Source of the DNA: a virus
UHGV virus genome: UHGV-1680239
Length of the DNA: 53,635 nucleotides
Reading direction: 5' to 3' (one strand)
Part shown: positions 1 to 53,635 of the stretch, piece after piece
Layout: each line of letters opens with the position of its first letter
Numbering within the stretch: the first letter of the stretch is position 1
The notes under the pieces: generated by a model
Databases searched by the model: none
Seen by the model: the letters and a program-made list of their open reading frames with translations, nothing else
Told to the model about the DNA's origin: nothing
Position numbers and translations under genes: made by a program

Positions 1-1
1 A

Positions 2-214
2 GCCGTAGGGTCTATGATGAAATATCCAGACGGCGGGAGTGGATTAGATGGAGAAGAAGGTGAACGGTATTACACTGTAGATTATTCTGGTGTTACTGGC
101 TTGCTTGTTCAGGTAGCCAGAGAGTCAGACGACAGGATAACAGCACTGGAAGAAGAAAACGCAGAATTAAGACAAAGATTATCTGCAATTGAGGCGGCGC
201 TTGCGTCTAAATAA
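2..214 (+). CDS. 3' end of a gene that begins upstream of the window; C-terminal coiled-coil segment, function unassigned (possibly virion or tail-fibre related)
   Basis: Reading frame is open from the window edge to the stop at 212-214; heptad-like ALEEENAELRQRLSAIEAAL tail; followed by a terminator. Confidence 0.3.
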   Translation, partial: AVGSMMKYPDGGSGLDGEEGERYYTVDYSGVTGLLVQVARESDDRITALEEENAELRQRLSAIEAALASK

Positions 215-220
215 TATTAA

Positions 221-240
221 GGGGCCGAGCGCCCCGTTTT
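221..240 (+). terminator. rho-independent terminator
   Basis: GC hairpin GGGGCCGAGCGCCCC followed by a T-run immediately after the stop at 214. Confidence 0.6.
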
Positions 241-250
241 ATTGGGTGGG

Positions 251-541
251 ATGAAAATGGATATAACACCTTTCCTTCATGCACTTTGTGCTGTGGCTGC
301 GCAGGTACTGGTTGGTCTTTTTACCGGAAACTGGGCTTACGGGGCGATAGCCGGTTGTACATTCTTCATTGCGCGGGAACACACCCAGGCAGAATATCGC
401 TGGATTGAAATGTTCGGGCATGGCAAGCGTATGAATATGCCGTGGTGGGGCGGTTTTGATCTACGCGCGTGGGATGTAGCAAGCCTGATGGATTTTGCGA
501 TTCCACTTTTAGCGTGCACATTATTATATATTTTTATTTAA
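251..541 (+). CDS. small multi-pass membrane protein (holin-like candidate)
   Basis: Three hydrophobic segments in about 95 aa; sits at the head of the lysis cassette; start is ATG 251 or 257 (the track's TTG at 242 overlaps the terminator). Confidence 0.3.
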   Translation: MKMDITPFLHALCAVAAQVLVGLFTGNWAYGAIAGCTFFIAREHTQAEYRWIEMFGHGKRMNMPWWGGFDLRAWDVASLMDFAIPLLACTLLYIFI

Positions 542-722
542 TATAAGATTAACTGAGATATAGCTTACGCAAAGAAGGCAATAAATATAAAGAGAGATGT
601 TCTGAGGTAATTTATTGTTGGTGTTTAAGTTTATTTACAGATAGGTAAGTGCATACCTATATAAAAAAGATAAAATGTGATATAAATCCGCCATCCCGAT
701 TTGACTTTTCATGGAGGAAAAT

Positions 723-1046
723 ATGTCGAACGAGATGGCGGGCGTAACAACAGAGCAAGTTGAGCGCATTGCCGCGATCGTTGCTCGGGAGGTTGTCGGC
801 AAATTAGGTAAAGAGCTACGTGAAGAAATTGGCCAGGAGGTTAACGATCAGCTGAAAACCTACTTTGGTGATATGACCCCGGCGCAACATAGTATTCAAC
901 ACTCCAATCTGGACAAACTCCTTAACCGGTTGGACTCCATCTCAAGTGGGTTCTTTGGCGGCATTGTTTCTAAAATAACGTCGTTCATTATTACTGCACT
1001 GCTTTTGGGGTTAGCCGCGTATGGCGTAAAAAGTGGACTGCAATAA
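723..1046 (+). CDS. small protein with a C-terminal transmembrane anchor (lysis-cassette member; holin/antiholin candidate)
   Basis: GGAGG at 714-718 favours the ATG at 723 over the track start at 711; acidic N-terminus and one C-terminal TM helix. Confidence 0.3.
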   Translation: MSNEMAGVTTEQVERIAAIVAREVVGKLGKELREEIGQEVNDQLKTYFGDMTPAQHSIQHSNLDKLLNRLDSISSGFFGGIVSKITSFIITALLLGLAAYGVKSGLQ

Positions 1047-1059
1047 CAGGAGATCAAGG

Positions 1060-1752
1060 ATGAAGACTCCGAGAGGCATTCGTAATAATAACCCCGGTAA
1101 TCTTGATAAAGGATCACCGTGGCAAGGTCTGGTTGCGAATCCAGACGAACCGCGCTTTTGCACGTTTAAAGACCCTGTTTGGGGGATTCGCGCGCTGGCG
1201 GTGACTCTAATTACCTACCACGATAAACGTCGCGCAAAAGACGGCACAAGTATCGATACCATTCGTGAAGTTATTGAACGCTGGGCACCGCCGAATGAAA
1301 ACAATACTGACGCCTACATTAATGAGGTGTCTAAAGCCGTTGGTGTAACCGCAGACATGATCATCGATCTGCATGATTACGACATCCTTCGACCTTTGGT
1401 TGAGGCAATCATTCGCCACGAGAATGGCCGAGGCCCGCTAAAAACGCTGAACACCTGGTATGCAGCAGAAGTTATTGAGGAAGGTCTGCGTCGAGCTGGC
1501 GTTGTTAAGCCGGTGAAAACCGTGAAGGCTGTTCCTGTAACTAAAGAAACCGCAGGCGCAACTGTTACAGCAGGTATTGGTCTGGCGCAGCTGGCCGATG
1601 TTATGCCGCAGGTTTCCGCTGCTATGGATAAAGCACAAGGTCATATCTCTAGCGGGGATACAGTACGCATCATCTTCGGTATTGCCACTATTGTTGTGGC
1701 AGGATTCATTGCCTGGTCGCAGGTAAGAAAACACCAGAAAGGGATGGTCTAA
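1060..1752 (+). CDS. lysis-module protein, putative muralytic (endolysin-like) enzyme with C-terminal TM helix; family unassigned
   Basis: Position between membrane proteins and spanins; N-terminal RNNNPGNL motif that I associate with phage cell-wall-acting proteins but cannot place in a family; AGGAG RBS 7 nt before ATG 1060. Confidence 0.35.
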   Translation: MKTPRGIRNNNPGNLDKGSPWQGLVANPDEPRFCTFKDPVWGIRALAVTLITYHDKRRAKDGTSIDTIREVIERWAPPNENNTDAYINEVSKAVGVTADMIIDLHDYDILRPLVEAIIRHENGRGPLKTLNTWYAAEVIEEGLRRAGVVKPVKTVKAVPVTKETAGATVTAGIGLAQLADVMPQVSAAMDKAQGHISSGDTVRIIFGIATIVVAGFIAWSQVRKHQKGMV

Positions 1753-1753
1753 T

Positions 1754-2005
1754 ATGCTAGGCAGCCTGATGACAAAGCTAAAAGTTGCTTTGATTACGCT
1801 GGCTGCCGTTCTTTTCGTTCTGGTCGGCGCTTACACGATGGGCGGAAATGCGGCGCGACGAGCAATGGAAGAGAAGGCAAAACAGGAAGACAGGAAACGA
1901 CTTCAAAACACAGTGAAAGTGGTGAATGAGACGAGCAGTAAAATACGTCAGAAAGATGCTTCTGCCGTTCATCGTGAGTTGTATGATAAGTGGGTGCGTC
2001 ATTAA
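1754..2005 (+). CDS. i-spanin (Rz-like)
   Basis: N-terminal TM helix then charged coiled-coil periplasmic domain; immediately upstream of and overlapping a lipoprotein ORF. Confidence 0.55.
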   Translation: MLGSLMTKLKVALITLAAVLFVLVGAYTMGGNAARRAMEEKAKQEDRKRLQNTVKVVNETSSKIRQKDASAVHRELYDKWVRH

Positions 2006-2141
2006 ACCACAAACCACCAGCGTGTTGTTCTGCGATGGGGCTGAGCCTATCTATATCAGCAATAATGATGTAATGACTGAAGAAACCGAACGCCAAATCC
2101 TTTTTCACAATACGATGGGAGAGAGGGTTTGTGGTTGGTGA
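1956..2141 (+). CDS. o-spanin (Rz1-like outer-membrane lipoprotein), overlapping the i-spanin gene in another frame
   Basis: Internal start MLLPFIVSCMISGC gives a signal peptide with lipobox ISG-C; short mature part with a C-terminal Cys; overlapped Rz/Rz1 architecture. Confidence 0.5.
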   Translation: MLLPFIVSCMISGCVIKPQTTSVLFCDGAEPIYISNNDVMTEETERQILFHNTMGERVCGW

Positions 2142-2148
2142 TGTCGAA

Positions 2149-2170
2149 GTTCCCCTCAAATGAGGGGAAC
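2149..2170. terminator. hairpin between convergent genes (candidate bidirectional terminator)
   Basis: GTTCCCCTCAAATGAGGGGAAC palindrome between the Rz1 stop (2141) and the GNAT gene stop (2174). Confidence 0.35.
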
Positions 2171-2173
2171 ACA

Positions 2174-2695
2174 TTATTCTTCGAACAATTTTTCGATAGA
2201 TTTTGTAGGATAGAACAAAGAACGCTCGTTGTTACCAACCAGCTGGATAAAGCCTAAACTTTTATAAAACGCCTTGGCTTTGTCATTTAACGCCTCAACG
2301 AAAAGTCCATGAATGCCTACAGCAAGAGATGCATTGTACACAACGCGCATTGCATGTGTTACAAGCATTGAGCCAAATCCTTGACCTTGAAGAGACTTGT
2401 CCAAAGCCAGCCTACCCAAAGTAACACTTGGAACATTCCGATAAGGAACCTTCTTTTGTTTGCTTCTTGAAGGTAAGGACTCCTTTTCAAAACAACTACC
2501 TGACAAAGTGTAATACCCTAACACTTTTGGCCTTTCTTCTTGAGTGCAAAGCACATAAGCACGAAGAATTTTTCCCTCATGCTGCCTTTTTAAGTGGTTG
2601 ACTAAAAAGGCGTTTAGTGACTCTTCGCCGCAATCAAAACCGTTTAGATCATAATCTTTCTCTCCAGAGAAAATCTCTATCGTCGTATTGCTCAC
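2174..2695 (-). CDS. GNAT-family acetyltransferase toxin (TacT/AtaT/KacT-like)
   Basis: 173 aa; acetyl-CoA-binding motif LQGQGFGSML; lies 7 nt downstream of a DUF1778-type antitoxin gene; GTG start. Confidence 0.8.
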   Translation of the reverse strand: MSNTTIEIFSGEKDYDLNGFDCGEESLNAFLVNHLKRQHEGKILRAYVLCTQEERPKVLGYYTLSGSCFEKESLPSRSKQKKVPYRNVPSVTLGRLALDKSLQGQGFGSMLVTHAMRVVYNASLAVGIHGLFVEALNDKAKAFYKSLGFIQLVGNNERSLFYPTKSIEKLFEE

Positions 2696-2702
2696 GAGTA
2701 AA

Positions 2703-2972
2703 CTACTCCATGCTTTTCAGACGATTAGCAGCTCGTTTCAGCTTATCGTTCGGTGCCGGAGGATTGCTTATAGCATCCATAACCAGATTCCAGGACTCTT
2801 CACTCAGAACCAGTCTTCGATGTTGTTCTATAACCTTTACGGCACGTTCAGATGCACTGCTAACCATAAACTGGGTTATGCTCTGGTTAGACATTGCGGC
2901 AGCTTCCTCGATGATGCTTTTATCGTCATCGGTTAATCTCAAATCGATGCGCTGCTTTTTCAGTGCGGACAT
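2703..2972 (-). CDS. DUF1778-type ribbon-helix-helix antitoxin (TacA-like)
   Basis: MSALKKQRIDLRLTDDDKSIIEEAAA... is typical of this antitoxin family; AGGGGGT RBS before the internal ATG (track ORF extends to 3044). Confidence 0.75.
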   Translation of the reverse strand: MSALKKQRIDLRLTDDDKSIIEEAAAMSNQSITQFMVSSASERAVKVIEQHRRLVLSEESWNLVMDAISNPPAPNDKLKRAANRLKSME

Positions 2973-3291
2973 TTGTACCCCCTGATGGCCTTTGATGTAG
3001 GAAGACCATCGCTCTCCTCTATTCAAACTGAGTTTTCGACTCAAAGATTACTTTAAAGGGCTATAGCCCATTATGTATGCGTCAACAAATTATGTACGGC
3101 ATAACACCGTACTTGTAATATAGAGGTCATTGTTACTTTTTTCAACAGACAAATACAAGCTATGATTGCCAATTGTTAATCACAACCTACCATTTAACCT
3201 TTACACCGCAGCCGTAGGCATTTAGGCTATATCACATATAAGAAAACAAGTTGTTTCAGACGATAATTATATACGCAAAGGGAACTCTCCA

Positions 3292-3960
3292 ATGACCAAG
3301 ATCTTTGTGGTTGGCGGCACAAAGGGCGGGCCTGGCAAATCCACCGTTGCCCAGCAAATTGCCGTTTGCCTGAAAGTCAAAAAGAAGAAGAAGGTTTATA
3401 TTACCGATATAGATATTCAGCGCACGACAACGAGCTGGTGTGAAGACCGTCGACAGAACGAAGACCTTGAGCTGATTCCTTTTGCATACGTTCAGGATGA
3501 CATCATTAAGCACCTAAAATCGCTTCAGGGTAGAGCTGAGTTTGTAGTGGTAGATGCTGGTGGCTTCGACTCCGAAATTCAGCGACAAGCGATGCTGATG
3601 GCTGACGTTATCATTATCCCGCTGCGTCCTAAGCGTCGTGATTTGAAATCTCTGCGTGACATCGATCCTATTATCGACAATGTTCGTAATGTAAACGATA
3701 AAGTGAAGGTCCGCGCGGTCATGAACCAGTGCCCGGCTTTGCCATCACAAGTGTCTCGCATTCTGGCGGCTAAAGAGATTGTTGAGACGTTTGGAATCGA
3801 GTCTGCGCCAGTCAATCTATATAACCGCAACGTCTATGATGATGCGGAAGAGTCTGGTCGTTCTATCTTTGAAATGACCGGTAGCGAGCGCGACAAAAAG
3901 GCGGAAGCCGAGTTTGAAGAATTTGTAGATTATCTGTTGAGTCTGGAGGAAGAAGAATAA
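3292..3960 (+). CDS. parA: ParA/Soj-family partition ATPase
   Basis: Deviant Walker A GGTKGGPGKST; 222 aa; followed by a small RHH-protein gene with overlapping stop/start. Confidence 0.85.
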   Translation: MTKIFVVGGTKGGPGKSTVAQQIAVCLKVKKKKKVYITDIDIQRTTTSWCEDRRQNEDLELIPFAYVQDDIIKHLKSLQGRAEFVVVDAGGFDSEIQRQAMLMADVIIIPLRPKRRDLKSLRDIDPIIDNVRNVNDKVKVRAVMNQCPALPSQVSRILAAKEIVETFGIESAPVNLYNRNVYDDAEESGRSIFEMTGSERDKKAEAEFEEFVDYLLSLEEEE

Positions 3961-4319
3961 TGTCCATGAAAATGGGTGACCTAGCAAAGCGCAAAGAGCC
4001 TGATGCACCGGCTAAGAACACAACTCCTTTGCGCCAACCAGTCAGACCACAGGGACGCCCGACTCGTGGCAAAGAGAAAATTAAAAGCCGCACAATGTCA
4101 CTGGAGGACGAATACTTCGAACTGCTGGAGATGATGAAGTTCATCCCTCGCTTCGAGAAGTTCACTCGTTCTGACGTGATTCGAGCAGCCATTTTCCATC
4201 TGGCAGAGAAGTCACCGCAGGAAATCGAGGACATCGTGAAATTGAATGAGGCGATCACCGCTGCCGATGTCACGATGCGTACCGATGAAATCAAACGAGA
4301 GTTGATGAAGAAAGGTTAA
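3960..4319 (+). CDS. small ribbon-helix-helix protein, probable centromere-binding partition partner (ParG-like)
   Basis: 119 aa, basic disordered N-terminus, RHH-like SLEDEYFELLEMMKFIPRF; translationally coupled to parA. Confidence 0.5.
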   Translation: MSMKMGDLAKRKEPDAPAKNTTPLRQPVRPQGRPTRGKEKIKSRTMSLEDEYFELLEMMKFIPRFEKFTRSDVIRAAIFHLAEKSPQEIEDIVKLNEAITAADVTMRTDEIKRELMKKG

Positions 4320-4322
4320 AAA

Positions 4323-4357
4323 TCATGCATTGGCGCGTACATTGCGCCAATGCATGA
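4323..4357. terminator. palindromic hairpin between convergent genes
   Basis: 13-bp perfect arms TCATGCATTGGCG / CGCCAATGCATGA; on the minus strand it is followed by a T-run, so it likely terminates the 4372..5139 gene. Confidence 0.4.
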
Positions 4358-4371
4358 CTACAGTGTCAGCT

Positions 4372-5139
4372 TTATGCCGCGCTAACACTATGTTCAGTCC
4401 TAACCACCCCAACCTTCACAAAAGGGCTACCGTAGCTTGGTGGCTTCTTGATTAATTTGCCTACATACAGTTTTCTAATATGCTCATCGGCTATTCTGCC
4501 AACAAATTCATAACGTTTTGTGTCGGGGCCAAGAGCTATATCCCTTGTAAAGTACTGCTGAGAACCGGCTTTGACCCAGCATTCAATCTGATAAACTTCC
4601 ATTATCAGCCCACCATATGTAGCGTAGGCATATTTGAGATTCTCGTCTCTTGGAACCTTTGCCCATACGCCACGCGTAGCTTCATATAATGCCAGAGCGG
4701 ACATTCCTGACTTGTAGGTGCTGTTTAGCAGGAAGGCAAGACCGGCGTGCTCAGGAGCAATTTCAGTTTCCTCTTGCAGCACTAAGTGATGGTAGGCGTC
4801 CAGTGATATTCTGCCCATCATGGAACCACTTCCTCGAACCTTATTCGTAAGCTCTCCGACCCCCATAAGGTCGATGCATGTCGCCTCAACAAGTTTGGCT
4901 GTGGTTTCATCCATACCATGACGAAGAATATCTATGCCTAATTTTTTATTAGCCAAAAGTTCTTTGATCCGCATGGATTTGGGAGAGTCATCGGGATACT
5001 TGATGTGATCGAGACAACGAGTCGATTTGCCTTTTCCTATGTAAAACGGTCTTTTCATCTTGTCTTCTGTATCATAGAGACAGTAAACATAGTATTTAGC
5101 CTTATCCAATGATCTCGCGTATACCGATAAATCGTCCAT
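4372..5139 (-). CDS. GIY-YIG nuclease-domain protein with uncharacterised C-terminal domain
   Basis: N-terminal YYVYCLYD...RPFYIGKGKSTR matches the GIY-(10-11)-YIG motif with the downstream Arg; about 150 aa of unassigned C-terminus. Confidence 0.55.
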   Translation of the reverse strand: MDDLSVYARSLDKAKYYVYCLYDTEDKMKRPFYIGKGKSTRCLDHIKYPDDSPKSMRIKELLANKKLGIDILRHGMDETTAKLVEATCIDLMGVGELTNKVRGSGSMMGRISLDAYHHLVLQEETEIAPEHAGLAFLLNSTYKSGMSALALYEATRGVWAKVPRDENLKYAYATYGGLIMEVYQIECWVKAGSQQYFTRDIALGPDTKRYEFVGRIADEHIRKLYVGKLIKKPPSYGSPFVKVGVVRTEHSVSAA

Positions 5140-5250
5140 TATTGCATCTCTTAGCTACTGACTAATGCGTTCTATTTTACACATAAGTTTTTAATCAATT
5201 TAACAGGCTCAAAGTGTAGAGCTTCTGGGCGTCTAAGACGACAAGTTATG

Positions 5251-5305
5251 CCTGCTTCTGTATATATAAATAATAAGTAACTTATTAAATATATACGGAA
5301 GCAGG
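5251..5305. repeat. 55-bp near-perfect palindrome with AT-rich centre (copy 1 of 2)
   Basis: CCTGCTTCTGTATATAT...ATATACGGAAGCAGG; the same element, with shared left flank, recurs at 51889-51947. Confidence 0.7.
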
Positions 5306-5413
5306 TCTTTTAAAAAGACACCACCAGAACAACTCCCTTCCGTTTCCACTTCCAAAAACTGCCACCAGTCGCTATCATCCGCTCATTGTGATAAGTAAGT
5401 AACTACCTACCAG

Positions 5414-6163
5414 GTGAGCCACATGAGCCAAATCTTTTTCGATACCATCGACAACGACCAGTACGACTTCATGACAGAGTGGAATACCGCTGTTATGGAC
5501 AAGTGGGTCGCTGAAAACATTGGTTTGTCGCGCTGTAAAGACGAGGCTGAACTCTTCGAGACGAAGTGGTTTGATTACCGCGACATGCATCCTCTCATGG
5601 CCACCTGTCTTTTTACGGAGGCATACAAACGTCAGTACTCAAATATCATGCTGACGCACGGTCGCGAACACTTTGAAACAGCTCCGTTCACCACCGGGTT
5701 AAAACGCCTGCCTTATCAGGAGTTGTCGACTGCCAATAAAACGTCGCTATGGAAAGCACGCCAGTTTGCGGATCGCTATTGCTGCTCATACGACTACTTT
5801 ATCTCCACCGTTCTTTCCGCAGCTGCACGACGGCTGTGGGACAAGCTGCCGCGCCCACAGCATTTGTGGCAGCCAGAACTGATTGAGATATTTGAAGAGA
5901 AATTAGCCAGACGCGCAACAACCCGTCTGGATGACTCTCTTGTTAGCTTTAAGCATATGGGAGACATGCAGTTCAACCCGATTCAGGAAAGCTATTTTGA
6001 GTGGATTCTAGAGCGTTTACGCACCATCCCCCGCAGCAAGCGCATACGCGCAATTTTCTCCGCTATCTGGCTAATGGAAATCGTTCCAGAGCGCCTTATT
6101 TCCGCCCACTTTCCAGAAGAACTGGAAGAAGCACGGCGGTTTATTGATCCCCTATCTAATTAA
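5414..6163 (+). CDS. hypothetical protein
   Basis: 249-aa ORF with no motif I recognise; GTG at 5414 or ATG at 5423. Confidence 0.5.
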   Translation: MSHMSQIFFDTIDNDQYDFMTEWNTAVMDKWVAENIGLSRCKDEAELFETKWFDYRDMHPLMATCLFTEAYKRQYSNIMLTHGREHFETAPFTTGLKRLPYQELSTANKTSLWKARQFADRYCCSYDYFISTVLSAAARRLWDKLPRPQHLWQPELIEIFEEKLARRATTRLDDSLVSFKHMGDMQFNPIQESYFEWILERLRTIPRSKRIRAIFSAIWLMEIVPERLISAHFPEELEEARRFIDPLSN

Positions 6164-6206
6164 CTAATACTAGAAAACAATTTGTTTAAAAAACAAAGGA
6201 AAGCAC

Positions 6207-7547
6207 ATGACCGAACTTTGCCATACAGGACGCGGGCTGTCCGAAGAGTTTGATGAAGATTTTCAGAACAGATTGACGGCCTATTTTTGTCGTGATCACG
6301 AGTTTCTTACTCGTGCTGGAGATCTGGTTGTACCTAACCAATTTGCCAATGCGGCCAATGCCATATTGGTTAATATGGTTTCGGGCTATTACCGTATGTA
6401 CAAGAGCGCGCCCTCTTCATCTGCGATTCTGGATATGCTTAAGCGTGCGAAACGCGATAAGACTATCCGTGAGGAACTATTCGCCGATGTTGTTGCTGCG
6501 TTTAAGCGCATCCTTGCAGAAAAATTGTCTGATACCTCGTACATGGTTGACCAGGTATCAACCTTCGCAAAAAGCGTAGCGTTTGATGATGCTCTGATTA
6601 AGGCTGCTGAACTGAAAGAGAAGGGCGACTTTCAGGGGGCGATGGCAATCATGGCCAAGGTTCAGCAGATTGGATCGAACGAAGCGACCGGAATCTATGA
6701 CTACTACACCTCCGCAAGTGAGCGATTGAAAGCGCGTGAATATGAGGCTTCAGAGGAGTATGTGCCAAACAGCATTACAACTGGACTCCCTCTGCTCGAT
6801 AGGTTGCTGTACCAAAAAGGCTGGGCGAAGCGTGAAATGGTGCTCTTCATGGGGTTCGCTAAATCCGGTAAATCGACCGCAATGGGTGAGTTTTCCATAA
6901 ACGCAACGCTTGCTGGCTACAATGTTCTGTATCTCTCGCTGGAGGTTCACACCACCATTTTATCCGACCGTTTTGATGCAAGATTGTCGGAGACAGAAAT
7001 GTCCAAGCTGGTGGAACGGCGCGATGAGGTTCATCGTAAGTTGGCAGAGTTGGGAGCCACGAAGGGGATTGGTAGTTTGTGGGTTGTTGAGCGTCCGTCA
7101 GGAAGTATGTCACCGGCAGATCTGGATCGTATGCTTAACAGCATGAAAGCCAATGGCATGGTGCCTGACATGGTTGTTGTCGACTATGCAGATTTGATGC
7201 GTGCCAGTTATGACCTTCGTGATGATCGCGCCAACATACGTAGTATCTATACCGACTTACGTGCTCTTTATGACAAACACAACGTTGCTGGTATCACGGC
7301 ATCGCAGACAAACCGTGAAGGTGGCGCGTCAGAAGTTGCCACAATGATGCACGCTGCCGACAACATCGAAAAAGTACGTATTGCTGACCTGGTAATAACG
7401 ATCAACAAAACCGAAGAAGAAGAAGCGAAAGGAGAGGCTCGTCTCTACTTTGCTGGTTCACGTAACCAGCAGGGAGGGATCAGCATTCGCGTTAAACAAA
7501 ACCTCGAACAAATGCGCTTCATTGAGCGAATCTTAGACGTTACCTAA
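6207..7547 (+). CDS. DnaB-like replicative DNA helicase (RecA-fold)
   Basis: Walker A GFAKSGKST in the C-terminal half, Walker B-like MVVVDYADLM; immediately upstream of the primase gene. Confidence 0.7.
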   Translation: MTELCHTGRGLSEEFDEDFQNRLTAYFCRDHEFLTRAGDLVVPNQFANAANAILVNMVSGYYRMYKSAPSSSAILDMLKRAKRDKTIREELFADVVAAFKRILAEKLSDTSYMVDQVSTFAKSVAFDDALIKAAELKEKGDFQGAMAIMAKVQQIGSNEATGIYDYYTSASERLKAREYEASEEYVPNSITTGLPLLDRLLYQKGWAKREMVLFMGFAKSGKSTAMGEFSINATLAGYNVLYLSLEVHTTILSDRFDARLSETEMSKLVERRDEVHRKLAELGATKGIGSLWVVERPSGSMSPADLDRMLNSMKANGMVPDMVVVDYADLMRASYDLRDDRANIRSIYTDLRALYDKHNVAGITASQTNREGGASEVATMMHAADNIEKVRIADLVITINKTEEEEAKGEARLYFAGSRNQQGGISIRVKQNLEQMRFIERILDVT

Positions 7548-7552
7548 AAAAT

Positions 7553-7577
7553 AAGCGTGGAGAACGCCTCCACGCTT
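7553..7577 (+). terminator. hairpin after the helicase gene (terminator or attenuator)
   Basis: 10-bp perfect stem AAGCGTGGAG/CTCCACGCTT with 5-nt loop, then a weak T-run. Confidence 0.4.
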
Positions 7578-7628
7578 GATTCATTGGTGAAACAACTTTT
7601 CTTTTGCCAAACCACAAAAGAAAAACAC

Positions 7629-8807
7629 ATGAGCCTTTATGTTATATCAACATTTAGGTTGGTCACAATATTGCCTATTAAAAGTGGAATTATCGTGAGC
7701 GAGCTGAAAGAGCTAATTACCGAATTAGATTTTGAACAATGGTTGGACACTGAAGGTATCGTTTATCGACGTGGAGGCGTGAGTGCTCGCGGTCGTGAAG
7801 TGAATATCAAGGAGTGTCCGGTATGCGGCAGCTCCAACTGGAAGGTATATTTCAATCTGACCAGTGGCGTCGGTAAATGCTTCGCTGGTGATCATCCCGA
7901 AGAGATTCAGTTCAATAAGCTGGTCTTCCTCAAGCACTACAGCGGCAAATCACGACGACAGTTCGAGGAATATGTGCAGAACGCCCTTCTTTCCCAGGGG
8001 TGGGCACCAAAGAAAGAAGAGATAGTGCTTGCAAGCACAGTCGAGTTAGAGGGACCACTTGCACTCCCTCGTCATTACGAACTTCCTATAGATGGCCGTC
8101 TTCCAGACTATCTGGTTGAACGAAACATATCGCCTGAAATGGCAAAGTATTTTGACCTACGATACTGCGTCGAAGGTAAGCACGCCTATGTAGATCCGTA
8201 TACAGATCAGGTTAAAGGACAGATATTCGATATGCGAATACTGATACCGGTTTACGATCTGGATGGGGTAATGAAGACATTTCAGGGACGAGACATTACC
8301 GGTACAGCAGAACGCCGCTACCTCTTTCCTATGCAGCTTCCAGCTTCAGGTAAGTTTCTCTACAACGGCCATAATGCAGTCGGCAAACAGACTGTAGTTG
8401 TCTGTGAGGGGGCGTTCGATGTTATGGGGGTTAAACGAGCTATTTTTGACGAAGAAACATTACGTGATTACGTGGAACCAATAGGAACGTTCGGGATGCA
8501 TCTATCTGGTAACACCACTCAGGATGCAGAAGATCAGTTAGGCGCGTTCCTGACGCTCAAGGCGCGTGGGTTACGTAATGTGATCATGATGTGGGATAGT
8601 GAAAAGCAAGCTATACGTAATACGATGGCCGCAGCCAGGCGACTGACCAGTATTGGTCTTAATGTCAAAGTGGCGTGTTTGGGCGAGGAAGGACTCGACC
8701 CGGGCGATGCAACGCCAGAGCAAATCATCAAAGCCTATTATCGGGCAAAACCGTATACCAAGCAGTTGGAGTTACAAAGCAAGGTTTTGGGCATTAAGGC
8801 TCTATGA
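7629..8807 (+). CDS. DnaG-type DNA primase (zinc finger plus TOPRIM)
   Basis: CPVCGSSNW...KCFAGDH zinc-binding motif; TOPRIM VVVCEGAFDV; the ATG at 7629 sits in the conserved AAAAACACATG context (track start 7557 lies inside the hairpin). Confidence 0.8.
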   Translation: MSLYVISTFRLVTILPIKSGIIVSELKELITELDFEQWLDTEGIVYRRGGVSARGREVNIKECPVCGSSNWKVYFNLTSGVGKCFAGDHPEEIQFNKLVFLKHYSGKSRRQFEEYVQNALLSQGWAPKKEEIVLASTVELEGPLALPRHYELPIDGRLPDYLVERNISPEMAKYFDLRYCVEGKHAYVDPYTDQVKGQIFDMRILIPVYDLDGVMKTFQGRDITGTAERRYLFPMQLPASGKFLYNGHNAVGKQTVVVCEGAFDVMGVKRAIFDEETLRDYVEPIGTFGMHLSGNTTQDAEDQLGAFLTLKARGLRNVIMMWDSEKQAIRNTMAAARRLTSIGLNVKVACLGEEGLDPGDATPEQIIKAYYRAKPYTKQLELQSKVLGIKAL

Positions 8808-8885
8808 TAACAATCACCTTTAAAATAAGTAGATGATTACTTATCTTTCTGTGAGAATACTTTCATCTGTTAGCTAGGAGTTGGT

Positions 8886-9662
8886 ATGAAAGACGAAATT
8901 CAGAAATTAGCCTGCGACATCATTGATAAAACTGGTTTAGAAATCAGCGAGAGCAATCGGCTAGACATCATTGAAAAAGCCGTAAAAACAGCAATGGATC
9001 ATATCGCCACTCGTTTGGTCGAGATCCCGCTACCAGGGCTACCTTATCTGAAAGTTGAGTTACACGTATGGGGTGAACCTTCTTGTTCACGGCGTTCTGC
9101 ATTAGTTGTTTTTATTAGCAAAGAAAACCCGCTCAGTCTTAAAGTGCAGGTTGGTGCATGGATGGATGGAAAAGTGATCTACACAAATACCGTTTTTTGT
9201 CTTTCAAACGACGAAACTATTGAAGCGGCCATTCAAGAAGCAGTTCTAGCAATGCGCAGCAGCGGTTTGATGAAGAATAACTACGAAGAGTACTTGCGTT
9301 CGATAAGTGGTGAAAAGACATTATCTCTGAAAGCAGATTTCGTTACCCCGAAAAATCTGTTGGAAGTCTTGCTTAATAAAGGGGCTAATGATGCCGTAAA
9401 TGTAATCAGAGAGAGTGAGTATGCGTCTCTTTGCGACATGTGCAAAAGCCAGTTGGATCTGGTGCATATCGTTATTGATGCTGGGAAGGCATGTGATGGC
9501 GTAATGGCGGAATTTGCTTGGAAGGTGGTCAGGATTGCTAACGAATTACCGATGATAGAGCAAGAGGCTAAATCATACGCCACCAATCATGTCACAGAGC
9601 TTCTTGCCCCCTATCGCTTAGAAAGCAATCAGAGCAAGATGATTAGCTGGGGAAGTTGGTAA
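8886..9662 (+). CDS. hypothetical protein
   Basis: 258-aa ORF with GGAG RBS; no recognisable motif. Confidence 0.5.
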   Translation: MKDEIQKLACDIIDKTGLEISESNRLDIIEKAVKTAMDHIATRLVEIPLPGLPYLKVELHVWGEPSCSRRSALVVFISKENPLSLKVQVGAWMDGKVIYTNTVFCLSNDETIEAAIQEAVLAMRSSGLMKNNYEEYLRSISGEKTLSLKADFVTPKNLLEVLLNKGANDAVNVIRESEYASLCDMCKSQLDLVHIVIDAGKACDGVMAEFAWKVVRIANELPMIEQEAKSYATNHVTELLAPYRLESNQSKMISWGSW

Positions 9663-9717
9663 TCTCTCCGCGCGTCGTTTTTTACGCAAATAACGATAGG
9701 TAAGTACAAGATTATTT

Positions 9718-10200
9718 ATGGCGGTAGTTGTGAAAGCTGATTTGTCAAAAATCCCTTCTATTTCAGGAAATAACGGTTATTCACTTCGTTGTGAGGAAGT
9801 AAAGATAAACGGTGAGTCGGCATATTGCAGCTATTCCGTTTGCCAGCACACCATTCTTGCCTTCAAAGAAAACCGTCTTCCTCGAACTTCTTTCCAGTCG
9901 TGCGCAACCGCTATTAAAGCAGGCAAATGCAAGGCGTTAAAAATGATGGTTGAAGAGATTCGTAAAGGAGAATCTCTGTATTTCGAAGATATGACCGCGC
10001 TCATTAAGGAGGTTGAAGAACGGAATAAACAAGCCAGAACTATAAAACGAAAACGTGACAGTGTAACGATTAATAGCATGGTTAAGAAGAGCACCACATC
10101 ACAAACAGCGATCACTGACGTGTATGCGGCGTTGCTTGAAGAAACAACAAAAGAAACACATGAGCAAATCGATCAACATATGGAGGCAAAACAACAATGA
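9718..10200 (+). CDS. hypothetical protein (Cys-rich N-terminal half, basic C-terminus)
   Basis: 160-aa ORF; stop overlaps the ligase start (ATGA). Confidence 0.5.
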   Translation: MAVVVKADLSKIPSISGNNGYSLRCEEVKINGESAYCSYSVCQHTILAFKENRLPRTSFQSCATAIKAGKCKALKMMVEEIRKGESLYFEDMTALIKEVEERNKQARTIKRKRDSVTINSMVKKSTTSQTAITDVYAALLEETTKETHEQIDQHMEAKQQ

Positions 10201-11519
10201 AAAAGTTGATCGCACTTAAGCATAAGCTGGACGAAATGAAAGCTATGGGAACCAATGCAAAAAAAGAGGCATTGGCCAACATGGATGACTTCGAGCAAAG
10301 CATGGTTTCATTGATGCTCAACCCTTTCATCCGTTTTGGGGTAAAGAAATACAAAGTGGCAGAGCCGCTTAGTGAGTCCATCCCAAGTGACGAAAAAGCC
10401 ATTGATGTACTGAATAAGCTGGCCTCTCGCGAGCTAACGGGGAACGCGGCAATAGCTGCTGTTGAGTCTATCGTGGCGTCAATGTGCGCCGATGGGCAGG
10501 ACGTGTTCCGTCGTTTCCTCTTAAAAGATCCGAAAGCTGGCGTTGGGATTAGCCTATGCAACAAGGTTTTTGAAAATCCCATTCCGAAATTTGAGGTGCA
10601 GCTGGCGTCACCGTATAAAGAAAAAGGCGACAAATACCCCTTCAAGCCAAATCCTAAAGCCAAATGGCCGATGATTGGCAGCCTTAAGCTCGATGGTTTG
10701 CGAGTAATTTGTGAGGTTATTGTTGACGAGGAAGAGGTGAACTTCCTTTCTCGTACTGGTAATCCAATCACGTCTCTCGATCACCTAAAGCCAGCCATGC
10801 TCGAATTAGGCAAACTTTCAGGCCACAAACACATCTTCTTCGATGGTGAAGGAACAGCCGGTTCATTTAACCAGTCCGTATCTGCATTGCGCAAAAAGAA
10901 CGTGCAGGCAATTGGCGCTATTTATCATGTTTTCGACTTCTTCCTACCGGAATGGCGGGCACAGGCTAAATCCAAAGAGTATGCAAAGACAGGTATGAAG
11001 CTGAAAGAGCGCCTGGCTATTCTCGTGGCGTTGTTCAAAAACGATCGCAGTGAAGACTACGCGCAAGACATTCACCTACATCCGTTCTACATCATCCATA
11101 GCCACGAAGACTTCATCGAACGCTTCATGAAACGCCTGGACGATAACGAAGAAGGGGAGATGGGCAAAGATCCGAACTCTGTTTACGAGTTTAAACGTAC
11201 CCGCAGCTGGTGGAAGTTAAAAGACGAAGATTCAGAAGATGGTGAAATTATCGACTTTGAGCCGGGCGACCCGGACTCTGGTTTTGCCAACACACTTGGA
11301 AAAATTGTTATTCGTCTTGAAAACGGCGTCATCGTTCGTGCGAGCGGCATTAAGCATAAATATCTGGACGAGATCTGGAACAACAAAGAGAAGTACCGTG
11401 GTCGTATTGTCGAGGTTCATTGTCACGAGAAAACACCGGACGGCAGCTTACGCCACCCACGACTGAAATGGCCGCGTTGCTTACGCGATACCGAAGATCG
11501 AATCGGAGATAAAGAATGA
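10197..11519 (+). CDS. ATP-dependent DNA ligase
   Basis: Adenylation motif I KLDGLR within SLKLDGLRVICE; 440 aa. Confidence 0.8.
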   Translation: MKKLIALKHKLDEMKAMGTNAKKEALANMDDFEQSMVSLMLNPFIRFGVKKYKVAEPLSESIPSDEKAIDVLNKLASRELTGNAAIAAVESIVASMCADGQDVFRRFLLKDPKAGVGISLCNKVFENPIPKFEVQLASPYKEKGDKYPFKPNPKAKWPMIGSLKLDGLRVICEVIVDEEEVNFLSRTGNPITSLDHLKPAMLELGKLSGHKHIFFDGEGTAGSFNQSVSALRKKNVQAIGAIYHVFDFFLPEWRAQAKSKEYAKTGMKLKERLAILVALFKNDRSEDYAQDIHLHPFYIIHSHEDFIERFMKRLDDNEEGEMGKDPNSVYEFKRTRSWWKLKDEDSEDGEIIDFEPGDPDSGFANTLGKIVIRLENGVIVRASGIKHKYLDEIWNNKEKYRGRIVEVHCHEKTPDGSLRHPRLKWPRCLRDTEDRIGDKE

Positions 11520-11731
11520 TCGTATTAAGTAAAAGGGAGAAAGAAACGCTTCATGAAATCAGTAAGTGGCCGGAGTTCCCTGAGTACTGGAAGCCTAAAA
11601 CGCGAGCTAAGTTAGAGCGTTTAGGGTTGGTTGCAAACGTTTCTGAAACGTGGTGCTCGGCCAACTACCAGTTAACTGATAAAGGGAAAGTATTGCTACA
11701 GCAATTAGTAGAATCAGGAGTGTTAAAATGA
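11516..11731 (+). CDS. small hypothetical protein (possible winged-helix fold)
   Basis: 71 aa; coupled to the ligase stop; wHTH-like KLERLGLV...YQLTDKGKVLL. Confidence 0.4.
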   Translation: MIVLSKREKETLHEISKWPEFPEYWKPKTRAKLERLGLVANVSETWCSANYQLTDKGKVLLQQLVESGVLK

Positions 11732-11880
11732 TTCCATACATCTCATTAGCTTTTATGGGTGGCTTCCTTATCGGCTTCGGCATCTGTCGTGATTTAATTA
11801 AGCAGGAACTTAAAACCAAAACACTGTGCATCGGAAAGCGTGTGTATCGGGTAGTTCATGAAACAAAGGTTAGAAAATGA
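11728..11880 (+). CDS. small membrane protein (about 50 aa), not in the ORF track
   Basis: ATG 11728 overlaps the upstream stop, TGA overlaps the next ATG (11877); one predicted TM helix. Confidence 0.3.
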   Translation: MIPYISLAFMGGFLIGFGICRDLIKQELKTKTLCIGKRVYRVVHETKVRK

Positions 11881-12167
11881 GCAATTTAACTTCTTGGGAC
11901 TGGTTGTTGGCCACCTATTTCTTAGCGGCCGGAGTCGCATTCGCCTTTTACGTAGGTCAGTTAGTCGTAAAACTGTTGCTGATTAAATTTGCTAGTCATA
12001 AACGTATCGATGATGGTCTGTGGCGTCTTGGCACCCTGGTGGAAACTCGCTACGGGCAACTTAAGGAGAACGAAACCATTACTATCCAGGCGAAACGATT
12101 CACTGCCACCATCACAAGAACACCTAGTCGTAGAGTGGCCTTGATCAAAAAAGTCACAACCGAATAA
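11877..12167 (+). CDS. small membrane protein
   Basis: 96 aa with N-terminal TM helix; last gene before the tRNA island. Confidence 0.4.
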   Translation: MSNLTSWDWLLATYFLAAGVAFAFYVGQLVVKLLLIKFASHKRIDDGLWRLGTLVETRYGQLKENETITIQAKRFTATITRTPSRRVALIKKVTTE

Positions 12168-12556
12168 AAACATCATGATAAGTATTTACTTACTTATCTT
12201 TTATGTATAAGATGACTTTGTTTTCGTTGAGACGCGACTGTTTGAACTTAAATACAAGTGCAAACGAAGAAGTCTATCTGGCAGTAGCCTAATAAGCCAA
12301 ACACCAGCGAGGTCAGTTTCCAGCCTCGTTACCGAAATGGGACACACTGAGCGAGTGTGATTGCAGAACGCAGGAGGGAACATTCATGTTCCCTCCGATG
12401 AAGTAACAGAATGGGCGGTTGGTATATTTTCAACTCCATATGACTCCCGGATTCTTAGCCACTGACCGCCCATCCTGTTACGTCATTTTGTTCAATTATG
12501 TCGTTTATACTGGGTTAAAAAGCGGCGACGTAGCCCGGCTGGTATGGTTAGCCAGC

Positions 12557-12679
12557 ACACAACGTTGAGGCCATTACATTTTTATCAATTCTAAGGTTCT
12601 ATTCACAGAGATACCGGCGAGCGTTGATATGTAACATGTTGGGCAAACATTCAATCGGAGTAGTGGCCTCAACGTTGTG
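12557..12679 (+). repeat. long hairpin element A (16-bp perfect stem ACACAACGTTGAGGCC / GGCCTCAACGTTGTG enclosing about 90 nt)
   Basis: Shares the CACAACG...CGTTGTG stem ends with elements B-D in the tRNA island. Confidence 0.5.
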
Positions 12680-12945
12680 AAGACAGGATTGTTGTGTAGG
12701 TTTAACCACTGTTGCCATTGGTGCCTGTTTTCACAACAAATGATTCCATACATCACATTGTATAAATTATAAAGTAGGTGCTGTCCTCAGAAACATCATC
12801 TACTTAAAGATTTTGCCTTCTACTATTGAGCGAAGTCGAAAGCGTCTGGCACTAACGAAAAGTGCAAGTAGCGGTGCGTTTCCTGGCAGAAACTAAACCG
12901 TCGCGATTGGCACTGTTGAGTAATAAATACTGGCAGTGCTGAATT

Positions 12946-13020
12946 GATGGTGTAGCTCAGCGGTAGAGCAGTTGGCTGTTAACCAACTGGTCGGTGGTTC
13001 GAATCCACCCACCATCGCCA
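12946..13020 (+). tRNA. tRNA-Asn (anticodon GTT)
   Basis: Hand-folded cloverleaf: acceptor GATGGTG/CACCATC, D-arm GCTC-AGCGGTA-GAGC, anticodon loop CTGTTAA, T-arm GGTGG-TTCGAAT-CCACC, encoded CCA. Confidence 0.85.
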
Positions 13021-13025
13021 ATTTA

Positions 13026-13112
13026 GGGGAGTTAGTCCGTAGGGGCAGCGGGGTAGACTGTAAATCTACTGTCATTGCGACTCGGGTGGTTCGACTCCAT
13101 CACTCCCCACCA
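13026..13112 (+). tRNA. tRNA-Tyr (anticodon GTA), long variable arm
   Basis: Acceptor GGGGAGT/ACTCCCC, anticodon stem-loop GTAGA-CTGTAAA-TCTAC, T-loop TTCGACT, encoded CCA; D-arm geometry slightly atypical. Confidence 0.75.
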
Positions 13113-13116
13113 AATT

Positions 13117-13192
13117 GCCGGTTTAGCTCAGTTGGTAGAGCGCCTGCCTTGTAAGCAGGATGTCAGCGGTTCGATCCCGTTAACCGGCACCA
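13117..13192 (+). tRNA. tRNA-Thr (anticodon TGT)
   Basis: Acceptor GCCGGTT/AACCGGC, D-arm GCTC...GAGC, anticodon loop CTTGTAA, T-loop TTCGATC, encoded CCA. Confidence 0.85.
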
Positions 13193-13278
13193 ACACAACA
13201 GGTAAGAGCATTGGGCGAATCGGCGATACTGACCCACAAGCCCGTAAATCGATAGAGTCAGACCAGTGCTCTTACCGT
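13193..13278 (+). repeat. long hairpin element B, abutting the 3' end of tRNA-Thr
   Basis: Arms CACAACAGGTAAGAGCA / TGCTCTTACCGTTGTG with one bulge. Confidence 0.5.
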
Positions 13279-13333
13279 TGTGAGGAAGTGCAGCTCTTTG
13301 AAGCAACCAGAAGATAAGCATCTGGCTTCACAA

Positions 13334-13412
13334 CACAACGATAAGATCATTACGGTTAATCGTCGTTCATGTGCACAATGACTGGTCGAAAGGTAGTGAT
13401 CTTACCGTTGTG
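13334..13412 (+). repeat. long hairpin element C
   Basis: Arms CACAACGATAAGATCA / TGATCTTACCGTTGTG with one mismatch. Confidence 0.5.
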
Positions 13413-13512
13413 ATGAATGCACAGGCTGATGTGCCGCAACTACAGTAGTGCGCGCTTTGCGGGGCTTGCTACAACCCTGTGTCGGAGTTCAGCACCGACC
13501 ATCACAATAGCT

Positions 13513-13599
13513 GGAGAGTAGGGAGCATGGTGCTCAAGCGGTCTTGAAAACCGTCCCATTGCGCAAGCGATGATGGTTCGATTCCATTACTCTCCGCCA
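13513..13599 (+). tRNA. tRNA-Ser (anticodon TGA), long variable arm
   Basis: Acceptor GGAGAGT/ACTCTCC, anticodon stem-loop GCGGT-CTTGAAA-ACCGT, T-arm GATGG-TTCGATT-CCATT, encoded CCA. Confidence 0.8.
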
Positions 13600-13601
13600 G
13601 A

Positions 13602-13679
13602 CACAGCGTTGAGCGGTTTGGCCTTTTAATCACCCAGATTAAGACTCCGCTAACATAAACCAGACCGCTCAACGCTGTG
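13602..13679 (+). repeat. long hairpin element D, abutting the 3' end of tRNA-Ser
   Basis: 16-bp perfect arms CACAGCGTTGAGCGGT / ACCGCTCAACGCTGTG. Confidence 0.5.
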
Positions 13680-13754
13680 ATAGACAATTACGGCAGACGT
13701 TCTTAACCATAGCTTGCTAACATCCTAGCAACACTTTTTTTCAGCGCAAAATTC

Positions 13755-13777
13755 AAAGGGGCTTCGGCCCCTTTTTT
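13755..13777 (+). terminator. rho-independent terminator closing the tRNA island
   Basis: GGGGC-TTCG-GCCCC hairpin followed by TTTTTT. Confidence 0.65.
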
Positions 13778-13820
13778 GCAACTGAAAGAGTCAAGTCTAC
13801 GAACTTTGTAGGAAGAAATA

Positions 13821-14171
13821 ATGACCAGCAAAGATAACACACCACTAAAAGTCACCCCTGAACACATTGAACAACTCATTCAAAGTGAACATTATTTCAC
13901 TGCATATGATGCCAGCCACGGGGATAACTTCATCTCTGTTTACAATTCAAAAACAGATATCGACAAAGGTCATGAGTCGTTAAAACTCTTAACGTTCTGC
14001 GTTATGGTTCTCAAAAATGGATATACCGTAACGGGAAAATCTGCGTGCGTAAGACCAGAAATCTTCAACTTTGATGTTGGTCGCGAGTACGCTCGAAAAG
14101 ATGCTATCGATCAAATCTGGCCCCTGGAAGGCTATCTCCTGAAGCAAAAGTGGCATGAGGCAAAGCAATGA
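13821..14171 (+). CDS. hypothetical protein
   Basis: 116-aa ORF, stop overlapping the glutaredoxin start. Confidence 0.45.
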   Translation: MTSKDNTPLKVTPEHIEQLIQSEHYFTAYDASHGDNFISVYNSKTDIDKGHESLKLLTFCVMVLKNGYTVTGKSACVRPEIFNFDVGREYARKDAIDQIWPLEGYLLKQKWHEAKQ

Positions 14172-14413
14172 CGATCACTATCTACGGACGAGATAACTGC
14201 TCATACTGCAAACGTGCGGTCGAGCTGGCGAAGCAACTAAAGGGACATGGCTACGGTGATTATGAGTACATCGACATCACCACTGCCGGTATCGATAAGG
14301 AAAAACTTAGCGAAATTGTTGGTAAACCGGTAGAGACGATCCCCCAGGTGCTGATCGATGGCCAGCCGATTGGCGGATACACAGAATTTGCTGCTTTTGC
14401 GAGCACTCTGTAG
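14168..14413 (+). CDS. glutaredoxin (NrdH/Grx-like)
   Basis: 81 aa with active-site CSYC near the N-terminus and a thioredoxin-fold pattern. Confidence 0.8.
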   Translation: MTITIYGRDNCSYCKRAVELAKQLKGHGYGDYEYIDITTAGIDKEKLSEIVGKPVETIPQVLIDGQPIGGYTEFAAFASTL

Positions 14414-14508
14414 TACAATACGGCTCCTTTTGGGGCCATTTATTATTTGTAGCTTTCATCAGCACAGCGTACACTTAGTTACGAGCCATTGAGTAGTTAA
14501 GAGGTTTT

Positions 14509-15117
14509 ATGCGTTTAGAAAATTGCCTAGAAGATATGAGTGTCATTAGCAATGCCCTTGCTACTGTGACCTCTAACGCTTCACGCTTTTCAAACGCAAA
14601 GCCTACAGCTAAATCTGGGCGTGATTTTATTGAACCGCGTGGATATCGACGCTTCCGTGGCACGATGAAGCCCTCTGCGAAATTCACAGGATTCAAAACA
14701 CAAACCTATGTGAGCACTGCGGCTATTCCTGTTCAAGAGAACCGCGATGCGGCACAGCTGGCAAAGATTGAAAGCAAGCTCGCAGAATTGACGGCGAAAC
14801 ACGTTCGCTTAGCCCATGCCATCTCTGGATGGAAAGCGGAAAAGATTCGCAGCAACTTCGGTGAAAGTCGTTACGAAGAACTGAAGAACGTTGACCTGAC
14901 CATTCGTGGTTTGGAGGGATTCGTTAACAAGTTGATTCGCGACTCTGAGCAACCTCATCCATATTTGAAACGCTTGAGCGATTCTGTAACTGAGTATCGT
15001 TTAGCTATCTCTGATCTGCTATTGATTTTAAATCAGTGTTTTAACGACGTAAACGTCATCGAATCGCAGACTGGCCTCATTGATGAGGACGTCTTCGCCA
15101 ACTTCTCATTCCATTGA
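14509..15117 (+). CDS. hypothetical protein immediately upstream of a YafO-like toxin gene (candidate cognate antitoxin)
   Basis: 202-aa ORF with RBS; 9-nt gap to the next gene; not YefM/Phd-like by eye. Confidence 0.5.
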   Translation: MRLENCLEDMSVISNALATVTSNASRFSNAKPTAKSGRDFIEPRGYRRFRGTMKPSAKFTGFKTQTYVSTAAIPVQENRDAAQLAKIESKLAELTAKHVRLAHAISGWKAEKIRSNFGESRYEELKNVDLTIRGLEGFVNKLIRDSEQPHPYLKRLSDSVTEYRLAISDLLLILNQCFNDVNVIESQTGLIDEDVFANFSFH

Positions 15118-15126
15118 GGTTGAACG

Positions 15127-15537
15127 ATGAAGATCACATGGAACAGTGATAGTTACGCCCAATTTTTAAAGCCGACCTTCGATATAAAGCCTGACTTAGA
15201 GATTACGTTACTCAACGATTTCAAGTCGTTTAAACAAGGCATGTACCCAGCCATATTCGGCAAAGATGGCCCGTATACGGCTCCTGGTGCTATCGTGTCC
15301 TCCCGCGTCTATCACGTTCATCTCTTGTTCACGAAGCAAGAACGAACCAGCAGCCGCAGCAGATTCAATTGCACAAGCGACCGTGCACTCGTTTACAGTC
15401 AACATGCACATTTCCAAGATGTGTATAGCCTATTGGCAATCTCCCCTAACAACGCACATCAGTACGCGAAAGATCCAAAAATTATGGTCGATATCGCTGC
15501 CTACGCGGCCGCATTTCAAGCTCTCACTAACCCTTAA
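15127..15537 (+). CDS. YafO-like toxin (candidate ribosome-dependent mRNA interferase)
   Basis: 136 aa; segments FGKDGPYTAPG...VYHVHL and ALVYSQHAHFQDVYSLLAI...AHQYAKD resemble E. coli YafO as I recall it. Confidence 0.5.
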   Translation: MKITWNSDSYAQFLKPTFDIKPDLEITLLNDFKSFKQGMYPAIFGKDGPYTAPGAIVSSRVYHVHLLFTKQERTSSRSRFNCTSDRALVYSQHAHFQDVYSLLAISPNNAHQYAKDPKIMVDIAAYAAAFQALTNP

Positions 15538-15710
15538 CAATCATATTAATAACGCCTCAGAATTTAAATTCCTCCCTTAAATGATTCCATACCTACTATG
15601 TATGGAATCATTACTGAAAATGAGTTACTTTGACTCTTGATCCTATAAGAATCTATGCCTAATATACTGTTTACTTATACAGTACATCGGCGTAACTCGG
15701 TGATTGTCAT

Positions 15711-16814
15711 ATGAAAAATAGCTTTGACAGAGCACGCGCAGCGGAGAACACCTCAAAAGAGGCGATTGAGTATCTCGAAAGAGCATCTCAAATGCAGGCA
15801 GTTATGATCTCCCAGGTCAGCAATGACATGAGATTCTCGGACGCATTCATGTTATTCACTCGCTTATCTCTGCTGATAACCAGACGTCGGCCAGAGATCG
15901 CTGTTCATTGTATTTTGATACATGTTTTGCCGCACATTGCCGATGTAAAAGTAAGTGACATTAATAGGTTCATGGTGAACCAACTGGTCAACCCACTAAT
16001 ACTGGATGGCAAAATTGTTATGGGCCGCCGCGTTTTCTCTCTGATGAAGCAGTTCCTTAGCTGGTGTGCCTTCCAGGGGATGATCGACGTATCACCGTTA
16101 AACGATATGTCACTAAACAAAGTTGCCGGTGGCGCAAAGCCCACACCTCGCGAGCGGAAGCTGACCGACGCAGAGGTATGGGTGTTCTGGAATATCTGGG
16201 ACTACTTCAATGTGTGCGCAGGTACAAAATGGGCGGCCAGGCTATGTCTTGTATCCGCAAGACGACCTGATGAAGTACTGCGGGCTAAAAAAAGTGAGTT
16301 CAATCTTAAGCGTGGGGTTTGGAATCAAGGCAAAAGAAACAAGTCAGCACGTGAGCATTCGCTGCCTTTAAGCACATTAATGCGCACATGCATTGAAGAG
16401 TTGTTCGAATACGGTAAAGATAGCCAGTGGCTCGTTCCTTCGAATAAAAAAATCGGGAAAGACCTTCCTATGTCTAAAGTGGCAATAGCCCAGGCATTAC
16501 GTCGTATTCTGGAACGACCAGAACTGATGGAGCTTGAGCCATTTACACCCCGAGATTTGCGCCGTACTGCGCGTAGTTACTTCCCAGCATTAGGCATAAG
16601 CCAGGAGGTATCACGTAAAATCATGAACCACAGTCTTGAGGGGATAGATCGGGTCTACGACCGGCACGATTATATGGACGAGATGCGAGACGCCTTAGAA
16701 AGTTTCTCGACGTACATCGCATCAATCGTAGAGCAACCGGATTTAGACGAAATTGACCACAAATTTAAGGGAGATCGTCTATCAACAGAGCTTATTCGTG
16801 TAAATTTTTCATAG
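15711..16814 (+). CDS. tyrosine site-specific recombinase (integrase or resolvase)
   Basis: C-terminal catalytic signature PRDLRRTARS ... NHSLEG ... VYDRHDY (R..R, H..R, Y). Confidence 0.8.
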   Translation: MKNSFDRARAAENTSKEAIEYLERASQMQAVMISQVSNDMRFSDAFMLFTRLSLLITRRRPEIAVHCILIHVLPHIADVKVSDINRFMVNQLVNPLILDGKIVMGRRVFSLMKQFLSWCAFQGMIDVSPLNDMSLNKVAGGAKPTPRERKLTDAEVWVFWNIWDYFNVCAGTKWAARLCLVSARRPDEVLRAKKSEFNLKRGVWNQGKRNKSAREHSLPLSTLMRTCIEELFEYGKDSQWLVPSNKKIGKDLPMSKVAIAQALRRILERPELMELEPFTPRDLRRTARSYFPALGISQEVSRKIMNHSLEGIDRVYDRHDYMDEMRDALESFSTYIASIVEQPDLDEIDHKFKGDRLSTELIRVNFS

Positions 16815-17195
16815 AGACTTTATGGCCTCAACAACCTTTTGTGATGCGCCTTTCTCTTTACCGAATCGCTCGTTATATGCAGCAAGAACCTGTTTTTCGT
16901 CCTCGTTAAGAGGAGCAGTGCCTTCTTTGTATAAAAATGCTGCGAGTTCGGGTTGGCGTTCTTCCAGCACCATCATCATAAGACGACTTGGCTCAATACC
17001 CAGTGCCAGCGCCAGCGGACGAACCTTATCGATAGGCAAAGGAATTTTGCCGCTTTTAATTAAAGAAAGGTTGTTGGCGTTTTTATACCCAATTGTTTTG
17101 GCTATCTGGGCCTGGCTCATAGGTGAGGATTCAATCAACCCTGCGATAAAAGCAGCGTAGCGACTTTCTATAAATTCAATCTTGTTATCAGACAT
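16809..17195 (-). CDS. XRE-family helix-turn-helix transcriptional regulator (repressor-like)
   Basis: N-terminal HTH SQAQIAKTIGYKNANNLSLIKSGK; convergent with and overlapping the recombinase 3' end; divergent from a small ORF. Confidence 0.75.
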   Translation of the reverse strand: MSDNKIEFIESRYAAFIAGLIESSPMSQAQIAKTIGYKNANNLSLIKSGKIPLPIDKVRPLALALGIEPSRLMMMVLEERQPELAAFLYKEGTAPLNEDEKQVLAAYNERFGKEKGASQKVVEAIKSL

Positions 17196-17446
17196 GGTTA
17201 CAACCTTTGCGCGTTCAATTCTCTCTGGTAAGTGCTTACTGATATTACATCAAAGGTTAGGGTTGTAAAGCTATTATCATTTTTTTCGATAGGCACTTAA
17301 AAGACCGGTTAAAGGCCATTGCACGGAGAAAAATTAGCCCAAAATAGGTAAGAAAATCAACTTGCATATGATATGAATGTATTCAGTATTGATACAAATT
17401 TTAGTAGTATTCCTTACCATAGTATAAGTTAGAATGGATTGATTGA

Positions 17447-17659
17447 ATGAAAACCACTATTTCCAGCCTAATCGCTCTTGAGATCGGACACGTACAGAAA
17501 TTAGCTGATGAGTGTGTAGCTGACATCCTCACTGATCTACCGAATGAGCAGATTCAGGTTGGTGTGAATGACACAACTGGCTTTATATTCGAACTTAACA
17601 ACAAACGCTTCACGCTTCTCAATACCGGCTCCGGGTCTTTAGCCGTCAGAATCTGTTAA
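17447..17659 (+). CDS. small hypothetical protein divergent from the XRE regulator
   Basis: 70-aa ORF followed by a 9-bp-stem hairpin (17672-17704). Confidence 0.35.
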   Translation: MKTTISSLIALEIGHVQKLADECVADILTDLPNEQIQVGVNDTTGFIFELNNKRFTLLNTGSGSLAVRIC

Positions 17660-17757
17660 CCCCTCTTCTCCCTGCGCGAATGGCTTAGTTCCCTGTTCGC
17701 GCAGTGCTACATTAAACAAACTAGTAAATAATTTGTTTTCATAACAAAGGATTAGCC

Positions 17758-19866
17758 ATGTCTAAAAAACGTTCCATCAAAGAGGTTCAGGACTTCCGTG
17801 ACAGTGTAAAACGAGTAGTCGCTCTCCTTTCAGGTAAAAACATCCCTGTTGCAGAACGAGGGGACGACGCTTATGTACGCTATAACGATGATGGAGAGCC
17901 AATTCTCGTAAACATCCCATCAATCCCGGATAACGCAACACCGGCATTGATGAATGCTGTGCGCGGATTTCTCGATCATGAGGTTGCTCACATTTTGTTT
18001 ACCGATATTCGTGTGTCCAACAAAATGAGAGAAAAAGGACGCGTTCCTTCCTGGTCGCTATGGAATGCCTTAGAAGACGTGTTCATCGAGCGAAAAATGG
18101 GTCAGGTCTTTAACGGAACAAGACGTAATCTGATGGCAACTCAGCGCCTTATAATCGAAAAAGTCTTTAAACCAAAGGCTTCAGAGGCTATTGCTTATTG
18201 TGGCAAAGATCAGCGCGCGCTTTTTCTAAACTTCTTTCTCTGTCCGGTTGTAAGAGCCTGGGATGGCCAAGCACCGTTCGTAGATTTCATGGATGAATAT
18301 TGGCCTGTCATTGAGAAACCAATTTCATTATTAAAAGAACATGGTATCGATGTGGCCGTGCGTAACATGTCTTGCACCGAGGATTGTGTAAAGGTGGCTG
18401 CAACCATAGCTAAGATCCTCAAAGACACTGAAAGTGAAAGCAAAGGTAAGGAGTCAGCTCCGGGAAAAACTTCCGATCCTTCAGACGCTGACCAGACGGA
18501 TGCCTCTGGAGAAAATAATGAAGATAACGAAGATCATGAGACATCCTCAGCGTTAGATAATCACAAATCTATCAAACCAGAATCACACAGTAAGCACAAA
18601 CATGATAATAACGACAGTGATGATTCAGATAATTCTGAATCATCAGAGACAATATTCAATGATACAGAAAATGATAAAGAGGTATCAGATTCTGGTGCTT
18701 CTGATAACGCGGCGTCAGAATCATTTACCACTGACCACGAAAAAAGAAAATCGACAGAAGACGGCTCTTCAGACATACCAACTCCGTCAAAAATGAGTCT
18801 GGAAGAGGCTTTAGAGGAGTTGGATAGCATGGAAGATGAAGTCGGAGGCATGACAGAAGATGCGCTATCCGAAACGATTAAAAGCGAGTTAACAGAAAGC
18901 TCGAAAAGCGAATACAGGCCATACAATCGCTCATACGACTTCATCGGCTCGATTGATCAGGCAGAAGCCCATATCAAACGGCTTATTAAAACATTCTCCG
19001 ATATTGATTTAGGTGGATATCCAATCAGCCGTTATCGCATCGTTCCTGAAGGCAACCAACTCTTCGACAAATATATTGAAAAGCACCTTTCGTCAGGTGT
19101 TTCGTCGACGCTGGCAAAAGACCTGGAACGTGCAATAGCAAGCAGAAACAGAGTTCAGTTTATACCTGGCCAGCGTCGGGGGCGCATTCATGGTTCAAGT
19201 ATCTACAGATTAACAATGAATGATGATCGCGTGTTTCGTAAAAAAGAAGAATCTAAAGCCGTTAACGCCTGTGTTCAACAAGTGATTGATTTATCTGGTT
19301 CAATGAGTGGCGAAACGATAAAACTAGCTCTTGCAAGTGCATATACCATCGCCGATGCACTTGATCGAATAAATGTTCCCAACATTATCACCGGCTTCAC
19401 TACATTTGGCAGTCATATGGCAGCAGGAGAACTTAAGGCTATCAAATATGAGTTCTCTCGCTTTGAATCTTTAATGCTACCTATCATCAAAAATTGGAAT
19501 GAAAAAGCAAATTCTCGCGAAGTTCGCTCACGTATGGGGTGCGTAGGCTACACATTCCCACTTCTTAATAACGTGGATGGTGAAAGCATAGCCAGCCTTG
19601 CATCGTTATTTTCCGGTCGCATGGAGGACAGGAAGATCATGCTTGTTCTGAGCGATGGCGAGCCGTGGGCTGTTGGGAGAGGTTTTGACGCTCATTTGCG
19701 TTCGGTTGCGAAGCAAATTGAAACGCAGACTGACATTGATTTGATGGCAATTGGCATCATGACTGACGCACCGGAGAGATTTTACTCAAATCATGCCCTG
19801 GTAACGAGCGTTGATAGTCTTGGTTCATCTGTAGTTACTGAACTATCTCGTATCATTTTGAAGTAA
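17758..19866 (+). CDS. CobT-like von Willebrand factor A (vWA) domain protein with long acidic Ser/Asp/Glu-rich linker
   Basis: MIDAS motif DLSGSMSG in the C-terminal domain; low-complexity acidic region over about 18420-18900; followed by an AAA+ ATPase gene. Confidence 0.65.
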   Translation: MSKKRSIKEVQDFRDSVKRVVALLSGKNIPVAERGDDAYVRYNDDGEPILVNIPSIPDNATPALMNAVRGFLDHEVAHILFTDIRVSNKMREKGRVPSWSLWNALEDVFIERKMGQVFNGTRRNLMATQRLIIEKVFKPKASEAIAYCGKDQRALFLNFFLCPVVRAWDGQAPFVDFMDEYWPVIEKPISLLKEHGIDVAVRNMSCTEDCVKVAATIAKILKDTESESKGKESAPGKTSDPSDADQTDASGENNEDNEDHETSSALDNHKSIKPESHSKHKHDNNDSDDSDNSESSETIFNDTENDKEVSDSGASDNAASESFTTDHEKRKSTEDGSSDIPTPSKMSLEEALEELDSMEDEVGGMTEDALSETIKSELTESSKSEYRPYNRSYDFIGSIDQAEAHIKRLIKTFSDIDLGGYPISRYRIVPEGNQLFDKYIEKHLSSGVSSTLAKDLERAIASRNRVQFIPGQRRGRIHGSSIYRLTMNDDRVFRKKEESKAVNACVQQVIDLSGSMSGETIKLALASAYTIADALDRINVPNIITGFTTFGSHMAAGELKAIKYEFSRFESLMLPIIKNWNEKANSREVRSRMGCVGYTFPLLNNVDGESIASLASLFSGRMEDRKIMLVLSDGEPWAVGRGFDAHLRSVAKQIETQTDIDLMAIGIMTDAPERFYSNHALVTSVDSLGSSVVTELSRIILK

Positions 19867-19961
19867 TTAAAACAGCCTTAATGATAAGTAACTACTTACC
19901 ATAGTTAATGGTATATTTATATAAGAACTTGAACGCTCATTAGAGAACAAAGGAAAAGCGC

Positions 19962-21197
19962 ATGACTACTACTGCACTGCAAAATGATAAAAATCCTTCT
20001 GATTACCTTGTTTGCAAGTGGTGCGGCAAATCATTTCACTATTTTAAGTCCCATGTAGCCAATGGTAATTGCGAGGGCATTCCTGAGTCAGTAAAAGATG
20101 CCGATCCTGACACCGTACTGAAAATGTACACAACGCAGTTTCCAGATGAGCCAACGCTATCGAAAAAGGCACTTGATGCAATTCAAGCTAAACGTGCCGA
20201 GCAAAAAAGCGAAATGGCCAAATCTTCTGGCTTGACCAGTAACCCTGGCTACACAGGCACAGTTGAGTACAAGACAGATCTGGTCGCAGCTCACGAACTG
20301 CTAAACGTAACGGTGGAAGAACTCGGAACAAAACGTGGGACGCCGCTCATGGTTAGCGTCAACGTCAATACGCCGTATCCAGAGTTCGTTCCCGAAGTGA
20401 AGAAAGGCTACGTATATGGCGACTTCGAACTGATCAAAGATATTTTCATGATGCTTGAACTTGGCATACCTGGCTATTTGTGGGGTCATGCAGGAACAGG
20501 CAAATCGTCATTGCCTACACAGCTATGTGCTTTGCTCAATCGTCCGTTGATCCGTGCCCAACATACAGCATCAATGGAAGAGGCACATGTTACGGGGCAA
20601 ATTCTGGCGCGTGATGGCTCTACGTATTTCGAACCTGGCTTGCTTGCGCTCGCAATGAAGCATGGCTGGGTTTACCTCGCGGATGAATACGACTTTGCGT
20701 TTCCACAAATTCTTGGCGTGTATCAGCCAGTGCTGGAAGGTGAGGCGTTGGTCATCAAAGAGGCAACTCCAGAATGGCGTCGCATTACTCCGCATGAACG
20801 GTTTGCTTTCATTGGCACTGGCAACACAAACGGTTCTGGTGATGAAACCGGCTTGTACCAGGGTACAAACATCCAGAACGCCGCGAACTTTTCGCGTTTT
20901 GGCATCGTTTCAAATGTGAAATACATGAGCAAAGAGGCAGAGATCAACATGTTGATAAATGCCGGCATCGTGGATGAATACGCTGAAAAGATGGTTAAGT
21001 TTGCCGGTATCGTTCGCGATGGTTACGAAGAACACAACATCAGCCAACCGATTGGGCCTCGTGAGCTTTTGTTGTCGGCCAAGATTGGAATGATGCGAGG
21101 CGACTTTGTGACAGGTATTGAGCGTTCTTTCATTAACAAACTCCCTTCAGCTTCTGCACAAGCAGCTCGTGAAGTTGTTCAAAAAATATTTGGTTAA
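19962..21197 (+). CDS. CobS/MoxR-like AAA+ ATPase with N-terminal Cys-rich extension
   Basis: Walker A GHAGTGKSS, Walker B-like WVYLADEYD; partner of the upstream vWA protein. Confidence 0.7.
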   Translation: MTTTALQNDKNPSDYLVCKWCGKSFHYFKSHVANGNCEGIPESVKDADPDTVLKMYTTQFPDEPTLSKKALDAIQAKRAEQKSEMAKSSGLTSNPGYTGTVEYKTDLVAAHELLNVTVEELGTKRGTPLMVSVNVNTPYPEFVPEVKKGYVYGDFELIKDIFMMLELGIPGYLWGHAGTGKSSLPTQLCALLNRPLIRAQHTASMEEAHVTGQILARDGSTYFEPGLLALAMKHGWVYLADEYDFAFPQILGVYQPVLEGEALVIKEATPEWRRITPHERFAFIGTGNTNGSGDETGLYQGTNIQNAANFSRFGIVSNVKYMSKEAEINMLINAGIVDEYAEKMVKFAGIVRDGYEEHNISQPIGPRELLLSAKIGMMRGDFVTGIERSFINKLPSASAQAAREVVQKIFG

Positions 21198-21377
21198 TCG
21201 TGCGTAAAGGATGTTTCGGCTCTCTTATCGCTGCTTCTGAAACTGGTAAGGCTTGTCTGGTGTGTCCAGACAAGCCCGATTGTCACCAATCAGCAAAAGA
21301 AGTTGCGATTTCGATGCATGGGAAGTTTGTAGGCTTCCCCAATGACAAAATCCAAAAAACCAGAAAGGTAAAAACAC

Positions 21378-24300
21378 ATGAAGGCACTGATGGTTCGAAC
21401 TGACTTCTCACTTGGGGAGTCGGCTCTAAAAGCAGAAAACGCGGTGAAGATTGCCAGAGAAGCTGGCTACACCGCTGTAATTTCAGCAGATAGCATGAAT
21501 ATTGCGAGTGTTATTCCACTACAACGTGCCGCTGGTGACGACATGGCGGTTATTTGTGGTGTGAAACTAAACATTGTTGATGATCCCACATACGAGCACC
21601 GGGCTAAACTTGCTAAAGAATCTATGAGATGTATGGAATCATTAGAGCGGGGACGTAACTACTCGTTTACCGCTCTAATTAAAAATGAGCAAGGATATCG
21701 CGACATCTGCGAACTAATGACGGTGGCCAACACACGAGAACAGTTCTACTTTGTACCGCGTCTCTCGCTCGAACAGTTGGTTTCTACATATGCCAAAGGC
21801 AACATCATCCTGCTCACTTCCGACATCGGTAGCGTGTTCCAACGCAACGATTTTGCAAAAATCATAAGCTCACTGATTACAGCGGGCGGGAAAGACAACT
21901 TCTATAGCGTGGTTTATCCGCACCCTACCCCATTCTACGACCAGATTAACGTCCGGGCGATGAAAGTAGCCAGCGCACTGAAAATAGAGCCAGTAGCGTT
22001 TTATCCCGCTTATTACGAATCGATCGACGATGCTGACATTAAAGACATTGCGCACATGGTTACGAACAACATCAAAATCGACCAGCCGCATCGTCTGCGT
22101 ATCCCCCACCAGCGAGATAACGCCATCAATGGTCGTCGCCATCTCCTTGAGGCGCTTAAAGCCTTCTCCGTTCGCATGGATGTGCCGGTAACAGCTGCAA
22201 TGGCCTCAACAACGCAGGACTCCATTATCGATGCCTGCACATGGCGCTGGCATGAATTGCCACCAGCACTGCCCAAGATGGCAGACGACGAACCTGCAAC
22301 GCTGATGAAACTGGCTGTTGAAGGGCTGCGTAAACGTCTTACCACAAAAGAGTTTGGATACACACCACCTGCTTCTGAGAACAGGGTTTATGTTGAGCGG
22401 CTAAAGTACGAAATGGACACGCTGACTCGCCTGGGATTTTGTGGTTACTTCCTGATGGTACGCGATCTGATGAATCACAGCCGTGAAACTGGCATTCCTG
22501 TCGGGCCTGGTCGTGGTTCCTCTGCCGGTTCTCTGGTGGCGTGGTGCATAGGCATAACCAACGTCGACCCAATCCGTCACGGTCTTCTGTTTGAGCGTTT
22601 CATCAACCCTGAGCGTCTCGACTTGCCGGATGCGGACTTGGACTTCAGCCAGGCACGTCGCCATGAGGTGATCGAGTATCTGAATGAACGCTACGGCGAA
22701 GATTACGTTGCAGGCATTCCGAACTTCACCTATCTGGGCGCGGCATCTGCGCTGCGTGACACTGCACGTATTTACGGTGTCGATGCTGCGGATATGGCGG
22801 TATCCAAAGAGTTCAAGAATATGGAGGACGACAGCCTGTCTCTGGAAGAGCTGCGCGAACAACTGGCAAGTCTCGACAAATACGCAACAAAATATCCTGA
22901 TGCATTCAATGCAGCCTGCAAGTTACAAAGCCTTATGCGTGGCTTTGGTAGACATGCGGCAGGGATGATCGTAGCAGGTGTTCCTCTGACAGAACGTACA
23001 CCGGTTGAGCGCCGTGGTGACGCGCGTTGTATCGCATTTGACAAGCGTTACTGCGAGGCTATGGGCCTAATTAAGCTGGACGTGCTTGGCCTGGCAACTC
23101 TCGATTTGCTCGATAGTGCAAAACGCTACATAAAAGAGAACACAGGTGAAGATATCAATCTTGATGCCATTTCTCTTGAAGATCGCAAGGTGCTGGATGG
23201 TTTTGCTGCTGGGTACACTCAAGGTGTTTTCCAGCTTGAATCAGGCCCAATGCGCAAGCTGCTTAAAGATTTAGGTGGTGGAATTGAGCCAATGAGCTTT
23301 AAAACGGTCGTCGCTACAACTGCGCTCTTCCGGCCGGGGCCAATTCAATCAGGCATGTTGGATGACTATGTTTCTGTCGCCAAAGGCTTTATGACGCCGG
23401 AATCATTACACCCCGTTCTTGATGAACTTACCGCGGAAACAAATGGCGTGATTCTCTATCAGGAACAGACGATGAACGCGACTCGATTGCTTGCCGGCTT
23501 CACAATGGCTGAAGCTGACGCTGTGCGTTCCGCAATCGGTAAGAAGAACATGGAAAAAATGAAGAGCATGGGCGAGAAGTTCATCGTTCAGGCTCAAGCT
23601 GGCTGGATAGACGTTGAGCTGGAAGATGGCACTACACAGCGCATTCACCGTGCGGAACATTTTAAATGCGAAGACGGAACTCTGAAAACTGTCGAAGAGG
23701 CGTTGGAGCATGGAGTGAAGCTGCCAATGCCAGTTGTGCGCGTTACAACGTCACATCCAGGTCTGTCTGAGACGAAGGCAAAAGAGATATGGACTGCATT
23801 TGAGAAAAACGGAGCCTATCAGTTCAATAAATCACACTCCGTTGCTTATTCTTTAATCAGTTATCAGTCTATGTGGCTAAAGACGCACTACCCTGCTGAG
23901 TTCTTCGCAGCTGCGCTCACCATTCTGGGCGAGGATAAGCATCAGGGGCTGGTGAAGGATGCGCTGACCTATGGCATTCGCGTATTGCCACCAGACGTTA
24001 ATGTGTCATCTAACCGAATTGAGATCCGCACACTCGAAGACGGCAGTCAGGCACTGTATGCGCCATTCTCTGCTGTGAAAGGCTGTTCTGAAAATGGTTG
24101 TCAGGCAATTATGCGTGCGCGTGAGAAAGTTGGTGGCAAATTCGAGTCAGTGGCACAATTCGATGAAGCGGTCGAGAAGCGTGCATGTAACAGTCGTGTA
24201 CGCGAGTCGCTTCATAAAGTAGGGGCTTTTGCGTCAATTGAGCCAGGCAGTCTGCCAGCAACTGATCCTGAACGACTGCGCGACCAGGCTGAGCTGATGG

Positions 24301-24896
24301 GCAATCTCATCATTGACGCTGTTAAAGCATCACGTCCGTTCGAAATGAATCCTAAGCGTTCTGCCGAAATCAACGTACTCATGACACGTATGGCGGCTGA
24401 AATGGGCTTGGGTGAGGAGTTGATACGCCCGACTATTGGTATTAAACCCAAAATCATGATCATTCTGGACAATGCGAACGGCAATGACGCTCGTACCGGC
24501 TACTTCATGGAGAACGGATACGACGACTTTAAGGCAAAACTACTGACAGTTGGAGATCTGCGCATGGGCGATCTTTATGTCACGGGTGTTTGTAAGAAGG
24601 TTAAGGACAAAGAAAAAGACTACACCAAAGACGAGATCGGCCAGTTCACCGACTTTATGCGTGAAGAGATCAATCTGGTGCGTCCAACCTACATTTTGAC
24701 GTGTGGTAGTCGTTCAACCGCACTATTTAACAATAAGAGTAAACCATCAGATCTGATTGGTCGTAAGGAGTACTTCCCGGAGCTTGATGCAACCGTCTTC
24801 TACGGATTTAACCCGAATATCCTGTACTTCCGACCGGAAGAAGGAGAGCGACTGGAGGCCATTCTGGCTGATATCGCGGAGACGATAAATAAGTAA
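21378..24896 (+). CDS. dnaE: DNA polymerase III alpha-subunit-like replicative polymerase (DnaE-type, N-terminal PHP domain)
   Basis: 1172 aa; GPGRGSSAGSLVAWCIGIT and FNKSHSVAYSLISYQSMWLKTHYPAEF are hallmark DnaE segments; ATG in the conserved AAAAACACATG context. Confidence 0.9.
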   Translation: MKALMVRTDFSLGESALKAENAVKIAREAGYTAVISADSMNIASVIPLQRAAGDDMAVICGVKLNIVDDPTYEHRAKLAKESMRCMESLERGRNYSFTALIKNEQGYRDICELMTVANTREQFYFVPRLSLEQLVSTYAKGNIILLTSDIGSVFQRNDFAKIISSLITAGGKDNFYSVVYPHPTPFYDQINVRAMKVASALKIEPVAFYPAYYESIDDADIKDIAHMVTNNIKIDQPHRLRIPHQRDNAINGRRHLLEALKAFSVRMDVPVTAAMASTTQDSIIDACTWRWHELPPALPKMADDEPATLMKLAVEGLRKRLTTKEFGYTPPASENRVYVERLKYEMDTLTRLGFCGYFLMVRDLMNHSRETGIPVGPGRGSSAGSLVAWCIGITNVDPIRHGLLFERFINPERLDLPDADLDFSQARRHEVIEYLNERYGEDYVAGIPNFTYLGAASALRDTARIYGVDAADMAVSKEFKNMEDDSLSLEELREQLASLDKYATKYPDAFNAACKLQSLMRGFGRHAAGMIVAGVPLTERTPVERRGDARCIAFDKRYCEAMGLIKLDVLGLATLDLLDSAKRYIKENTGEDINLDAISLEDRKVLDGFAAGYTQGVFQLESGPMRKLLKDLGGGIEPMSFKTVVATTALFRPGPIQSGMLDDYVSVAKGFMTPESLHPVLDELTAETNGVILYQEQTMNATRLLAGFTMAEADAVRSAIGKKNMEKMKSMGEKFIVQAQAGWIDVELEDGTTQRIHRAEHFKCEDGTLKTVEEALEHGVKLPMPVVRVTTSHPGLSETKAKEIWTAFEKNGAYQFNKSHSVAYSLISYQSMWLKTHYPAEFFAAALTILGEDKHQGLVKDALTYGIRVLPPDVNVSSNRIEIRTLEDGSQALYAPFSAVKGCSENGCQAIMRAREKVGGKFESVAQFDEAVEKRACNSRVRESLHKVGAFASIEPGSLPATDPERLRDQAELMGNLIIDAVKASRPFEMNPKRSAEINVLMTRMAAEMGLGEELIRPTIGIKPKIMIILDNANGNDARTGYFMENGYDDFKAKLLTVGDLRMGDLYVTGVCKKVKDKEKDYTKDEIGQFTDFMREEINLVRPTYILTCGSRSTALFNNKSKPSDLIGRKEYFPELDATVFYGFNPNILYFRPEEGERLEAILADIAETINK

Positions 24897-24902
24897 TAAA
24901 GA

Positions 24903-24924
24903 AAACCCGCCAACTGGCGGGTTT
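24903..24924. terminator. bidirectional hairpin terminator
   Basis: AAACCCGCC-AACT-GGCGGGTTT between the dnaE stop and the minus-strand gene stop at 24927; T-run on the minus-strand side. Confidence 0.5.
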
Positions 24925-24926
24925 CA

Positions 24927-25490
24927 TTATGCGCATTTCGCAATATCCTTGCGGCGTTTAATCAGTTTCTCAGCAATTTGCTCTATTTCGTTGAAATCTT
25001 TCGAGACGCTGTTTCGAAGCGCCAGATTCCATTTACTCAAAGTTCGGGCATTTTGGACAATCTGATCGCCCTCTTTAAGTCGTCCGTTATCCATGAGCCA
25101 TTCAGCCACATCAGCCCAATCCCACAGAGGCGACTGGCCTTTTATGCGTTGTACAGGGCAAGGGAAGTCGCCGCTTCCGCGCTTACCGTCTTTGAGCAAC
25201 GCCACAGCCTGGCGAGACAGGTCTGTCAGTTCCGCGATATCGCTTAAGCCCACAAGAGCCGAGTCGACGGATTCAACAATTGCACCGATACCGGCTGATT
25301 CAATATTGTCGACCGCAGATGCGATAGCTGCATCAAGTGATTGTGCTTCGCGGTCAAATTCTACATAGACGGAGTTTCCATATGCGCAAATTAGCGCATC
25401 GTCACAGCCGTTTTGGTACAGCGCGTCTTCCAGTCCTTCCGTCTCATACGATACGCCTGAGAGCGTCAGAGTGAAGTTATAAAGCGCCAT
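24927..25490 (-). CDS. two-domain protein with C-terminal HTH-like region (candidate antitoxin/regulator; HicB-like is only a hypothesis)
   Basis: Internal ATG (MALYNF...) preferred over the track's TTG at 25526; lies 25-60 nt downstream of a 74-aa gene on the same strand. Confidence 0.4.
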   Translation of the reverse strand: MALYNFTLTLSGVSYETEGLEDALYQNGCDDALICAYGNSVYVEFDREAQSLDAAIASAVDNIESAGIGAIVESVDSALVGLSDIAELTDLSRQAVALLKDGKRGSGDFPCPVQRIKGQSPLWDWADVAEWLMDNGRLKEGDQIVQNARTLSKWNLALRNSVSKDFNEIEQIAEKLIKRRKDIAKCA

Positions 25491-25550
25491 AGTATTCCTT
25501 TGAAGATAGTTGGACAGTTTCTGCAAAAGGCGGCAATAGCCGCCTTGAAA

Positions 25551-25775
25551 TCATTTACAACGATCAACCATTCGTTTGATCTGTTTGGCATGGTTTTCGG
25601 GATTACCCGGAGTCGACCATACGCTCATTTGGTGAGTTTTGTGTTCACCTTCTGGATTACCGCATCTCAGTCTGCAAAAACAATGTGCAGCACCACCAGC
25701 TGCTACCCAGATCCAGCCTTTACTTAATGCATAGTCAATGGCTGCTTGAATATGCTTATTCGGATGTTGCTTCAT
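25551..25775 (-). CDS. small protein, HicA-like toxin candidate (weak)
   Basis: 74 aa; GW..G.AH ... SVWSTPGNPENHAKQIKRMV loosely resembles the YcfA/HicA pattern; upstream of the partner gene on the same strand. Confidence 0.35.
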   Translation of the reverse strand: MKQHPNKHIQAAIDYALSKGWIWVAAGGAAHCFCRLRCGNPEGEHKTHQMSVWSTPGNPENHAKQIKRMVDRCK

Positions 25776-26029
25776 TCGCCTCCGATAATAGTATTCTATT
25801 CACAGTGTTGACATCTGTCAACGGCGACTGAATTTCATCCGTTCATGCCATACCCCCATCCATCTCATGTATGTGACCTAAAGATGGTCAGCACAGCTTA
25901 CCAAAATAAGACAACTAATTATCTTCGGTGATCTCAATATTTTCCCCTGAACAAAGTTGACATGACGCCATAAACCCGTTCTCTGTTTGATATAATTGAT
26001 ACAGATTTTATAAGTAGGAACCTATTAGA

Positions 26030-26461
26030 GTGAACACTGATATTTTTTCTAAAATCATGGCCGATCTGGAGTTCGACCGCGACAACCTTGAGGAAGTATG
26101 GCGTAAACAGCCACGGCTTTTAATGGAGTATGGGTCAAAACTAGCGCAGGCAGATCGAGATGTCGCAGAGGCAAAACTTAACCTTGAAGCTGTTGAAGCA
26201 AAGCTATACGACACAGAGCGTAAGAACTTGAGTATGAACGGCATTAAGTTCAACGAGTCTGTACTGGACGCTAAGGTTAAAACAAACCCACAGTATCTGT
26301 CTAAACGGCAGAAGTTGGATGAAGCACGGCACATCGCAGACATATACAAACATGCTGTCGCCGCCTTTTCGCATCGCCGAGACATGATCGTTCAGGCGTC
26401 AAAGATGGCCATCGTTGAATTAGAGCGATTAGGCTCTGAACGCTTTATTACTCCCCGTTGA
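26030..26461 (+). CDS. hypothetical coiled-coil protein
   Basis: 143-aa ORF, GTG start, charged helical composition. Confidence 0.45.
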   Translation: MNTDIFSKIMADLEFDRDNLEEVWRKQPRLLMEYGSKLAQADRDVAEAKLNLEAVEAKLYDTERKNLSMNGIKFNESVLDAKVKTNPQYLSKRQKLDEARHIADIYKHAVAAFSHRRDMIVQASKMAIVELERLGSERFITPR

Positions 26462-26578
26462 TTTTTGATAGATAATAAGTAAGTACTGATCTATCATTTA
26501 ACAGCTCGAAAGAGCCACGAATGAACGAAAGCCCAACGCGCATAGCGCCATCGGCCAAATCACAACAAGGAGAAACAC

Positions 26579-27607
26579 ATGTCTAAGACATTACTTGATT
26601 TGCTTAACAAAACTCGTGAAGACATTGCCGCCAAACGTGGCAACAACGTTGATCTGACTCGCTTAAAAGACGGCGTCAACTATATCCGCATCTTCCCGAA
26701 TAAAGACGACCCAAACGGTAAGTTCTTCCAGACTTTCGGTATGCACTACGTTAAGTATCAGAACGAGGAAGGTAAAGAAGCAACCAACGCTTATATTTGT
26801 GAGCAACATACTCACGGTCGCGCTTGTCAGCTATGCGAAATGGTTATGGAAGGTCGCGCTCGTCACAAGGGTAACAAAGCAATGGAAGAACGCATCGGTC
26901 AAATGCGTGCCACTCCTCGCTACCTGGTCAACGGCATTCTTTCTGCTCGTGAGGATTTCGCAGATGCTGAGAAATGCCAGTTAATCGAGCTGCCGTCTAC
27001 TGTATTCGATGATATCTGCAAAGCAATCACCGAAGACATCGCTGATGATATCGGCAATCCACTGAGCAAAGAGGAAGGCTACGCATTCCTGATTAAACGT
27101 ACTGGCTCTGGTCGCGATACCAAATATGACGTCTCGCCTAAGCGTAAAGTCTACAAAGGCGATATCGAAGATAAATTCTGGAACACCCAGCATGATCTGA
27201 TCGCATACGCAAATCAGGCTGATGAAACTCGTCTTCTGTCGACAGTTCGCACTATGGGTCGTCTGATTGGCATCGCTGCACCAACTGCCGCAGCATCTGC
27301 ACCAGCAATTTCCTCAACCGCGAAAACATCGGCTGCGGCACTACCTGGATTTGGCTCTGTCACTGGTCATACGGAGGGTGCGACTGCTGTAGCAACCGCG
27401 CACACCCCAGCTTCTGAACCAACCAGTCTGGTTGATGAAGAAATCCTCCGTGCCGTTGAAACTGAATTTAAACCAGAAGCAAGTTCCGCTGCCGTTGCCG
27501 TATCAGTCAAAGAGTCTGAAGCAGTCGCAGCGACATCTGTAGCAGCCGCATCTGCGACGGAAGATGAAGGTCTGGATGACCTACTGAGAGAGCTGGACTC
27601 TCTGTAA
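26579..27607 (+). CDS. single-stranded DNA-binding protein, T4 gp32-like
   Basis: Zn-binding-like cluster CEQHTHGRACQLC, Ala/Ser/Thr-rich linker and acidic C-terminal tail EDEGLDDLLRELDSL. Confidence 0.7.
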   Translation: MSKTLLDLLNKTREDIAAKRGNNVDLTRLKDGVNYIRIFPNKDDPNGKFFQTFGMHYVKYQNEEGKEATNAYICEQHTHGRACQLCEMVMEGRARHKGNKAMEERIGQMRATPRYLVNGILSAREDFADAEKCQLIELPSTVFDDICKAITEDIADDIGNPLSKEEGYAFLIKRTGSGRDTKYDVSPKRKVYKGDIEDKFWNTQHDLIAYANQADETRLLSTVRTMGRLIGIAAPTAAASAPAISSTAKTSAAALPGFGSVTGHTEGATAVATAHTPASEPTSLVDEEILRAVETEFKPEASSAAVAVSVKESEAVAATSVAAASATEDEGLDDLLRELDSL

Positions 27608-27624
27608 TCCCATTACGTGACCAG

Positions 27625-27652
27625 TAAGGCGTCTACGGACGCCTTACTTTTT
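27625..27652 (+). terminator. rho-independent terminator
   Basis: GTAAGGCGTC-TACG-GACGCCTTAC then TTTTT; same stem family as the terminators at 31227 and 32364. Confidence 0.6.
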
Positions 27653-27667
27653 GGAAGGAATGTACCG

Positions 27668-28612
27668 GTGAATTATCTCTTCGTAGATGGCAATAGCCTT
27701 GGTTATTACCACCAACAATCTGACAAATTGCACAACGGCGAAATGGAAGTACAGGCTGCTTTCGGCTTTGTTAAGAACGTCCGTCGTTATGCCTCCATCC
27801 TCCATGCCCGACCTATGATTCTTTGGGATGGATTTAGTGACAAGCGTCGCGACTTTTACCCGGACTACAAAGCAAATCGCGACGACGATCCTGATATGAA
27901 AAAGATGAAGGAAGGCTTTGCTATCCAGAAGCCATACATCCTCAAAATGATGACCGCGCTTGGAGTTACCCAACTCATTGCAAAAGATGCAGAAGCGGAT
28001 GATCTGGCCGGGCTGCTGGTAGCCAGCATTGCACCGCAGCCAATCGTTGAACACATCTATCTGTTAACAGGCGATAGCGACTGGCTTCAGTTAGTTCGCG
28101 AAAACGTAAGCTGGGTAAGCCTGCGCGAAGACGCCAAAAACAAGCAGGTTAATTTTGAGCAATTTGCGGAGCTGACAGGATTCGCTACTCCTCGCGCATT
28201 TTTGGAAGCAAAAGCATTACAAGGCGATAAATCGGACAACATTAGCGGTGTTGGTGGCATTGGTGCTGGCGGTGCGAAAGAGCTGCTGCATGAATGGGGA
28301 AGTGTCGCAACGATGGTACGCGGCATCAACGACGGCTCAATCGTGGTTAATAAAGGGCGTCATAAGACCGCCTTCAACAAACTAGCGAAGAATGCCTTCA
28401 ACGAGAAAACAGGCTGTCGAATGCTCGAAGCGTTCAAGAGAAACATCACGCTAATGAACCTGATTGAGACGAAGTTTCCGCCTACCGAAATCGAAACAAT
28501 CAAAGGCAATCGTGACGTGAAAGCATTCGAGCAACTGTGCTACGAGCTGAATTTCCGTTCGTTCCTTGAAGATCTTGAAGTGTTTGTTCTTCCATTCGAA
28601 AGGTATTGCTAA
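27668..28612 (+). CDS. 5'-3' exonuclease / flap endonuclease (FEN, RNase H-like)
   Basis: N-terminal YLFVDGNSLGYY and H3TH-like GVGGIGAGGAKELL; GTG 27668 with GGAAGGA RBS is preferred because the track start 27617 lies in the terminator. Confidence 0.75.
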   Translation: MNYLFVDGNSLGYYHQQSDKLHNGEMEVQAAFGFVKNVRRYASILHARPMILWDGFSDKRRDFYPDYKANRDDDPDMKKMKEGFAIQKPYILKMMTALGVTQLIAKDAEADDLAGLLVASIAPQPIVEHIYLLTGDSDWLQLVRENVSWVSLREDAKNKQVNFEQFAELTGFATPRAFLEAKALQGDKSDNISGVGGIGAGGAKELLHEWGSVATMVRGINDGSIVVNKGRHKTAFNKLAKNAFNEKTGCRMLEAFKRNITLMNLIETKFPPTEIETIKGNRDVKAFEQLCYELNFRSFLEDLEVFVLPFERYC

Positions 28613-28878
28613 TGCTTAAATCGATTATCAATGGCGCTACAACCACCCCTGCCCAACTGGCAAAAGAGATTGTCTTTTATCACGGTGAGTACGCTGTCAT
28701 CGCACTGCCGTCAATTCTAGGCGCTGCCGGAATGAAAGCGACAGATCGCGAGTTTGGATTAGTCAGCGAGCAGGTCGTAAAAATCCTCGCTCGTGTATCC
28801 AGACTCCTTAATCACGATGCGATTGTATTCGACGAATCCGCCGCTTTAAAACGAATCAACGAAACAAAAGGAGCCTGA
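28606..28878 (+). CDS. hypothetical protein
   Basis: 90-aa ORF between the FEN and recombinase genes. Confidence 0.4.
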   Translation: MLMLKSIINGATTTPAQLAKEIVFYHGEYAVIALPSILGAAGMKATDREFGLVSEQVVKILARVSRLLNHDAIVFDESAALKRINETKGA

Positions 28879-28880
28879 TC

Positions 28881-31220
28881 ATGGCAAAAGGAAAATCCGC
28901 ACTGGCACTTGCTCTGAAAAAGAAAATCGGTAGCAACGACGAAATTCAGAAAGTAACTCATTGGATTGACACAGGCTTTCCTCCGTTAAACAAAGCTATT
29001 TCCGGTCGTTACGATGGCGGTTTCCCATGTGGTCGTATCGTCGAAGTATTCGGGCCGCCAAGCGCGGGGAAATGTGTTACCGCAGACACCATGCTGCTGA
29101 CGGAGCGTGGAATGGTAACAGTGAAAGAGTTGTTTGAGATTGAAGGGTACAAAGCGACATGCACTACTCGCGATGTAGAGCATAACGTTGGACTCATCAA
29201 TGAAAATGGCGTGATAGAGAAGACCTCACACCTGACATGGAACAACCGTCGCAAATTCAAGCGTATTAAGCTGGCATCAGGCGGTTATATCGAGGCTACG
29301 TTCCGTCACCCAATCCGTGTGGTTGACGACTTAGGTAATGTCGTCTGGCGACATGCTGAAAAAATCAGTGTAGGCGACACGATTCCTTCAATGGTTGGCA
29401 CACATCAATTCGGCGATCAGCACCTGGATGCCAATATCGCAAAACTGATGGGCTATTTAATTGCTGACGGATACGTGGCCTCTGAAAATTCAGTGAATTT
29501 TTCTAACACAGATCCTTTCATCAAGGATGAGTACTACCGCCTCATTTCGCTGGTATCAGACAAGATGCCAGTTACGAGAAAACATAACGGCTCGGAAGAC
29601 CATGTGCTGTTTAGCAAAGAGGTGCGTTCGCTGCTTTTTAAAGAATATGGTCTGGAGTATGAGAAAGCTGCTGGCAAGCAGGTTCCGTTGAGTGTGCGTC
29701 GCGCCAATAGCGAGGCTCAAATTGCATTCCTTCGCGGCTACTTTGAGCTGGAATGCCACGTCAATGATGGTCGCTGCATTGAGGTTGTGAGCGCGAGTGG
29801 GCTGCTGCTACAGCAAATTCGCCTCATGCTCCTGAATCTGGGGATTACGTCAACTGTCTCTGAAAAACACGTCGCGGGTTATGAAAATACATATTACCGG
29901 CTGTCATTCAGTGGCTCTAATTACGACCTTTTTCTGTCAACGATTGGTTTCGAATCTCCGGCACGTTTATCAGTGGCAACCAAACGGGACATTGGTTTTG
30001 ACCGCACTTACTCAGGCTATGTTCCGCACATCAGCGGCTTAGTGAAATCACTCTACGAGTCGCTCACCAAGACCACCCGTGAAGACTACGCTCTGGTAGA
30101 CCACGTTATTGGCCGCGGCGATCGTGTCGGAATAGACAAACTGCGAGAAATCTATGTCTCCTTCATTGGCAGAAAGAATCGTTTTAACGAGCATCTGTTT
30201 GCAGAACTGGCAGCGGTAATTGGCTCTAACTTGTTCTACGACGAAGTCGTGGCTATTGAGGAAGGTGAAGCACCAACGTTCGACGTAGCGATGCCGGAAA
30301 CACACTCTTTCTGGTCTAACGGGATTATCAGCCACAACACATTCCTTGCAACAGCAGCAATGATCTCCGCACAGAAACAAGATGGTCTGGCGGTATTCCT
30401 CGATCATGAGAACAGTTTTGACGTTGGCCTGGCTGTAGCCAATGGCCTGAACGCAGATGAGGATGACGGTCAGTGGGTATACAAGCAGCCAGATACCTTC
30501 GAAGACTCTGTAGAGTTGATCGGCACAATACTTAAATTGGTTCGTGATGAAGAGCTTATCCCCGAATCAGCACCTATCTGTATCGTGGCTGACTCTCTTG
30601 CGTCTATGGTTCCGAACTCCAAAGCCGAGAAGTTCGAAAAGATGGCTGAAGGCACTGCCAAAGACAAAGATCAGCTAAACATGAACGACAATACGGCACT
30701 GGCTCGTGCGACGAGTGCGAACTTCCCTACTCTGGCTTTGTGGGCACGCAAATACAACGCCTGCATCATCTTCTTGAATCAGGTTCGCACAAAAATCGGT
30801 GTAATGTTTGGCGACCCTACTACGTCGCCAGGTGGAGATTCACCGAAGTTCTACGCTTCTGTACGTATCCGTCTTGGTGCATCGGTGATGAAGGATGGTA
30901 AAGAGAAGATCGGCCAGGACGTAGGCGCAGAATGCATCAAAAACAAAGTTGCACCACCGTATGGCAAATGCACCTGGAAATTCTACTTCGATCCTACTCG
31001 TGGCCTCGACGTTATCGAATCGCTCGTCGAGTACATGCTGGAAGAAGGATACCTGCCAAAGAACGCCAGCGGGCGAGTTGAAATTGGTGACAAGAAATAC
31101 ACCAAATCGCAGATCGTCGAGATGTATCGGGAGAAGCCACTGGCTGAAATCATTGCGGCTTTGCAGGCAATCGACGACCGAAGAGCAAAAGACAACCCCA
31201 CCGAGTCAGTAGAAGAGTAA
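28881..31220 (+). CDS. RecA/UvsX-like recombinase precursor interrupted by an intein
   Basis: Exteins join as GPPSAGK|TFLATAA...; RecA-like FLNQVRTKIGVMFGDPTTSPGGDSPKFYASVRIRLG; 779 aa total, about 357 aa without the intein. Confidence 0.8.
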   Translation: MAKGKSALALALKKKIGSNDEIQKVTHWIDTGFPPLNKAISGRYDGGFPCGRIVEVFGPPSAGKCVTADTMLLTERGMVTVKELFEIEGYKATCTTRDVEHNVGLINENGVIEKTSHLTWNNRRKFKRIKLASGGYIEATFRHPIRVVDDLGNVVWRHAEKISVGDTIPSMVGTHQFGDQHLDANIAKLMGYLIADGYVASENSVNFSNTDPFIKDEYYRLISLVSDKMPVTRKHNGSEDHVLFSKEVRSLLFKEYGLEYEKAAGKQVPLSVRRANSEAQIAFLRGYFELECHVNDGRCIEVVSASGLLLQQIRLMLLNLGITSTVSEKHVAGYENTYYRLSFSGSNYDLFLSTIGFESPARLSVATKRDIGFDRTYSGYVPHISGLVKSLYESLTKTTREDYALVDHVIGRGDRVGIDKLREIYVSFIGRKNRFNEHLFAELAAVIGSNLFYDEVVAIEEGEAPTFDVAMPETHSFWSNGIISHNTFLATAAMISAQKQDGLAVFLDHENSFDVGLAVANGLNADEDDGQWVYKQPDTFEDSVELIGTILKLVRDEELIPESAPICIVADSLASMVPNSKAEKFEKMAEGTAKDKDQLNMNDNTALARATSANFPTLALWARKYNACIIFLNQVRTKIGVMFGDPTTSPGGDSPKFYASVRIRLGASVMKDGKEKIGQDVGAECIKNKVAPPYGKCTWKFYFDPTRGLDVIESLVEYMLEEGYLPKNASGRVEIGDKKYTKSQIVEMYREKPLAEIIAALQAIDDRRAKDNPTESVEE
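29073..30338 (+). mobile_element. intein (422 aa) with LAGLIDADG homing-endonuclease domain, inserted in the P-loop
   Basis: Begins with Cys after GPPSAGK, ends ...IISHN followed by Thr; LAGLIDADG-like blocks KLMGYLIADGY and FLRGYFELECHV. Confidence 0.75.
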
Positions 31221-31226
31221 ACACAA

Positions 31227-31249
31227 GGCGTCCACAGGACGCCTTTTTT
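31227..31249 (+). terminator. rho-independent terminator
   Basis: GGCGTCC-ACA-GGACGCC followed by TTTTTT. Confidence 0.65.
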
Positions 31250-31312
31250 ATCTCTTGAAAATATATAAGCACTTACTTATTATTTTCGCATAACAACCAC
31301 ATAGGAAAACAC

Positions 31313-31513
31313 ATGATCAAAATCTATCTATTGGCAGTAGCCACAGGCCTTTCAGTGGCTCTCATCTACGGTTTACTGGTTCCGTCGCTGATTTCTACCA
31401 AGAGTGATTTAGCCGTCATGTTTGGAGTTATCGTTGGTTTTGGTGCTCCTGTAATCGGTCTTATTGCTGGTCGTAAGTTTATCAACTCATTAATCAAAGC
31501 AAAGGGGAAATAA
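31313..31513 (+). CDS. small two-TM membrane protein (NfeD-like partner candidate)
   Basis: 66 aa, two hydrophobic helices; 3 nt upstream of the SPFH gene. Confidence 0.45.
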   Translation: MIKIYLLAVATGLSVALIYGLLVPSLISTKSDLAVMFGVIVGFGAPVIGLIAGRKFINSLIKAKGK

Positions 31514-31516
31514 GTA

Positions 31517-32347
31517 ATGAAGAAAGGTTTACTTGCAGTTGCTCTGGCGGCTATTTGCACAATGGGTCTTACTGGCTGCGATCGCGTGGAGCCTGGATAC
31601 GTTGGCATCAAAGTAAACAAATTAGGTGAAGACAAAGGGATTGGTGAAGTGGTTGGCGTTGGTCGCCAATGGACAGGTCTTAACACCGAACTTTACGTAT
31701 TCCCGACCTTCAAACAAATGAAGACCTACGACGAGCCGTTCACATTCCAGATGAGTGACGGTACTGCTATTGGTCACAAAATTGGCGTTGCGTATCTGGT
31801 TAATCGTGACAAGGTAACGACGGTGTTCCAGACCTATCGCAAAGGCGTAGACGATATCACCGAATCAGATCTGCGTCAGAAAATTGCCGACTCTCTAAAC
31901 CGTTTGGCCAGCCGTATGACCACTGACTCATTTATCGACGGTGGTAAGGCACAATTGCTGGACAACGCACTGAAAGATATTCAGAAAGAGATGTCTCCGG
32001 TTGGTATTGAGGTACTGAGCCTGTCATGGGTTGGAAAGCCTGATTACCCAAAAACTGTCATTGAATCTATTAACGCCAAAGTAACGGCTAACCAGCGTAC
32101 TCTGCAACGTCAGCAGGAAGTAGAACAACGTAAAGCTGAGGCGAATATGCTGCGTGAACAGGCTAATGGTGAAGCTGATGCTATCCGTGCTCGTGCGCAG
32201 GCAGAAGCAGATGCCATTCGTCTGCGCGGTGAAGCTCTGCGTCAAAACCCGAACGTTATGGAACTGGAAGCCATCAATAAATGGAATGGCCAGTTACCGC
32301 AGTACATGACTCAAGGGGCTAACACTCCTTTCATTACAGTGAAATAA
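31517..32347 (+). CDS. SPFH/band-7 (stomatin/prohibitin-like) domain lipoprotein
   Basis: Signal peptide with lipobox LTG-C; SPFH-like core then Ala/Glu/Arg-rich coiled-coil (AEANMLREQANGEADAIRARAQAEADAIRLRGEA). Confidence 0.65.
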   Translation: MKKGLLAVALAAICTMGLTGCDRVEPGYVGIKVNKLGEDKGIGEVVGVGRQWTGLNTELYVFPTFKQMKTYDEPFTFQMSDGTAIGHKIGVAYLVNRDKVTTVFQTYRKGVDDITESDLRQKIADSLNRLASRMTTDSFIDGGKAQLLDNALKDIQKEMSPVGIEVLSLSWVGKPDYPKTVIESINAKVTANQRTLQRQQEVEQRKAEANMLREQANGEADAIRARAQAEADAIRLRGEALRQNPNVMELEAINKWNGQLPQYMTQGANTPFITVK

Positions 32348-32363
32348 CTCCCCTAAAAAGTTC

Positions 32364-32388
32364 AGGCGTCCAGTTGGACGCCTTTTTT
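32364..32388 (+). terminator. rho-independent terminator
   Basis: AGGCGTCC-AGTT-GGACGCCT followed by TTTTTT. Confidence 0.65.
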
Positions 32389-32438
32389 ATCGCAATTATC
32401 TTATTAAGAAAACAATTTGTTTAAAAGGATAAGAAAAC

Positions 32439-32864
32439 ATGACAGCTATTAAGAAACTCTACGATGCCGCAAACGTGGCTCTGGATGTTATTGATGATGA
32501 AGTAGCAAAAGGCTTTCCTGAACCTGATTGGGCGCATCAGCTACGAAACGCTATCGCAGAAATGACCCCACCAGATCCAACCCCCGACGAGACAGACTGG
32601 CAGCGATTCATCCGTATGTACGCTCAGGAAATAGGTCCAACGCCAACGGCAGAGCAGGCAATGCTGCTGAAATACTTCAAAGAGGCGGGAGAGGATTTAC
32701 CAATTGATGACTCAGCATATTGGTTCCACTGCGCATGGCGTAAGTATGACGTGATATTCACACAAGGCATGGGAAGCAAAGATATGGTTGTGTGGCATCT
32801 ACTCCATATAGACACAGCCGTTGACAGAGTTATTGAACAGTTTTTCCCTAAACAAGAAGATTGA
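32439..32864 (+). CDS. hypothetical protein
   Basis: 141-aa ORF preceded by the conserved GAAAACAATTTGTTTAAAA leader motif and RBS. Confidence 0.5.
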   Translation: MTAIKKLYDAANVALDVIDDEVAKGFPEPDWAHQLRNAIAEMTPPDPTPDETDWQRFIRMYAQEIGPTPTAEQAMLLKYFKEAGEDLPIDDSAYWFHCAWRKYDVIFTQGMGSKDMVVWHLLHIDTAVDRVIEQFFPKQED

Positions 32865-32919
32865 TCGCCTATTCATAACTAACAAAATAAGTAAACACTA
32901 ACCACAAAAGGAAAAACAC

Positions 32920-33195
32920 ATGAGAGTTTTAGTTCGAATCGTTACCAGCACTGTCTATGACGTGTTTCCGCTTTTTATGGTCAAAGCCGATGGCCTTAAC
33001 GACGAAGAAACTGACGCGCTGATCCAGCGTATTCTCGTTGAATATACAGGTCATGACGCTGATTCAGTGATGGTTGATGATGATGGTGTTTGTTGGCATA
33101 ACGGCAACTGTTGGTACGTAGAAGAGACTCAACAAATCAGTGATGAAGATGCCGCACATCTTGAGCGTATTTTAAGCATCAGCACTTTTGAGTGA
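32920..33195 (+). CDS. hypothetical acidic protein
   Basis: 91-aa ORF with the conserved AAAGGAAAAACACATG start context. Confidence 0.45.
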   Translation: MRVLVRIVTSTVYDVFPLFMVKADGLNDEETDALIQRILVEYTGHDADSVMVDDDGVCWHNGNCWYVEETQQISDEDAAHLERILSISTFE

Positions 33196-33234
33196 GTTTA
33201 CAGTAAAATTTATATAAGTTAGTATCTACCTATC

Positions 33235-33414
33235 ATGAAGATTTTTATTGAATACTTGTTACTCATCGTGTCAATAGCTTTTGTCATCGACTGCATTTTC
33301 ACTGGTGTCATTCGTAAAGTCTTTTCCCCGGTGAACGACGTAGTCATAAACGCTTTGGCTATCGTGCTCGTATTTAATTCAGCATTTGATGTAATCAAAG
33401 AGGTGGCAGCATGA
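33235..33414 (+). CDS. small membrane protein (59 aa), not in the ORF track
   Basis: ATG 33235; two hydrophobic helices; stop overlaps the next ATG (33411). Confidence 0.3.
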   Translation: MKIFIEYLLLIVSIAFVIDCIFTGVIRKVFSPVNDVVINALAIVLVFNSAFDVIKEVAA

Positions 33415-33746
33415 AGGCCATCCCATTCGCGCTGTTGTTCCTTTCTTCGATCGTTGTGGCCGACACCACTGTTTATCAGTGTGAAATGTCTGTAGCCGAC
33501 GTTAAGAATGGCGCTCTTACCGACGTCATAAAAGCACCATATGGAGCGATGGTCGTAGACAGCGGCGACCAGTTCTATGTTGTGCGTGACGATCGAGTGT
33601 TGTCATCCCCATATCTCACAAATCGTAATGGCAAATTAACCGGCGTCGGAGAAGACCACTTCGTATACAACAAATACAAGGGCTTCTATGGCGTTCACGC
33701 TTCTCAGCAAAGCTACCTTTTCGATGACTGCAAGGAGGTTGGATAA
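33411..33746 (+). CDS. secreted/periplasmic hypothetical protein
   Basis: N-terminal signal peptide MKAIPFALLFLSSIVVA; 111 aa. Confidence 0.5.
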   Translation: MKAIPFALLFLSSIVVADTTVYQCEMSVADVKNGALTDVIKAPYGAMVVDSGDQFYVVRDDRVLSSPYLTNRNGKLTGVGEDHFVYNKYKGFYGVHASQQSYLFDDCKEVG

Positions 33747-33958
33747 TGGCATTAACACTGGCAGGTCTGGAAATCGAGAAAACAAGCGGCTACTGGCGTG
33801 CTAAGGGTTTCAAGCAGCCTGGCATTCTTGAGCGTCTGGAACGTGAAGATGGGTATATCGTCCACCAGCGGCGTGAATGGCGTATGTACGATCCAGAAAC
33901 AGGAAAACTGACTACAAAAGCCGGAACACTTTGGGGTCTGTTGAAGAAAATACACTAA
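33746..33958 (+). CDS. hypothetical protein
   Basis: 70-aa ORF coupled to the upstream gene (ATAATG overlap). Confidence 0.4.
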   Translation: MALTLAGLEIEKTSGYWRAKGFKQPGILERLEREDGYIVHQRREWRMYDPETGKLTTKAGTLWGLLKKIH

Positions 33959-33965
33959 TAGCACC

Positions 33966-34449
33966 AACCACTGCGGTGAGTAGTCTGCTCACCGCATTCG
34001 TATCCAGCTCATTATCCACTGTAGTCAGTAACAAAACCTTCCTACATATCTGCTAACCACTGTAGCGAGTAGACAGCCTTTCATTCGCATCAAACAACCA
34101 CTATGGTGAGTATTGGAGTGAGATGTCCAGCGGGTATCCACTATGGTGAGTAAGCCTTTGCTGTTTTCAGTGGATATCCACTCGCCACAGTGGATACGCT
34201 CAAAGATGAGGGCGACAACAACCACTATAGACAGTAAATTTTCCAAGATACCCAGTGACCACTAACCTCGCAGCCCTTGTTTCATCAGTGTTAGTGATCA
34301 CTAACATTTAATTCAGTATTTGCATTCTACTGCCTACAGTGGTTATCAACAGATAACGATACTCACTATAGTGGATAGCGAATTACAGATATAAGTAAGG
34401 CTCACTACAGTGGATAGTGAGCCTTACTACTAACTACAGTGGTTGGGCT
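33966..34449. repeat. iteron field downstream of repA (incA-like), about 10 copies in both orientations
   Basis: Repeated units such as AACCACTGCGGTGAGTAG, TATCCACTGTAGTCAGTAAC, AACCACTATGGTGAGTAT and their complements (CTACAGTGGATAG). Confidence 0.7.
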
Positions 34450-35503
34450 ATTTGCGAGTCTTTGCCTTGCGCAACTCTTCGAGAAGCGCCAGTTCTTCTT
34501 TACTCAACATGACCATTTTGCCTTCTTTTTCGTCAGGCACAACGTCGATAATGTCATCTTGATTCTCATCTGGGAGGCTATATTCCGTCTCATCATTATC
34601 GATTTTTGTTGATATTTGTGCCTGGCGTAACTTTGGCCGCCTATAGTGGATGACGAAGTAGACCGAGTTTCCGCGCTTAACTTCCGTGTAATCGAGATAT
34701 CCTATCTCTCGCAGCTGTTCCATAGCCTTTCTTACCGTCGCATTCTGAGTAATAGTGCGACTTGTTAGATTAAGTCTGGCGCGTAAACGGGCTAGTGATA
34801 TTGGTGCCGGATCAGGCGGCAAACTTTCAATAAAAGTATAAAGCGCCTGAGCGGATTCTTTTCTTGAGAGTTCGTTTATAGCCCGGAGTTGCAGAAGAAC
34901 CTTTTTGTCGAACTGGTAGAGTTCGAAAATCTTGGGATCTGCTTTCAGTTCGACCGTATCGTGCTTGACACTATATTTTGCCGTTTGCACAAGATGCGTT
35001 ACGTAAAACTCATCAGAGCCTTTGCTACGGAACGAGATGGTATTTGTGGCAATACGGCTTAGCGAACTGTCCAGGCGTTTGCGTAACTTCGCTGATGACC
35101 TGGCGGTCGGAATGCCACACAGCCTTACAAACTCAACGAACGGCAACGTGACAGTATCGCCAACGACCTTGTGTTTGGCAAACGCGTGGATTATTCCCAC
35201 CCACGTTTTAAAGTCGTTATCCATATCAAGCCGAAGGCCAGAGATCCTTATGTCTTCGTACCCTTCGGCTTTTGCCAGAGACAGCTGTTTGAGTTCAGCA
35301 GAGGCATCCATAGAGACCATTTGCCCCTTTCTTCCTCTGGATGTCGATTTCAGCGTCGGAACGAAGAGGCCCAGACGCATCAAAGCAACAGGCTGAACAG
35401 TGTTATTAGTGTTAGGAACCAACATAACAACTTCGCCTGTCTTTTTATCTGTTTCTGAAAATGCTTCAACGATCGCTATGTTTTTATTGCCGTTTTCGCT
35501 CAT
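34448..35503 (-). CDS. repA: iteron-binding plasmid replication initiator RepA (P1/RepFIB-like)
   Basis: 351 aa; [16 protein letters not shown] ... [25 protein letters not shown] resemble P1 RepA as I recall it; gene flanked on both sides by iterons. Confidence 0.75.
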
Positions 35504-35548
35504 TCCAAATGTCTCTTGTTATTCGACGGCTTTGGTGGCCTTTGCTGA

Positions 35549-35670
35549 TTACAGTGGATAGTAGCACTCATCACAGCGGTTATCCTACCGTCTATAGTGG
35601 TTTTTCTCCTCTCTATAGTGGTTGCTTTGCTCCCTATAGTGGATTATTCGCTCTCTATAGTGGATATCGA
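35549..35670. repeat. iteron array upstream of repA (incC-like), about 6 direct repeats with 21-bp register
   Basis: TATAGTGG cores at 35594, 35614, 35635 and 35656 (spacing 20-21 bp) plus two degenerate copies. Confidence 0.7.
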
Positions 35671-35699
35671 TCATGTCTGAAGGCAGATGGCACAACGGT

Positions 35700-35790
35700 T
35701 TGAGGTGGGCGGGGATCTTATTGGGTCTTTATGGGTCTCTTTGGTTCTCTTTGTGATCTGAATTACTGGATCGGGCCTGTGGATAAAAAT
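35700..35790. promoter_or_regulatory. GATC cluster with consensus DnaA box (origin-like segment 1)
   Basis: GATC at about 35714, 35755 and 35769; TGTGGATAA (complement TTATCCACA) at 35778-35786; AT-rich stretch and two 8/9 DnaA boxes follow to about 35930. Confidence 0.5.
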
Positions 35791-35946
35791 CAGAGGATTT
35801 CAAGAACAGGTAACTCTACTCTTCTGTGGATATTTAAGGACATAAGAATCATGACTAAGAGTAGAGTTTAAAATATATCTATGTATATCAGTATGTTAAT
35901 GAAGAATTAAGTCATTAAGTTATCCATAAAAGACAATGTGCTCTAC

Positions 35947-36050
35947 TCTCTACAGTGGATATATACAGCTCTCCAGAGTGGTTGTTTTACTCTTCATAGC
36001 GGTTATTCAGCTCTCTACAGAGGTTTCTTTGCTCTCCATAGTGGATGGCA
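35947..36050. repeat. second iteron array (5 repeats, 21-bp spacing)
   Basis: CTCTCTACAGTGGAT, CTCTCCAGAGTGGTT, TCTTCATAGCGGTT, CTCTCTACAGAGGTT, CTCTCCATAGTGGAT. Confidence 0.65.
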
Positions 36051-36085
36051 ACACCCTTTCAGACCAGTAACCGCAACGGCTAGAG

Positions 36086-36162
36086 GCGATCGGGGATCTC
36101 TTTGGATCTTCTATTTGATCTTACTTGGGATCTCTTATTTGGATCTATCCAGTGGATAACTG
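36086..36162. promoter_or_regulatory. six closely spaced GATC sites plus DnaA-box-like site (origin-like segment 2, P1 oriR-like)
   Basis: GATC at about 36088, 36095, 36105, 36117, 36129 and 36142 (roughly 7-13 bp apart); CCAGTGGATAAC (complement TTATCCACT) at 36149-36160. Confidence 0.55.
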
Positions 36163-36246
36163 GGATAAGTAAAACAGGCAAATGCAGATTAAGGTATGCC
36201 TAATGAGTTATCGTAGCATCGGCCAATAACTACTGAAAAAACGATT

Positions 36247-36891
36247 ATGGATCTAAAACGCACGCGCTGGGTTCGTCGTCTTGAGGACGGCTCCTACACT
36301 ATCGAATCAAATTCCAACCTGAATAAGCAGAAGTTACTTTGTGATATCTGCGGTATAGCGGCGAAGTGCCCGATCTACGAAACCAGAATTAAACTTGATA
36401 AGGCTGGTGTGAACTTTCATTTGAATAGTTGTATCAGGTACGTTCCATTGCTCGCATTTCGTAAACCGATCATCGGATTGGATGCGCCCTACTTCAACAC
36501 ACTCCGTTCAGGAGTAACGTGGCGAGATCGTTTATCACCAGACAAACTGATTTGCCTTGTATCCGCAGATACAGGAAAAATCATTCGTTTTGGGAAAGTA
36601 GACAAGGTTTACTCAGGCCCAGTTGACGAGATGTTGCGGAAACACAGCCGGTTTAATCACCTCTGCATGGGTGGTGAGAAAATCGAGAAGGTTGAAGAAG
36701 TGATCCGCAAATCCTACGGACACTTCCTGACCAAAGATAGCCTGCTCACTGCAATCTACATCAGACATGTAAAACGTGAGTTCGACCTTGAATACCATAG
36801 CGAAGAAGAACTGAACCTTGTCGATCCACGTCCTAAAGCTGGCGTCATAAGCATAAATGCAGCGCGTAAAAAGCCCACTGACGCGCTGTAA
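36247..36891 (+). CDS. hypothetical protein
   Basis: 214-aa ORF directly beside the origin region; no recognisable motif. Confidence 0.5.
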   Translation: MDLKRTRWVRRLEDGSYTIESNSNLNKQKLLCDICGIAAKCPIYETRIKLDKAGVNFHLNSCIRYVPLLAFRKPIIGLDAPYFNTLRSGVTWRDRLSPDKLICLVSADTGKIIRFGKVDKVYSGPVDEMLRKHSRFNHLCMGGEKIEKVEEVIRKSYGHFLTKDSLLTAIYIRHVKREFDLEYHSEEELNLVDPRPKAGVISINAARKKPTDAL

Positions 36892-37145
36892 CCCTCCAGA
36901 TCGTATATTGGCGTAGATAGAATCTACGCCCCCTCAAAATAGCTCTCATAGCGTTCTACAGTGATCCTGTCTTATTTTTAGTCATACAGACAAGCAAAGT
37001 TGCGCCACGATAAATAGGTATATACTTACTTATAAATTTTGTATATTAAGGCGCTCGTTTCATTCCTAACATACCGTTATGCATAGTTGTTTACCTCCTC
37101 ATTGCTCTTAGAATTTGTATCAAAATAACCACAAAGGAAAAACAC

Positions 37146-38231
37146 ATGACTTTGCCATACGGCGTCATTTCTGACTGCCACTACCACAAATGGGATGCGT
37201 TCTCCACGACGAACGCTGAGGGGCTTAACTCCAGACTTGAAATACAGTTGGAAGCAACGAAAGAAGCAGCCATCGCCATGAAGAAGGCCGGTTGTAAGTA
37301 CATGTTGGTTGCCGGTGATACATTTCACGTCCGAGGAACTGTGTCCCCTTCTGTTTTGCATTACGTAACTGAAACGTACAAGTGGATTATCAACGAGCTT
37401 GATCTGACAGTAGTAATGCTGGCCGGTAATCACGATCTTGAAACCAACGATTCAGTATATAGCGCCAACGCAGCAGCATCGCTGAGTTCTATCGGCGTGG
37501 TAATCGTATGTGGCAAGCGCCCACACTCAATAAAAATTGGCGATGTGACTGTCCACCTGATTAGCTGGCGTAACAATCATGCGGAGCTTATCAGCGATCT
37601 GAAAGCATTACGTAAGAGCGTAGAAGGTGATAATCATGACGTTGTTATCCATACATCCATTAACAAAGCCATTCCAACAATGCCTGACGTCGGTATCGAT
37701 GCGCAGGAGTTAAAGGATATCGGCTTTCGTCTCGTGCTTAGTGGGCATTACCACAACCACAAAGAGGTCATTCCTGGAGTTATCAGTGTCGGTGCACTGA
37801 CTCATCAAAATTGGGGAGATGTTGGATCTCTGGCTGGCTACATGATCGTAAACCCGGACGGCAGTTTCAGTCACTACGAAACCAGTGCGCCTAAATTCAT
37901 TAACCTGGAAGATGATGTTGCTGATGACCAAATTCGCGGCAACTACGTGCGTTTCCGCGCCGTAATTGAGAACGATGAAGAAGGCATTAAGTACCAGAAC
38001 ATCCTCAAAACAATGGGTGCAAAAGGTGTCGTGTGCAACTTCATCCGTAAGTCATCAATGATGGAAGGTACAGCCAGCACAACTGAAACCAGCAAAATCG
38101 ATAGCCTGGGAGAGTCGGTATCTGCTTATTGCAAGATTGTCCACGATACTGACGGCGGATTTGATCTGAGCAAATTGGATATTTTGTGTCAGGAAATCCT
38201 CACCGAAGCGGAGAGTTCGGAGGCTGTGTGA
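37146..38231 (+). CDS. Mre11/SbcD-like nuclease (calcineurin-type metallophosphoesterase)
   Basis: Phosphoesterase motifs DCHYH, GDTFH, GNHD, GHYHNH in canonical order. Confidence 0.8.
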   Translation: MTLPYGVISDCHYHKWDAFSTTNAEGLNSRLEIQLEATKEAAIAMKKAGCKYMLVAGDTFHVRGTVSPSVLHYVTETYKWIINELDLTVVMLAGNHDLETNDSVYSANAAASLSSIGVVIVCGKRPHSIKIGDVTVHLISWRNNHAELISDLKALRKSVEGDNHDVVIHTSINKAIPTMPDVGIDAQELKDIGFRLVLSGHYHNHKEVIPGVISVGALTHQNWGDVGSLAGYMIVNPDGSFSHYETSAPKFINLEDDVADDQIRGNYVRFRAVIENDEEGIKYQNILKTMGAKGVVCNFIRKSSMMEGTASTTETSKIDSLGESVSAYCKIVHDTDGGFDLSKLDILCQEILTEAESSEAV

Positions 38232-38460
38232 AGCAAAGTCGTTATGGGAGCTTTCGAGACTTTGCCATCACGATGAAAAGACTTGAACGAGGCCAGACGG
38301 TGATGTTTCACAAGCCCTACCCGCCACAAGGAAATCCCGTAGCGTTTTATCTTGGAAGGTTAACAAGAAAAGGCGTATTGAGGCGCAGATCCTTCCCGGC
38401 GCATACGGAGTTCAGATTGAAAGAAGGCCAAAAGCTAACACGCGGTATCAGAGGTGTTAT

Positions 38461-40377
38461 ATGAAGTTTTTAAAGCTCCAGGTTGAGAATTTTATGGCTA
38501 TCGCCAGCGCGGAGGTCGAGTTAGATCAGCGTGGTTTAGTGCTTATTCAGGGTGTTAATAGTGATGATAGTTCCGCATCAAGTAATGGCTCTGGAAAGTC
38601 AACTCTAATGAATAGCCTGATGTGGTGTCTTTATGGCGAAACAGCTCATGGTGTGAAGGGTGACGATGTGTTGTCTACCGACCATGAAAAGAACTGTCGT
38701 GTTGCAGTAACCATCGAGGATGAAGGCAAGAGATACGCAATCATTCGTCACCGTAAACATAAAGAGTTCAAAAATCGTCTTATCGTTCGTGGTGAAGATG
38801 GCGATATGACGAAAGGCAAAGATGCGCTGACGCAGGAGTTCGTCGAGCGTCTGATCGGTGCATCTAAAGAGGTTTTCATGGCTTCCATCTATGCGAGCCA
38901 AGAAGCTATGCCAGATTTACCTGGAATGTCCGACAAAAACCTCAAAACCATCGTAGAAGAAGCCGCTGGCGTTGACAGACTGACACGCGCCTACGCTATT
39001 GCTCGTGAGCGAGCTAATGCAGCTGCCGCACGTATGGATGTGGTTAAAACCAAATTGGAGTCGACAATCTCGACCATTGAGGCAACACAGTCAGAAATTG
39101 AGTCAGCGAAAGCCTCCTCTGAATCATGGGAGCAAGAGCGTTCTAAACGTTATGACGATGCCCTGGCTGGGCTGGCCAGTGCCGAAGTTGAGTTAACGGA
39201 AGTTGAACTTGAGATCCGCACTCTTCCCGAACAGATACGTGATACCGAGAAGGCAATCGAAAATGAGCGCAAAAAGTTAGCCTCAAAAGAAGAACATGAC
39301 GCCAAGTTGCTCAAAGTTCGTGGTGCGATAACTGATATTCGGGCAAGCATCAAAGCTACAGAAAATAGTCAGGCTGATGCAATGACCCGCGCGCGTAATT
39401 TTAAGACCAAAGCAGAAGAGGTTGGTACTAAAGTGGGATCACCATGCCCTACTTGTGGCAAAGCCTACTGCGAAGAAGATCTATCAACGGTGAAGGAGAG
39501 TTTCATTGAACAAGCACGTCAGGAAATTGGTCAGGCTAAGACACTTGCAGAGGCAATGGCTAAACACAAAACGAATCTTGAGAAAGCGTTAAGCATTGAG
39601 TCTGCCCTTGTTAAAACGACACCTGATGTAACGGCTATCATTGCCCGGATTGAAGAGCTTACGAAACAACTCTCATCTTTGCGTCATCGTGAGAAGGAGG
39701 TTGTTGCTATTGAGTCTCTTGTGACTCGTGCTCGTACTGAGGTCGATCGTATATCAAAAGAGATTAATCCGTTTATTGCTCTTATCGCCAGACACGAAGA
39801 TAACCTGGTATCCAGTAAGTCTACCTTCAAGTCCTTAAAAGATGAGTTGAAGGCTATTCAGGAACAAACGTTGCTATTGGAAAAAGCTCGTCAGGTCTAC
39901 TCTCCTGCCGGGGTGCGTTCTCATATTTTGACGTCTGTTACGCCTTTCCTGAATACACTCACAGCCGAATATCTCAATACGTTGTCTGACGGGAACATTA
40001 CTGCTGAGTGGTCGACGATGGATGTCACTAAAAAAGGTGAGTATCGCGACAAATTCAACATTAGTGTGCAGAAGAAAGGTTCAAGTAAGTCGTTCCAAAC
40101 CCTCTCTGGTGGTGAGAAGCGGAAGGTTCGCATTGCGTGTTCTTTGGCATTGCAGGATCTGGTTAGTAACCGGGCGAGTAAAAACATCGATTTGTTTATC
40201 GGCGACGAAATTGACGATGCACTCGATACAGCCGGTCTTGAACGCCTCATGGGTATTCTGGAGTCCAAAGCTCGCGAGCGAGGTACTGTGCTGATTATCT
40301 CCCATAAAGAGATGAAGTCATGGTTCAGGGAAACTATTACGCTGGAAGTTAAAGAGGGGCGCAGCTATGTCGTTTAA
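38461..40377 (+). CDS. SbcC/Rad50-like ATPase
   Basis: N-terminal Walker A GSGKSTLMNSLMWCLYG, long coiled-coil with CPTCGK zinc hook, signature LSGGEKRKV and Walker B LFIGDEIDDALD. Confidence 0.8.
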   Translation: MKFLKLQVENFMAIASAEVELDQRGLVLIQGVNSDDSSASSNGSGKSTLMNSLMWCLYGETAHGVKGDDVLSTDHEKNCRVAVTIEDEGKRYAIIRHRKHKEFKNRLIVRGEDGDMTKGKDALTQEFVERLIGASKEVFMASIYASQEAMPDLPGMSDKNLKTIVEEAAGVDRLTRAYAIARERANAAAARMDVVKTKLESTISTIEATQSEIESAKASSESWEQERSKRYDDALAGLASAEVELTEVELEIRTLPEQIRDTEKAIENERKKLASKEEHDAKLLKVRGAITDIRASIKATENSQADAMTRARNFKTKAEEVGTKVGSPCPTCGKAYCEEDLSTVKESFIEQARQEIGQAKTLAEAMAKHKTNLEKALSIESALVKTTPDVTAIIARIEELTKQLSSLRHREKEVVAIESLVTRARTEVDRISKEINPFIALIARHEDNLVSSKSTFKSLKDELKAIQEQTLLLEKARQVYSPAGVRSHILTSVTPFLNTLTAEYLNTLSDGNITAEWSTMDVTKKGEYRDKFNISVQKKGSSKSFQTLSGGEKRKVRIACSLALQDLVSNRASKNIDLFIGDEIDDALDTAGLERLMGILESKARERGTVLIISHKEMKSWFRETITLEVKEGRSYVV

Positions 40378-41110
40378 ATTAAGCCGCTCGCAGTTTTTGC
40401 AGGTATTTGCAGTGATGCAGTCGATAAAACTGATCAATGGGCATACTTCCAATGGTGCGGCTCCACGTATTCTGTGGGGCAGCAACAATATTGACGGAGT
40501 ACAATTCGCCGCGTTGCTTGGTCTAATATCCGAGACACCATTGATGCAAAGTTTGAAATCACTACCACCTGGATGTATTGCGCCGATCCTGATTAATCCT
40601 TTTGTTGAGGGGGGATATCTTCCCAACGTCGGGCCTGGGTTTATTGCATCCCATGAAACTGAAGATCTTAACATTAATAGCGAAGGGTTCTTTGGGGGAA
40701 TGGGTGCGCATCACTGTATGGCTTTCACGAACCTTATTCGACTTGCCAATAAGCGGGTGGATAGTTTGGCATCGCCAGGTGATGCTTTTACTGGTTTCCT
40801 TATCCAAAGGAGGGATAAAAAGTACAGTGCGGACAAACTACAGTTTGTTGGTAAGTATGGGGAAATGGTGGAAATCGAACTTCAGCTCCCTCATGTTTTA
40901 GCAAACGATAGTGCAGACAGTCGGAGGCTGTTGGGCATCATGCGTCATTTCATAGCAAGTGGCGTTAAACATGCCGTAGATAAACGTGTCACGCAGGAAA
41001 ATGAGTATTCAGACTTTGCAAACTATCCCCAACCAACGTTGCAAACGGCAATAGTAACCAATTCGTTGGAGGCGAGATTATTGGAAAACCCTATATGGGG
41101 AACATGGTAA
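40367..41110 (+). CDS. hypothetical protein inside the recombination operon
   Basis: 247-aa ORF overlapping the SbcC-like stop; no recognisable motif. Confidence 0.5.
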   Translation: MSFKLSRSQFLQVFAVMQSIKLINGHTSNGAAPRILWGSNNIDGVQFAALLGLISETPLMQSLKSLPPGCIAPILINPFVEGGYLPNVGPGFIASHETEDLNINSEGFFGGMGAHHCMAFTNLIRLANKRVDSLASPGDAFTGFLIQRRDKKYSADKLQFVGKYGEMVEIELQLPHVLANDSADSRRLLGIMRHFIASGVKHAVDKRVTQENEYSDFANYPQPTLQTAIVTNSLEARLLENPIWGTW

Positions 41111-41119
41111 GGAGACTAT

Positions 41120-41689
41120 ATGAGTAAAAAAATCAGCGTAGTTGGTGTTGATCCCTCAATGAGCAACTTTGGGCTTGCTGTGGGCACTTTAGACCTTGAA
41201 ACGGACGAACTTGAGATTCACGGCCTTACTCTTGTTGAGACTAAAGCGGGGAGTAACAAAAAGACCGTTCGTGTGAACAGTGACGATCTGCGCCGTGCCA
41301 GTGAAATATGGCGTGTTGCGAAGCCAATCATTGATAAGGCAAATATGGTTTTTTGTGAGCTACCGGTTGGGAGCCAAAACTCTCGTTCGCAGACGTCTTA
41401 CGGTATTTGCATCGGTGTACTTGCGTGCGTAGATAAGCCATTGATCCAGGTTACTCCAAACGAAATTAAACATTTTATCGGCAATAAACTTACAACATCG
41501 AAAGAAGAGATTATCCAGTGGGCTACGAAAAAACACCCTAAAGCACCGTGGCTGCGTCGTAAGCAATCTGGACAGGATGTTCTCGTGAACAAAAACGAAC
41601 ATTTGGCTGATGCGGTGGCTGCCATCCATACCGGTATGCAAACAGATCAGTTTCGCCAGGTGCGCGATGTTCTCAAGTCTCTCATTTGA
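41120..41689 (+). CDS. RuvC-like Holliday-junction resolvase
   Basis: N-terminal VVGVDPSMSNFGLAV with catalytic Asp, acidic residue in FCELPVG, C-terminal EHLADAVAAIHTG. Confidence 0.65.
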   Translation: MSKKISVVGVDPSMSNFGLAVGTLDLETDELEIHGLTLVETKAGSNKKTVRVNSDDLRRASEIWRVAKPIIDKANMVFCELPVGSQNSRSQTSYGICIGVLACVDKPLIQVTPNEIKHFIGNKLTTSKEEIIQWATKKHPKAPWLRRKQSGQDVLVNKNEHLADAVAAIHTGMQTDQFRQVRDVLKSLI

Positions 41690-41694
41690 TCTCA

Positions 41695-41723
41695 TTGATA
41701 GGTAAGTGCTTATCTATTAATAT
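41695..41723 (+). promoter_or_regulatory. sigma70-type promoter (TTGATA-17 bp-TAATAT) whose spacer is the recurrent palindromic motif
   Basis: TTGATA at 41695-41700, spacer GGTAAGTGCTTATCTAT, TAATAT at 41718-41723; a 7-bp hairpin (41724-41746) lies before the nrdA ATG. Confidence 0.5.
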
Positions 41724-41762
41724 GGGCCACTAAATATAGTGGCCCTCTTTATTTGGTGATAC

Positions 41763-44078
41763 ATGATAAGCATCGTAAAACGTAACGGCCAAACAGAGCC
41801 GTTATCCGAAGATAAATACAACCGCGTCGTAATGTATGGCGTAGAAGACATTCGTGGCGTAAGCGCATCCGCTGTAGCAATGGGAGCTGCGGCCAGCATT
41901 TTTGATGGGATTACCACCAGCCAGTTGCATGAGGCTTTGGTTAAATCTGCCGCTGATTTGATCTCACCAGAAGCACCAAATTACTCACAGGTGGCTGCCC
42001 GCCTGAACATTTTTAAAATTCGCAAAGATGCCTTCGGTCGTTACGACTATCCGAACTTCTACCAACACATTGTCAAGAACGTTAACAAGGGCGTTTATGA
42101 CAAGGATTTGCTGACACATTATTCATTTGAAGAGATCGAAGAACTCGGCAATTACATTAAGCCTAAACGTGACGATCTTTTTGGCTATGCAGCTACGGTG
42201 CAATTGCAAAGCAAATACCTCGTTCAAAACCGCGTTACTGGTGAGATTCATGAGGGGCCGCAACATATCTATATGCTGGTAGGCATGTGTCTGTTCCAGA
42301 ATTGGGAAGACGACTGCGCTGGCAAAACACGTATGGAGATGGTCAAAGGTTTCTATGACGTTACAAGTACGTTCAAACTGTCTCTGCCCACACCAATCAT
42401 GGCCGGCGTCCGTACTCCAACCCGTCAGTTCTCCAGTTGTGTGCTGATTGAGTCTGGCGATAGTCTGAAAGGGATTAGTGCAGCTTCAGCCGCAATTATC
42501 GACTACGTTTCACGTCGTGCTGGAATTGGTATTGGTTTTGGCCGTATCCGTGCGCTGGGCAGCGAGATCCGCAATGGTGAAGCCACACATACCGGAGTTA
42601 CTCCATTCCTGAAGCATTTCCAGACGGCTGTTAAATCTTGTTCGCAAGGTGGTGTTCGTGGTGGCGCAGCAACAGCGTTTTACCCGATCTGGCATCTTGA
42701 AGTTGAAAGTCTGCTGGTGGTGAAAAATAACCGTGGTATTGATGAAAACCGCGTTCGCCATCTTGATTACGGCGTCATGAGTAACCGTCTGATGTACCGT
42801 CGACTCGTCAGAAGCGAGAACATCACTCTGTTCAGCCCGCATGATGTGCCTGATATGTACGAAGCCTTCTTCACAGACCAGGATCTGTTTGAAAAGCTGT
42901 ACCATGAATACGAAGCCGATGATTCAATTCGCAAGAAGTCAGTACCTGCCATTGAGCTGTTCTCATCTCTGATGCAGGAACGAGCGTCCACGGGCCGAAT
43001 TTATATTGCGAACGTCGATCATATTAACGAGCATGGCGCTTTCATTCCTGCTCTTGCACCTGTTCGCCAGTCAAACCTGTGCATGGAGATCACTCTACCC
43101 ACTCGTCCACTGGCATTTACCGACGACCCGAACGGTGAGATCGCGCTTTGCACTTTATCCGCTTTTAACCTCGGAGCCATCCGTTCACTGGAGTCTCTTA
43201 AAGAGGTGGCGTTCTATGCCGTTGCTGCACTGGATTCGTTACTGGATTATCAAGACTATCCGATGGAGGCAGCCGAAGTGCCAGCCAAAGCTCGCCGTAG
43301 CCTGGGAATCGGTGTAACCAACTTTGCTTATTACCTGGCAAAGAATGGCGTTCGTTATTCTGATACCGCTGGCAATAAACTGGTGCATGAAACGTTCGAA
43401 GCTATCCAGTATTACCTTCTTGATGCCAGCTGCCGACTTGCTGAAGCAAAAGGTGAGTGTGACTGGTTTGAGCAGACCAAGTACGCAATTGGTCAGTTGC
43501 CGATCGACCATTATCGTTCTTCATTAGACGAAAGTGGCGAAACCAACTTTGAGTTAAAGATGCCGTGGGAAGAACTGCGTGAACGTATTGCAAAATACGG
43601 TCTTCGCAACTCCACACTGACGGCACAAATGCCATGCGAGACTTCCAGCCAGATCACTAATTCCACCAACGGCATCGAGCCGCCTCGTGGCCCGGTGTCG
43701 GTGAAATCTTCTAAGGACGGCATCGTTAAGATGGTCGTGCCTGAGTTTGAAAAACTGAAGGAACAGTATGAATACCTGTGGGATATGCCGGACAACCGCG
43801 GCTATCTGACAAAGGTGGCGATCATCCAGAAGTTCTTTGACCAGGCTATTTCAGCCAATACCAACTATGACCCTTCTCGCTTTGAAGGCGATAAAGTCCC
43901 AATGATGACGCTACTGTCAGATTTGCTTCTCGCCTACAAGATGGGAGTTAAAACGCTTTACTACCACAACACCAGAGATGGTGCAGGAAAGCGTGATGAC
44001 GACGAAGCGCAGAATCCACTTACGCAAGCTGTAGCCGTCGAGCCAGAAGATGAGTGCGACGGAGCCTGCAAAATCTGA
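41763..44078 (+). CDS. nrdA: ribonucleotide reductase class Ia large subunit
   Basis: 771 aa; N-terminal ATP-cone-like VKRNGQTEPLSEDKYNRVV; active-site block SNLCMEITLP; C-terminal Cys pair. Confidence 0.9.
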   Translation: MISIVKRNGQTEPLSEDKYNRVVMYGVEDIRGVSASAVAMGAAASIFDGITTSQLHEALVKSAADLISPEAPNYSQVAARLNIFKIRKDAFGRYDYPNFYQHIVKNVNKGVYDKDLLTHYSFEEIEELGNYIKPKRDDLFGYAATVQLQSKYLVQNRVTGEIHEGPQHIYMLVGMCLFQNWEDDCAGKTRMEMVKGFYDVTSTFKLSLPTPIMAGVRTPTRQFSSCVLIESGDSLKGISAASAAIIDYVSRRAGIGIGFGRIRALGSEIRNGEATHTGVTPFLKHFQTAVKSCSQGGVRGGAATAFYPIWHLEVESLLVVKNNRGIDENRVRHLDYGVMSNRLMYRRLVRSENITLFSPHDVPDMYEAFFTDQDLFEKLYHEYEADDSIRKKSVPAIELFSSLMQERASTGRIYIANVDHINEHGAFIPALAPVRQSNLCMEITLPTRPLAFTDDPNGEIALCTLSAFNLGAIRSLESLKEVAFYAVAALDSLLDYQDYPMEAAEVPAKARRSLGIGVTNFAYYLAKNGVRYSDTAGNKLVHETFEAIQYYLLDASCRLAEAKGECDWFEQTKYAIGQLPIDHYRSSLDESGETNFELKMPWEELRERIAKYGLRNSTLTAQMPCETSSQITNSTNGIEPPRGPVSVKSSKDGIVKMVVPEFEKLKEQYEYLWDMPDNRGYLTKVAIIQKFFDQAISANTNYDPSRFEGDKVPMMTLLSDLLLAYKMGVKTLYYHNTRDGAGKRDDDEAQNPLTQAVAVEPEDECDGACKI

Positions 44079-44083
44079 CATAT

Positions 44084-44115
44084 GGTGGGGTATATCCCCA
44101 CCTTATCTTTGATTT
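44084..44115 (+). terminator. rho-independent terminator after nrdA
   Basis: GGTGGGG-TATAT-CCCCACC followed by TTATCTTTGATTT. Confidence 0.55.
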
Positions 44116-44178
44116 GTAAGCCTTGTTTAAACACATAAGATAACAACTTGTTTAAACACATCAAAAAAGGAAAAACAC

Positions 44179-45321
44179 ATGTCATATTCAACGTTCCGTT
44201 TGGGTGCTAATGATGCAACCAAAGAGCCTATGTTCCTCGGACAATCTGTCAACGTGGCACGTTACGATCAGCAAAAATACCGTGATTTTGAAAAGTTGAT
44301 TGAACGTCAATTGTCTTTCTTCTGGCGGCCGGAAGAAGTTGATATTTCGAGCGATCGTATCGACTTCAACACGAAGCTGCGAGACCACGAACGTCACATT
44401 TTTCTGAGCAATCTCCGTTATCAAACGTTACTCGATTCAGTTCAGGGACGTAGCCCAAATGCAACGCTGCTGCCGCTTATCTCTATTCCTGAACTGGAAA
44501 CGTGGGTTGAAACATGGTCTTTCTCTGAGACTATCCATAGCCGCAGCTACACCCACATTATTCGTGGCATGGTGGACGATCCGAGCATTGTTTTTGACGG
44601 TATTGTTACGGATGAAGAAATCATCAACCGAGCGATCAGTATCTCTGCTGAATATGACAGGCTTTATGGGATGACCTGCGAGCGCCAGTCGTTAGGTGAG
44701 AAAGAGTTTGAACGTCTGTACGTAAATGAATATGGCTGGGAGCCATACCCTTTGCATCGTCAGCTTTTCCGCACGTTGGTGTCCATTAATGCGCTTGAGG
44801 CGATCCGTTTCTATGTAAGTTTTGCATGTACGTTTGCCTTTGGCGAACGGAAGTTGCTTGAGGGTAACACCAAAATTATGCGCTTTATTGCCCGTGATGA
44901 AGCTCTGCATTGCGAAGGAACTGAACGCATGATCCGCTTCATGCGTACCGGTCGCGAAGGTTTATTGTGGAAAGAGATTGCTGCTGATGAAGAAAACGTC
45001 ATTTACGACACCATGAAATCAGTCGCCGAACAAGAAATGAACTGGGCAGACTATCTCTTCAAAGACGGTTCGATGATTGGTTTAAACGCGGATATTCTGA
45101 AGACCTATGTAAAATACCGAACCAATCTGGCTATGAATCGTCTTGGCCTGAAGGCTTTATTTCCAGAAGTTACCACAGATCCGCTGGTCTGGATGAACAA
45201 GTGGTTGTTAACCGACACACTGCAAATTGCACCACAAGAGGCAGAGCAAAGCACATATCTGGTAGGTCAGATCGATTCTACCGTGGATAAGGCTTCTCTA
45301 AGCCAGTTTGCAGACCTGTAA
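44179..45321 (+). CDS. nrdB: ribonucleotide reductase small subunit
   Basis: 380 aa; di-iron/radical-site segments [14 protein letters not shown] and ALHCEG. Confidence 0.9.
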
Positions 45322-45398
45322 ACCGATACAAAGCATTATGTGGCCTGGCAACGCTGGGTCACAATGGATCACAAGAATTAAGAAGGAACAAAACTAGC

Positions 45399-46268
45399 AT
45401 GAACTTTACCAAACTGACTGACCACCTGAAACTTGCCACCGATCGACTCATTGGATTTAAGCCAGAACCATATGAGTTGCATGAAGGCCATGGTGTAGCC
45501 ACTGAAAGTATTTACAAGATGGTCGATCAGTTTCATGAACTCTTCCAGCATCCGAGACGCGTTATGCCGACACCAGAGCTGCTTCGTCTCCGTGCAAGCC
45601 TGATTCATGAAGAAGCTGTAGTGGAAGGGATTCCAGCCGCAATGAATGGGGATATTGAGCAACTGCTGGATGCAATGGCCGACTTTTTATACGTTGGTGT
45701 TGGTACGATGGTCTCCATCAAAGGTGGTATTTCTACCGGCATGACCTATTACACGCAGGAACAGAGCATTGATCGCTTTATGCAGACAATTTTTGTGCCC
45801 GGTAACACTGTTTTCGATGATATGGCAATGCCATTTCAGGAAGCTCGTGAGGCGTCATGTATGCTCGAAGAGCTGGCAGATAAACTTGAGAAGAAGGCTG
45901 TTAAGGATTCTGAGCTGATTCAGGAACTGCGCCGTGTAATGAACAAAATCTATGTGGCGTGCATGATGACTTATCGACTGGCTGATTTCCTCGGTATCAA
46001 TGTCGTCGAGCTGGTTGGCGAAATTCATCGGTCTAACATGACAAAATTATGGCCTGCTGATGTTGAGGAACGTCGCCAGGCTGTGGCCAACTGCAAATAC
46101 GACTCTTCAGATCTGGGATTCCGCCATGCTGATGGCACCGATAAGATGATCGGTTTTCGAATTTCCGATGGAAAGATTCTGAAGTCTCCAACCTATAGTG
46201 ATGTCGATTTATCCTCCTTTGTTGAGCAAGCTAAAGCCTCAGCAATGTACGGAATGATCAAAAAATAA
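45399..46268 (+). CDS. hypothetical protein (weak resemblance to all-alpha NTP pyrophosphohydrolases)
   Basis: 289-aa ORF; EE..E / D..AD-like acidic helices (LIHEEAVVE, LLDAMADFLYV); the assignment is tentative. Confidence 0.4.
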   Translation: MNFTKLTDHLKLATDRLIGFKPEPYELHEGHGVATESIYKMVDQFHELFQHPRRVMPTPELLRLRASLIHEEAVVEGIPAAMNGDIEQLLDAMADFLYVGVGTMVSIKGGISTGMTYYTQEQSIDRFMQTIFVPGNTVFDDMAMPFQEAREASCMLEELADKLEKKAVKDSELIQELRRVMNKIYVACMMTYRLADFLGINVVELVGEIHRSNMTKLWPADVEERRQAVANCKYDSSDLGFRHADGTDKMIGFRISDGKILKSPTYSDVDLSSFVEQAKASAMYGMIKK

Positions 46269-46335
46269 TTGTAGGTAGTTATCTATCTATGTATATTTAA
46301 CATGCGTAATAAAACTCTGGAATGACTATTCGTTT

Positions 46336-46361
46336 TGGTGGCCTATGGCCACCATTTTTTT
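46336..46361 (+). terminator. rho-independent terminator
   Basis: TGGTGGCC-TAT-GGCCACCA followed by TTTTTTT. Confidence 0.6.
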
Positions 46362-46438
46362 ATCTGTCTGGTCTTGTTCTCTCAATGAATGTAAACTCAC
46401 ATGATGAATAAGTAATTACTTATCTTTGTGAGGTTTTT

Positions 46439-47542
46439 GTGTCACTACTTTTGAATCGAGAGCATACGAACGGTCAGGTAACAAACGCATCGTATGCAAA
46501 AGTTATTGAGACGGTGCTTAAAAGCGGCGTGCAGGCTGATGATCGCACAGGCACTGGTACTTTAAGCACCTGCTACGTTCCCTCTTATTACATGCTTACT
46601 GGTGGGACTGTGCCGCTTATTTCTGGAAAGGCGGTAAATCTTAAGCCACTGCTTGTCGAACTTGAGTGGTATCTGAAAGGCACGGGCAACATCCAATTTC
46701 TCAAGGATAACGGCGTTAAGATTTGGGATGCATGGGCCGATGAGAATGGCGATTTGGGGCCGGTTTACGGTAAGCAGTGGCGTCGATGGGAAGATACCCG
46801 CATCGTGAGCCATAGTGAATATCTGAGCAAGATCGCTACTTTCCGTGAACGCGGGTACAAAGTCGAGGGATACCTGGGTATCAGTGAAGATCGCGTAGTG
46901 CTGTCCCGTGAAATCGATCAGCTACAGCGTATTGTCGATACACTGCGCACGAACCCTACCGATCGTCGCATCATGCTTAACGCATGGAACGTAGGCGAGC
47001 TTGAGGATATGAAACTGCCACCTTGCCACTTTGTCTTCTCTTTGTGGAGTCGTGAGCTGGATTTTGAAACCCGTTTAACGATGGCAACTGACATTGGTCT
47101 TCAACACAGTCGCCTCGGTTACGAGTCTATCTACACCAAGATGCTATACGATCTGGAGGTGGACGGCAGTGTTACTGAAGCTGAACTGGATGAACTTGGA
47201 ATCCCCAAACGCATCCTCAACTCCTGCCTCGTACAGCGTAGCGTAGACACTTTTGTTGGTATGCCATTCAATATTGCTGGCTATGGCATTCTCACTCATT
47301 TTCTCGCGAAGATTACGGGTCACATGGCCGGTGCATTTGTGCATTTTGGCTTTGACGTGCATTTGTACAACAACCACATGGAAGGTGTGTGTGAGCTAAT
47401 GAAACGACAGGCTCCAGAGCATTCAGATCCGGTCGTTATTTTCCCTCATGAATGGTCAGAGTTGGATGATTTCAAATGGGACGAGGTTTTAATTCTTGGC
47501 TATGACCCTCTATCGTGGATCAAGGTTCCAGTGGCGGTGTGA
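46439..47542 (+). CDS. thyA: thymidylate synthase (ThyA-type) with internal insertions
   Basis: DRTGTGTLS, RRIMLNAWN, PPCHFVF and C-terminal ...KVPVAV blocks; 367 aa versus about 264-290 typical; GTG start. Confidence 0.85.
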   Translation: MSLLLNREHTNGQVTNASYAKVIETVLKSGVQADDRTGTGTLSTCYVPSYYMLTGGTVPLISGKAVNLKPLLVELEWYLKGTGNIQFLKDNGVKIWDAWADENGDLGPVYGKQWRRWEDTRIVSHSEYLSKIATFRERGYKVEGYLGISEDRVVLSREIDQLQRIVDTLRTNPTDRRIMLNAWNVGELEDMKLPPCHFVFSLWSRELDFETRLTMATDIGLQHSRLGYESIYTKMLYDLEVDGSVTEAELDELGIPKRILNSCLVQRSVDTFVGMPFNIAGYGILTHFLAKITGHMAGAFVHFGFDVHLYNNHMEGVCELMKRQAPEHSDPVVIFPHEWSELDDFKWDEVLILGYDPLSWIKVPVAV

Positions 47543-47543
47543 T

Positions 47544-47957
47544 ATGGCAAGAGGTATGTATGTCTTATGCGAAATTGAAGGTGTGCTGGCAAATGCCAGC
47601 CATCGTAAATCAGTATCTGACGCGGATGCAGGCCAGCTCATTGCCGGTGATGAACTCATTTTCCCCACTAGCCGTATGTTGCGTGGTTTTGCTCGCTCAG
47701 GGGCTGAAGTGGTGCTTATCAGTAGCCGCTCTGAAACTCTTGAAGCGCCCACTAAACGATGGCTGAAAGATTTTGGCGTTGATTACGACTGGCTTTATCT
47801 CGTACCGAATGGCACCAGTTATGAGAAGCATATTAAGCGCACATTAGCGGAGCATAAAGGCGATCTGCTTATCGCTGCGCTGGTGCACGATCCTCGACTC
47901 CGTGCCGCTTTAGCCGACTCTCACCATCGACCGGTCATCTATGAGGTGAGCAAATGA
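47544..47957 (+). CDS. hypothetical protein
   Basis: ATG one nt after the thyA stop; stop overlaps the DHFR start; function unassigned. Confidence 0.4.
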   Translation: MARGMYVLCEIEGVLANASHRKSVSDADAGQLIAGDELIFPTSRMLRGFARSGAEVVLISSRSETLEAPTKRWLKDFGVDYDWLYLVPNGTSYEKHIKRTLAEHKGDLLIAALVHDPRLRAALADSHHRPVIYEVSK

Positions 47958-48430
47958 AGATGATCGCTGCTGTTGGCCGTAACTATGAGATCGGCATAGC
48001 GAATGAACTCCCCTGGCGTTGTTCTACCGATCTGAAGCTATTTAAGAGACTCACCAAAAACGCCACTGTCGTTATGGGGCGTAAAACGATGGAAAGTCTC
48101 AAACGCCCTCTTCCAGAGCGTCATAACCTCGTTTTGACGCGCTCTCATGGCTTTGTACCAAATGGATTCTACCCTGCTGGTGTGGATGATGTGTTGCGAT
48201 TACCAGAGCCTGTGTGGGTGATTGGCGGGGAACAAATTTACTCGCTATTCATGCCGCATGTTGAAGAGATTTGGCTCTCCCACATCGGCGTTGATGTACC
48301 AAACGCCGATGCATTCTTCCCGGCAAGCATGATGCGTAACTTAGGCTTTGTGCCTGTTGAAACAGCTTATACCCAACGAGCCAGCGAGGAAGAGCCTGGC
48401 TTTTCGCAGATCGTATACAGAAGGTCGTAA
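47954..48430 (+). CDS. dihydrofolate reductase
   Basis: 158 aa; N-terminal MIAAVGRNYEIGIANELPWR and a later Gly-Gly NADPH-binding pattern. Confidence 0.8.
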   Translation: MKMIAAVGRNYEIGIANELPWRCSTDLKLFKRLTKNATVVMGRKTMESLKRPLPERHNLVLTRSHGFVPNGFYPAGVDDVLRLPEPVWVIGGEQIYSLFMPHVEEIWLSHIGVDVPNADAFFPASMMRNLGFVPVETAYTQRASEEEPGFSQIVYRRS

Positions 48431-49074
48431 TGGATTACCGGATTGGGATCACTGGTGCTCAGGGCAGTGGGAAAACAACCCTGGCTAAATATATCGACAA
48501 ACATTACGGAATCCCTTACGTGGATGCTGGTGTCGGAAGTTTGATGAGCCGCCTCGGTGTTCGAGTAGGTGATTCTATGCCTCTATATGAGCGGCTTCAG
48601 ATTCAAATGGAAATAGCAAAGCATATAGAGCTACTTACGCGTGGTGTTGAAGGCTTTGTTATCGATCGCACACCTGCTGATGTTATGGCCTACACGTTGG
48701 ATTTGGTCGGCCATACCAATGAAGATCGGTGTATTGAGTTAGCCCTCGATATCGAAAAGTTTTGCCACAAAACTGCTATTTCAAACTTTAACGCCATTGC
48801 TGGCTTACGCCCGGGAGTCGCTCTCTCAGAGCGAGATTACTTGCGATCACAACGAGCATCATTAGACCGTCTGTATGTCGCTCGTATTGATGCGTTGATG
48901 TGCGGGGAACTGACAAAAATTCACCTGCATCCGCAAAGGGGAGATCTGCAAACCTTCGTCGTTTCCAACCGATATCGCACAGTTGAAGCAAGAGCCAGAT
49001 CAGTAATGAGAATGCTCGATAACGCGGTAGAAAAGATAGAAAACCTCTTCTGTGGCCGAGTGACCGTTCATTAG
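48430..49074 (+). CDS. P-loop nucleotide/nucleoside kinase-like protein (possible dNMP kinase)
   Basis: N-terminal Walker A GITGAQGSGKTT; about 214 aa; sits among nucleotide-metabolism genes. Confidence 0.5.
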   Translation: MDYRIGITGAQGSGKTTLAKYIDKHYGIPYVDAGVGSLMSRLGVRVGDSMPLYERLQIQMEIAKHIELLTRGVEGFVIDRTPADVMAYTLDLVGHTNEDRCIELALDIEKFCHKTAISNFNAIAGLRPGVALSERDYLRSQRASLDRLYVARIDALMCGELTKIHLHPQRGDLQTFVVSNRYRTVEARARSVMRMLDNAVEKIENLFCGRVTVH

Positions 49075-49135
49075 AAATTGTTCGCCTCTTCGACATTGCG
49101 ACAATAAAACTCTCAAAATGGGTTAAGGATAAAAA

Positions 49136-49555
49136 ATGTTTAGTGAAATGTTGCTTGAAGATGAACTGGATCGGAAAACAACAGAGGCTTTGATTCGTGT
49201 AGCGGACGAACATTCCCGGTCGCTTATGAGCGATCGAGAGGCTCGTCTGGCTATTCGTGCCATATTCGAAACTGTGCAGGGGCTTGTTGGCGCACAAGTA
49301 GGTGAAGCCATTAACATCGCCATGTCTCAGTTCAGTGAAGACAGTAAAAAGCCTCTGTTTCCTATGCATTTGATGCTGGCTGGTGGCACGGTGCTTTATA
49401 TCTCTGTTTGTCTGGATAGCAACCAAATCAACATTCTCAACACGGCGTCAGGTAAGTGGAAAGATCCGGTTGTCTGTGAAACCAGTGAAGAAACTTTGAA
49501 AAAAGCGGCTCAATTTGTACGTAGCGCACTACTTAAGGGCGCTAAGAAGTTGTAA
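49136..49555 (+). CDS. hypothetical protein
   Basis: 139-aa ORF with RBS. Confidence 0.45.
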   Translation: MFSEMLLEDELDRKTTEALIRVADEHSRSLMSDREARLAIRAIFETVQGLVGAQVGEAINIAMSQFSEDSKKPLFPMHLMLAGGTVLYISVCLDSNQINILNTASGKWKDPVVCETSEETLKKAAQFVRSALLKGAKKL

Positions 49556-49564
49556 GGAGTTCTG

Positions 49565-50122
49565 ATGACAACGATTGTTGCAGGCATCGATATCGAGTCT
49601 ACGGGACTGGATTTCCTTGCTGGTCATAAAATTATTGAAATCGCAATTACCCGCTATGAACTGGAGACACAGAGACATATTGATAGTCTGGAGATGCGTT
49701 TTAACCCTCGCAGAAACATAGATCCGAAAGCTCAAGCCGTTCATGGCATTTCATTGGAACAGCTCGCAGCTGAACCTTTGTTGTCAAATCATGCCAGCGA
49801 AATTGGCGCTTATATGGGGGCATGTAGTGCGTGGATTGCTCATAACGGCGAAGCGTTTGATATACCATTTATTCGACACGAGTTTTCAGGGTATGGAGTA
49901 AGACTGCCAGACGTTCCTGTTATAGATACTATGTTATCGGGATTGTGGGCCACAGAAGACGGTAAACGTCCACGCCTTGAAGAGTTGGCCTTCTCTCTTG
50001 GCTTTATATACGATCATGCCAAAGCACATAGTGCCTTATATGACACAAAATTAATGATGCAATGCTTCTTTAAGGCACGTAATAAGTACGGATTTTTTAA
50101 ATTACCCTCTGAAATTGTGTAA
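49565..50122 (+). CDS. DnaQ-like 3'-5' exonuclease (DEDDh; Pol III epsilon-like proofreading subunit)
   Basis: Exo I GIDIESTG, Exo II HNGEAFDIPFI, Exo III HSALYDT. Confidence 0.8.
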   Translation: MTTIVAGIDIESTGLDFLAGHKIIEIAITRYELETQRHIDSLEMRFNPRRNIDPKAQAVHGISLEQLAAEPLLSNHASEIGAYMGACSAWIAHNGEAFDIPFIRHEFSGYGVRLPDVPVIDTMLSGLWATEDGKRPRLEELAFSLGFIYDHAKAHSALYDTKLMMQCFFKARNKYGFFKLPSEIV

Positions 50123-50126
50123 AACA

Positions 50127-50165
50127 AAAGCCTACTTTAAAAAGTTTAAAGTAGGCTTTCTTTTA
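50127..50165. terminator. hairpin terminator after the exonuclease gene
   Basis: 12-bp perfect arms AAAGCCTACTTT / AAAGTAGGCTTT followed by a T-run. Confidence 0.5.
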
Positions 50166-50280
50166 AAGAACAGTCGCCTTTCAATCATTTCCTGCCTGTA
50201 TTTAATACTTTTCCGCCTGATAGGTTTAGTCAAAATGTAGCCATCGAAACGCAAATGTAACCAAACAGAAGGAGACTTAC

Positions 50281-51090
50281 ATGAGTTCGGTTGAAAATGT
50301 AATGACAAATGATGATCTGGACGAGCTGACAGCCATGTTGCAATCACTTGATGAACCAGTAAAAAAAGCTGCACAGGTTGAAAATACTGATGATATTGAC
50401 GATCTGCTGCTCGGCCTAGATGCTGGCGTAGCCATGAGTTCTGATGATGTTGCCGAAGAACTGTTCAATGAAGAAAAAGCAGGTGATTTCAGCTCTGCTT
50501 TAAATGAGTTGGAGTTAGCGCATGAGCCTATAAACGTAATTAACGCTGAAAGTGTTGAAGCTGCCGAAAACGAGCCAGAACAATTGGGATTTATTGAGGT
50601 TGAAGAGTGTGTTGAGGTTAATGATGAATTAAAAGTTCAACAGTCAAATGATAGCAATACAAATAAAAAAGCTCGTACTGCAAGAGGTCCTCGTTTTACT
50701 TTAAGTGATAAAGATGATTCGTTTTTCAATAAAGCGGGCTTAGAAAAAGATATTTTCTTAGACGCTTACGATAACGCGCCTGTCAAAGCAAAGGATAAGA
50801 TATTAAACCTTCTTAATTGGTTTAGCGGAGGTCCAGATATTAGTGTTTACACGGTAATTTCCATGAGACACCTTCTCACAGAAAAGAAGGCTACAAGTAA
50901 TAGTATTAAGATTGCTTTAATGAGCAATCCAGAAAAACCGTATCCGCTTAACACTGCGTCAACTCAGGCTGGGCAAATGATGGCTGTATTTCCAGCGACA
51001 AGAATTGCTGTTAGAGACGGTGGAAATCTAACATTGAACGAAGAATCACCGATCGTTAAGAAGTTTGTCGCGGAGTACACTATTGGATGA
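50281..51090 (+). CDS. hypothetical protein with strongly acidic N-terminal 100 aa
   Basis: 269-aa ORF; Asp/Glu-rich N-terminus; locally AT-rich DNA; just upstream of the Dam-type methyltransferase. Confidence 0.5.
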   Translation: MSSVENVMTNDDLDELTAMLQSLDEPVKKAAQVENTDDIDDLLLGLDAGVAMSSDDVAEELFNEEKAGDFSSALNELELAHEPINVINAESVEAAENEPEQLGFIEVEECVEVNDELKVQQSNDSNTNKKARTARGPRFTLSDKDDSFFNKAGLEKDIFLDAYDNAPVKAKDKILNLLNWFSGGPDISVYTVISMRHLLTEKKATSNSIKIALMSNPEKPYPLNTASTQAGQMMAVFPATRIAVRDGGNLTLNEESPIVKKFVAEYTIG

Positions 51091-51273
51091 CGTTCCCCTA
51101 CTGAAAATAAAGCCCATAGAGAGCTTTATATTGCTGGGTAAGCCAATCACATACCCAGCACCACAAAAACGCGCCAGAGAGCTTCTCGTTTGCATTTCTG
51201 GCGCGTTTTATTTGATTGCCAGACATAAAATCAAATGCAAAAATAGGTAATCACTTACCTATCGAGAAAGAAG

Positions 51274-51867
51274 ATGATTGCAGCCGAAAAAATCAAACAG
51301 CGAAAGCGCGACAACTCTCTTCGTGACCTCTGGAGAACACCTGACTGGCTGTTTTCTGCCATTCAACGTTATCTTGGGGTGACATTTGATGTTGACGTTG
51401 CCTGCAACAAGGACAATGCAAAGCTGCCTAATTTCATAGGCGTTGAGCGTGATGCTTTGAAATCTGAATGGGGACAGCCAGGTACAATTGCCTTCCTCAA
51501 TCCCCCCTACTCCAAAATCTCCCCCTGGATTGATGCGGCTATACGTGAGCAGGCTCGCGGAGTTACAACAGTGATGCTAATTCCTCAATCCCTAGATACA
51601 AAGTGGTATGAGCGTGCAACAGAGTGTGCGAATGAGACGATTATTCTGTCTGGTGGCCGCGTAGCGTTTGTCGAGCCTGACGTCAATCTGGGTCAGGTAG
51701 AAGTAAACATCAACCCAGGTGGCAGTATGCTCGTTGTTTTTCGAGGATTCTGTCAGGACGCTGGGCACTCTATAAGCAAGATCCCTTTGGACGTCATGAA
51801 AAGTCTGGGAGGGTATGATCCTGCGAATGTGATCAGGAAAAAAAGACCATCAAAGAAGGCTGCTTAG
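51274..51867 (+). CDS. phage-type DNA N6-adenine methyltransferase (Dam-like)
   Basis: Catalytic NPPY within FLNPPYS; N-terminal WRTPDWLF typical of small phage Dam-family enzymes. Confidence 0.8.
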   Translation: MIAAEKIKQRKRDNSLRDLWRTPDWLFSAIQRYLGVTFDVDVACNKDNAKLPNFIGVERDALKSEWGQPGTIAFLNPPYSKISPWIDAAIREQARGVTTVMLIPQSLDTKWYERATECANETIILSGGRVAFVEPDVNLGQVEVNINPGGSMLVVFRGFCQDAGHSISKIPLDVMKSLGGYDPANVIRKKRPSKKAA

Positions 51868-51888
51868 TTTGTTCTGGCGTCTGTAATT

Positions 51889-51947
51889 AGCCTGCTTCTG
51901 TATATATAAATAACTACATATTAATTATTAATATACGGAAGCAGGCT
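51889..51947. repeat. palindromic element, copy 2 of 2
   Basis: AGCCTGCTTCTGTATATATAAATAA...ATATACGGAAGCAGGCT; shares stem and left flank (CTGG(G)CGTCT) with the element at 5251-5305. Confidence 0.7.
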
Positions 51948-52028
51948 GTTTTGTATCAGAGACTCCAGACCTGAACATCACTACAGAATCCACTAGAACC
52001 CCTTCCCAGACGCTTTAAAATCGATTTT

Positions 52029-52283
52029 ATGAATCACTTTAAGGAAACTAACATGTCATACCCGACTAATGTCGTTGCGCTCGTAGAGAGCGATTTTCTG
52101 GCCCAGGCCCGTGAAATGATGAAAGATCGCGAGCAGGCTTTCAACTTGTACGAATGGGCAATTAAGTGCTTGCATCTTGGGGAGCATCGCGAACTTGTTG
52201 AACAGCTTTTAGGTGAGTTGATTAACGAGGTGTTTGCCTTGAATGTTCAACTACATGGTCGAGAAAATAATCAATCGAAATGA
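52029..52283 (+). CDS. hypothetical small protein
   Basis: 84-aa ORF (internal ATG at 52053 is also possible). Confidence 0.4.
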   Translation: MNHFKETNMSYPTNVVALVESDFLAQAREMMKDREQAFNLYEWAIKCLHLGEHRELVEQLLGELINEVFALNVQLHGRENNQSK

Positions 52284-52868
52284 TAGATAAGTACAAACTA
52301 TTCATAAAGTGAATTGTAAGTGCTAAGATCTGATAGTTTCCAGTCGTAGACTGGAGACTCGACCTGATGGGTGGGGGATAGCGTCACTGGCGTCAGGTTT
52401 AAAAAAGCTCACTACCAGCGTAGAACCGGCACCGTTTAGGGGTTGGGGAAGGGGGAACCAAAGTGGGCAGAGAGAAGGGTCACTTTATGATTGTCGAGTC
52501 TGGAGTGTTTAGAGAGGTTGAATCCAGTGCTCCCCTTCATAAAGTGTGGGAAGATCTCGGTTCTGGGGTGCTGTCATCCATAACTTCCCAAGTCTAAGCT
52601 GGCAGTAGACTTAGGCCATAACTTTTCAGGTTATGAAACGACCAGGTTGGTGAGGGATTTTTATACTCACCTCCCTGGGAGAGTATTACCTGAAAAGACA
52701 ACCTCTCACTTCGTTCGAGGTGAACTTCACTCACTTCGTTCGTTCAGTTCAGGTTTATAAAAACCTGTTCTGGGAAGTAATTTGTTTATTTTAATAATTA
52801 TTAACACGCACGCGTGTGCGCACGCGCGAGGAAAAAAAATCGGCGCGGCGCTTGATTCAGGAGTTTAT
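52284..52868 (+). other. ORF-free, GC-richer structured region (candidate non-coding RNA locus)
   Basis: No ORF of 60 aa or more on either strand across about 580 bp; several local and long-range complementarities, G-tracts, and an alternating purine-pyrimidine palindrome. Confidence 0.3.
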
Positions 52869-53462
52869 ATGACGACGAAGACACCAGCCCGATCGCAAGC
52901 AAAAACTCGCAAAAAAGCCAAAAACAAAAATTCTCCCCGCACCAATTACACAACGCCTGTCGTAGAGTTCAATCCCCAGCTTAAAACCGTGAAAATCTTC
53001 AGTGATGGATCTTGCCTTAAAAATCCGGGTGGCCCGGGCGGTTACGGTATCGTTCTTCAGTATCGTGGAGAGGAACGCGAGTTCTCAGATGGTTTTCATA
53101 GCACCACCAATAACCGCATGGAGATGATGGGGGCACTTATCGGGCTGGAGCGTTTGAAATATCCATGCAACGTTATTTTACACTCTGATAGCCAGTATCT
53201 GAAAAACGGCATGACACTGTGGATGAAATGGTGGAAACGCAATGGATGGATGACTTCTGACAAAAAACCGGTAAAGAATGTTGATCTGTGGAAGCGTCTG
53301 GATGAGGCTGCAAGTCGACATAATGTTCGCTGGAAGTGGGTTAAAGGTCACGCCGGGCATCGTGAAAATGAAATATGTGATCGACTCGCGAAGATCGCAG
53401 CTTTTTCCGCAGCAGATATGCCTCACAAGAAAGATATTGGTTTTGTTTACAACAAACGGTAG
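52869..53462 (+). CDS. rnhA: ribonuclease HI with Lys-rich N-terminal extension
   Basis: [37 protein letters not shown] and [16 protein letters not shown] match RNase HI catalytic blocks; AGGAG RBS before ATG 52869 (track start 52782 is too far upstream). Confidence 0.85.
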
Positions 53463-53635
53463 GTAAGTGTTTACCTATCATTTTAAATCATGTATCTTAT
53501 CGGCGTCAGGATGACAATGTGTCGGTAAGACACAGTTCCAGGATGGAACGAGAAAGGCGGGGGGGGGGTTTCCCCCCCCAAACTTTTTTCCCCCGGGGGG
53601 GGGGGCCACACCCCCAGCAAACAACTCTTCCTTCC

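Follow-up and report, generated by a model that had tools for sequence, protein, structure and literature searches.

In the virus genome UHGV-1680239, a stretch of 53,635 nt referred to here as the window, two adjacent genes and the promoter region in front of them (14446–15537) probably form a self-contained type II toxin–antitoxin operon that is carried as cargo by a phage-plasmid from enteric bacteria and whose antitoxin belongs to a new family. A preliminary description of this DNA had proposed a variant toxin–antitoxin pair with a new antitoxin, and that proposal is supported by the finding of a conserved, tightly coupled and self-contained cassette in distant homologues and in unrelated genomic contexts. 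The toxin is already known by name, as it is assigned to the YafO family in public annotation, and what is new is most likely the recognition of its partner as an antitoxin family. Specifically, sequence comparisons indicate that a distinct clade of YafO proteins travels on phage-plasmids together with a dedicated, unannotated partner family of its own. The features discussed below are collected in Table 1.

Table 1. Features of the cassette, its flanks and two variant loci, with their positions
Feature	Position	Strand	Remarks
Terminator-like hairpin	14422–14437	+	GC-rich, 6-bp stem with 5 G-C pairs; T-rich tail ATTTATTATT; just after the glutaredoxin gene
Promoter-like site	14447–14475	+	TTGTAG (−35), 17-nt spacer, TACACT (−10); 8 of 12 consensus matches; read from the sequence
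Two 10-nt direct repeats	14476–14503	+	TAGTTACGAG and TAGTTAAGAG, between the −10 hexamer and the start codon; second copy overlaps the Shine–Dalgarno sequence AAGAGG
Partner gene, proposed new antitoxin	14509–15117	+	202 aa; from ORF, homologues, alignments and structure model
Partner N-terminal helix	residues 6–28		Acidic, highly conserved; AlphaFold2 model and alignments
Partner linker	residues 29–74		Hypervariable, disordered, strongly basic (net charge +7.8); model and alignments
Partner three-helix bundle	residues 75–178		AlphaFold2 model and alignments
Partner C-terminal tail	residues 181–202		Highly conserved, acidic (net charge −4.2), modelled as disordered; ends F-A-N-F-S-F-H
Gene junction	15115–15126	+	Partner stop TGA runs into GG (TGAGG), the Shine–Dalgarno sequence for the toxin gene, 8 nt before the second ATG
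YafO-family toxin gene	15127–15537	+	136 aa; RelE/BECR superfamily; carries the rare F106S substitution
Perfect palindrome, 33 bp	15580–15612	.	13-nt arms, 7-nt spacer (AATGATTCCATAC CTACTAT GTATGGAATCATT); constant right edge of the cargo slot
Disrupted-partner loci	CP059990.1 stretch 2501–3526; RDAV01000003.1 stretch 2380–3451		Toxin gene intact in both

Two Genes Joined by a Conserved Junction

Reading of the open reading frames in the window confirmed the arrangement first described, namely an upstream gene of 202 aa (14509–15117), here called the partner gene, and a YafO-like gene of 136 aa (15127–15537), both starting with ATG, both on the plus strand and separated by exactly 9 nt (15118–15126). 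Judged by homology, both are real genes and not chance ORFs, because the partner matches phrog_13546 from end to end and has full-length homologues, while the downstream protein matches the YafO_toxin profile. Partner homologues remain full-length down to ~26% identity, and the indels among them come in multiples of three. Some annotations begin the partner at M53, which gives a protein of 150 aa; the 202-aa start is better supported by the sequences, since the N-terminal 28 residues are kept in distant homologues at the protein level and the ATG is preceded, at a distance of 4 nt, by the Shine–Dalgarno sequence AAGAGG (14499–14504).

The junction between the genes is conserved as well. In seven of seven paired loci compared, T[GA]AGG is followed by 5–9 nt and then the start codon, within an intergenic gap of 7–11 nt. 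The overlap of stop codon and Shine–Dalgarno sequence at 15115–15126 would couple translation of the toxin gene to that of the partner gene. Adjacent, co-oriented genes with a short gap are characteristic of type II operons, and this is the layout found both here (9 nt) and at the other loci.

The Downstream Gene Encodes a YafO-Family Protein

The likeness of the 136-aa protein to E. coli YafO, noted in the preliminary description, was borne out by the searches: the protein scores 76.4 bits against Pfam PF13957 (YafO_toxin; cut-off 25), covering profile positions 2–100 of 101, and is 36% identical to YafO of E. coli K-12 over 110 residues (E 2e-13). Against the NCBIfam equivalog NF007377, which represents E. 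coli YafO, it scores 56.9 bits and thus misses the cut-off of 153, so that on sequence grounds we regard it as a member of the YafO family and not as an orthologue of the K-12 protein. Public annotation already calls it a “type II toxin-antitoxin system YafO family toxin.” In an alignment of seven clade members with K-12 YafO, 22 columns are invariant; these take in an H-x-H-L motif, and D31, F32, K36, G45, D47, Y50, H63, H65, T83, Y90 and H111 are among them. The protein is basic (pI 9.0). Its structure model is only moderate in quality (mean pLDDT 69), with residues 36–59 disordered even though they cover conserved residues, and in a fold search the model came closest to the HigB, RelE, YafQ and YoeB toxins, recovering a RelE/BECR-type fold. 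None of the solved structures matched the YafO sequence, and among the defence models of PADLOC-DB 2.0 the toxin matched no family at E ≤ 1.

The copy in the window differs from its relatives at one position. Codon 106 (15442–15444) specifies serine (TCC), where phenylalanine (TTC) is found in all 24 of the other cluster representatives and K-12 YafO has leucine. Within a collection of 15 billion proteins the exact S106 allele is present on only 3 contigs, whereas F106 alleles are present on hundreds, and the partner allele of the window is found on 627 contigs against the 3 that carry its toxin allele. Because phenylalanine occupies residue 106 in 24 of 24 other representatives, the F106S substitution may attenuate the toxin of the window.

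These data also bear on the idea that the YafO-like protein of this clade no longer inhibits growth at all and that the pair performs some other task for the phage-plasmid, such as RNA processing with a helical cofactor. That idea, which we find scarcely credible, would accommodate the equivalog score below the cut-off, the modelled disorder over conserved positions at residues 36–59 and the tolerance of the F106S allele in the window, but it is opposed by the 22 positions, H-x-H-L included, that are invariant with K-12 YafO, by the RelE-like fold recovered in the model and by a gene order, spacing and mobility that are those of type II modules.

The Partner Belongs to a Separate, All-Helical Family

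The upstream protein had been said not to resemble the short YefM/Phd-type antitoxin YafN, and every comparison agrees with this. Profile searches of both ORFs led the toxin to PF13957 and the partner to nothing in Pfam, NCBIfam, PADLOC (0 families of PADLOC-DB 2.0 at E ≤ 1) or the sequences of the PDB; the sole library match of the partner was phrog_13546, end to end at E 8.5e-125, a family to which no function is assigned. BLASTP of the partner against YafN gave no alignment with E ≤ 100, and hhalign comparison of the partner profile with a profile of 22 YafN sequences returned a probability of 0.2%. Structure prediction with AlphaFold2 yielded an all-helical model of moderate quality (mean pLDDT 65) with no Phd/YefM domain. 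Fold searches with this model returned generic helical bundles only, and neither Pfam nor the fold searches revealed an RHH, HTH, AbrB or Phd DNA-binding domain.

Some of these properties count against reading the partner as an antitoxin: it is about twice the usual antitoxin size, it is net basic (pI 8.9), and it has no recognizable DNA-binding domain. The moderate quality of both structure models (pLDDT 65 and 69) is a further point against it. Of the 11 partner columns that are invariant in the most diverse alignment, 9 lie within the last 34 residues, and that alignment contains no conserved His/Cys/acid catalytic set. Because the invariant columns crowd into this terminal region and nothing catalytic-looking accompanies them, the sequence fits a binding protein rather than an enzyme. 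The conserved acidic C-terminal region of the partner probably binds the toxin; the charge of the tail (−4.2) is complementary to that of the basic toxin.

The C-terminal end of the partner bears some likeness to that of YafN. Residues 190–202 (approximately 15076–15114 of the window) end in IDEDVFANFSFH, an acidic run followed by hydrophobic-x-x-F-[ST], and residues 86–97 of YafN (2261–2296 of the K-12 stretch compared) have a similar ending, with SDKDLTEFTE as the family consensus and DDDFNDFKE in K-12 YafN itself. A toxin-binding C-terminal motif shared by the two presumed antitoxins was considered and rejected, as the profile–profile comparison was not significant. Their common acidic stretch with a hydrophobic-x-x-F-[ST] ending, a likeness that lacks statistical support, may reflect convergence or chance.

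The Region Upstream of the Partner Gene

The putative control elements lie in the stretch from the glutaredoxin gene to the partner gene. The sequence of the terminator-like hairpin at 14422–14437 is kept in related phage-plasmids, and this hairpin would shield the cassette from transcription that comes in from upstream. DNA homology with the Erwinia chromosomal copy begins at 14446, and the promoter-like site follows directly. With 8 of 12 consensus matches this site falls just under the threshold of the promoter scanner; in an alignment of nine loci, the coding regions of which are as low as ~26% identical, little or no variation is seen in the TTGT or at positions 1 (T), 4 (A) and 6 (T) of the −10 hexamer. 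The two direct repeats downstream of the −10 hexamer are a weak operator candidate and should be taken as a lead only, because they are poorly conserved in distant loci. A search of the promoter region for an inverted-repeat operator at seed 6 found none. Tandem repeats upstream of the toxin gene were likewise not found, nor was a relevant Rfam match, and their lack argues against an RNA antitoxin of the kind that defines type III toxin–antitoxin systems.

The Two Genes Recur, Move and Diverge Together

At 90% identity the tiny partner family falls into 27 clusters; 1.84 billion proteins contain 11 representatives of it, and 185,579 species genomes contain 3 loci. Every homologue of the partner with enough flanking sequence has a YafO-like gene 7–11 nt downstream, down to ~26% identity and including the distant metagenomic members P0070, P0072 and P0075. 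Conversely, the most divergent toxins of the clade, those on Enterobacter and Brenneria chromosomes, have a partner homologue of 184–203 aa located 9 nt upstream. Co-occurrence, which is expected of a type II system together with mobility as a unit, was seen in both directions, from partner to toxin and from toxin to partner. Besides phage-plasmids, the pair occupies chromosomal sites in Erwinia, Enterobacter and Brenneria, which makes at least four unrelated contexts. Moreover, DNA homology between the phage-plasmid and the Erwinia chromosome extends over 14446–15487 only, that is, over the promoter region and the two genes, and by this comparison the two genes travel together. Between pairs of loci, the identity of the partners correlates with that of the toxins (r = 0.79), and in 21 of 21 comparisons the partner has diverged further than the toxin, as antitoxins usually do.

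The cassette is present in 273 PLSDB plasmids, 229 of them from Klebsiella, and in 20 of 5,426 complete E. coli genomes, where it always resides on plasmids. Its exact alleles occur on hundreds of contigs, with Shigella sonnei and Salmonella among the source names. All of the listed PLSDB and E. coli records name the partner “hypothetical protein” and nothing more, and the PLSDB records give the pair as “hypothetical protein” followed by “YafO family toxin.” Two records depart from the intact arrangement. In E. coli plasmid CP059990.1 the partner gene is disrupted by three clustered indels, which restore the frame and leave two stops after codon 121, and in K. pneumoniae RDAV01000003.1 a 2-nt deletion in the linker removes approximately the first 34 residues of the partner. 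Sequencing error may explain these alleles, or the coupled toxin may be silenced by polarity; if the alleles are real, the need for a full-length partner is weakened. Together with the F106S substitution in the toxin of the window, such records of a disrupted partner beside an intact toxin speak against the antitoxin reading.

They would fit more readily with the partner being a co-transcribed accessory or regulatory protein, the toxin being held in check by an antisense or cis-encoded RNA or by a YafN-type antitoxin of the host. Such a role would allow for the lack, in the partner, of any known antitoxin fold or DNA-binding domain, and in Erwinia sp. JUb26 the contig with the module also encodes a yafN homologue. 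We nevertheless consider this explanation decidedly improbable. The unit shared by plasmid and Erwinia chromosome consists of only the promoter and the two genes, no Rfam match or tandem repeats point to an RNA, and cross-neutralization, which would require a compatible chromosomal YafN in Klebsiella, Enterobacter and the remaining hosts, is doubtful because the toxin is only 36% identical to K-12 YafO. Furthermore, a mere passenger would hardly be expected to show strict co-occurrence, a spacing of 7–11 nt with a conserved coupling junction and correlated divergence.

Two further loci deserve mention. On the 1.08-Mb contig NZ_RJVB01000001.1 of Erwinia sp. JUb26, a canonical YafN homologue (P0107) and the module of partner and YafO-like genes occur together, and the two coexisting YafO-type systems are presumably insulated from each other. 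In Acerihabitans sp. TG2 (4013–4546 of the stretch compared) the module has decayed to the last 95 aa of the partner and the first 78 aa of the toxin, and a fragment of the 3′ end of the glutaredoxin gene is retained with them. Because the module fragments are accompanied by this glutaredoxin fragment, the sequence indicates that this is a remnant of phage-plasmid origin and that its two genes decayed jointly.

A Model for the Cassette and Its Relation to Known Systems

Collectively, these observations can be assembled into a model of a type II operon. Both proteins would be made from one transcript begun at the conserved promoter, with translation of the toxin coupled to that of its partner. 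The toxin, as a YafO-family endoribonuclease of RelE fold, would block translation by mRNA cleavage, a function suggested by its family membership. The 202-aa protein would be its cognate antitoxin, a non-enzymatic, all-helical protein of a previously unrecognized family, and would sequester the basic toxin (pI 9.0) by means of its best-conserved region, made up of the last helix of the bundle and the acidic disordered tail ending F-x-N-F-S-F-H. The N-terminal helix and the basic linker may provide oligomerization or nucleic-acid binding for autoregulation. Were the element lost or synthesis of the partner stopped, the partner would decay and the toxin would arrest growth, and arrest by the freed toxin could either stabilize the plasmid-like prophage through addiction or abort an infection. 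Toxicity, neutralization and a biological role in plasmid addiction or defence are all drawn from sequence and gene context and are accordingly stated here as predictions.

The nearest known system is yafN-yafO of E. coli K-12. Its toxin is of the same family (PF13957; 36% identity, 132 aa compared with 136 aa here, with shared invariant residues), and the antitoxin gene comes first in both, with a gap of 2 nt in K-12 and 9 nt here. YafN, however, is a protein of 97 aa with a PF02604 domain, whereas the partner is a 202-aa, all-helical protein with no Phd/YefM domain; in addition, yafN-yafO resides in the chromosomal, SOS-regulated dinB operon, and the present pair in a phage-plasmid cargo slot. 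Among the BECR-fold systems HigBA, RelBE, YefM-YoeB and DinJ-YafQ, it is their toxins that the predicted toxin fold matches best, and the logic is alike: a small two-gene operon on mobile elements whose products are a toxin that cleaves mRNA and a protein antitoxin that binds it through a disordered region. The antitoxins of these systems have RHH, HTH or Phd/YefM domains and are usually 70–120 aa long, whereas no such domain is detectable in the partner. The phd-doc pair of phage P1 is likewise a two-gene module on a prophage kept as a low-copy plasmid, but its toxin family (Doc is a Fic-fold kinase) and its antitoxin family (Phd) are unrelated to those of the pair. For phd-doc the expected role is postsegregational killing, and addiction is classical for low-copy plasmid-prophages.

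YafO is among the least understood toxins of the RelE superfamily. The swapping of antitoxin families between toxins is well known, and for this reason the pair does not amount to a new category of system; if the partner is an antitoxin, it would add a new antitoxin family. In a 2011 census of type II systems, YafO was found on chromosomes only, with partners that were of Phd type or were assigned through guilt by association, that is, gene adjacency (PMC3141249). Our literature search found no paper that describes the pair or the partner or that links YafO with SSU5-type phage-plasmids. Annotation pipelines now report an orphan toxin in all of these plasmids and genomes, and naming the partner would complete the annotations and would offer a testable handle on how plasmid-prophages of ~110 kb, some of which carry resistance genes, are maintained in their hosts. 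The cassette is common in clinically relevant hosts, which gives it practical weight.

Variable Cargo in a Slot of SSU5-Like Phage-Plasmids

The window belongs to an SSU5-like phage-plasmid. Over the region 13800–17300 it shares 98% identity with Escherichia phage CMS-2020a (CP053388) and with phage Cyrano, and ~75% with the Klebsiella phage-plasmids pJN2-26 and vB_Kpn_1825-KPC53, the relatives being ~108–120 kb in size. Close to the pair are four tRNA genes, an N4-gp49-family gene and genes for a glutaredoxin, a tyrosine recombinase, an HTH repressor-like protein and CobT/CobS-like proteins; farther away are genes for a DnaB-like helicase, a ligase, a Pol III alpha subunit, an intein-containing RecA, a Rep3 initiator and a ribonucleotide reductase. 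Relative to phage Cyrano, homology breaks off at 14385 and returns at 15580, and comparison of the intervening 14386–15579 with the related stretches (L001, 3587–4489; L021, 1–4000) defines a slot for variable cargo in SSU5-like phage-plasmids, situated between the glutaredoxin gene and the palindrome and recombinase gene. Phage Cyrano has an unrelated 184-aa gene on the opposite strand in this slot, PhiR41_1 has a fimbrial usher and an AraC-type regulator, and pJN2-26 has the same pair together with a colicin-E1-immunity-like gene.

This setting is relevant to what the cassette may be for. The pair could be chiefly an anti-phage or superinfection-exclusion module acting by abortive infection, in which the partner is a sensor-antitoxin that releases the YafO-like RNase upon infection by a competing phage; the biochemistry would be as in the toxin–antitoxin model above, with a different trigger and role. 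We regard a primarily anti-phage role as unlikely. It draws on the location of the cassette in a slot where other elements bear different accessory genes and on the occurrence, in a related Klebsiella contig, of an AbiH-domain gene ~1.4 kb ahead of the partner gene, the glutaredoxin gene being the only one called in the interval. It would also account for a partner far larger and more elaborate than a minimal antitoxin and for the persistence of the module in chromosomes, where addiction is not needed, and defence roles of RelE-superfamily toxin–antitoxin modules have been reviewed (PMC11980606). Yet neither protein matches any PADLOC defence model, no phage-sensing domain is recognizable, and the host element is a low-copy, non-mobilizable plasmid-prophage of ~110 kb, the classical setting for addiction. 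A related suggestion, to which we give similarly little credence and which we offer tentatively, is that the partner is a multi-segment sensor-antitoxin, composed of the N-terminal helix, the hypervariable basic linker and the bundle with its toxin-binding tail, that ties a YafO-type RNase to a specific signal, for example infection by a competing phage or the phage-plasmid's own lysis–lysogeny or loss state. If so, the cassette would be a defence or exclusion system that is borne by the phage-plasmid and triggered by a new mechanism.

The palindrome at the right edge of the slot adjoins the cassette but lies outside the mobile two-gene unit. Homology with phage-plasmids that bear other cargo resumes exactly at 15580, the first position of the palindrome, which is unique in the window and is located 98 nt upstream of the tyrosine recombinase gene (15711–16814). 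Its geometry recalls the lox- and dif-type sites of recombinases, and by analogy it could be a site for dimer resolution or for cargo capture. Alternatively, because it folds as RNA with −20.5 kcal/mol (z −5.8), it could be a terminator.

Several features of the surrounding DNA were noted in passing. The HTH repressor-like gene (16809–17195, minus strand) is convergent with the recombinase gene, with a 6-nt overlap at the 3′ end of the latter; the counterpart of the repressor-like gene in phage Cyrano is annotated as a putative repressor. The tRNA cluster at 12946–13599 comprises Asn, Tyr, Thr and Ser genes, whereas phage Cyrano has only Asn, Thr and Ser there, and since the Cyrano cluster is without Tyr, tRNA content varies among close relatives. 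Finally, an intein that carries a LAGLIDADG homing-endonuclease domain splits the RecA-like gene at 28881–31220 (Pfam RecA, Intein_splicing and LAGLIDADG_3).

Follow-up and report, generated by a model that had tools for sequence, protein, structure and literature searches.

Among described recombination systems, the closest to the locus reported here are Cre/loxP of the phage-plasmid P1, XerS/difSL, and ResD/rfsF of the F plasmid, in which a tyrosine recombinase without an arm-binding domain acts on two inverted arms of ~13 bp separated by an asymmetric spacer of 6–8 bp. The recombinase of our locus, Int, would fit this description: it likewise has no arm-binding domain, the spacer of its candidate site measures 7 bp, it resides on a plasmid-borne element where its likely job is multimer resolution or circularization, and its site adjoins its gene, as in XerS/difSL. 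Other points of reference come from phage switches. Non-cleavable repressors are inactivated via LexA-controlled partners in 186 (CI/Tum), N15 (CB/AntC), and Gifsy and SPC32H (Rep/Ant); convergent or antisense control is represented by the pR/pL interference of 186, the OOP RNA of lambda and sar of P22; and P1 possesses the C1 repressor with dispersed operators (asymmetric 17-mers), together with the 69-aa antirepressor Coi. To our knowledge, a LexA-controlled promoter of the kind proposed below for int has not been described for Cre, XerS or ResD. A LexA-repressed promoter was reportedly found by Guerin et al. 2009 for the integron integrase IntI.

The int-xre-orf70 locus analyzed here lies in a window of 53,635 nucleotides (virus genome UHGV-1680239), which derives from an E. 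coli phage-plasmid of the SSU5 type. This widespread family comprises the relatives of Salmonella phage SSU5, Y. pestis pMT1 and S. Typhi pHCM2. We interpret the locus, with a confidence only slightly better than even for the explanation as a whole, as a conserved control module of SSU5-family phage-plasmids with four parts: a resolvase with its site, a LexA switch, an XRE repressor and a trigger based on convergent transcription. The pairing of site and recombinase, the conservation of the LexA box and promoter, and the position of the putative operator are read from sequence and its comparison between lineages, and data published for an element with a 98% identical module indicate that xre is expressed in the lysogen and that int and orf70 rise in SOS-inducing conditions. 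The features of the locus are as follows:

15580–15612, no strand assigned: candidate recombination core site, with arms AATGATTCCATAC (15580–15592) and GTATGGAATCATT (15600–15612) and the 7-bp spacer CTACTAT (15593–15599)
15637–15665, plus strand: putative int promoter, -35 TTGATC (15637–15642), 17-bp spacer, -10 TAATAT (15660–15665)
15665–15684, no strand assigned: predicted LexA (SOS) box TACTGTTTACTTATACAGTA, starting on the final base of the -10 and spanning the expected int transcription start
15711–16814, plus strand: int, tyrosine recombinase without an arm-binding domain, 367 aa
16809–16814: tail-to-tail overlap of int and xre, 6 bp (TCATAG) including the stop codons
16809–17195, minus strand: xre, all-helical HTH protein without an S24 peptidase domain, 128 aa
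17227–17240, no strand assigned: operator-like palindrome GGTAAG-TG-CTTACT, next to the xre promoter -10 on its downstream side
17242–17269, minus strand: xre promoter found by the promoter scan, -35 TTTACA, 16-bp spacer, -10 TAATAT
17368–17412, plus strand: conserved block upstream of orf70 found in the alignment, TGATAT..ATTC..TATTGATACAA..TAGTAGTATT
17447–17659, plus strand: orf70, acidic protein of 70 aa, the first rightward gene
17672–17704, plus strand: hairpin between orf70 and cobT, 12-bp stem, MFE -17.6 kcal/mol

At the DNA level the module is 97.6–98.7% identical to that of Escherichia phage Cyrano/pLF82 and, within the same range, to those of ~190 E. coli plasmids typed IncFIB; a tblastn search with int retrieved 933 plasmid records, including Y. 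pestis pMT1, S. Typhi pHCM2 and resistance-carrying elements. The gene order, with int and xre facing each other in a tail-to-tail overlap of 6–11 bp and orf70 pointing away from xre, recurs in the E. coli, Klebsiella, Yersinia pMT1, Salmonella pHCM2, Enterobacter and Citrobacter lineages, and because of this recurrence we do not regard the layout as due to chance. Relatives from Xenorhabdus and Photorhabdus contain the convergent int/xre pair without the overlap and without a LexA box. The initial annotation had placed the 3' overlap, the divergent 70-aa ORF, the AT-rich spacer between xre and orf70 (17196–17446, 251 bp, 33.5% GC vs 46.0% in the whole window) and a motif within this spacer correctly; the motif coincides with the conserved palindromic site over the xre transcription start, and the recurrence among lineages bears out the idea that the phage-plasmid carries a conserved module for regulation and recombination. 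The database record of SSU5, which has been termed a virulent phage (PMC5427195), is devoid of exactly the stretch from after tRNA-Asn to the stop codon of orf70, i.e. int-xre-orf70. No RNA family was matched within 15300–17900 in Rfam, and PADLOC yielded no defence-system match at the locus.

XRE was assigned to the HTH regulators on the basis of a weak match to Pfam HTH_19 (19.7 bits, below the 30.2 cutoff), a match to PHROG 8 "transcriptional regulator" (1.3e-11) and an AlphaFold2 model with eight helices (pLDDT 79.6), for which the top Foldseek matches all belong to the XRE family (Stl, C-proteins, HigA, SPC32H Rep; probability 1.0, with weak E-values of ~1e-2). A sequence comparison with all PDB chains returned nothing useful, and no S24 peptidase (cleavage) domain was matched in this 128-aa, all-helical protein. 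XRE is 100% identical to CYRAN_45, the RNA of which was reported at ~10-fold over the prophage background in the LF82 lysogen. Taking together the sequence, the model and this published expression, we propose that XRE is probably the repressor of the plasmid (lysogenic) state. A toxin-antitoxin pair formed by xre and orf70, with XRE of the HigA type, was also considered and rejected: the two genes are divergently transcribed, xre being monocistronic between the convergent int and the divergent orf70, and orf70 matches no toxin family.

The xre promoter is conserved in 8/8 aligned lineages, and the palindrome at 17227–17240, which covers the xre transcription start, is the most conserved intergenic block in all of them. 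GGTAAGTGCTTACTG (17227–17241) finds 11 matches in the window at up to three mismatches, where 1.04 are expected and none of 100 shuffles gave more than 3, and related palindromes occupy the intergenic positions 644, 19887, 41701, 51246 and 53462. We infer that XRE binds these elements: it would limit its own synthesis via the GGTAAG-N2-CTTACY palindrome at its transcription start, and would probably also act on the related palindromes before replication and nucleotide-metabolism genes. The competing interpretation that fares best, which we consider doubtful but deserving of serious weight, is that the GGTAAG-N2-CTTACC palindromes are promoter elements, sites of another phage protein (a middle-gene activator, cf. 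the P1 late promoters and Lpa) or RNA hairpins in polycistronic mRNA, and that XRE binds something else. SSU5, which has no XRE, still has the palindrome between cobT and cobS, and so the palindromes may indeed belong to another protein or be promoter elements; the same copy is kept in a lineage with a 41%-identical XRE. Moreover, all palindromes outside the xre promoter are located between co-directional plus-strand genes, several are directly followed by TAT-rich, -10-like hexamers, and the one at 51246 leaves only 14 nt to the start codon that follows. On the other hand, it is the sequence of the palindrome, rather than just its pairing potential, that is conserved among sites and lineages, and its best copy coincides with +1 of the xre promoter, as would be expected of an operator for autoregulation. 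The recognition helix of XRE is as invariant between lineages as the palindrome, while the rest of the protein is only 56–66% identical, and the divergent lineage L011 carries repeats of a related half-site (TAAGTAAC) adjoining its xre.

The int promoter was read from the sequence and scores 8/12 in the promoter scan, under the threshold of 9/12, but its hexamers and 17-bp spacing are kept in E. coli, Klebsiella, pMT1, pHCM2, Enterobacter, Citrobacter and a divergent Klebsiella lineage. The near-consensus LexA box next to it (TACTGT-N8-ACAGTA) is the only CTGT-N8-ACAG in the window. CTGT and ACAG are retained, with variable AT-rich spacers, in 9/9 SSU5-type loci, at -43 to -45 from the int ATG (-32 in the divergent Klebsiella lineage), and a box is also present in three of four further species-level SSU5-type loci, the fourth (L036) having a degenerate one (CTGA); none was found at the int homologues of megaplasmids. 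The related 112-kb plasmid pEC16-2 contains only two strong LexA boxes, the second of which fronts an S24-peptidase (humD-like) gene.

Expression of the module could be followed in published RNA-seq data on Cyrano in LF82, the element with the 98% identical module. Between 6 h in vitro and 6 h in macrophages, an environment described as SOS-inducing, int rises by +4.2 and orf70 by +4.7 (log2), compared with sulA +2.6, umuD +4.8, umuC +3.0 and the S24 gene +3.1. These data are supportive rather than specific, because many other Cyrano genes also go up in macrophages (including toxin-antitoxin modules and CYRAN_60/61) and because the 1 h in vitro sample also has elevated int RNA without elevated sulA or umuD. 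Cyrano was reported to be induced 39-fold by ciprofloxacin and SSU5-like phage-plasmids by mitomycin C; no phage particles are produced in macrophages despite the induction of int and orf70. The predicted LexA box would place int under SOS control, with which the published expression data agree without being specific for it.

According to the mechanism that we propose, host LexA keeps the int promoter repressed and int transcription would increase during the SOS response, while XRE is a repressor that cannot be inactivated by self-cleavage. The SOS-induced int transcripts would run antisense through xre towards orf70; such read-through is expected from the overlapping convergent ends of int and xre, where no conserved terminator was found on either strand. 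In this way DNA damage could tip the switch, with repressor output going down and orf70 going up, and the small acidic orf70 product may act on the repressor. The RNA-seq data contain no direct sign of interference on xre, whose RNA falls by only 0.4–0.5 log2 from 1 h to 6 h in macrophages, similar to other maintenance genes. The only terminator-like plus-strand hairpin within xre (17035–17051) was considered as the int terminator and dropped, as it is disrupted in close and distant relatives alike. In its most far-reaching version, which we put forward with considerable reserve, the resolvase promoter itself senses DNA damage: cleavage of LexA would send int transcription antisense through the gene of the non-cleavable repressor into orf70 and flip the element from the plasmid to the lytic state, one promoter would couple recombinase supply to induction, and Int with its 33-bp site would constitute a new orthogonal Cre/lox-like pair.

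The product of orf70 has a pI of 4.75, and its acidic charge argues against a Cro-like role. It matches PHROG 2627 "unknown function" and no other family in the Pfam, PHROG and NCBIfam profile searches, and its AlphaFold2 model (pLDDT 52.6) is too poor to use or to justify a fold search. The protein is confined to this family, with 46–54% identity between lineages; its homologs were encountered on short fragments and on contigs of up to ~113 kb, the size of plasmids or phage-plasmids, and on none of chromosome size. At 6 h in macrophages orf70 RNA slightly exceeds that of int, and orf70 therefore probably has a promoter of its own; neither the promoter scan nor the lineage alignment revealed a convincing sigma-70 promoter for it, and it has no LexA box of its own. 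The block at 17368–17412, judging from its conservation, may regulate orf70 or contain its promoter. Cyrano RNA falls ~30-fold from orf70 to cobT in macrophages, and the hairpin at 17672–17704, to which an equally placed hairpin corresponds in pHCM2 and SSU5 although its stem differs in sequence, is a probable attenuator or terminator. The role of orf70 as an anti-repressor is a guess.

A more modest account of the module, which seems to us unlikely, and somewhat less likely to be right than the non-operator reading of the palindromes, treats it as housekeeping: Int would be only a multimer resolvase, the LexA box would tune it to times of high RecA when dimers form, XRE would be a local regulator of orf70 or of itself rather than a master repressor, the overlap would reflect genome compaction, and SOS induction would pass through another gene. 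It fits with the megaplasmid homologs of int, which work alone with neither XRE nor a LexA box, with the box-less convergent pair of Xenorhabdus and Photorhabdus, with the lack of a specific drop of xre RNA when int rises, and with the annotation of other regulators elsewhere in these elements (CYRAN_37, CYRAN_114, SSU5_054). It is less easily reconciled with the distribution of the LexA box, found only in lineages that combine int with xre and orf70 and not where Int does resolution alone, or with the 112-kb relative, where the only other strong box fronts a humD-like gene and not an antirepressor. Nor would it explain why the phage is SOS-inducible although XRE lacks a self-cleavage domain, or why exactly the int-xre-orf70 block is missing from virulent SSU5.

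The recombination part of the four-part explanation centers on the perfect 13-bp inverted repeat at 15580–15612, ~100 bp upstream of int. Its arms are invariant and its spacers variable in all SSU5-type lineages, and the Pantoea and Rahnella homologs of int have TGACTCCAGAC-N7-GTCTGGAGTCA at the same position, with the 7-bp spacer kept; since the changes occur in both arms, their symmetry is preserved (covariation). A scan of 185,579 species genomes revealed 58 species-level genomes with the site, one site per locus, and in 57/58 of them, the lone int genes on Pantoea and Rahnella megaplasmids included, an int homolog lies 40–150 bp away. The 13-7-13 geometry, shared by the distant homologs with their covarying arms, matches that of simple-site recombinases. 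The palindrome is thus very probably, as far as comparative analysis can tell, the lox/dif-like site of Int. A second full or degenerate site, as needed for inversion, excision or cassette capture, was found neither in the window nor in the cargo regions of five relatives nor in the complete 112-kb relative, and three additional single-arm copies scattered nearby have no partner arm above background. Variable cargo borders on the conserved module at this palindrome; the region on its cargo side is hypervariable and contains YafO and AbiGi in the window and, in pMT1, the caf operon of the F1 capsule.

The same palindrome can fold into an RNA or DNA hairpin (-16.2 kcal/mol), and its location at the border of cargo and module could suggest a terminator, insulator or RNA-processing hairpin, for which the covariation of the arms is as fitting as for a dimer-binding site. 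We consider this very improbable: in most lineages no T-run follows the palindrome on either strand, the association with this recombinase clade holds whatever lies upstream, the fixed 7-bp spacer with arms of 11–13 bp matches the core sites of tyrosine recombinases, and the stems are conserved far past the needs of pairing, only two arm types occurring over 45–100% Int identity.

The lox/dif-like interpretation agrees with the features of Int itself. Residues 172–320 match PF00589 (39.9 bits, cutoff 27.1, E=4.7e-10), and R185 (RxxE), K211, R284, H307 and Y316 (H-x8-Y) are invariant among eight homologs at 45–100% identity, in which the position of the first catalytic His is occupied by an invariant Arg (R281). 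The catalytic residues were assigned from their motifs, there being no solved structure that can be aligned by sequence: single-sequence and profile searches against all PDB chains gave nothing useful. The arm-binding domain PF13356 is absent from Int of the window and from the listed family members down to 44% identity, and was found only in outgroup proteins of 360–464 aa that are at most 34% identical to Int. Homologs at 45–52% identity stand alone on replicons of 0.25–0.9 Mb in Pantoea, Rahnella and Erwinia. Because it has no arm-binding domain and because SSU5-type phage-plasmids are reported to be exclusively extrachromosomal (PMC9600943), Int would appear from its sequence to be a resolvase-type enzyme and not an integrase, and the annotation "integrase" on hundreds of records is probably misleading. 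We propose that Int, through its core-binding and catalytic domains, targets the 12/13-7-12/13 palindrome in the manner of Cre/loxP, XerS/difSL or ResD/rfsF, with two monomers per site and exchange across the 7-bp spacer, and that it resolves plasmid multimers arising from homologous recombination and possibly recircularizes incoming genomes, with no chromosomal integration.

A true integrase acting on a chromosomal attB (e.g. a tRNA gene), with XRE and orf70 as directionality or regulatory factors, is hardly credible to us: the "integrase" annotations, the distant P4/CP4-57-type likeness (NCBIfam P4-integrase domain NF007246, E=1.5e-8, far below cutoff), the tRNA genes 2–3 kb from int and one XRE/Int cluster member listed on an 896-kb contig have to be set against the missing arm-binding domain, a symmetric simple site next to the gene in one copy per replicon, the plasmid-sized or megaplasmid-like nature of 58/58 site-bearing contigs, and the view that the rare chromosomal copies of these phage-plasmids are not integrase-made (PMC12977533). 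Just as remote is an integron-like platform in which LexA-controlled int and the adjacent primary site capture cargo genes and so generate the hypervariable region: the order cargo, site, LexA promoter and int mirrors cassettes, attI, LexA-controlled PintI and intI, relatives that differ in cargo become homologous again at 15574–15581, the left edge of the site, new genes lie directly against it in pJN2-26 and an "empty" grx-site-int form exists, but none of the cargo blocks is bounded by a second site, full or degenerate, purifying selection would by itself suffice to put homology breaks at the edge of the site, and this same "empty" relative took weight from the idea by showing that the cargo junctions are not exact, since the sequence shared by some lineages extends a further ~20 bp leftward of the site.

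Of the roles that the initial annotation offered for the recombinase, multimer resolution is thus the best supported, on sequence grounds, whereas integration is made unlikely by the domain content of Int, by the simple palindrome upstream of its gene and by the reported extrachromosomal state of the elements; tRNA genes are unlikely targets given a candidate site directly upstream of int. The target site that it sought can now be proposed at 15580–15612; this site and the LexA box at 15665–15684 had been missed. Its likening of the locus to a repressor/anti-repressor switch tied to the recombinase, for which it named a simple Xer/Cre-type resolvase among the refuting outcomes, survives in part: the switch half is not refuted, and XRE is a plausible repressor, being expressed in the lysogen and having a conserved palindrome over its own start, while the recombinase half is largely refuted on those very terms.

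SSU5-type phage-plasmids are common in clinical Enterobacteriaceae, and the review and surveys consulted on these elements describe no lysogeny control for the group. The present analysis adds the lox-like site and its pairing with the recombinase, the predicted LexA box on the int promoter, the XRE palindrome at its own start and the SSU5 deletion. The 33-bp candidate target of a new clade of arm-less tyrosine recombinases may serve as an orthogonal Cre/lox-like tool and as a replicon marker, the conserved LexA box would link the antibiotic-induced SOS response to the module, XRE and its palindrome offer a candidate repressor-operator pair, and the natural deletion in virulent SSU5 suggests that the int-xre-orf70 block is needed for the plasmid state.

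Compared with the systems mentioned at the outset, Int differs from Cre, XerS and ResD in having no detectable sequence similarity to any solved recombinase, in R281 replacing the first catalytic His, and in the isolated single-arm copies scattered around its site. With IntI it shares a LexA box in the promoter, a primary site just upstream and variable genes beyond this site; unlike in integrons, no attC-like partner sites or cassette structure were found, and the Int clade is a different one, derived from P4-like integrases and tied to a phage repressor gene. As in 186, N15, Gifsy and SPC32H, the probable repressor is a short HTH protein without S24 in an SOS-inducible element, and the SOS signal would enter via a LexA box on a separate promoter; here, however, the gene with the LexA box is a recombinase converging on the repressor gene instead of a recognizable antirepressor, and orf70 has no similarity to the Tum, Ant or AntC families. 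The face-to-face units, whose overlap could lower the expression of a lysogeny regulator, recall 186 pR/pL, OOP and sar, with the difference that int and xre overlap at the 3' ends of two full genes and that interference between them is proposed. The element resembles P1, another phage-plasmid, in the genome-wide scatter of its operator-like sites and in encoding a protein of ~70 aa beside the repressor gene (cf. C1 and Coi); unlike the C1 operators, the sites are palindromes, sequence similarity is absent, and orf70 is divergent from the repressor gene, whereas coi lies upstream of its repressor gene in the same direction.

Escherichia phage Cyrano (pLF82, a phage-plasmid of E. coli LF82), phage CMS-2020a and ~190 IncFIB-typed E. 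coli plasmids of ~110 kb share 97.6-98.7% identity with the segment 15400-17800, and these E. coli elements are SSU5-type (pSLy3 group) phage-plasmids. Their nearest relatives with annotation have the gene order ligase, tRNAs, variable cargo, glutaredoxin, (cargo), a tyrosine recombinase gene (int), an XRE-type HTH gene on the opposite strand (xre), a 70-aa ORF (orf70), cobT-like, cobS-like AAA ATPase and dnaE. The module is made up as follows:

15711-16814, + strand: int, 367 aa, PF00589 (E=4.7e-10)
16809-17195, - strand: xre, 128 aa, weak match to Pfam HTH_19, PHROG 8 "transcriptional regulator" (1.3e-11)
17269-17242, - strand: xre promoter, -35 TTTACA, 16 bp, -10 TAATAT
17447-17659, + strand: orf70, PHROG 2627 "unknown function"
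17672-17704: hairpin after orf70, 12-bp stem, -17.6 kcal/mol

The initial annotation described a recombinase gene overlapping a convergent regulator gene, with a divergent small ORF across an AT-rich region, and all of these are present: int and xre have 6 bp in common, both stop codons included, and the 251-bp spacer between xre and orf70 has 33.5% GC vs 46% window-wide. The motif instance placed in this spacer was also recovered, as a 15-mer at 17227-17241 from an over-represented family (11 matches at ≤3 mismatches in the window vs 1.04 expected). The same arrangement, with a tail-to-tail overlap of 6-11 bp, recurs in Klebsiella (pJN2-26), pMT1 from Y. pestis, pHCM2 from S. Typhi, Enterobacter, Citrobacter and a divergent Klebsiella lineage, in which the orf70-like ORF is visible and unannotated. 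In relatives from Xenorhabdus/Photorhabdus (Int 47%, XRE 38-49% identity) int and xre are still convergent, with 60-150 bp between them. Homologs of XRE and orf70 are found only on contigs of plasmid or phage-plasmid size (mostly ~100-116 kb) or on short fragments, with the exception of one XRE cluster on an 896-kb contig. The trio is a conserved unit, and the labels "integrase", "transcriptional regulator" and "hypothetical" hide the coherent design of a real module. Identity between lineages is 82-86% for Int, 56-66% for XRE and 46-54% for orf70; thus, XRE and orf70 evolve faster than Int, which would be the pattern usually seen in specificity determinants.

A perfect inverted repeat, AATGATTCCATAC-CTACTAT-GTATGGAATCATT, is located at 15580-15612, ~100 bp 5' of the int start; the chance expectation for a repeat of such quality is ~0.003 per 53 kb (53,635 x 4^-12). 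All SSU5-type lineages share the same 12-bp arms and differ in the 7-bp spacer (CTACTAT, CTATTAA, CTATAGA, or the reverse orientation). Int homologs with 45-52% identity are lone genes on megaplasmids (0.25-0.9 Mb) of Pantoea, Rahnella and Erwinia, next to genes for siderophore receptors, H-NS or chemotaxis, and each of them has TGACTCCAGAC-N7-GTCTGGAGTCA 80-100 bp upstream, with two positions altered in both arms, which preserves the symmetry, and with the spacer length of 7 bp retained. A pattern scan across 185,579 species, each represented by a single genome, for the site with either type of arm returned 58 loci with one site each; an Int homolog is present 40-150 bp from the site in 57 of them, and in the sole exception the site lies 219 bp from the end of the stretch examined. 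This linkage makes it very probable that Int pairs with the site at 15580-15612. The palindrome folds at -16.2 kcal/mol and could possibly be a hairpin or a terminator, a reading that leaves its strict linkage to int unexplained and that fits poorly with the absence of the adjacent T-run in most lineages.

Int has the invariant catalytic residues Arg185, Lys211, Arg284, His307 and Tyr316, and an equally invariant Arg281 stands where the first His would be. The arm-type DNA-binding domain PF13356 is absent from the whole Int clade; the first relatives to carry it are ≤34% identical. According to published surveys, SSU5-type phage-plasmids are exclusively extrachromosomal (PMC9600943) and their rare chromosomal remnants are not integrase-made (PMC12977533). 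Taken together, the site linkage, the arm symmetry, the absence of PF13356 and the extrachromosomal reports suggest that Int is Cre/Xer-like, and it is best read as a resolution recombinase of this type with an adjoining lox/dif-like candidate site. An integrase role for Int and the tRNA genes as its target, both raised in the initial annotation, are very unlikely in view of a clade devoid of PF13356, the symmetric site beside int and elements reported only as extrachromosomal.

Three more exact copies of one palindrome arm, extended to AATGATTCCATACATC[T/A]CAT and without the partner arm, are found in the window:

11727-11745, + strand: single-arm copy
12739-12757, + strand: single-arm copy
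21624-21644, - strand: single-arm copy

This arm is the most repeated 14-mer of the window. The copies are oriented towards the palindrome from both sides; a 50-aa ORF takes its start codon from one of them, and another is antisense within dnaE. SSU5, although without int, has all three at the same places, and none was found near the megaplasmid Int homologs.

The predicted int promoter (-35 TTGATC, 15637-15642; -10 TAATAT, 15660-15665; 17-bp spacing) is overlapped at the last base of its -10 by the LexA box TACTGTTTACTTATACAGTA (15665-15684), the only CTGT-N8-ACAG in the window. The count alone is not unusual (0.72 expected in the window), and the weight of the box lies in its position and conservation. 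Hexamers, spacing and CTGT/ACAG halves are kept in 9/9 SSU5-type loci, the 8-bp centre and flanks being variable, and in three of four further species-level SSU5-type loci; in the remaining one (L036, Buttiauxella) the left half is a degenerate CTGA. Neither the megaplasmid homologs nor the Xenorhabdus/Photorhabdus relatives have the box, and therefore SOS control appears to have been gained by those lineages in which int is joined by xre and orf70. We consider it highly likely that int is under LexA control.

A complete 112-kb relative has only two strong LexA boxes. The second strong box, TACTGTTTATCCATACAGTA, falls outside the window (pEC16-2, NZ_CP074122.1, 83343-83362), directly upstream of a gene for a 129-aa S24 peptidase (humD-like), beside a pol III theta gene, a pair that resembles P1 humD and hot; the Cyrano homolog of the S24 gene, CYRAN_98, has SOS-like expression. 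A ~23-bp repeat, CCTGCTTCTGTATATATAAATAA, at 5250-5273 and 51890-51913, with an inverted partner nearby (5291/51931), holds half of a LexA-like motif (CTGTATATAT) without the ACAG half.

Int and XRE of Cyrano are 99.5% and 100% identical to those of the window, respectively, and RNA-seq values are available for Cyrano in LF82.

Expression of Cyrano genes in LF82, log2(fpkm+5), in the order LB overnight, in vitro 6 h, macrophage 1 h, macrophage 6 h
int: 5.6, 6.1, 8.9, 10.3
xre: 6.6, 7.5, 10.3, 9.9
orf70: 4.3, 6.0, 8.7, 10.8
cobT: 2.9, 4.0, 5.2, 5.9

The macrophage is SOS-inducing according to the authors of these data, and between the two 6-h samples (macrophage relative to in vitro) the same table gives changes of +2.6 for sulA, +4.8 for umuD, +3.0 for umuC and +3.1 for the second LexA-box gene. 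By our reading of the table, int and orf70 both rank in the top ten of the 123 Cyrano genes for induction. Toxin-antitoxin genes and CYRAN_60/61 are likewise up in macrophages, and int is elevated at 1 h in vitro as well, where sulA and umuD are not; the macrophage RNA-seq supports SOS control of int, but not specifically. Ciprofloxacin raises Cyrano virions 39-fold (LF82 literature), and mitomycin C induces Enterobacter SSU5-like elements (literature).

The structure model of XRE is all-helical (8 helices, pLDDT 79.6), and by fold it resembles XRE proteins of a generic kind (SaPI Stl, R-M controller proteins, HigA, SinR, SPC32H Rep, P22 C2; E ~1e-2). No S24 peptidase domain was found in XRE, so it should be unable to self-cleave like lambda CI. 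The identical Cyrano protein, at ~10-fold over prophage background, is listed as a "putative repressor" by the LF82 authors, and we lean towards XRE being the lysogeny repressor. The xre promoter and GGTAAGTGCTTACY, which follows it at once, form the most conserved spacer block in all lineages; the palindrome would cover the transcription start, the place expected for autorepression. The recognition helix region of XRE (GYKNANNLSLIKSGKIPLP) is invariant and the remainder of the protein diverges, which fits the invariant palindrome.

Kin of the xre-promoter site, of the form (ATA)GGTAAG-N2-CTTACC(TAT), are dispersed through the window:

644-657: palindrome
19887-19900: palindrome
41701-41714: palindrome
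51246-51259: palindrome
53462-53475: palindrome

All five are intergenic, between + strand genes, and precede cobS-like, nrdA, dam-like methylase and other genes; within 2 mismatches the pattern has 7 sites vs 1.05 expected in the window. They could serve as dispersed operators like those of P1, or they could be promoter elements. The cobT-cobS copy is kept in SSU5, without xre, and in a lineage with a 41%-identical XRE; because of its retention without xre, the dispersed palindromes may bind another protein or be promoter elements. The palindrome at 41701 abuts a GC-rich hairpin with a T-run behind it (41715-41760, GGGCCACTAAATATAGTGGCCC TCTTTATTT), just ahead of nrdA, which makes an odd combination of an operator-like site and a terminator-like element.

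No match of orf70 to any known family was found; the protein is acidic (pI 4.75, 7.6 kDa), its structure model is poor, and its charge argues against a Cro-like DNA binder. That it is an antirepressor, a guess from position and co-induction with int, seems rather improbable. Cyrano RNA is ~30-fold lower at cobT than at orf70, and therefore orf70 looks like a short unit apart from the replication genes. In pHCM2 and SSU5 a hairpin with a different stem sequence occupies the same place after the orf70 position. In the SSU5 record cobT directly follows tRNA-Asn, and the alignment reveals that the sequence from just after this tRNA to just after the orf70 stop is missing, with the deletion ending just before the retained hairpin. 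SSU5 is referred to as virulent (PMC5427195). The deletion fits a block needed for the plasmid/lysogenic state and dispensable for lytic growth, as a correlation in one genome.

In the plasmid state LexA would hold int low (~5-fold over background in LB), at a level enough for resolution at the adjoining site, and XRE would keep its own level steady and the early genes off. DNA damage would lead to LexA cleavage and a rise of int transcription. A scan of both strands found no terminator (one hairpin-like candidate inside xre is unconserved), so int transcripts should cross xre antisense and reach orf70; we propose that head-on transcription together with orf70 expression might then overcome the non-cleavable repressor. 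Such a convergent-transcription trigger of induction is doubtful: xre RNA goes only slightly down from macrophage 1 h to 6 h, orf70 RNA is slightly above int RNA, and no Cyrano virions are made in macrophages (LF82 literature).

The region from glutaredoxin to the palindrome (~13600-15579) is a cargo hotspot, which in the window holds an AbiGi-like gene, a 202-aa ORF and a YafO toxin gene, and which is preceded by tRNA genes:

12946-13599: four tRNA genes (Asn, Tyr, Thr, Ser)
14509-15117, + strand: 202-aa ORF, no family match
15127-15537, + strand: YafO-family toxin gene, PF13957 (E=2e-21)

The 202-aa ORF is possibly an unrecognised antitoxin. The E. coli chromosomal yafNOP-dinB operon is LexA-regulated; the window-wide CTGT-N8-ACAG scan found no LexA box upstream of the 202-aa ORF/YafO pair. 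In pMT1 (locus L007, 1-2870) the hotspot carries the F1 capsule caf operon, and in other relatives (loci L002, 900-5600, and L017) AraC with chaperone-usher fimbriae or a small gene with very high expression (CYRAN_43, ~720-fold over background); L080 has the "empty" grx-site-int form. The tRNA sets vary as well (Cyrano Asn, Thr, Ser; SSU5 Asn only). Elsewhere in the window, clusters of short iteron-like repeats (CTACAGTGGATA, AACCACTATAGA) are found at 34013-35962, near the repA end, and the same translation-initiation string, (AAAGG)AAAAACACATGA, occurs at five gene starts, dnaE included (7621, 21370, 32912, 37138, 44171).

We found no description of the int-xre-orf70 arrangement in the literature open to search, one possibly relevant 2026 preprint being outside reach. 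We see the module as a variation on known systems, not as a new type. In their predicted mode of working Int and its site resemble Cre/loxP, XerS/difSL and ResD/rfsF, although the Int clade is separate from these, being derived from P4-like integrases with loss of the arm-binding domain. A LexA-controlled tyrosine recombinase with its site just upstream is also reminiscent of integron integrases; unlike in integrons, the cargo junctions are inexact and no attC-like partner sites were found. Finally, the combination of a non-cleavable repressor and a LexA-controlled partner is shared with the antirepressor systems of 186 (Tum), N15 (AntC) and Gifsy/SPC32H, with the difference that in this module it is the recombinase gene that is under LexA control.

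What the first reader, a model, noticed from the sequence alone, without database searches (positions are those of the whole stretch)
17758..21197. CobT-like vWA protein with a long acidic Ser/Asp/Glu-rich linker, paired with a CobS/MoxR-like AAA+ ATPase
The vWA protein has a MIDAS motif and about 120 residues of acidic low-complexity sequence (about 18420-18900). Its AAA+ partner has an added Cys-rich N-terminal domain. Such pairs recur in phages without a defined function, and the acidic linker and extra domain are atypical.
Basis: partly seen in the sequence, partly recalled or inferred. Interest (0 to 1): 0.5.

Follow-up and report, generated by a model that had tools for sequence, protein, structure and literature searches.

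The report
Phage CobT/CobS-like motor–adaptor pair
Two adjacent genes of an SSU5-like E. coli phage-plasmid encode relatives of the CobS motor and CobT adaptor of the vitamin-B12 cobalt chelatase, but their extra features and their position next to the phage DNA polymerase suggest a DNA-linked protein-remodelling machine, not a B12 enzyme.

Summary
ORF 17758-19866 is a CobT-like protein with an N-domain, a 123-residue acidic Ser/Asp/Glu linker and a vWA domain with a MIDAS motif. ORF 19962-21197 is a CobS/MoxR-class AAA+ ATPase with a Cys/His-rich N-terminal extension.

The window is 97-98% identical to known SSU5-like phage-plasmids (Cyrano, CMS-2020a), so the genes are long catalogued.

True cellular CobT has the same disordered acidic linker. 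The extra ATPase domain is standard for this viral lineage, in 103 of 113 homologues.

Three findings go further:
- The extra domain is a Ros/MucR-type zinc finger, a DNA-binding module.
- The CobT-like N-domain keeps an HExxH motif in 127 of 135 viral orthologues and in 0 of 76 cellular CobT. That domain has an M48-peptidase-like fold in Brucella CobT.
- The order repressor | cobT-cobS ... dnaE is conserved in about 160 loci.

No CobN or B12-dependent gene is present in the element. The pair is best read as a CobST-type motor and adaptor working on an unknown, probably DNA- or replication-linked client. The client and the function remain unproven.

The parts
16809..17195 (-). HTH (XRE/cI-like) repressor, transcribed divergently from the cobT-cobS-dnaE unit (context)
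   Evidence: HTH_19 E 7.8e-4 and phrog_8 transcriptional regulator E 1.3e-11. A homologue lies upstream of CobT in 133 of 161 loci. The Cyrano orthologue CYRAN_45 is expressed in the lysogen (PMC9928086).
17447..17659 (+). 70-aa ORF of unknown function, first gene of the + strand unit
   Evidence: phrog_2627 E 5.8e-41. Found in the close SSU5-like loci only (76 of 161).
17758..19866 (+). CobT-like adaptor protein (702 aa)
   Evidence: Pfam CobT and CobT_C; phrog_1576 E 2.2e-300; PDB Brucella CobT 9uka_G E 1.1e-16. TIGR01651 scores 71.5 bits against a cut-off of 759.
17758..18417 (+). CobT N-domain (aa 1-220): helix, three short strands, then nine helices. This is the same order of elements as the M48C-peptidase-like CobT_N of Brucella.
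   Evidence: Pfam CobT E 1.1e-21. AF2 model pLDDT 89.9. The topology and the M48C resemblance of true CobT_N are described in bioRxiv 10.64898/2026.07.21.739949.
17977..17991 (+). HExxH motif (HEVAH, aa 74-78). It is followed by the conserved N103..E106-D107..E111 on the next long helix.
   Evidence: Present in 127 of 135 viral orthologues. Absent from 76 of 76 cellular CobT, which have RGxxDSMALRK at this position.
18418..18786 (+). Acidic Ser/Asp/Glu low-complexity linker (aa 221-343, net charge -23). An acidic helical continuation runs to nt 18912.
   Evidence: It varies in length and sequence among relatives while the flanks are conserved. The equivalent linker in Brucella CobT is disordered.
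19141..19254 (+). Segment aligned with the 'shaft' of Brucella CobT (Q373-R413), which inserts into the CobS ring pore
   Evidence: Alignments. The role of the shaft is described in bioRxiv 10.64898/2026.07.21.739949. Function here is inferred by homology.
19231..19863 (+). vWA domain with MIDAS (DLSGS at nt 19288-19302; N605, D633)
   Evidence: CobT_C E 2.9e-82. DxSxS present in 135 of 135 orthologues. Aligned to Brucella MIDAS residues.
19962..21197 (+). CobS-like MoxR-class AAA+ ATPase (411 aa)
   Evidence: AAA_5; phrog_249 E 1.3e-106; PDB CobS 9ujv E 3.9e-26. Foldseek top hits are NorQ and CbbQ, E about 1e-15. TIGR01650 scores 87 bits against a cut-off of 558.
19998..20207 (+). Ros/MucR-type zinc-finger domain (aa 13-82). 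Likely ligands are C18, C21, H31 and C37, a C2HC variant of the family's CX2CX9HX3-5H motif.
   Evidence: C18, C21 and H31 are conserved in 60 homologues. CX2CX9H in 103 of 113. Pfam ROS_MUCR hits 32 of 60 homologues, best E 1.4e-6. The domain profile hits Ros87 (2jsp) first, E 0.0014. Relatives elsewhere score 65-82 bits on ROS_MUCR. AF2 pLDDT is 73-88.
20385..21194 (+). AAA+ module (aa 142-411). Walker A GHAGTGKS is at nt 20484-20507 and Walker B (D241-E242) within nt 20670-20687. N288, R312 and R367 correspond to sensor-1, the Arg finger and sensor-2 of Brucella CobS.
   Evidence: These residues are invariant in 60 homologues.
21200..21403 (+). 67-aa Cys-rich ORF. It starts 2 nt after cobS ends and overlaps the dnaE start.
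   Evidence: phrog_6337 E 1.3e-44, plus a weak phrog_3616 hit. A full-length phrog_3616 gene of about 220 aa occupies this position in 70 diverse loci.
21378..24896 (+). Phage DnaE (Pol III alpha), last gene of the unit
   Evidence: Pfam PHP, DNA_pol3_alpha, finger and HHH_6. Lies downstream of CobS in 156 of 161 loci. No + strand terminator-like site between 17051 and 24209.

Best explanation
The two genes encode a CobS/CobT-type motor and adaptor that belongs to the repressor-controlled early (replication) operon of an SSU5-like phage-plasmid. In this element it does not work as a cobalt chelatase.

By homology with the solved Brucella CobST complex:
- The CobS-like protein forms an ATP-driven hexameric ring.
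- The CobT-like protein docks its N-domain on the small AAA+ subdomain.
- It inserts the 'shaft' that precedes its vWA domain into the ring pore.
- It holds a client protein between its N-domain and its MIDAS-bearing vWA domain, where CobN sits in the chelatase.
- The acidic linker is a flexible tether.

Two features are specific to the viral lineage. A Ros/MucR-type zinc finger on each motor subunit probably tethers the ring to DNA. An intact HExxH in the M48-like N-domain may bind zinc and possibly cleave the client.

The client is unknown. I infer that it is a DNA-bound or replisome-associated protein of phage or host, and that its remodelling helps phage DnaE-driven replication after derepression.

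Shown here: homology, motifs, domain identities and synteny. Taken from a published lysogen transcriptome (PMC9928086): the lack of strong expression of the pair in the plasmid state. Inferred: complex geometry, DNA tethering, a replication-linked client and any peptidase activity.
For: 1. Homology to CobS and CobT, with all ATPase and MIDAS motifs and the shaft segment conserved. The architecture of CobST and CobSTN is described in bioRxiv 10.64898/2026.07.21.739949.

2. It is not a chelatase equivalog.
- TIGR01650 scores 87 against a cut-off of 558. TIGR01651 scores 71 against 759.
- There is no CobN-sized ORF in the window.
- No cobN or B12-dependent enzyme is annotated across positions 1-100,000 of the 108-kb genome of the 97.5%-identical phage Cyrano. 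Its ribonucleotide reductase is class I NrdAB.

3. The N-terminal domain of the motor is a Ros/MucR zinc finger. The same module occurs elsewhere in tandem arrays and fused to GIY-YIG, REase, Mom and NUMOD3 domains, which are DNA-targeting contexts.

4. HExxH is present in 127 of 135 viral CobT-like proteins, including T4-like cyanophage P-SSM2, and in 0 of 76 cellular CobT. True CobT_N resembles an M48C peptidase.

5. The order repressor | cobT cobS ... dnaE is conserved.
- It holds in about 160 loci whose CobS is as little as about 45% identical to the window protein.
- It also holds in Rhizobium phage RHph_X66.
- In P-SSM2 the pair lies between gp46 and gp45/gp44.

6. In the window, cobS, orf67 and dnaE abut or overlap, and there is no + strand terminator-like site inside the unit.

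7. In the Cyrano lysogen the repressor is expressed. CYRAN_47-49 are not among the genes at least 5-fold above background (PMC9928086).
Against: - No experiment bears on the function. The client is not identified.
- Linkage to replication genes is only guilt by association.
- The window's own zinc finger does not reach Pfam ROS_MUCR at E <= 1. One sub-clade has lost a Cys and a His.
- The HExxH has been lost in the Acinetobacter clade (QEVAK), so it is not indispensable.
- T4-like cyanophage CobS lacks the zinc finger.
- The phage CobS-like protein ends where Brucella CobS still has helix alpha10, part of the CobT_N interface. Docking may therefore differ.
Confidence: 0.55

Rival explanations
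1. Auxiliary metabolic genes. Viral CobS and CobT replace or supplement the host subunits and hijack host CobN, raising cobalamin synthesis during infection. This hypothesis is proposed in PMC8651126.
For: Clear homology to CobS and CobT. The proposal is published for tailed viruses in general. MIDAS and the shaft are conserved.
Against: - Scores are far below the equivalog cut-offs.
- There is no cobN in the window or in positions 1-100,000 of the Cyrano annotation.
- The hosts of these plasmids are Escherichia, Klebsiella, Salmonella, Yersinia and Acinetobacter. By established knowledge they lack the aerobic CobN pathway, and E. coli makes no corrin ring de novo. This was not tested here.
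- The element's ribonucleotide reductase is B12-independent class I.
- The lineage-specific zinc finger and HExxH, and the conserved dnaE linkage, are unexplained by chelation.
Confidence: 0.06
2. A metal-cofactor insertion chaperone for a phage metalloenzyme, working like NorQD, CoxDE or CobST but with a protein client instead of a tetrapyrrole. Candidate clients are the PHP domain of the adjacent DnaE or the NrdB di-iron site.
For: - The closest structural neighbours of the motor are NorQ and CbbQ.
- MoxR/vWA pairs often mature metal sites.
- DnaE with a PHP domain is the conserved downstream neighbour.
- HExxH and MIDAS are metal-binding motifs.
Against: - T4-like cyanophages have the pair but use a gp43-type replisome, with no DnaE nearby.
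- A DNA-binding zinc finger on the motor is not needed for metal insertion.
- There is no direct evidence for any metal client.
Confidence: 0.2
3. A host-takeover or anti-defence device unrelated to replication. The motor-adaptor-peptidase would extract or cleave a host defence or regulatory protein.
For: - MoxR/vWA modules are common in conflict systems (PMC7159879).
- HExxH is conserved specifically in viral versions.
- The pair sits early in the operon.
Against: - There is no meaningful PADLOC match.
- The gene pair is strongly conserved and syntenic across very diverse hosts. That is unusual for fast-evolving anti-defence genes.
- The linkage to replication genes holds in unrelated phage groups.
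Confidence: 0.12
4. A virion or tail assembly chaperone, as proposed for the MoxR/vWA pair of an archaeal virus.
For: A precedent is cited in PMC7159879.
Against: The pair lies in the replication and recombination module, far from the structural genes, which sit at positions 135-26536 of Cyrano. It is co-transcribed with dnaE.
Confidence: 0.03

Closest known systems
Aerobic cobaltochelatase motor and adaptor CobS/CobT (Brucella melitensis CobSTN; PDB 9uj*/9uk*; bioRxiv 10.64898/2026.07.21.739949)
   Same: - The AAA+ module is 29% identical, with all nucleotide-site residues conserved.
- CobT has the same three-part build: N-domain, disordered acidic linker, and a vWA domain with MIDAS preceded by a shaft segment (27% identical over aa 439-700).
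- The R69/D73 pair corresponds to R76/D80 at the CobS interface.
   Different: - There is no CobN partner in the element.
- Gene order is reversed: cobT then cobS, against cobS then cobT in cells.
- The motor has an added Ros/MucR zinc finger and lacks the C-terminal helix alpha10.
- The adaptor N-domain keeps HExxH where cellular CobT has SMALR.
- The linker is longer (123-165 aa against about 90).
- Scores are far below the TIGR equivalog cut-offs.
CobS-like and CobT-like ('porphyrin biosynthesis protein') genes of SSU5, pHCM2 and pMT1-type phage-plasmids, and of phages Cyrano and CMS-2020a
   Same: This is the same gene pair. It is 97-98% identical at the DNA level to Cyrano and CMS-2020a and 75% identical to SSU5, in the same operon position. 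1016 PLSDB plasmids carry it.
   Different: Nothing substantive. The public annotations are inconsistent, and in Cyrano they are wrong ('dimethylbenzimidazole phosphoribosyltransferase', 'cobalamin synthetase').
T4-like cyanophage cobS plus 'peptidase' (for example P-SSM2 PSSM2_154 and PSSM2_150)
   Same: The CobT-like protein has HExxH (HEVGH), an acidic linker and a MIDAS motif (DWSGS). The CobS-like AAA+ is about 30% identical. The pair is embedded among replication genes (gp46, gp45, gp44).
   Different: The cyanophage CobS has a different N-terminus with no Ros/MucR finger. The two genes are separated by three small genes. There is no DnaE, and the replisome is of a different type.
MoxR-class AAA+/vWA pairs NorQ-NorD and CbbQ-CbbO
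   Same: They follow the same motor-adaptor logic. The AAA+ fold is the best structural match (Foldseek E about 1e-15, TM 0.84 on the target).
   Different: They have different adaptors and different clients (NorB and Rubisco). They lack the M48-like N-domain, the acidic linker of this type and the zinc finger.
Ros/MucR prokaryotic C2H2 zinc-finger proteins (Ros87, PDB 2jsp)
   Same: The CX2CX9HX4H spacing and the following '..eeY' helix align with the CobS N-domain profile. Pfam ROS_MUCR hits 32 of 60 homologues.
   Different: Here the finger is fused to an AAA+ motor and is not a free-standing transcriptional silencer. In the window the last ligand is Cys37 instead of His.

Membership tests
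Cobaltochelatase subunit CobS (TIGR01650 equivalog) | Score at or above the curated equivalog cut-off (558.55 bits) | tested here: not met
   87.2 bits, E 1.1e-24.
Cobaltochelatase subunit CobS (TIGR01650 equivalog) | Functional AAA+ site (Walker A and B, sensor-1, Arg finger, sensor-2) | tested here: met
   GHAGTGKS, D241-E242, N288, R312 and R367 align with Brucella G71-S78, D141-E142, N186, R210 and R271.
Cobaltochelatase CobNST | A CobN substrate-binding subunit available in the same genome or pathway | tested here: not met
   No ORF of 450 aa or more other than CobT-like, DnaE, RecA-like, SbcC and NrdA in the window. No cobN in positions 1-100,000 of the Cyrano annotation. Absence from the host chromosome rests on established knowledge of E. 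coli and was not tested here.
Cobaltochelatase subunit CobT (TIGR01651 equivalog) | Score at or above the curated equivalog cut-off (759.05 bits) | tested here: not met
   71.5 bits, covering the C-terminal part only.
CobT family in the broad sense (Pfam PF06213 + PF11775) | N-domain, acidic disordered linker, then a vWA domain with MIDAS | tested here: met
   97.2 bits (cut-off 26.1) and 276 bits (cut-off 21). Linker and MIDAS.
MoxR-class AAA+ / vWA motor-adaptor pairs | A MoxR-clade AAA+ (AAA_5/CbbQ_C type) encoded next to a vWA-MIDAS protein | tested here: met
   AAA_5 hit. CbbQ_C hit in 50 of 60 homologues. Foldseek finds NorQ and CbbQ. The two genes are 95 nt apart.
Ros/MucR zinc-finger domain (Pfam PF05443) | CX2CX9HX3-5H zinc site and a profile match | tested here: inconclusive
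   - The window protein has CX2CX9HX5C and no PF05443 hit at E <= 1.
- 32 of 60 homologues aligned with it do hit, best E 1.4e-6.
- The domain profile finds Ros87 first, E 0.0014.
- 72 of 113 homologues have the full C2H2 spacing.
Zincin metallopeptidase (M48-like) | HExxH on a helix plus a downstream Glu ligand | tested here: inconclusive
   HEVAH 74-78 is present. E106 and E111 are at least 90% conserved in both N-domain alignments, on a helix 28-33 residues downstream. Which one, if either, ligates metal cannot be read from the tools.
Zincin metallopeptidase (M48-like) | Significant fold match to a zincin | tested here: not met
Zincin metallopeptidase (M48-like) | Zinc binding and peptidase activity | not testable with these tools
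   Needs biochemistry.
SSU5-like phage-plasmids | Nucleotide identity and gene order shared with known members | tested here: met
   97.8% identity to CMS-2020a and 97.5% to Cyrano over 4.1 kb, 75% to SSU5. Gene order is the same.
Known anti-phage defence systems (PADLOC) | A profile match to a defence protein | tested here: not met
   Only a 16-bit DrmE match.

The most novel reading that the evidence does not exclude
Viral CobST is a DNA-tethered, ATP-driven extraction and cleavage machine. Six Ros/MucR fingers would park the CobS ring on phage or host DNA. The CobT adaptor would capture a DNA-bound protein through its MIDAS site. Candidate targets are a nucleoid silencer, the phage repressor or a host replisome subunit. 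The retained HExxH zincin domain would then cut or hold the target while the motor pulls, clearing the template for the phage's own DnaE. If so, the 'cobS/cobT' genes counted as cobalamin auxiliary metabolic genes in viromes would be replication-licensing factors. Cellular CobT would be a peptidase-dead descendant or sister of this machine.
Probability: 0.15. Interest if true: 0.8.

Novelty: new variant of a known kind. Interest (0 to 1): 0.45.

Why it matters
Viral cobS and cobT are routinely scored as cobalamin 'auxiliary metabolic genes' in marine, gut and wastewater viromes. They are also core genes of T4-like cyanophages and of a very common family of enterobacterial phage-plasmids, found in more than 1000 PLSDB plasmids here.

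If the viral lineage is instead a DNA- or replication-linked remodeller, those ecological inferences need revision. The supporting features are a zinc finger on the motor, an intact HExxH on the adaptor, no CobN and constant linkage to the replisome genes. A widespread and experimentally tractable phage function would then become testable in E. coli, for example in Cyrano/pLF82.

The result also bears on how the chelatase adaptor evolved from a peptidase-like ancestor. The genes themselves are not new. What may be new is the reading of their domains and context. I found no paper in the searchable library that describes it.

Tried and rejected
I rebuilt it from database hits (A4).
- The third homologue search, with the N-domain profile, returned only 42 proteins, mostly fragments. 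They were useful for the alignment but not for reaching other zincin families.
- The N-domain profile hit anti-CRISPR AcrIIA26 (9zq6_B) at E 0.004 over 47 residues around the N..ED..IE motif. I treated this as a probable chance match or a shared short motif and did not pursue it.
- Single-sequence PDB search of the N-domain gave only spurious MHC and SOD hits.
- The promoter and terminator scan found no more sites than in shuffled sequence. The inverted repeats in the repressor-cobT intergenic region are short and unconvincing. No operator is claimed.
- The sequencing-artefact or tandem-repeat explanation of the linker is rejected.
- Membership in a defence system is rejected.
- The cobalt chelatase reading is rejected as the main explanation.


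Full report
**What is there.** The stated coordinates hold two same-strand ORFs, 17758-19866 (702 aa) and 19962-21197 (411 aa).
- The first ORF matches Pfam CobT (aa 9-294, E 1.6e-27) and CobT_C/vWA (aa 492-701, E 2.9e-82).
- The second matches AAA_5 (E 2.1e-15).
- PHROGs places them in phrog_1576 (E 2.2e-300) and phrog_249 ('porphyrin biosynthesis', E 1.3e-106).
- Both match the recently solved Brucella CobT (9uka_G, E 1.1e-16) and CobS (9ujv_A, E 3.9e-26).
- The motifs are intact: MIDAS DLSGS 511-515, Walker A GHAGTGKS 175-182 and Walker B D241-E242. N288, R312 and R367 align with sensor-1, the Arg finger and sensor-2.
- The low-complexity stretch is aa 221-343: 123 residues, S/D/E 48%, net charge -23, nt 18418-18786.

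**Where it comes from.** The 4.1-kb region is 97.8% identical to Escherichia phage CMS-2020a, 97.5% to phage Cyrano (pLF82 of E. coli LF82) and 75% to Salmonella phage SSU5. The window is therefore an SSU5-like phage-plasmid.
- The CobT-like protein's 90% cluster has 3307 members.
- 1016 PLSDB plasmids encode it: Klebsiella 347, Escherichia 229, Acinetobacter 147, Enterobacter 92, Yersinia 63, Salmonella 49.
- The genes are thus long catalogued, under inconsistent names.
- Cyrano's record calls them 'dimethylbenzimidazole phosphoribosyltransferase' and 'cobalamin synthetase'. This confuses them with the unrelated Salmonella CobT and CobS.

**Is the acidic linker atypical or an artefact? Neither.**
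- Cellular CobT from 76 alphaproteobacterial genomes carries an equivalent acidic stretch.
- The Brucella structural study describes 'a linker of ~90 residues' that is disordered in all maps (bioRxiv 10.64898/2026.07.21.739949).
- All 135 unique viral orthologues have an acidic linker of 92-275 aa, median 165.
- Among close relatives the linker varies in length and sequence while the flanks stay conserved.
- There is no significant DNA tandem repeat.

**What the 'Cys-rich' domain is.** Across 60 homologues down to 44% identity, C18 is invariant and C21, H26 and H31 are at least 90% conserved.
- 103 of 113 homologues have CX2CX9H, and 72 of 113 have the full CX2CX9HX3-5H. This is the Ros/MucR spacing.
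- Pfam ROS_MUCR is hit by 32 of 60 members, best E 1.4e-6. The window protein itself does not hit at E <= 1.
- A profile of the domain finds Ros87 (2jsp) as its best PDB match (E 0.0014), aligning both Cys, both His and the following helix.
- An exhaustive profile search found 828 representatives. Many carry 2-5 tandem copies, score 65-82 bits on ROS_MUCR, and are fused to GIY-YIG, REase_MTES_1575, Mom or NUMOD3. These are DNA-targeting contexts.
- In the SSU5 clade the last His is replaced by Cys37.
- AF2 models aa 13-82 with block-mean pLDDT of 73-88 over aa 11-80.
- Cellular CobS (327-347 aa) and T4-like cyanophage CobS lack this domain.

The N-domain carries HEVAH (aa 74-78). It is followed by conserved N103, E106-D107 and E111.
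- The motif QGFLDHEV[AG]H...N..ED..[IV]E is present in 127 of 135 viral orthologues, in Rhizobium phage RHph_X66 and in the 'peptidase' of cyanophage P-SSM2.
- It is absent from 76 of 76 cellular CobT, which have RGxxDSMALRK at the aligned position.
- One clade (Acinetobacter plasmids) has lost it, reading QEVAK.
- The Brucella paper reports that CobT_N is a helix, a three-stranded sheet and eight helices, 'resembling the peptidase M48 subfamily C domain'.
- My AF2 model (pLDDT 89.9) has the same order of elements. It found no significant PDB neighbour, so a zincin fold for the viral domain rests on homology to CobT_N.
- The viral lineage thus keeps a metalloprotease signature that the chelatase adaptor has lost. 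Whether it binds zinc or cuts anything is untested.

**Context.** I collected 161 viral loci. Eighty are close SSU5-like elements. Eighty are diverse environmental elements, many of them on contigs of about 100-118 kb, whose CobS is about 45% identical to the window protein.
- CobT-like lies directly upstream of CobS-like in 159 loci.
- A DnaE lies 0.2-2.3 kb downstream in 156 loci.
- An HTH repressor lies upstream in 133 loci, mostly divergent.
- The gap usually holds a sigma-70-like gene and a Cys-rich gene of about 220 aa (phrog_3616). The window's 67-aa ORF is a short version of the latter.
- The same module occurs in Rhizobium phage RHph_X66.
- In T4-like P-SSM2 the pair sits between gp46 and gp45/gp44.
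- In the window, cobS, orf67 and dnaE abut or overlap, and no + strand terminator-like site interrupts the unit.
- In the Cyrano lysogen the repressor is transcribed. CYRAN_47-49 are not among the genes at least 5-fold above background (PMC9928086). This fits a repressed early or replication operon.

**Why not a cobalt chelatase.**
- Scores are far below the equivalog cut-offs: 87 against 558 and 71 against 759.
- There is no CobN-sized ORF in the window.
- No cobN or B12-dependent enzyme is annotated across positions 1-100,000 of Cyrano's 108-kb record. Its ribonucleotide reductase is class I.
- The hosts of these plasmids are, by established knowledge, without the aerobic CobN pathway. This was not tested here.
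- The published idea that viral CobST hijacks host CobN (PMC8651126) therefore cannot apply to this element.

**Most likely mechanism.** By homology with CobSTN:
- A CobS-like hexameric ring grips the shaft segment (aa 462-498 here).
- The CobT-like N-domain docks on the small AAA+ subdomain. R69 and D73 correspond to R76 and D80.
- A client sits between the N-domain and the MIDAS face of the vWA domain, where CobN sits in the chelatase.
- ATP-driven motion remodels the client. This is the common logic of MoxR/vWA pairs (PMC7159879). The motor's best structural neighbours are NorQ and CbbQ.
- The zinc fingers would tether the ring to DNA. The HExxH domain may hold or cleave the client.
- The client is unknown. 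The conserved linkage points to a DNA- or replisome-associated protein.

This last step is inference. Rival readings are a metal-insertion chaperone for DnaE or NrdB, host takeover, the chelatase function and virion assembly. They are weighed in the rivals section. There is no match to known defence systems.

**Verdict.** The finding is real and correctly identified as a CobT-like/CobS-like pair. It is a well-catalogued feature of a common phage-plasmid family, and the 'atypical' features are typical of that family. The added value is the domain reading (a Ros/MucR finger and a retained HExxH in an M48-like domain) and the invariant operon with dnaE. Together these argue for a non-chelatase, DNA-linked function that is testable in E. 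coli.

Noticed in passing
window 21200-21403 (+): The 67-aa Cys-rich ORF between cobS and dnaE (phrog_6337) is a short version of a protein of about 220 aa (phrog_3616, motif GCFGS..C..C..C). The longer protein lies directly upstream of dnaE in 70 diverse SSU5-supergroup loci and in Rhizobium phage RHph_X66. Its function is unknown.
   Followed up: partly
L082-L161 and L244 9257-9901 (no counterpart in the window): Many distant relatives carry a sigma-70-like gene (phrog_3741; Sigma70_r2 E 0.0026) between cobS and the phrog_3616 gene. The window and its close SSU5-like relatives lack it.
   Followed up: partly
window 24135-24893 (DnaE aa 920-1172): The C-terminal 250 aa or so of the phage DnaE match only PHROGs of unknown function (phrog_4335, phrog_13175). 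They give a weak, sub-threshold hit to the UDG superfamily (E 0.025), in place of the usual OB and tau-binding region.
   Followed up: partly
P0288; L146 10707-12170: Inteins occur in this module in some relatives. One zinc-finger CobS homologue (731 aa) carries a Hint plus LAGLIDADG insertion. Acinetobacter-plasmid DnaE appears to be split by an intein-like insert.
   Followed up: no
L001 9359-12798 (Cyrano CYRAN_47 and CYRAN_48): The public annotation of the near-identical phage Cyrano names the pair 'dimethylbenzimidazole phosphoribosyltransferase' and 'cobalamin synthetase'. This confuses them with the unrelated Salmonella-nomenclature CobT and CobS.
   Followed up: yes
window 17758-18402 (profile A3) against PDB 9zq6_B: The CobT N-domain profile gives a borderline hit (E 0.004, 47 residues) to anti-CRISPR AcrIIA26, over the N..ED..IE..m...F.G motif. 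It is probably chance, but it is an odd shared motif.
   Followed up: no
window 12946-13599 (+): There is a cluster of four tRNA genes (Asn-GTT, Tyr-GTA, Thr-TGT, Ser-TGA) upstream of the glutaredoxin, integrase and repressor region. Cyrano's record annotates only three of them, with no Tyr.
   Followed up: partly
window 24927-25526 (-) and downstream: A HicB-like antitoxin ORF lies immediately after dnaE, on the opposite strand. It corresponds to the HicAB pair annotated in Cyrano, and a strong hairpin at 24902-24925 lies between the two convergent units.
   Followed up: no
P0283, P0284, P0294, P0407, P0426: The Ros/MucR-type finger of the CobS N-terminus also occurs as tandem arrays of 2-5 copies and fused to GIY-YIG, REase_MTES_1575, Mom and NUMOD3 domains. 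This amounts to a prokaryotic or phage multi-zinc-finger family, with 828 representatives at E <= 1e-3.
   Followed up: partly

Follow-up and report, generated by a model that had tools for sequence, protein, structure and literature searches.

A putative toxin–antitoxin-like gene pair with its own conserved operator on an SSU5-type phage-plasmid

Two adjacent minus-strand genes, herein called A and B, form a self-contained cassette of an SSU5-type phage-plasmid and carry the hallmarks of a toxin–antitoxin module, with A predicted to be the toxin and B its antitoxin and repressor. Weighing all of the evidence presented below, we consider the pair to be probably a two-gene, autoregulated type II toxin–antitoxin-like cassette, a reading in which the toxicity of A would explain how the two genes are paired and lost across bacteria and phages. 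The original prediction had proposed a hicAB-like addiction or regulatory cassette, and the toxin-first, apparently autoregulated arrangement held up on several counts, i.e., a conserved operator, obligate pairing, survival of B where A is lost, occurrence in many genomic contexts and complementary charges of the two proteins, whereas membership of hicAB did not: the pair resembles hicAB in outline and is not a member of that family.

The locus was analyzed within a 53,635-nucleotide stretch of viral DNA (UHGV virus genome UHGV-1680239), the whole of which we refer to as the window. Over this region, identity to Escherichia phage Cyrano, which is the SSU5-like phage-plasmid pLF82, is 98.3%, and the Cyrano A protein is identical to that of the window. 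Both open reading frames (ORFs) proved to be real and to lie where they had been predicted, on the minus strand between dnaE and a divergent UvsY-like/gp32-like single-stranded DNA-binding protein (SSB) operon (Table 1). Gene A starts at an ATG, and gene B, located downstream after a spacer of 60 nt, encodes 187 amino acids (aa) from an ATG of its own. The mechanical ORF list opened gene B at an upstream TTG (position 25526, giving 199 aa), a start that we dropped since 40 of 40 aligned homologues begin with MALYNF; the gene is 564 nt long in both the RefSeq and the Cyrano annotation.

Table 1 Features of the A–B cassette and its surroundings (positions are those of the window).
Feature	Coordinates	Strand	Description
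dnaE	21378..24896	+	Flanking gene on one side
Intrinsic terminator hairpin ending the A–B operon	24902..24925	-	10-bp stem with 6 G-C pairs and a T-rich tail (terminator scan)
Gene B	24927-25490	-	187 aa
Gene B, basic helical hairpin at the C-terminus (aa 141-187), with the stop codon	24927..25070	-	Modeled as two helices, 143-162 and 166-186
Gene B, central winged helix-turn-helix (aa ~78-140)	25071..25259	-	AlpA/excisionase/MerR-like type; contains SPLWDWADVAEWL
Gene B, N-terminal domain (aa 1-77)	25260..25490	-	Ferredoxin-like beta-alpha-beta-beta-alpha-beta; conserved GCDD and FDRE motifs
Gene B ribosome-binding site	25500-25496	-	AAGGA
GC-rich stem-loop in the A–B spacer	25527..25546	-	AAGGCGGC-TATT-GCCGCCTT, then TTG; read from the sequence and folded
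Gene A, basic protein, candidate toxin	25551..25775	-	74 aa; predicted alpha-beta-beta-beta-alpha HicA-like fold
Gene A ribosome-binding site	25783-25779	-	GGAGG
Sigma-70-type promoter of the A–B cassette	25793..25821	-	TTGACA (25821-25816), 17-nt spacer, TAGAAT (25798-25793)
Palindromic operator over the -35 box	25807..25822	.	GTTGACAGATGTCAAC (GTTGAC-N4-GTCAAC), 16 bp; from conservation; candidate B-dimer site
UvsY-like/gp32-like SSB operon	from ~26030	+	Flanking operon on the other side

The two genes share one promoter and one terminator. The promoter, which matches 11 of 12 consensus positions in a consensus scan, ends ~18 nt before the ATG of A, and a TTGAC followed by a −10-like box is found at the equivalent position in nearly all related loci. 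Overlapping the −35 box is the palindrome GTTGACAGATGTCAAC, which is present in a single copy in the window. Of 80 loci from different species, 72 carry its pattern, GTTGAC-N4-GTCAAC, in the 600 bp preceding B, and this pattern was found nowhere else in the 1.31 Mb of sequence fetched (0.08 occurrences expected by chance); the sequence that flanks it is not conserved. Two distant viral loci (L131 and L132) carry GTTTAC-N4-GTAAAC instead, both half-sites having been altered together, as is typical of a site recognized by a symmetric dimer, and in some distant viral loci a different palindrome takes its place. The obvious candidate for the protein that recognizes it is B, which would bind as a dimer and repress its own operon. 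Downstream of A, the spacer stem-loop is terminator-like and possibly serves as an attenuator or RNA-stability element. A perfect GC-rich hairpin of differing sequence is present in at least 24 of 69 related A–B spacers (17 of these with a T-rich tail), and loci with short spacers have none. A promoter scan of the A–B region detected no internal promoter for B, and an Rfam scan of the region returned sub-threshold chance matches only. The terminator itself is a perfect inverted repeat situated directly after B, and appears placed to end the convergent transcription of dnaE as well.

The original prediction of a small ORF preceding a ~187-aa protein describes an arrangement that is widely shared, and the adjacency of A and B is far beyond chance. 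We sampled the pair from both sides, using 80 B-anchored loci from different bacterial species, and an A-anchored set of viral and metagenomic loci found with a narrow A alignment (137 assessable), where partners in the metagenomic loci were detected by scanning all plus-strand frames with a hidden Markov model (HMM) of the B N-terminal domain. An intact A was located directly upstream of B on the same strand in 69 of the 80 B-anchored loci, while in the remaining 11 it was frameshifted (3), truncated to a remnant (3) or absent (5). Conversely, B was found downstream of A in 62 of 62 viral loci, and the pair was adjacent and co-oriented in 74 of 80 metagenomic loci, with five of the six others cut by the end of the contig. 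Overall, a full ORF for the B N-terminal domain followed A immediately in 135 of 137 loci; the two exceptions were L226, which has a divergent partner, and L103, a metagenomic contig with an intact A and a B that lacks its start and first ~15 codons.

Loss of the two genes was markedly asymmetric: A was lost or broken in the presence of B in 11 of 80 loci, against a single case of B lost with A intact (L103) in 137 (Fisher p = 9e-5). The asymmetry is opposite to that given by mutational target size, B being 2.5 times the length of A. Two SSU5-like plasmids have also lost A from this site: in pYLPD4a a 59-bp perfect palindrome has taken the place of the core of A, leaving B and the operator intact, and pTB212 has a deletion spanning all of A, the promoter and the first strand of B. 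Such a pattern is what one would predict were A to do harm on its own and B to do none. With regard to the generic features of type II systems, the genes form an adjacent, co-transcribed and obligate pair in which orphans of the putative antitoxin are tolerated and orphans of the putative toxin are not.

The main rival to this interpretation is a non-toxic regulatory pair, in which B is an AlpA-like transcription factor and A a small modulator (co-repressor, anti-repressor or chaperone), with no addiction or killing involved. In its favor, B possesses a bona fide phage-type helix-turn-helix (HTH), other SSU5-like plasmids have a B-only gene in the equivalent position, and A is tied to no toxin family by sequence; the asymmetric loss, however, is the pattern expected of a toxin–antitoxin module, and the palindrome is confined to the cassette’s own promoter. 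The invariant partner of A is moreover the N-terminal domain of B, which does not bind DNA, and in distant relatives this partner is often a protein of 86–100 aa that corresponds to B residues 1–71 and has no HTH; in one case it is fused to an NYN/YacP-like region, and in two cases it is apparently in frame with A. That many distant partners lack the HTH indicates that the conserved function resides in the pair of A and N-domain protein rather than in the control of transcription, in which case the DNA-binding part of B would be an add-on. Many chromosomes also carry the cassette, together with its operator, as a solitary unit among housekeeping genes, with no phage there for it to control. 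A harmless regulator with its modulator is thus disfavored by the HTH-less partners and the solitary chromosomal copies, and we rate it as unlikely.

For the toxin–antitoxin-like reading, the charges of the two proteins are of further relevance. A has a pI of 9.5 (the median of its family being 9.4), the N-terminal domain of B is strongly acidic (pI 4.05, net charge −13.5), and this complementarity holds family-wide. Toxins directed at nucleic acids are usually basic and their antitoxins acidic, and by this analogy the N-terminal domain (aa 1–77) would bind and neutralize A.

[quoted passage not shown] The HicA-like fold predicted for A would agree with this proposal, and HicA-family structures are reported as the closest structural neighbors of that fold, whereas a Foldseek search of the A model against the PDB did not find HicA (top matches were aminotransferase sub-domains with E > 1) and membership of the HicA sequence family was not borne out. 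HMM searches of both proteins against Pfam and NCBIfam matched neither to HicA or HicB (for A, no HicA match at E ≤ 1) and produced spurious weak matches only (RuBisCO_small, mycosin, CagE). None of 96 diverse A-family members matched PF07927, and narrow and broad A-family HMMs searched against PDB sequences recovered no HicA and nothing else meaningful. In profile–profile comparisons with hhalign, A scored a probability of 70% on 16 columns against an E. coli-type HicA profile, which is shallow and with which the aligned segments were not collinear, and 19.5% on 17 collinear columns over alpha1-beta1 against an equally shallow profile of diverse HicA (four PDB-derived HicA sequences plus that of E. 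coli K-12). With no Pfam or NCBIfam match, no PF07927 hit among the 96 family members sampled and insignificant scores against shallow HicA profiles, membership of A in the HicA sequence family (PF07927/COG1724) was not supported. Its link to HicA is a structural one, which, judged from the model, is of moderate strength, and the label is acceptable only in the form ‘HicA-like fold’.

The A family is large, comprising 716 clusters at 50% identity (E ≤ 0.001), and its conserved residues are H4, K7, W21, H31, C38, C/H48, T55, P56, H62 and C73, and the family's N-terminal H-P-x-K motif is invariant. Of 96 A-family sequences, 91 have H31, which is located just before strand beta2 (residues 32–37), within a G-S-A-H-x-F/W motif that resembles the G-S-(N/H)-H of HicA. 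In characterized HicA proteins the histidine responsible for catalysis (E. coli His23, B. pseudomallei His24) is located in the turn that joins beta1 and beta2, a position which that of H31 resembles when sequence and predicted strands are read together. A second conserved set consists of Cys38, Cys-or-His48 and Cys73, accompanied by His75 in about half of the family, and the interchange of Cys and His at these positions suggests a structural metal site.

B had been described as a two-domain protein with an HTH-like C-terminal segment. Its structure model (pLDDT 87) has three parts instead, namely the ferredoxin-like N-terminal domain, the HTH and a helical tail, and the DNA-binding segment is central (residues ~78–135) with SPLWDWADVAEWL, residues 120–132, inside it. 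The tail has a pI of 9.7 and an invariant W154 and N155, is missing from the short partners found in distant relatives, and, going by the model, is possibly a dimerization element. These features also bear on the possibility of a canonical hicAB module, in which A would be a HicA mRNA interferase and B a HicB antitoxin, as in the annotation of Cyrano. HicB (COG1598/COG4226; PF15919, PF05534) is defined by a partial RNase H-like fold at its N-terminus and a ribbon–helix–helix (RHH) or Xre-type HTH at its C-terminus, and in B we found a ferredoxin-like fold and an AlpA/excisionase-type winged HTH followed by a helical hairpin, together with an hhalign probability of 0.2% against a shallow HicB profile; B was therefore rejected as HicB. 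Considering in addition the absence of any HicA match by sequence or profile, we regard a canonical hicAB module as very improbable.

The HTH of B resembles that of the GIsul2 excisionase, and B falls within phrog_2620, ‘excisionase and transcriptional regulator’ (E = 2.5e-105), which together raise the possibility of B being an excisionase or recombination directionality factor and A an unrelated small phage protein. SSU5-type elements, however, replicate as plasmids (plasmids account for 110 of 110 E. coli copies), neither in the window nor in the chromosomal loci is there an integrase beside the cassette, and B has two extra domains and a near-obligate pairing with A. Unlike an AlpA-family regulator or excisionase, defined by a short winged HTH, a Phage_AlpA match and, usually, a cognate integrase, B has no match to Pfam Phage_AlpA at E ≤ 1, and a B-family HMM searched against PDB sequences found nothing meaningful. 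Given the absent integrase and the plasmid lifestyle, we rejected the excisionase reading of B, and we assign almost no probability to this explanation of the pair. Annotations of the family are at present inconsistent, with four labels in use: ‘HicA/HicB’, ‘hypothetical + AlpA regulator’, ‘excisionase’ and ‘RuBisCO small subunit’.

To describe the distribution of the cassette, we first consider its 849-bp form as found in the window. Of 5,426 complete E. coli genomes, 110 contain it, in each case on a plasmid of ~105–120 kb and never on a chromosome. The adjoining dnaE segment is carried by 244 such E. coli plasmids, so that the pair, in the window’s sequence form, occurs in about half of the E. 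coli SSU5-like elements. Phage SSU5 has a diverged copy at the same site (SSU5_055 and SSU5_054, the latter annotated ‘AlpA-like’), and further copies were found on plasmids of Enterobacter, Citrobacter, Klebsiella and Cronobacter as well as in 63 Yersinia plasmid records. The latter are mostly ~100 kb plasmids of Y. pestis, which we take to be pMT1. Outside of these elements, the cassette and its operator are present in at least 28 unrelated chromosomal contexts (80 species), in most of which the pair has been inserted alone between housekeeping genes. In the most frequent context, seen in Klebsiella, Kluyvera, Scandinavium and relatives, nothing but the two genes separates yfcH/folX from the hisJQMP transporter genes.

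The pair also has a counterpart among candidate defense systems. A matches six PDC-M06A models of PADLOC (best 1.2e-19) and B matches PDC-M06B (1.5e-32), with the two genes adjacent as PDC-M06 requires. The PDC systems are 145 untested candidates, proposed from their embedding in BREX, DISARM or type I restriction-modification (RM) loci (Payne et al., bioRxiv 10.1101/2024.01.29.577857). A dedicated anti-phage function, in which PDC-M06 would act by abortive infection and serve to exclude competing phages rather than to maintain the plasmid, would fit with these matches, with expression of the pair in the lysogen in the manner of a moron (see below), and with the few neighbors in related loci that match defense models, e.g., MADS, DrmC and PDC-S68. 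Of 111 flanking proteins drawn from diverse contexts, the great majority are nonetheless transporters, LysR/GntR regulators and metabolic enzymes, and no defense-island context was found among them; with mostly housekeeping neighbors, a dedicated defense-island role is not supported by the gene contexts. Furthermore, defense overlaps mechanistically with the toxin–antitoxin explanation and one module can do both, and we consider a purely defensive role to be quite unlikely.

A literature search on PDC-M06, the RefSeq accessions and HicA with SSU5 returned only the PDC preprint and a study of Cyrano. In the transcriptome of the LF82(Cyrano) lysogen, the A gene (CYRAN_51) was expressed 30x and the B gene (CYRAN_50) 14x above the prophage median (PMC9928086). 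The authors annotated the pair as HicA/HicB with no functional tests, and list it among the lysogen-expressed morons, i.e., prophage genes that are expressed independently of the lysogeny master regulator (PMC9928086). Since both Cyrano genes are transcribed and the Cyrano A is identical to that of the window, the operon is active in the plasmid-prophage state. The spacer hairpin and an A transcript at ~2x the level of B would together tip the balance toward the putative toxin, contrary to what is usual in toxin–antitoxin modules, and an excess of A over B is easier to accommodate in the non-toxic regulatory pair, where A is harmless.

Under the toxin–antitoxin-like interpretation, which we retain, the cassette may operate as follows. 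A single sigma-70 promoter would drive the A–B transcript, and B would act as both antitoxin and repressor, its winged HTH, probably as a dimer, binding GTTGAC-N4-GTCAAC over the −35 box and turning the operon off, while its acidic ferredoxin-like domain binds and neutralizes A. Free A, with its HicA-like/dsRBD-like fold, conserved histidine and extra Cys/His site, would probably bind and cleave RNA. Were B unstable and not replenished, either through loss of the low-copy plasmid prophage or through a shut-off of transcription by a phage, A would be freed and growth would stop, with the result that the phage-plasmid is stabilized and/or an infection is aborted. We further put forward, tentatively and with the balance slightly against it, that the pair belongs to a large and unnamed toxin–antitoxin/defense family (>700 clusters at 50% identity, with no Pfam model for either partner), in which a metal-stabilized HicA-fold RNase is neutralized by a previously undescribed acidic ferredoxin-like domain, occurring by itself or joined to interchangeable DNA-binding or nuclease modules, and which would provide addiction and abortive infection in phage-plasmids of the SSU5, pMT1 and Cyrano type.

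SSU5-like phage-plasmids are widespread, being found in E. coli, Shigella and Enterobacter and as the Salmonella phage SSU5, and the upkeep of these low-copy elements is poorly known. An addiction module at a fixed site, if confirmed, would be part of how they are kept. A HicA-fold toxin neutralized by a ferredoxin-like domain would likewise extend the combinatorial repertoire of toxin–antitoxin modules by a new antitoxin domain and give the PADLOC candidate PDC-M06 a mechanism, while a non-toxic A would make this an ordinary small regulator pair.

With respect to known systems, AlpA-type proteins are single-domain, ~60–70 aa in length, and are usually located beside an integrase. B differs from such AlpA/excisionase-type (MerR-like) regulators by the addition of the acidic N-terminal domain and helical tail and by having no integrase as a neighbor. 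PDC-M06 is a bioinformatic candidate with no tested phenotype, mechanism or fold assignment, and the cassette described here resides on a phage-plasmid or solitary among housekeeping genes, outside of BREX, DISARM and RM loci. The reverse-order type II systems higBA and mqsRA share with A–B a toxin gene that comes first, and have an antitoxin that is a DNA-binding autorepressor acting on promoter palindromes (reviewed in PMC11594946), but their toxin folds are unrelated (RelE-like), and they have internal antitoxin promoters where the A–B spacer has a terminator-like hairpin and no detected promoter. From HicAB, the pair is set apart by the lack of a detectable sequence or profile relationship of A and B to HicA and HicB (as judged with shallow HicA and HicB profiles), by the H-P-x-K motif and Cys/His site of A, which are absent from the HicA sequences aligned, and by the folds of B, whose N-terminal domain is ferredoxin-like in place of a partial RNase H fold and whose HTH is AlpA/excisionase-type in place of RHH or Xre. 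The likeness to HicAB is nevertheless one of overall plan: in both, a small toxin (or candidate toxin) gene precedes a larger antitoxin (or candidate antitoxin) gene, the antitoxin combines an N-terminal neutralizing domain (a role predicted for B) with a DNA-binding domain, palindromic operators are located at the promoter, the toxin is an alpha-beta-beta-beta-alpha protein (predicted for A) with a conserved histidine at the start of beta2, and partners without a DNA-binding domain also occur, as HicB-like proteins in the HicAB family and as N-domain proteins among the distant relatives of B.

The spacer between gene A, encoding the 74-aa candidate toxin, and gene B, encoding the 187-aa putative antitoxin/repressor, carries a GC-rich terminator-like hairpin that is conserved in structure and not in sequence, and that was found in at least 24 of the 69 loci, with spacers shorter than ~35 nt lacking it (coordinates of this and the other features are collected in the table). 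Such a hairpin may account for the two-fold excess of A transcript over B transcript in LF82, the lysogen host of the 98% identical phage-plasmid Cyrano. A terminator-like structure between the two genes is puzzling for a toxin-first operon.

Several relatives depart from the intact two-gene arrangement. On plasmid pYLPD4a, a perfect 59-bp palindrome (CTTAACTTCCAAAGGGTACTCCCGCC-GACATAA-GGCGGGAGTACCCTTTGGAAGTTAAG) substitutes for A codons ~14 to 67, and B and the operator are intact. The palindrome could have been left by a deletion, as a scar, or could itself be a small mobile element of the hairpin kind. The opposite loss is seen at a single locus, L103 on a metagenomic contig, the only one with an intact A beside so damaged a B: measured against its near-identical sibling L102, B lacks its ribosome-binding site, start codon and first ~15 codons, and the locus is either a real orphan of the putative toxin or a metagenome assembly artefact. 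In two contigs from distant metagenomic relatives, A and the N-terminal domain of B share one open reading frame, so that toxin and antitoxin would be fused unless the contigs are misassembled, and in one distant metagenomic relative the same domain of B is joined to an NYN/YacP-like region. In the Yersinia pestis plasmid copy (L004), A and B both appear intact and the right half-site of the operator palindrome is degenerate (GTTGAC-ACGC-GCTCAC); this cassette may be derepressed.

Table. Coordinates of variant and neighbouring features of the A-B cassette (L-handles denote related loci).
Feature	Location	Basis
GC-rich terminator-like hairpin in the putative toxin/antitoxin gene spacer	window 25527-25546; A-B spacers of L003-L082	
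Perfect 59-bp palindrome in place of A core	L147 about 2440-2500 (plasmid pYLPD4a, NZ_CP074008.1)	
Intact A with 5'-truncated B	L103 4001-4800 (IMGVR_UViG_3300013741_000046)	
Atypical A/B architectures in distant metagenomic relatives	L217 about 3215-4050; L207 2952-3628; L206 2721-3076	
Degenerate operator	L004 (Yersinia pestis NCTC5923, 108-kb contig) about 7620-7640	
dnaE-B gap, variable insertion point	window 24897-24926; L002 3456-3671; L001 4198-5045; L228 3391-3816	comparison with relatives
2,340-nt RecA/LAGLIDADG gene downstream of SSB/exonuclease genes	L002 7955-8849; L001 8999-10218	

Comparison with E. coli relatives, Cyrano and SSU5 identified the short dnaE-B gap of the window as a variable insertion point, which is occupied by the cold-shock gene cspG in many E. 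coli relatives, by ~820 bp of additional DNA without an annotated gene in Cyrano, and by a different ORF, SSU5_053, in SSU5.

In public annotation, the A homologue P0039 (Shewanella sp. 1180_01) is labelled ‘ribulose bisphosphate carboxylase small subunit’, a misannotation that arose because the A family gives weak, sub-threshold matches to Pfam RuBisCO_small (10 of 96 members). One 2,340-nt gene is named RecA in Cyrano whereas RefSeq calls it a ‘LAGLIDADG family homing endonuclease’, and this double naming suggests that these phage-plasmids encode a RecA containing an intein or homing endonuclease.

Follow-up and report, generated by a model that had tools for sequence, protein, structure and literature searches.

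The window analysed here, a stretch of 53,635 nucleotides from the virus genome UHGV-1680239, is an SSU5-like phage-plasmid of Enterobacteriaceae and encodes a RecA-family recombinase whose ATP-binding P-loop is interrupted by 422 residues. The locus raises the question of what the inserted segment is, how a recombinase with a split P-loop could come to bind ATP and how the insert is maintained and spread. The most probable answer, to which we assign a probability close to nine in ten, is a mobile class 1 intein with a LAGLIDADG homing endonuclease, which separates Lys64 from Thr65 in the Walker A motif of the phage-plasmid RecA, with protein splicing and DNA cleavage as its predicted activities.

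Precursor and boundaries of the insert

The precursor open reading frame (28881..31220, plus strand) encodes a RecA-family recombinase interrupted by the intein, with 779 residues and a mass of about 86.5 kDa, and is covered end to end (1-779/779) by PHROG 9666. The N-extein (28881..29072, plus strand; residues 1-64) ends in the Walker A residues GPPSAGK (residues 58-64, 29052..29072), which align with GPESSGK of E. coli RecA. It is followed by the intein, the RecA-c2 allele of 422 residues and 47.5 kDa (29073..30338, plus strand; residues 65-486), whose first residue is Cys65 (nucleotide 29073) and whose last residue, Asn486, extends to nucleotide 30338. The recombinase resumes as TFLATAA in the C-extein (30339..31220, plus strand, stop codon included), and the first residue of this segment, Thr+1 (30339..30341), doubles as the Thr of the Walker A motif and as the second splice nucleophile. 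The insertion point is thus between the invariant Lys64 and the Thr of Walker A. A preliminary description of this DNA had read the gene as a 779-residue recombinase in which GPPSAGK is followed by a 422-residue insert beginning with Cys and ending with HN, and then by TFLATAA; this reading is exact at 29073-30338.

Removal of the insert had been predicted to restore GPPSAGKT, and in-silico deletion of nucleotides 29073..30338 does so, yielding a 357-residue protein that matches the intein-free RecA of phage CMS-2020a at 100% identity. Intein-free homologues, called for as a comparison, do exist, and they agree exactly with the deletion product. The DNA breakpoints relative to CMS-2020a lie exactly between 29072 and 29073 and between 30338 and 30339, and the RecA of SSU5 is also collinear with the deletion product. 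Calculated masses are 39.0 kDa for the spliced RecA (357 residues) and 47.5 kDa for the intein, in agreement with the products of about 39 and 47 kDa anticipated earlier. A signal of foreign origin was sought in the base composition and none was found, the GC content of the intein (0.46-0.50) being equal to that of its flanks. Antisense open reading frames within the intein (e.g. 30048..30407, minus strand, 119 residues) have no support and were judged spurious.

Splicing domain

All of the conserved blocks expected of a splicing domain (A, B, F and G) have been identified in the insert, including the block A and block G residues on whose alignment the preliminary description had made its proposal depend. 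The Cys1 codon of block A (29073..29075, plus strand), the predicted N-terminal splice nucleophile, lies within a match to TIGR01445 that spans residues 1-83 of the intein, and all relatives spanning the N-terminal junction have Cys1. Block B comprises T76-F-R-H79 (29298..29309, plus strand), a TxxH motif, and all relatives with sequence in that region have both its T and its H. Blocks F and G, TFDVAMPETHSFWSNGIISHN (30276..30338, plus strand), contain Asp404, His421 and Asn422 and form the best-conserved stretch among the relatives. An alignment of the same-site relatives reveals conservation of C1, T76/H79, D404, H421/N422 and T+1.

Profile searches assign the insert to the intein families with scores above the respective cut-offs, namely Pfam Intein_splicing (PF14890; 46.4 bits, gathering cut-off 35.8) and the NCBIfam families intein_Nterm (TIGR01445; 35.4, cut-off 24.5) and intein_Cterm (TIGR01443; 17.0, cut-off 15.6). 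The AlphaFold (AF2) model of the intein (pLDDT 82.8, pTM 0.86) was matched by Foldseek to numerous inteins as well as the Hedgehog autoprocessing domain, which points to the HINT fold. The top PDB matches are 7qss (E-value 3e-19, TM 0.68), PI-PfuI, PI-PkoII and PI-SceI. The in-frame insertion, the presence of blocks A, B, F and G and the modelled HINT fold assign the insert to the class 1 inteins. A published experiment on this RecA intein was sought in the searchable literature and none was found.

LAGLIDADG endonuclease domain

The region from about residue 115 to residue 385 of the intein (29415..30227, plus strand), delimited by the secondary structure of the AF2 model, is predicted to form an endonuclease domain with a helical accessory region, nested in the HINT fold. 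Foldseek matches to 7qss, 1dq3 and 2cw7 span the whole length of the intein. Pfam LAGLIDADG_3 (PF14528) is assigned to residues 215-292 with a score of 63.9 (gathering cut-off 22.5), so that both parts of the proposal of a LAGLIDADG intein are borne out by profiles above their cut-offs and by structural matches to inteins. With the RecA family of the host protein likewise above its gathering score, the pattern does not arise by chance.

Two LAGLIDADG-like blocks had been noticed earlier, and both can be placed. Motif 1, LMGYLIADG (residues 125-133; 29445..29471, plus strand), aligns with the first motif in both TliVMA and PI-PkoII, and its predicted catalytic Asp132 (29466..29468) closes model helix 120-132 on the C-terminal side. 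Motif 2, FLRGYFELEC (residues 219-228; 29727..29756, plus strand), aligns with the GDG of PI-PkoII and falls where model helix 213-227 ends, with Glu227 (29751..29753) as the predicted catalytic residue. In the alignments with TliVMA and PI-PkoII, the catalytic acids of those enzymes are matched by D132 and E227. As motif 2 reads ELEC and not the canonical GDG, the second site can only be presumed to be catalytically active. The sequence and the model together support a putative two-motif, monomeric LAGLIDADG homing endonuclease with both catalytic acids present. The dN/dS ratio is 0.1-0.2 across the intein, the LAGLIDADG core included.

Identity of the host recombinase

The spliced form is recognised by the Pfam RecA family with an E-value of 2e-42. 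The host protein had been described as RecA/UvsX-like; its membership of the RecA family stands, whereas the reference to UvsX needs qualification, since bacterial RecA structures (E-values of about 1e-31 to 1e-35) match the extein better than UvsX does (2e-9). The extein also matches phrog_97, annotated as UvsX-like recombinase. Its score against the bacterial RecA equivalog family TIGR02012 is 153.7 bits, below the cut-off of 325.3. Judged from these comparisons, the host protein is a divergent RecA-family paralogue.

Further inteins were sought in other genes of the window, and the DnaB-like helicase, primase, ligase and Pol III alpha as well as the NrdA, NrdB, ThyA and SbcCD-like genes contain only the expected domains.

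RefSeq entries for the gene carry various names, including "LAGLIDADG family homing endonuclease", "hint domain-containing protein", "recombinase RecA", "intein-containing recombinase RecA" and "hypothetical protein", and this inconsistent naming hides a predicted functional recombinase.

Distribution and polymorphism

The recombinase gene has been seen only on SSU5-like phage-plasmids and phages and never on a chromosome; in the complete genomes of E. coli this recA occupies 252 places on plasmids and 0 on chromosomes. The full-length intein-containing gene is encoded in about a third of the related plasmids of PLSDB (237 of 721) and in 114 of the 250 E. coli genomes having this recA. Across Escherichia, Klebsiella and Enterobacter, 28-54% of the related plasmids have the intein, and it is nearly absent from the relatives in Salmonella and Yersinia. 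Cyrano and PhiR41_1 are examples of phages with the intein.

Three types of empty site have been recognised, with GCAGGGAAA joined directly to ACGTTCCTT in the CMS-2020a type, GCTGGTAAA to ACCTTCCTG in the Klebsiella type and GCCGGTAAA to ACCTTTTTG in the SSU5 type. The CMS-2020a type has an exact match in at least 63 plasmids. Intein-minus alleles remain at roughly half of the E. coli replicons, and their persistence could reflect rare homing or sites resistant to cleavage. Among the relatives at the same site, three (P0007, P0012 and P0013) have an endonuclease domain that is degenerate or lost, and disrupted copies of the gene also exist (L008 and L009).

Signs of horizontal spread

Locus-level comparisons, made with sequences of about ten loci, reveal that the intein of this window shares 96.7-96.8% nucleotide identity with those of Klebsiella and Enterobacter replicons, while in the same pairs the exteins are 80-85% and the neighbouring genes 72-83% identical. 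Between Klebsiella and Enterobacter the inteins are 99.84% identical and the exteins 84-85%. The breakpoints in identity are within about 7-20 nucleotides of the intein ends. Such a steep fall, from 97-99.8% identity to 80-85% over a few nucleotides at either end, is the pattern that endonuclease-driven conversion produces.

All the intein-plus alleles examined also have in common a synonymous signature adjacent to the junctions, GCG GGG AAA (29064..29072, plus strand) paired with ACA at 30339..30341, which differs in intein-minus alleles. Intein-minus alleles of the same backbone differ from the intein-plus exteins only at this signature. An intein-free allele with the fused intein-plus signature, as expected from precise loss or from an ancestral target, was sought in PLSDB and none was found, the best full-length match being 93.3%. 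These observations suggest recent horizontal spread of the intein, with predicted homing as the route, while ordinary recombination of a gene segment could in principle also give rise to the identity across backbones.

Proposed mechanism and alternative explanations

The order of events in the preferred reading follows from the split P-loop, from which splicing before ATP binding is inferred, and its individual steps are those known for intein splicing in general. As an 86.5-kDa precursor, the protein would be unable to form a P-loop. Cys1 would perform an N-S acyl shift, the resulting thioester would be attacked by Thr+1, and Asn422 would cyclise with the help of His421; an O-N shift would then seal GPPSAGK to T, with release of a 39-kDa recombinase and a 47.5-kDa endonuclease. 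In a cell with both intein-plus and intein-minus replicons, the endonuclease would cut the uninterrupted P-loop coding sequence, and repair of the cut allele from the intein-plus copy would convert it, thereby completing homing. Inteins with Thr+1 are often slow or conditional splicers. It may be, though we consider it doubtful, that the endonuclease serves as a weapon in the competition of SSU5-like phage-plasmids that are mutually incompatible, with a cut in the recombinase gene of the intein-free competitor at superinfection, and/or that slow Thr+1 splicing gates the recombinase between plasmid maintenance and lytic replication. Either role, if true, would provide a selective reason for the intermediate frequency of the intein and for its near absence in Salmonella and Yersinia.

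The evidence for an active endonuclease has to be weighed against the possibility that the intein splices with its endonuclease inactive or nearly so, being passively inherited and spread through ordinary recombination between phage-plasmids. The non-canonical ELEC of motif 2, the intein-minus alleles that are still common, with the CMS-2020a-type site exactly preserved, and the degenerate or lost endonuclease domains of the three same-site relatives are consistent with such decay. The low dN/dS over the LAGLIDADG core, the retention of both D132 and E227 and the sharp drop in identity at both intein ends argue against it, and we regard it as rather unlikely. The insert could alternatively be a fixed domain that does not splice, or the gene a pseudogene broken by a mobile element, as might be read from the RefSeq labels that often name the whole reading frame after its endonuclease or hint domain and from the truly disrupted copies. 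This is extremely improbable for the allele in the window, in which the frame is unbroken and no splice residue is missing; the identity of the extein protein to intein-free alleles speaks against relaxed selection, and a segment lacking in most relatives is not fixed.

Co-option of the intein as a conditional switch, by which an environmental or life-cycle signal gates splicing and hence recombinase activity, has a precedent in the proposal for Pyrococcus RadA and would fit the frequently slow or conditional splicing of Thr+1 inteins. The insertion is at the same Lys/Thr position of the P-loop as in the RadA of Pyrococcus horikoshii, and an ATP-sparing regulation has been proposed for P-loop inteins by Topilina et al. 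(PMC4513877). For the E. coli precursor, the same paper reports that steric hindrance makes the intein-extein orientation of the P. horikoshii RadA type unfeasible, and identical exteins without the intein in about half to two thirds of the replicons indicate that it is dispensable, so that a switch of this kind appears quite improbable. The reading preferred here remains that of a mobile intein which is predicted to splice and to home.

Relationship to known inteins

The element itself has been catalogued before. Topilina, Novikova, Stanger, Banavali and Belfort (2015, NAR 43:6631; PMC4513877, Table 1 and Figure 1) listed "RecA" inteins of E. coli, Enterobacter and Salmonella at "c2 (65-486)", which is the same P-loop insertion point with residues identical to those described here, and the gene of plasmid NZ_CP146657.1 of a listed strain, E. 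coli MS 145-7, is 99.6% identical over 100% of this reading frame. The finding is therefore correct and not new. That account of RecA-c2 is without an analysis of splicing, homing or populations, and the words "phage", "prophage" and "horizontal" do not occur in its text; the current analysis adds a host gene confined to SSU5-like phage-plasmids and phages, the polymorphism of the intein and the signs of homing. It was the sole relevant paper found in the literature on RecA inteins of E. coli and Enterobacter. Descriptions of inteins were also sought in the literature on SSU5 and phage-plasmids, with none relevant, and the host genera of this intein are absent from a 2021 review of inteins in pathogens. 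The published "first E. coli intein in RecA" is to be read as an intein of a phage-plasmid recombinase. No new biology is established by this and the practical consequences are modest. A clean example of a "classic" P-loop intein is made available in the easily manipulated phage-plasmids of E. coli and Klebsiella, where the natural intein-plus and intein-minus alleles with identical exteins are convenient for in-vivo measurements of homing and co-conversion as well as of conditional splicing.

The intein of P. horikoshii RadA (c1; PDB 4e2t and 2lqm) shares the Lys/Thr+1 position of the P-loop in the RecA/RadA superfamily and the HINT fold, but is a mini-intein that lacks an endonuclease, unlike the intein described here. 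A shared lineage of the two was considered and rejected, as the similarity is marginal (E-values 0.1-0.14) with no significant stretch, in agreement with the independent invasion of the site concluded in PMC4513877. The RecA inteins of M. tuberculosis (PI-MtuI, site a, residues 252-691) and M. leprae (site b, about residues 205-211) are also LAGLIDADG inteins in a RecA; they are located at the monomer-monomer interface, whereas the present intein is in the P-loop. The family NF007072, "intein-containing recombinase RecA", gave scores of 99.9-101.7, far below its cut-off of 1024, because it models the mycobacterial site-a protein, and it was not accepted as an assignment.

The closest structures, those of TliVMA (7qss), PI-PfuI (1dq3) and PI-PkoII (2cw7), combine a HINT domain with a two-motif LAGLIDADG endonuclease nested in it, as predicted here. 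These archaeal endonuclease-bearing inteins share only 15-21% identity with the present one and reside in other host proteins and in another domain of life. The models of the P-loop inteins of the archaeal RFC small subunit (NF003157 and NF003159) are among the closest profiles. Matches to RFC and IF2 inteins begin at the first residues of the intein, and the RFC match of the full protein begins at residue 57, inside GPPSAGK. The TerL1-a intein of mycobacteriophages (Kelley et al. 2016, PMC5050341) likewise separates the invariant Lys from the nucleophilic Thr in the Walker A motif of a phage ATPase, in another host protein and another group of phages. The phrog_17415 terminase matches the N-terminal HINT region of the present intein.

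Identification of an intein in the RecA-like protein

The recA precursor is encoded by an ORF of 779 aa (28881..31220, + strand) in which the residues GPPSAGK (aa 58-64) are followed by an insert of 422 aa that starts with Cys65 at nt 29073, ends with Ser-His-Asn at nt 30338 and directly precedes TFLATAAM, exactly as in the preliminary description. Deletion of the insert in silico gives a protein of 357 aa and 39.0 kDa with a canonical Walker A motif, GPPSAGKT, bearing out the proposed restoration of the P-loop. The computed mass of the insert is 47.5 kDa, and both computed masses agree with the predicted product sizes of about 39 and 47 kDa.

Five independent lines (profiles, splice residues, endonuclease motifs, fold and an empty site) agree that the insert is an intein, and the earlier reading of it as a homing-endonuclease intein is supported. 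It scores above the cut-offs of Pfam Intein_splicing (46.4 bits; cut-off 35.8) and LAGLIDADG_3 (63.9 bits; cut-off 22.5) and of NCBIfam intein_Nterm (35.4; cut-off 24.5) and intein_Cterm (17.0; cut-off 15.6), and the spliced form is recognised by Pfam RecA (E-value 2e-42). When aligned with relatives that share the insertion site, it shows, in intein numbering, the splice residues Cys1, T76-x-x-H79 of block B, Asp404 of block F, His421-Asn422 and Thr+1; the block A and G residues expected of an intein are thus present as Cys1 and His421-Asn422. The two LAGLIDADG-like blocks noticed earlier are LMGYLIADG (Asp132) and FLRGYFELEC (Glu227), which align with the two corresponding motifs in the inteins TliVMA and PI-PkoII. 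In an AlphaFold2 model of the window intein (pLDDT 82.8, pTM 0.86) they lie at the C-termini of helices 120-132 and 213-227. The top PDB match of this model is TliVMA (7qss; E-value 3e-19, TM 0.68); the other leading matches, PI-PfuI, PI-PkoII and PI-SceI, are likewise endonuclease-bearing inteins, and mini-inteins and Hedgehog HINT domains rank below them.

Class 1 intein splicing and LAGLIDADG homing are well-established paradigms. By analogy with these, the intein would follow the class 1 splicing chemistry and the LAGLIDADG homing pathway. The unspliced precursor should fail to bind ATP until splicing, because the intein parts Lys64 from Thr65 of the Walker A motif, and Thr+1 would double as the P-loop threonine and the second splice nucleophile.

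Empty sites and distribution

The recA gene of phage CMS-2020a (CP053388), about 98% identical in DNA, lacks precisely nt 29073..30338. It encodes a protein that matches the predicted ligated exteins at 100% identity and is collinear with the RecA of phage SSU5. The proposed comparison with intein-free homologues hence favours the intein.

Full-length intein-containing genes are found in 237 of the 721 PLSDB plasmids with this recA and in 114 of the 250 E. coli genomes with it. By genus, plasmids with any intein match make up 123 of the 229 plasmids with a recA match in Escherichia, 71 of 254 in Klebsiella, 41 of 91 in Enterobacter, 6 of 21 in Citrobacter, 1 of 42 in Salmonella and none of 63 in Yersinia. 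Two E. coli plasmids, NZ_CP075717 and CP057895, retain only the last 46% and 19% of the intein, respectively, which may be deletion remnants of an intein-containing gene.

Signs of horizontal spread and selection

The intein DNA of the window is 96.7-96.8% identical to that of a Klebsiella plasmid (L006) and an Enterobacter plasmid (L007), whereas the identity is 80-85% in the N-extein (28881..29072), 82-85% in the C-extein (30339..31220) and 72-83% in the upstream genes. The Klebsiella and Enterobacter inteins differ from each other at 2 of 1266 nt and their exteins are 84-85% identical. Such an excess of intein over extein identity across backbones is a signature of recent horizontal spread, as judged from sequence comparison.

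The junction reads GCG GGG AAA/intein/ACA in every intein-plus allele examined. Intein-minus junctions are GCA GGG AAA|ACG in CMS-2020a, GCT GGT AAA|ACC in a Klebsiella phage and GCC GGT AAA|ACC in SSU5. Junction codons aside, Klebsiella intein-plus and intein-minus alleles are identical over 96 nt on each side. Invasion of a CMS-2020a-type allele with a very short co-conversion tract is suggested, since the upstream sequence of phage PhiR41_1 stays of CMS-2020a type until only 7 nt remain before the junction. The exact CMS-2020a-type empty site occurs in at least 63 plasmids; fused intein-plus flanks were not found in intein-free plasmids of PLSDB (best match 93.3%). The dN/dS of 0.1-0.2 between intein copies, LAGLIDADG core included, suggests that a functional endonuclease has been under selection.

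Two plasmids carry further insertions. In E. albertii p3RM15115 (L008; CP043243, 62 kb) the recA C-extein is broken by an insertion of 1162 bp (L008:5577-6738) that carries no annotated CDS; an overlap of 3 bp falls at gene nt 1769-1771. Here the backbone matches the window at 98-99% identity, while the intein, itself intact, is a divergent allele (93.8% nt identity, dS about 0.22), the reverse of the Klebsiella and Enterobacter pattern. E. coli plasmid CP059946 has within the intein a 771-bp insertion (L009:1932-2702) that duplicates 8 bp (gene nt 616-623) and by size and duplication looks IS-like.

Distant inteins at the same site

Other RecAs carry remoter inteins (28-45% identity) at the same K|C...HN|T site, in a 550-kb bacterial contig where the endonuclease is degenerate, in a phage-like context (L013) and in a metagenomic contig (L012; ERZ27257820 k141_7541) syntenic with the window module. 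L012 is a distant SSU5-like relative sharing the order CobT, AAA_5, Pol III alpha, gp32, exonuclease and RecA, and its P-loop intein is 44% identical to that of the window. An in-frame TGA stands exactly at the conserved block F Trp position (L012:9380-9560; PETHSF*SNGFISHN|TAMATK) and splits the gene call into two ORFs; a nonsense mutation, an error in sequencing or translation of TGA as Trp could account for it.

In a metagenomic RuvB of 542 aa, a mini-intein interrupts Walker A at the corresponding point (GPPGLGK|CVTADT...FCNHN|TTLG). The similarity of its HINT blocks to those of the window intein (32% identity, covering 25% of the query) would fit a transfer of related inteins from the P-loop of one ATPase to that of another.

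Earlier records

The survey of RadA and RecA inteins by Topilina et al. 2015 (PMC4513877) set insertion point c in the P-loop and lists in Table 1 'c2 (65-486)' for Enterobacter cloacae, Enterobacter sp., eight E. coli strains and Salmonella enterica, with the residue numbers of the window intein. Among these strains is E. coli MS 145-7, in which the gene on plasmid NZ_CP146657.1 is 99.6% identical along the entire ORF. The survey gives no splicing or homing data on c2 and never mentions phage, prophage or horizontal transfer; no later paper characterising c2 was found. Public names of the precursor, RefSeq included, are inconsistent: some copies are already 'intein-containing recombinase RecA', others 'LAGLIDADG family homing endonuclease', 'hint domain-containing protein', 'recombinase RecA', 'RecA' or 'hypothetical protein', and PHROG 9666 is its 779-position family. 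The window intein had thus been catalogued before; the observation is confirmed and its interpretation supported. Its residence on phage-plasmids and the population signature of homing add modestly to that record, and the main value of the system is its experimental tractability.

Host gene and replicon

Alignment of the spliced extein with E. coli RecA pairs GRIVEVFGPPSAGKTFL with GRIVEIYGPESSGKTTL. The extein is a RecA-family paralogue, since it scores 153.7 bits on the RecA equivalog model (cut-off 325.3). This gene is present in 250 of 5,426 complete E. coli genomes at 252 places, all on plasmids and none on a chromosome.

The window represents the module for replication and recombination in an SSU5-like phage-plasmid and encodes DnaB-like helicase, primase, ligase, integrase, a CobT/VWA and AAA_5 gene pair, Pol III alpha, gp32-like SSB, 5'-3' exonuclease, RecA, Band-7 protein, Rep3 initiator, SbcCD-like proteins, NrdAB and ThyA. 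Escherichia phages PhiR41_1 and Cyrano are 98% identical to it. The CobT-like VWA protein (702 aa) and AAA_5 CobS/MoxR-like ATPase (411 aa) are encoded at 17758..21197 (+), just upstream of Pol III alpha, and are also kept in L012. The thymidylate synthase ORF (46439..47542, +; 367 aa) matches the 266-position Pfam model in two stretches, aa 18-204 covering model positions 2-154, and so appears to contain additional sequence, in which neither an intein nor an endonuclease domain was detected. An ORF of 255 aa at 4372..5139 (-), on the strand opposite to the adjoining replication genes, has a LEM-3-like GIY-YIG nuclease domain and may be a free-standing homing endonuclease.
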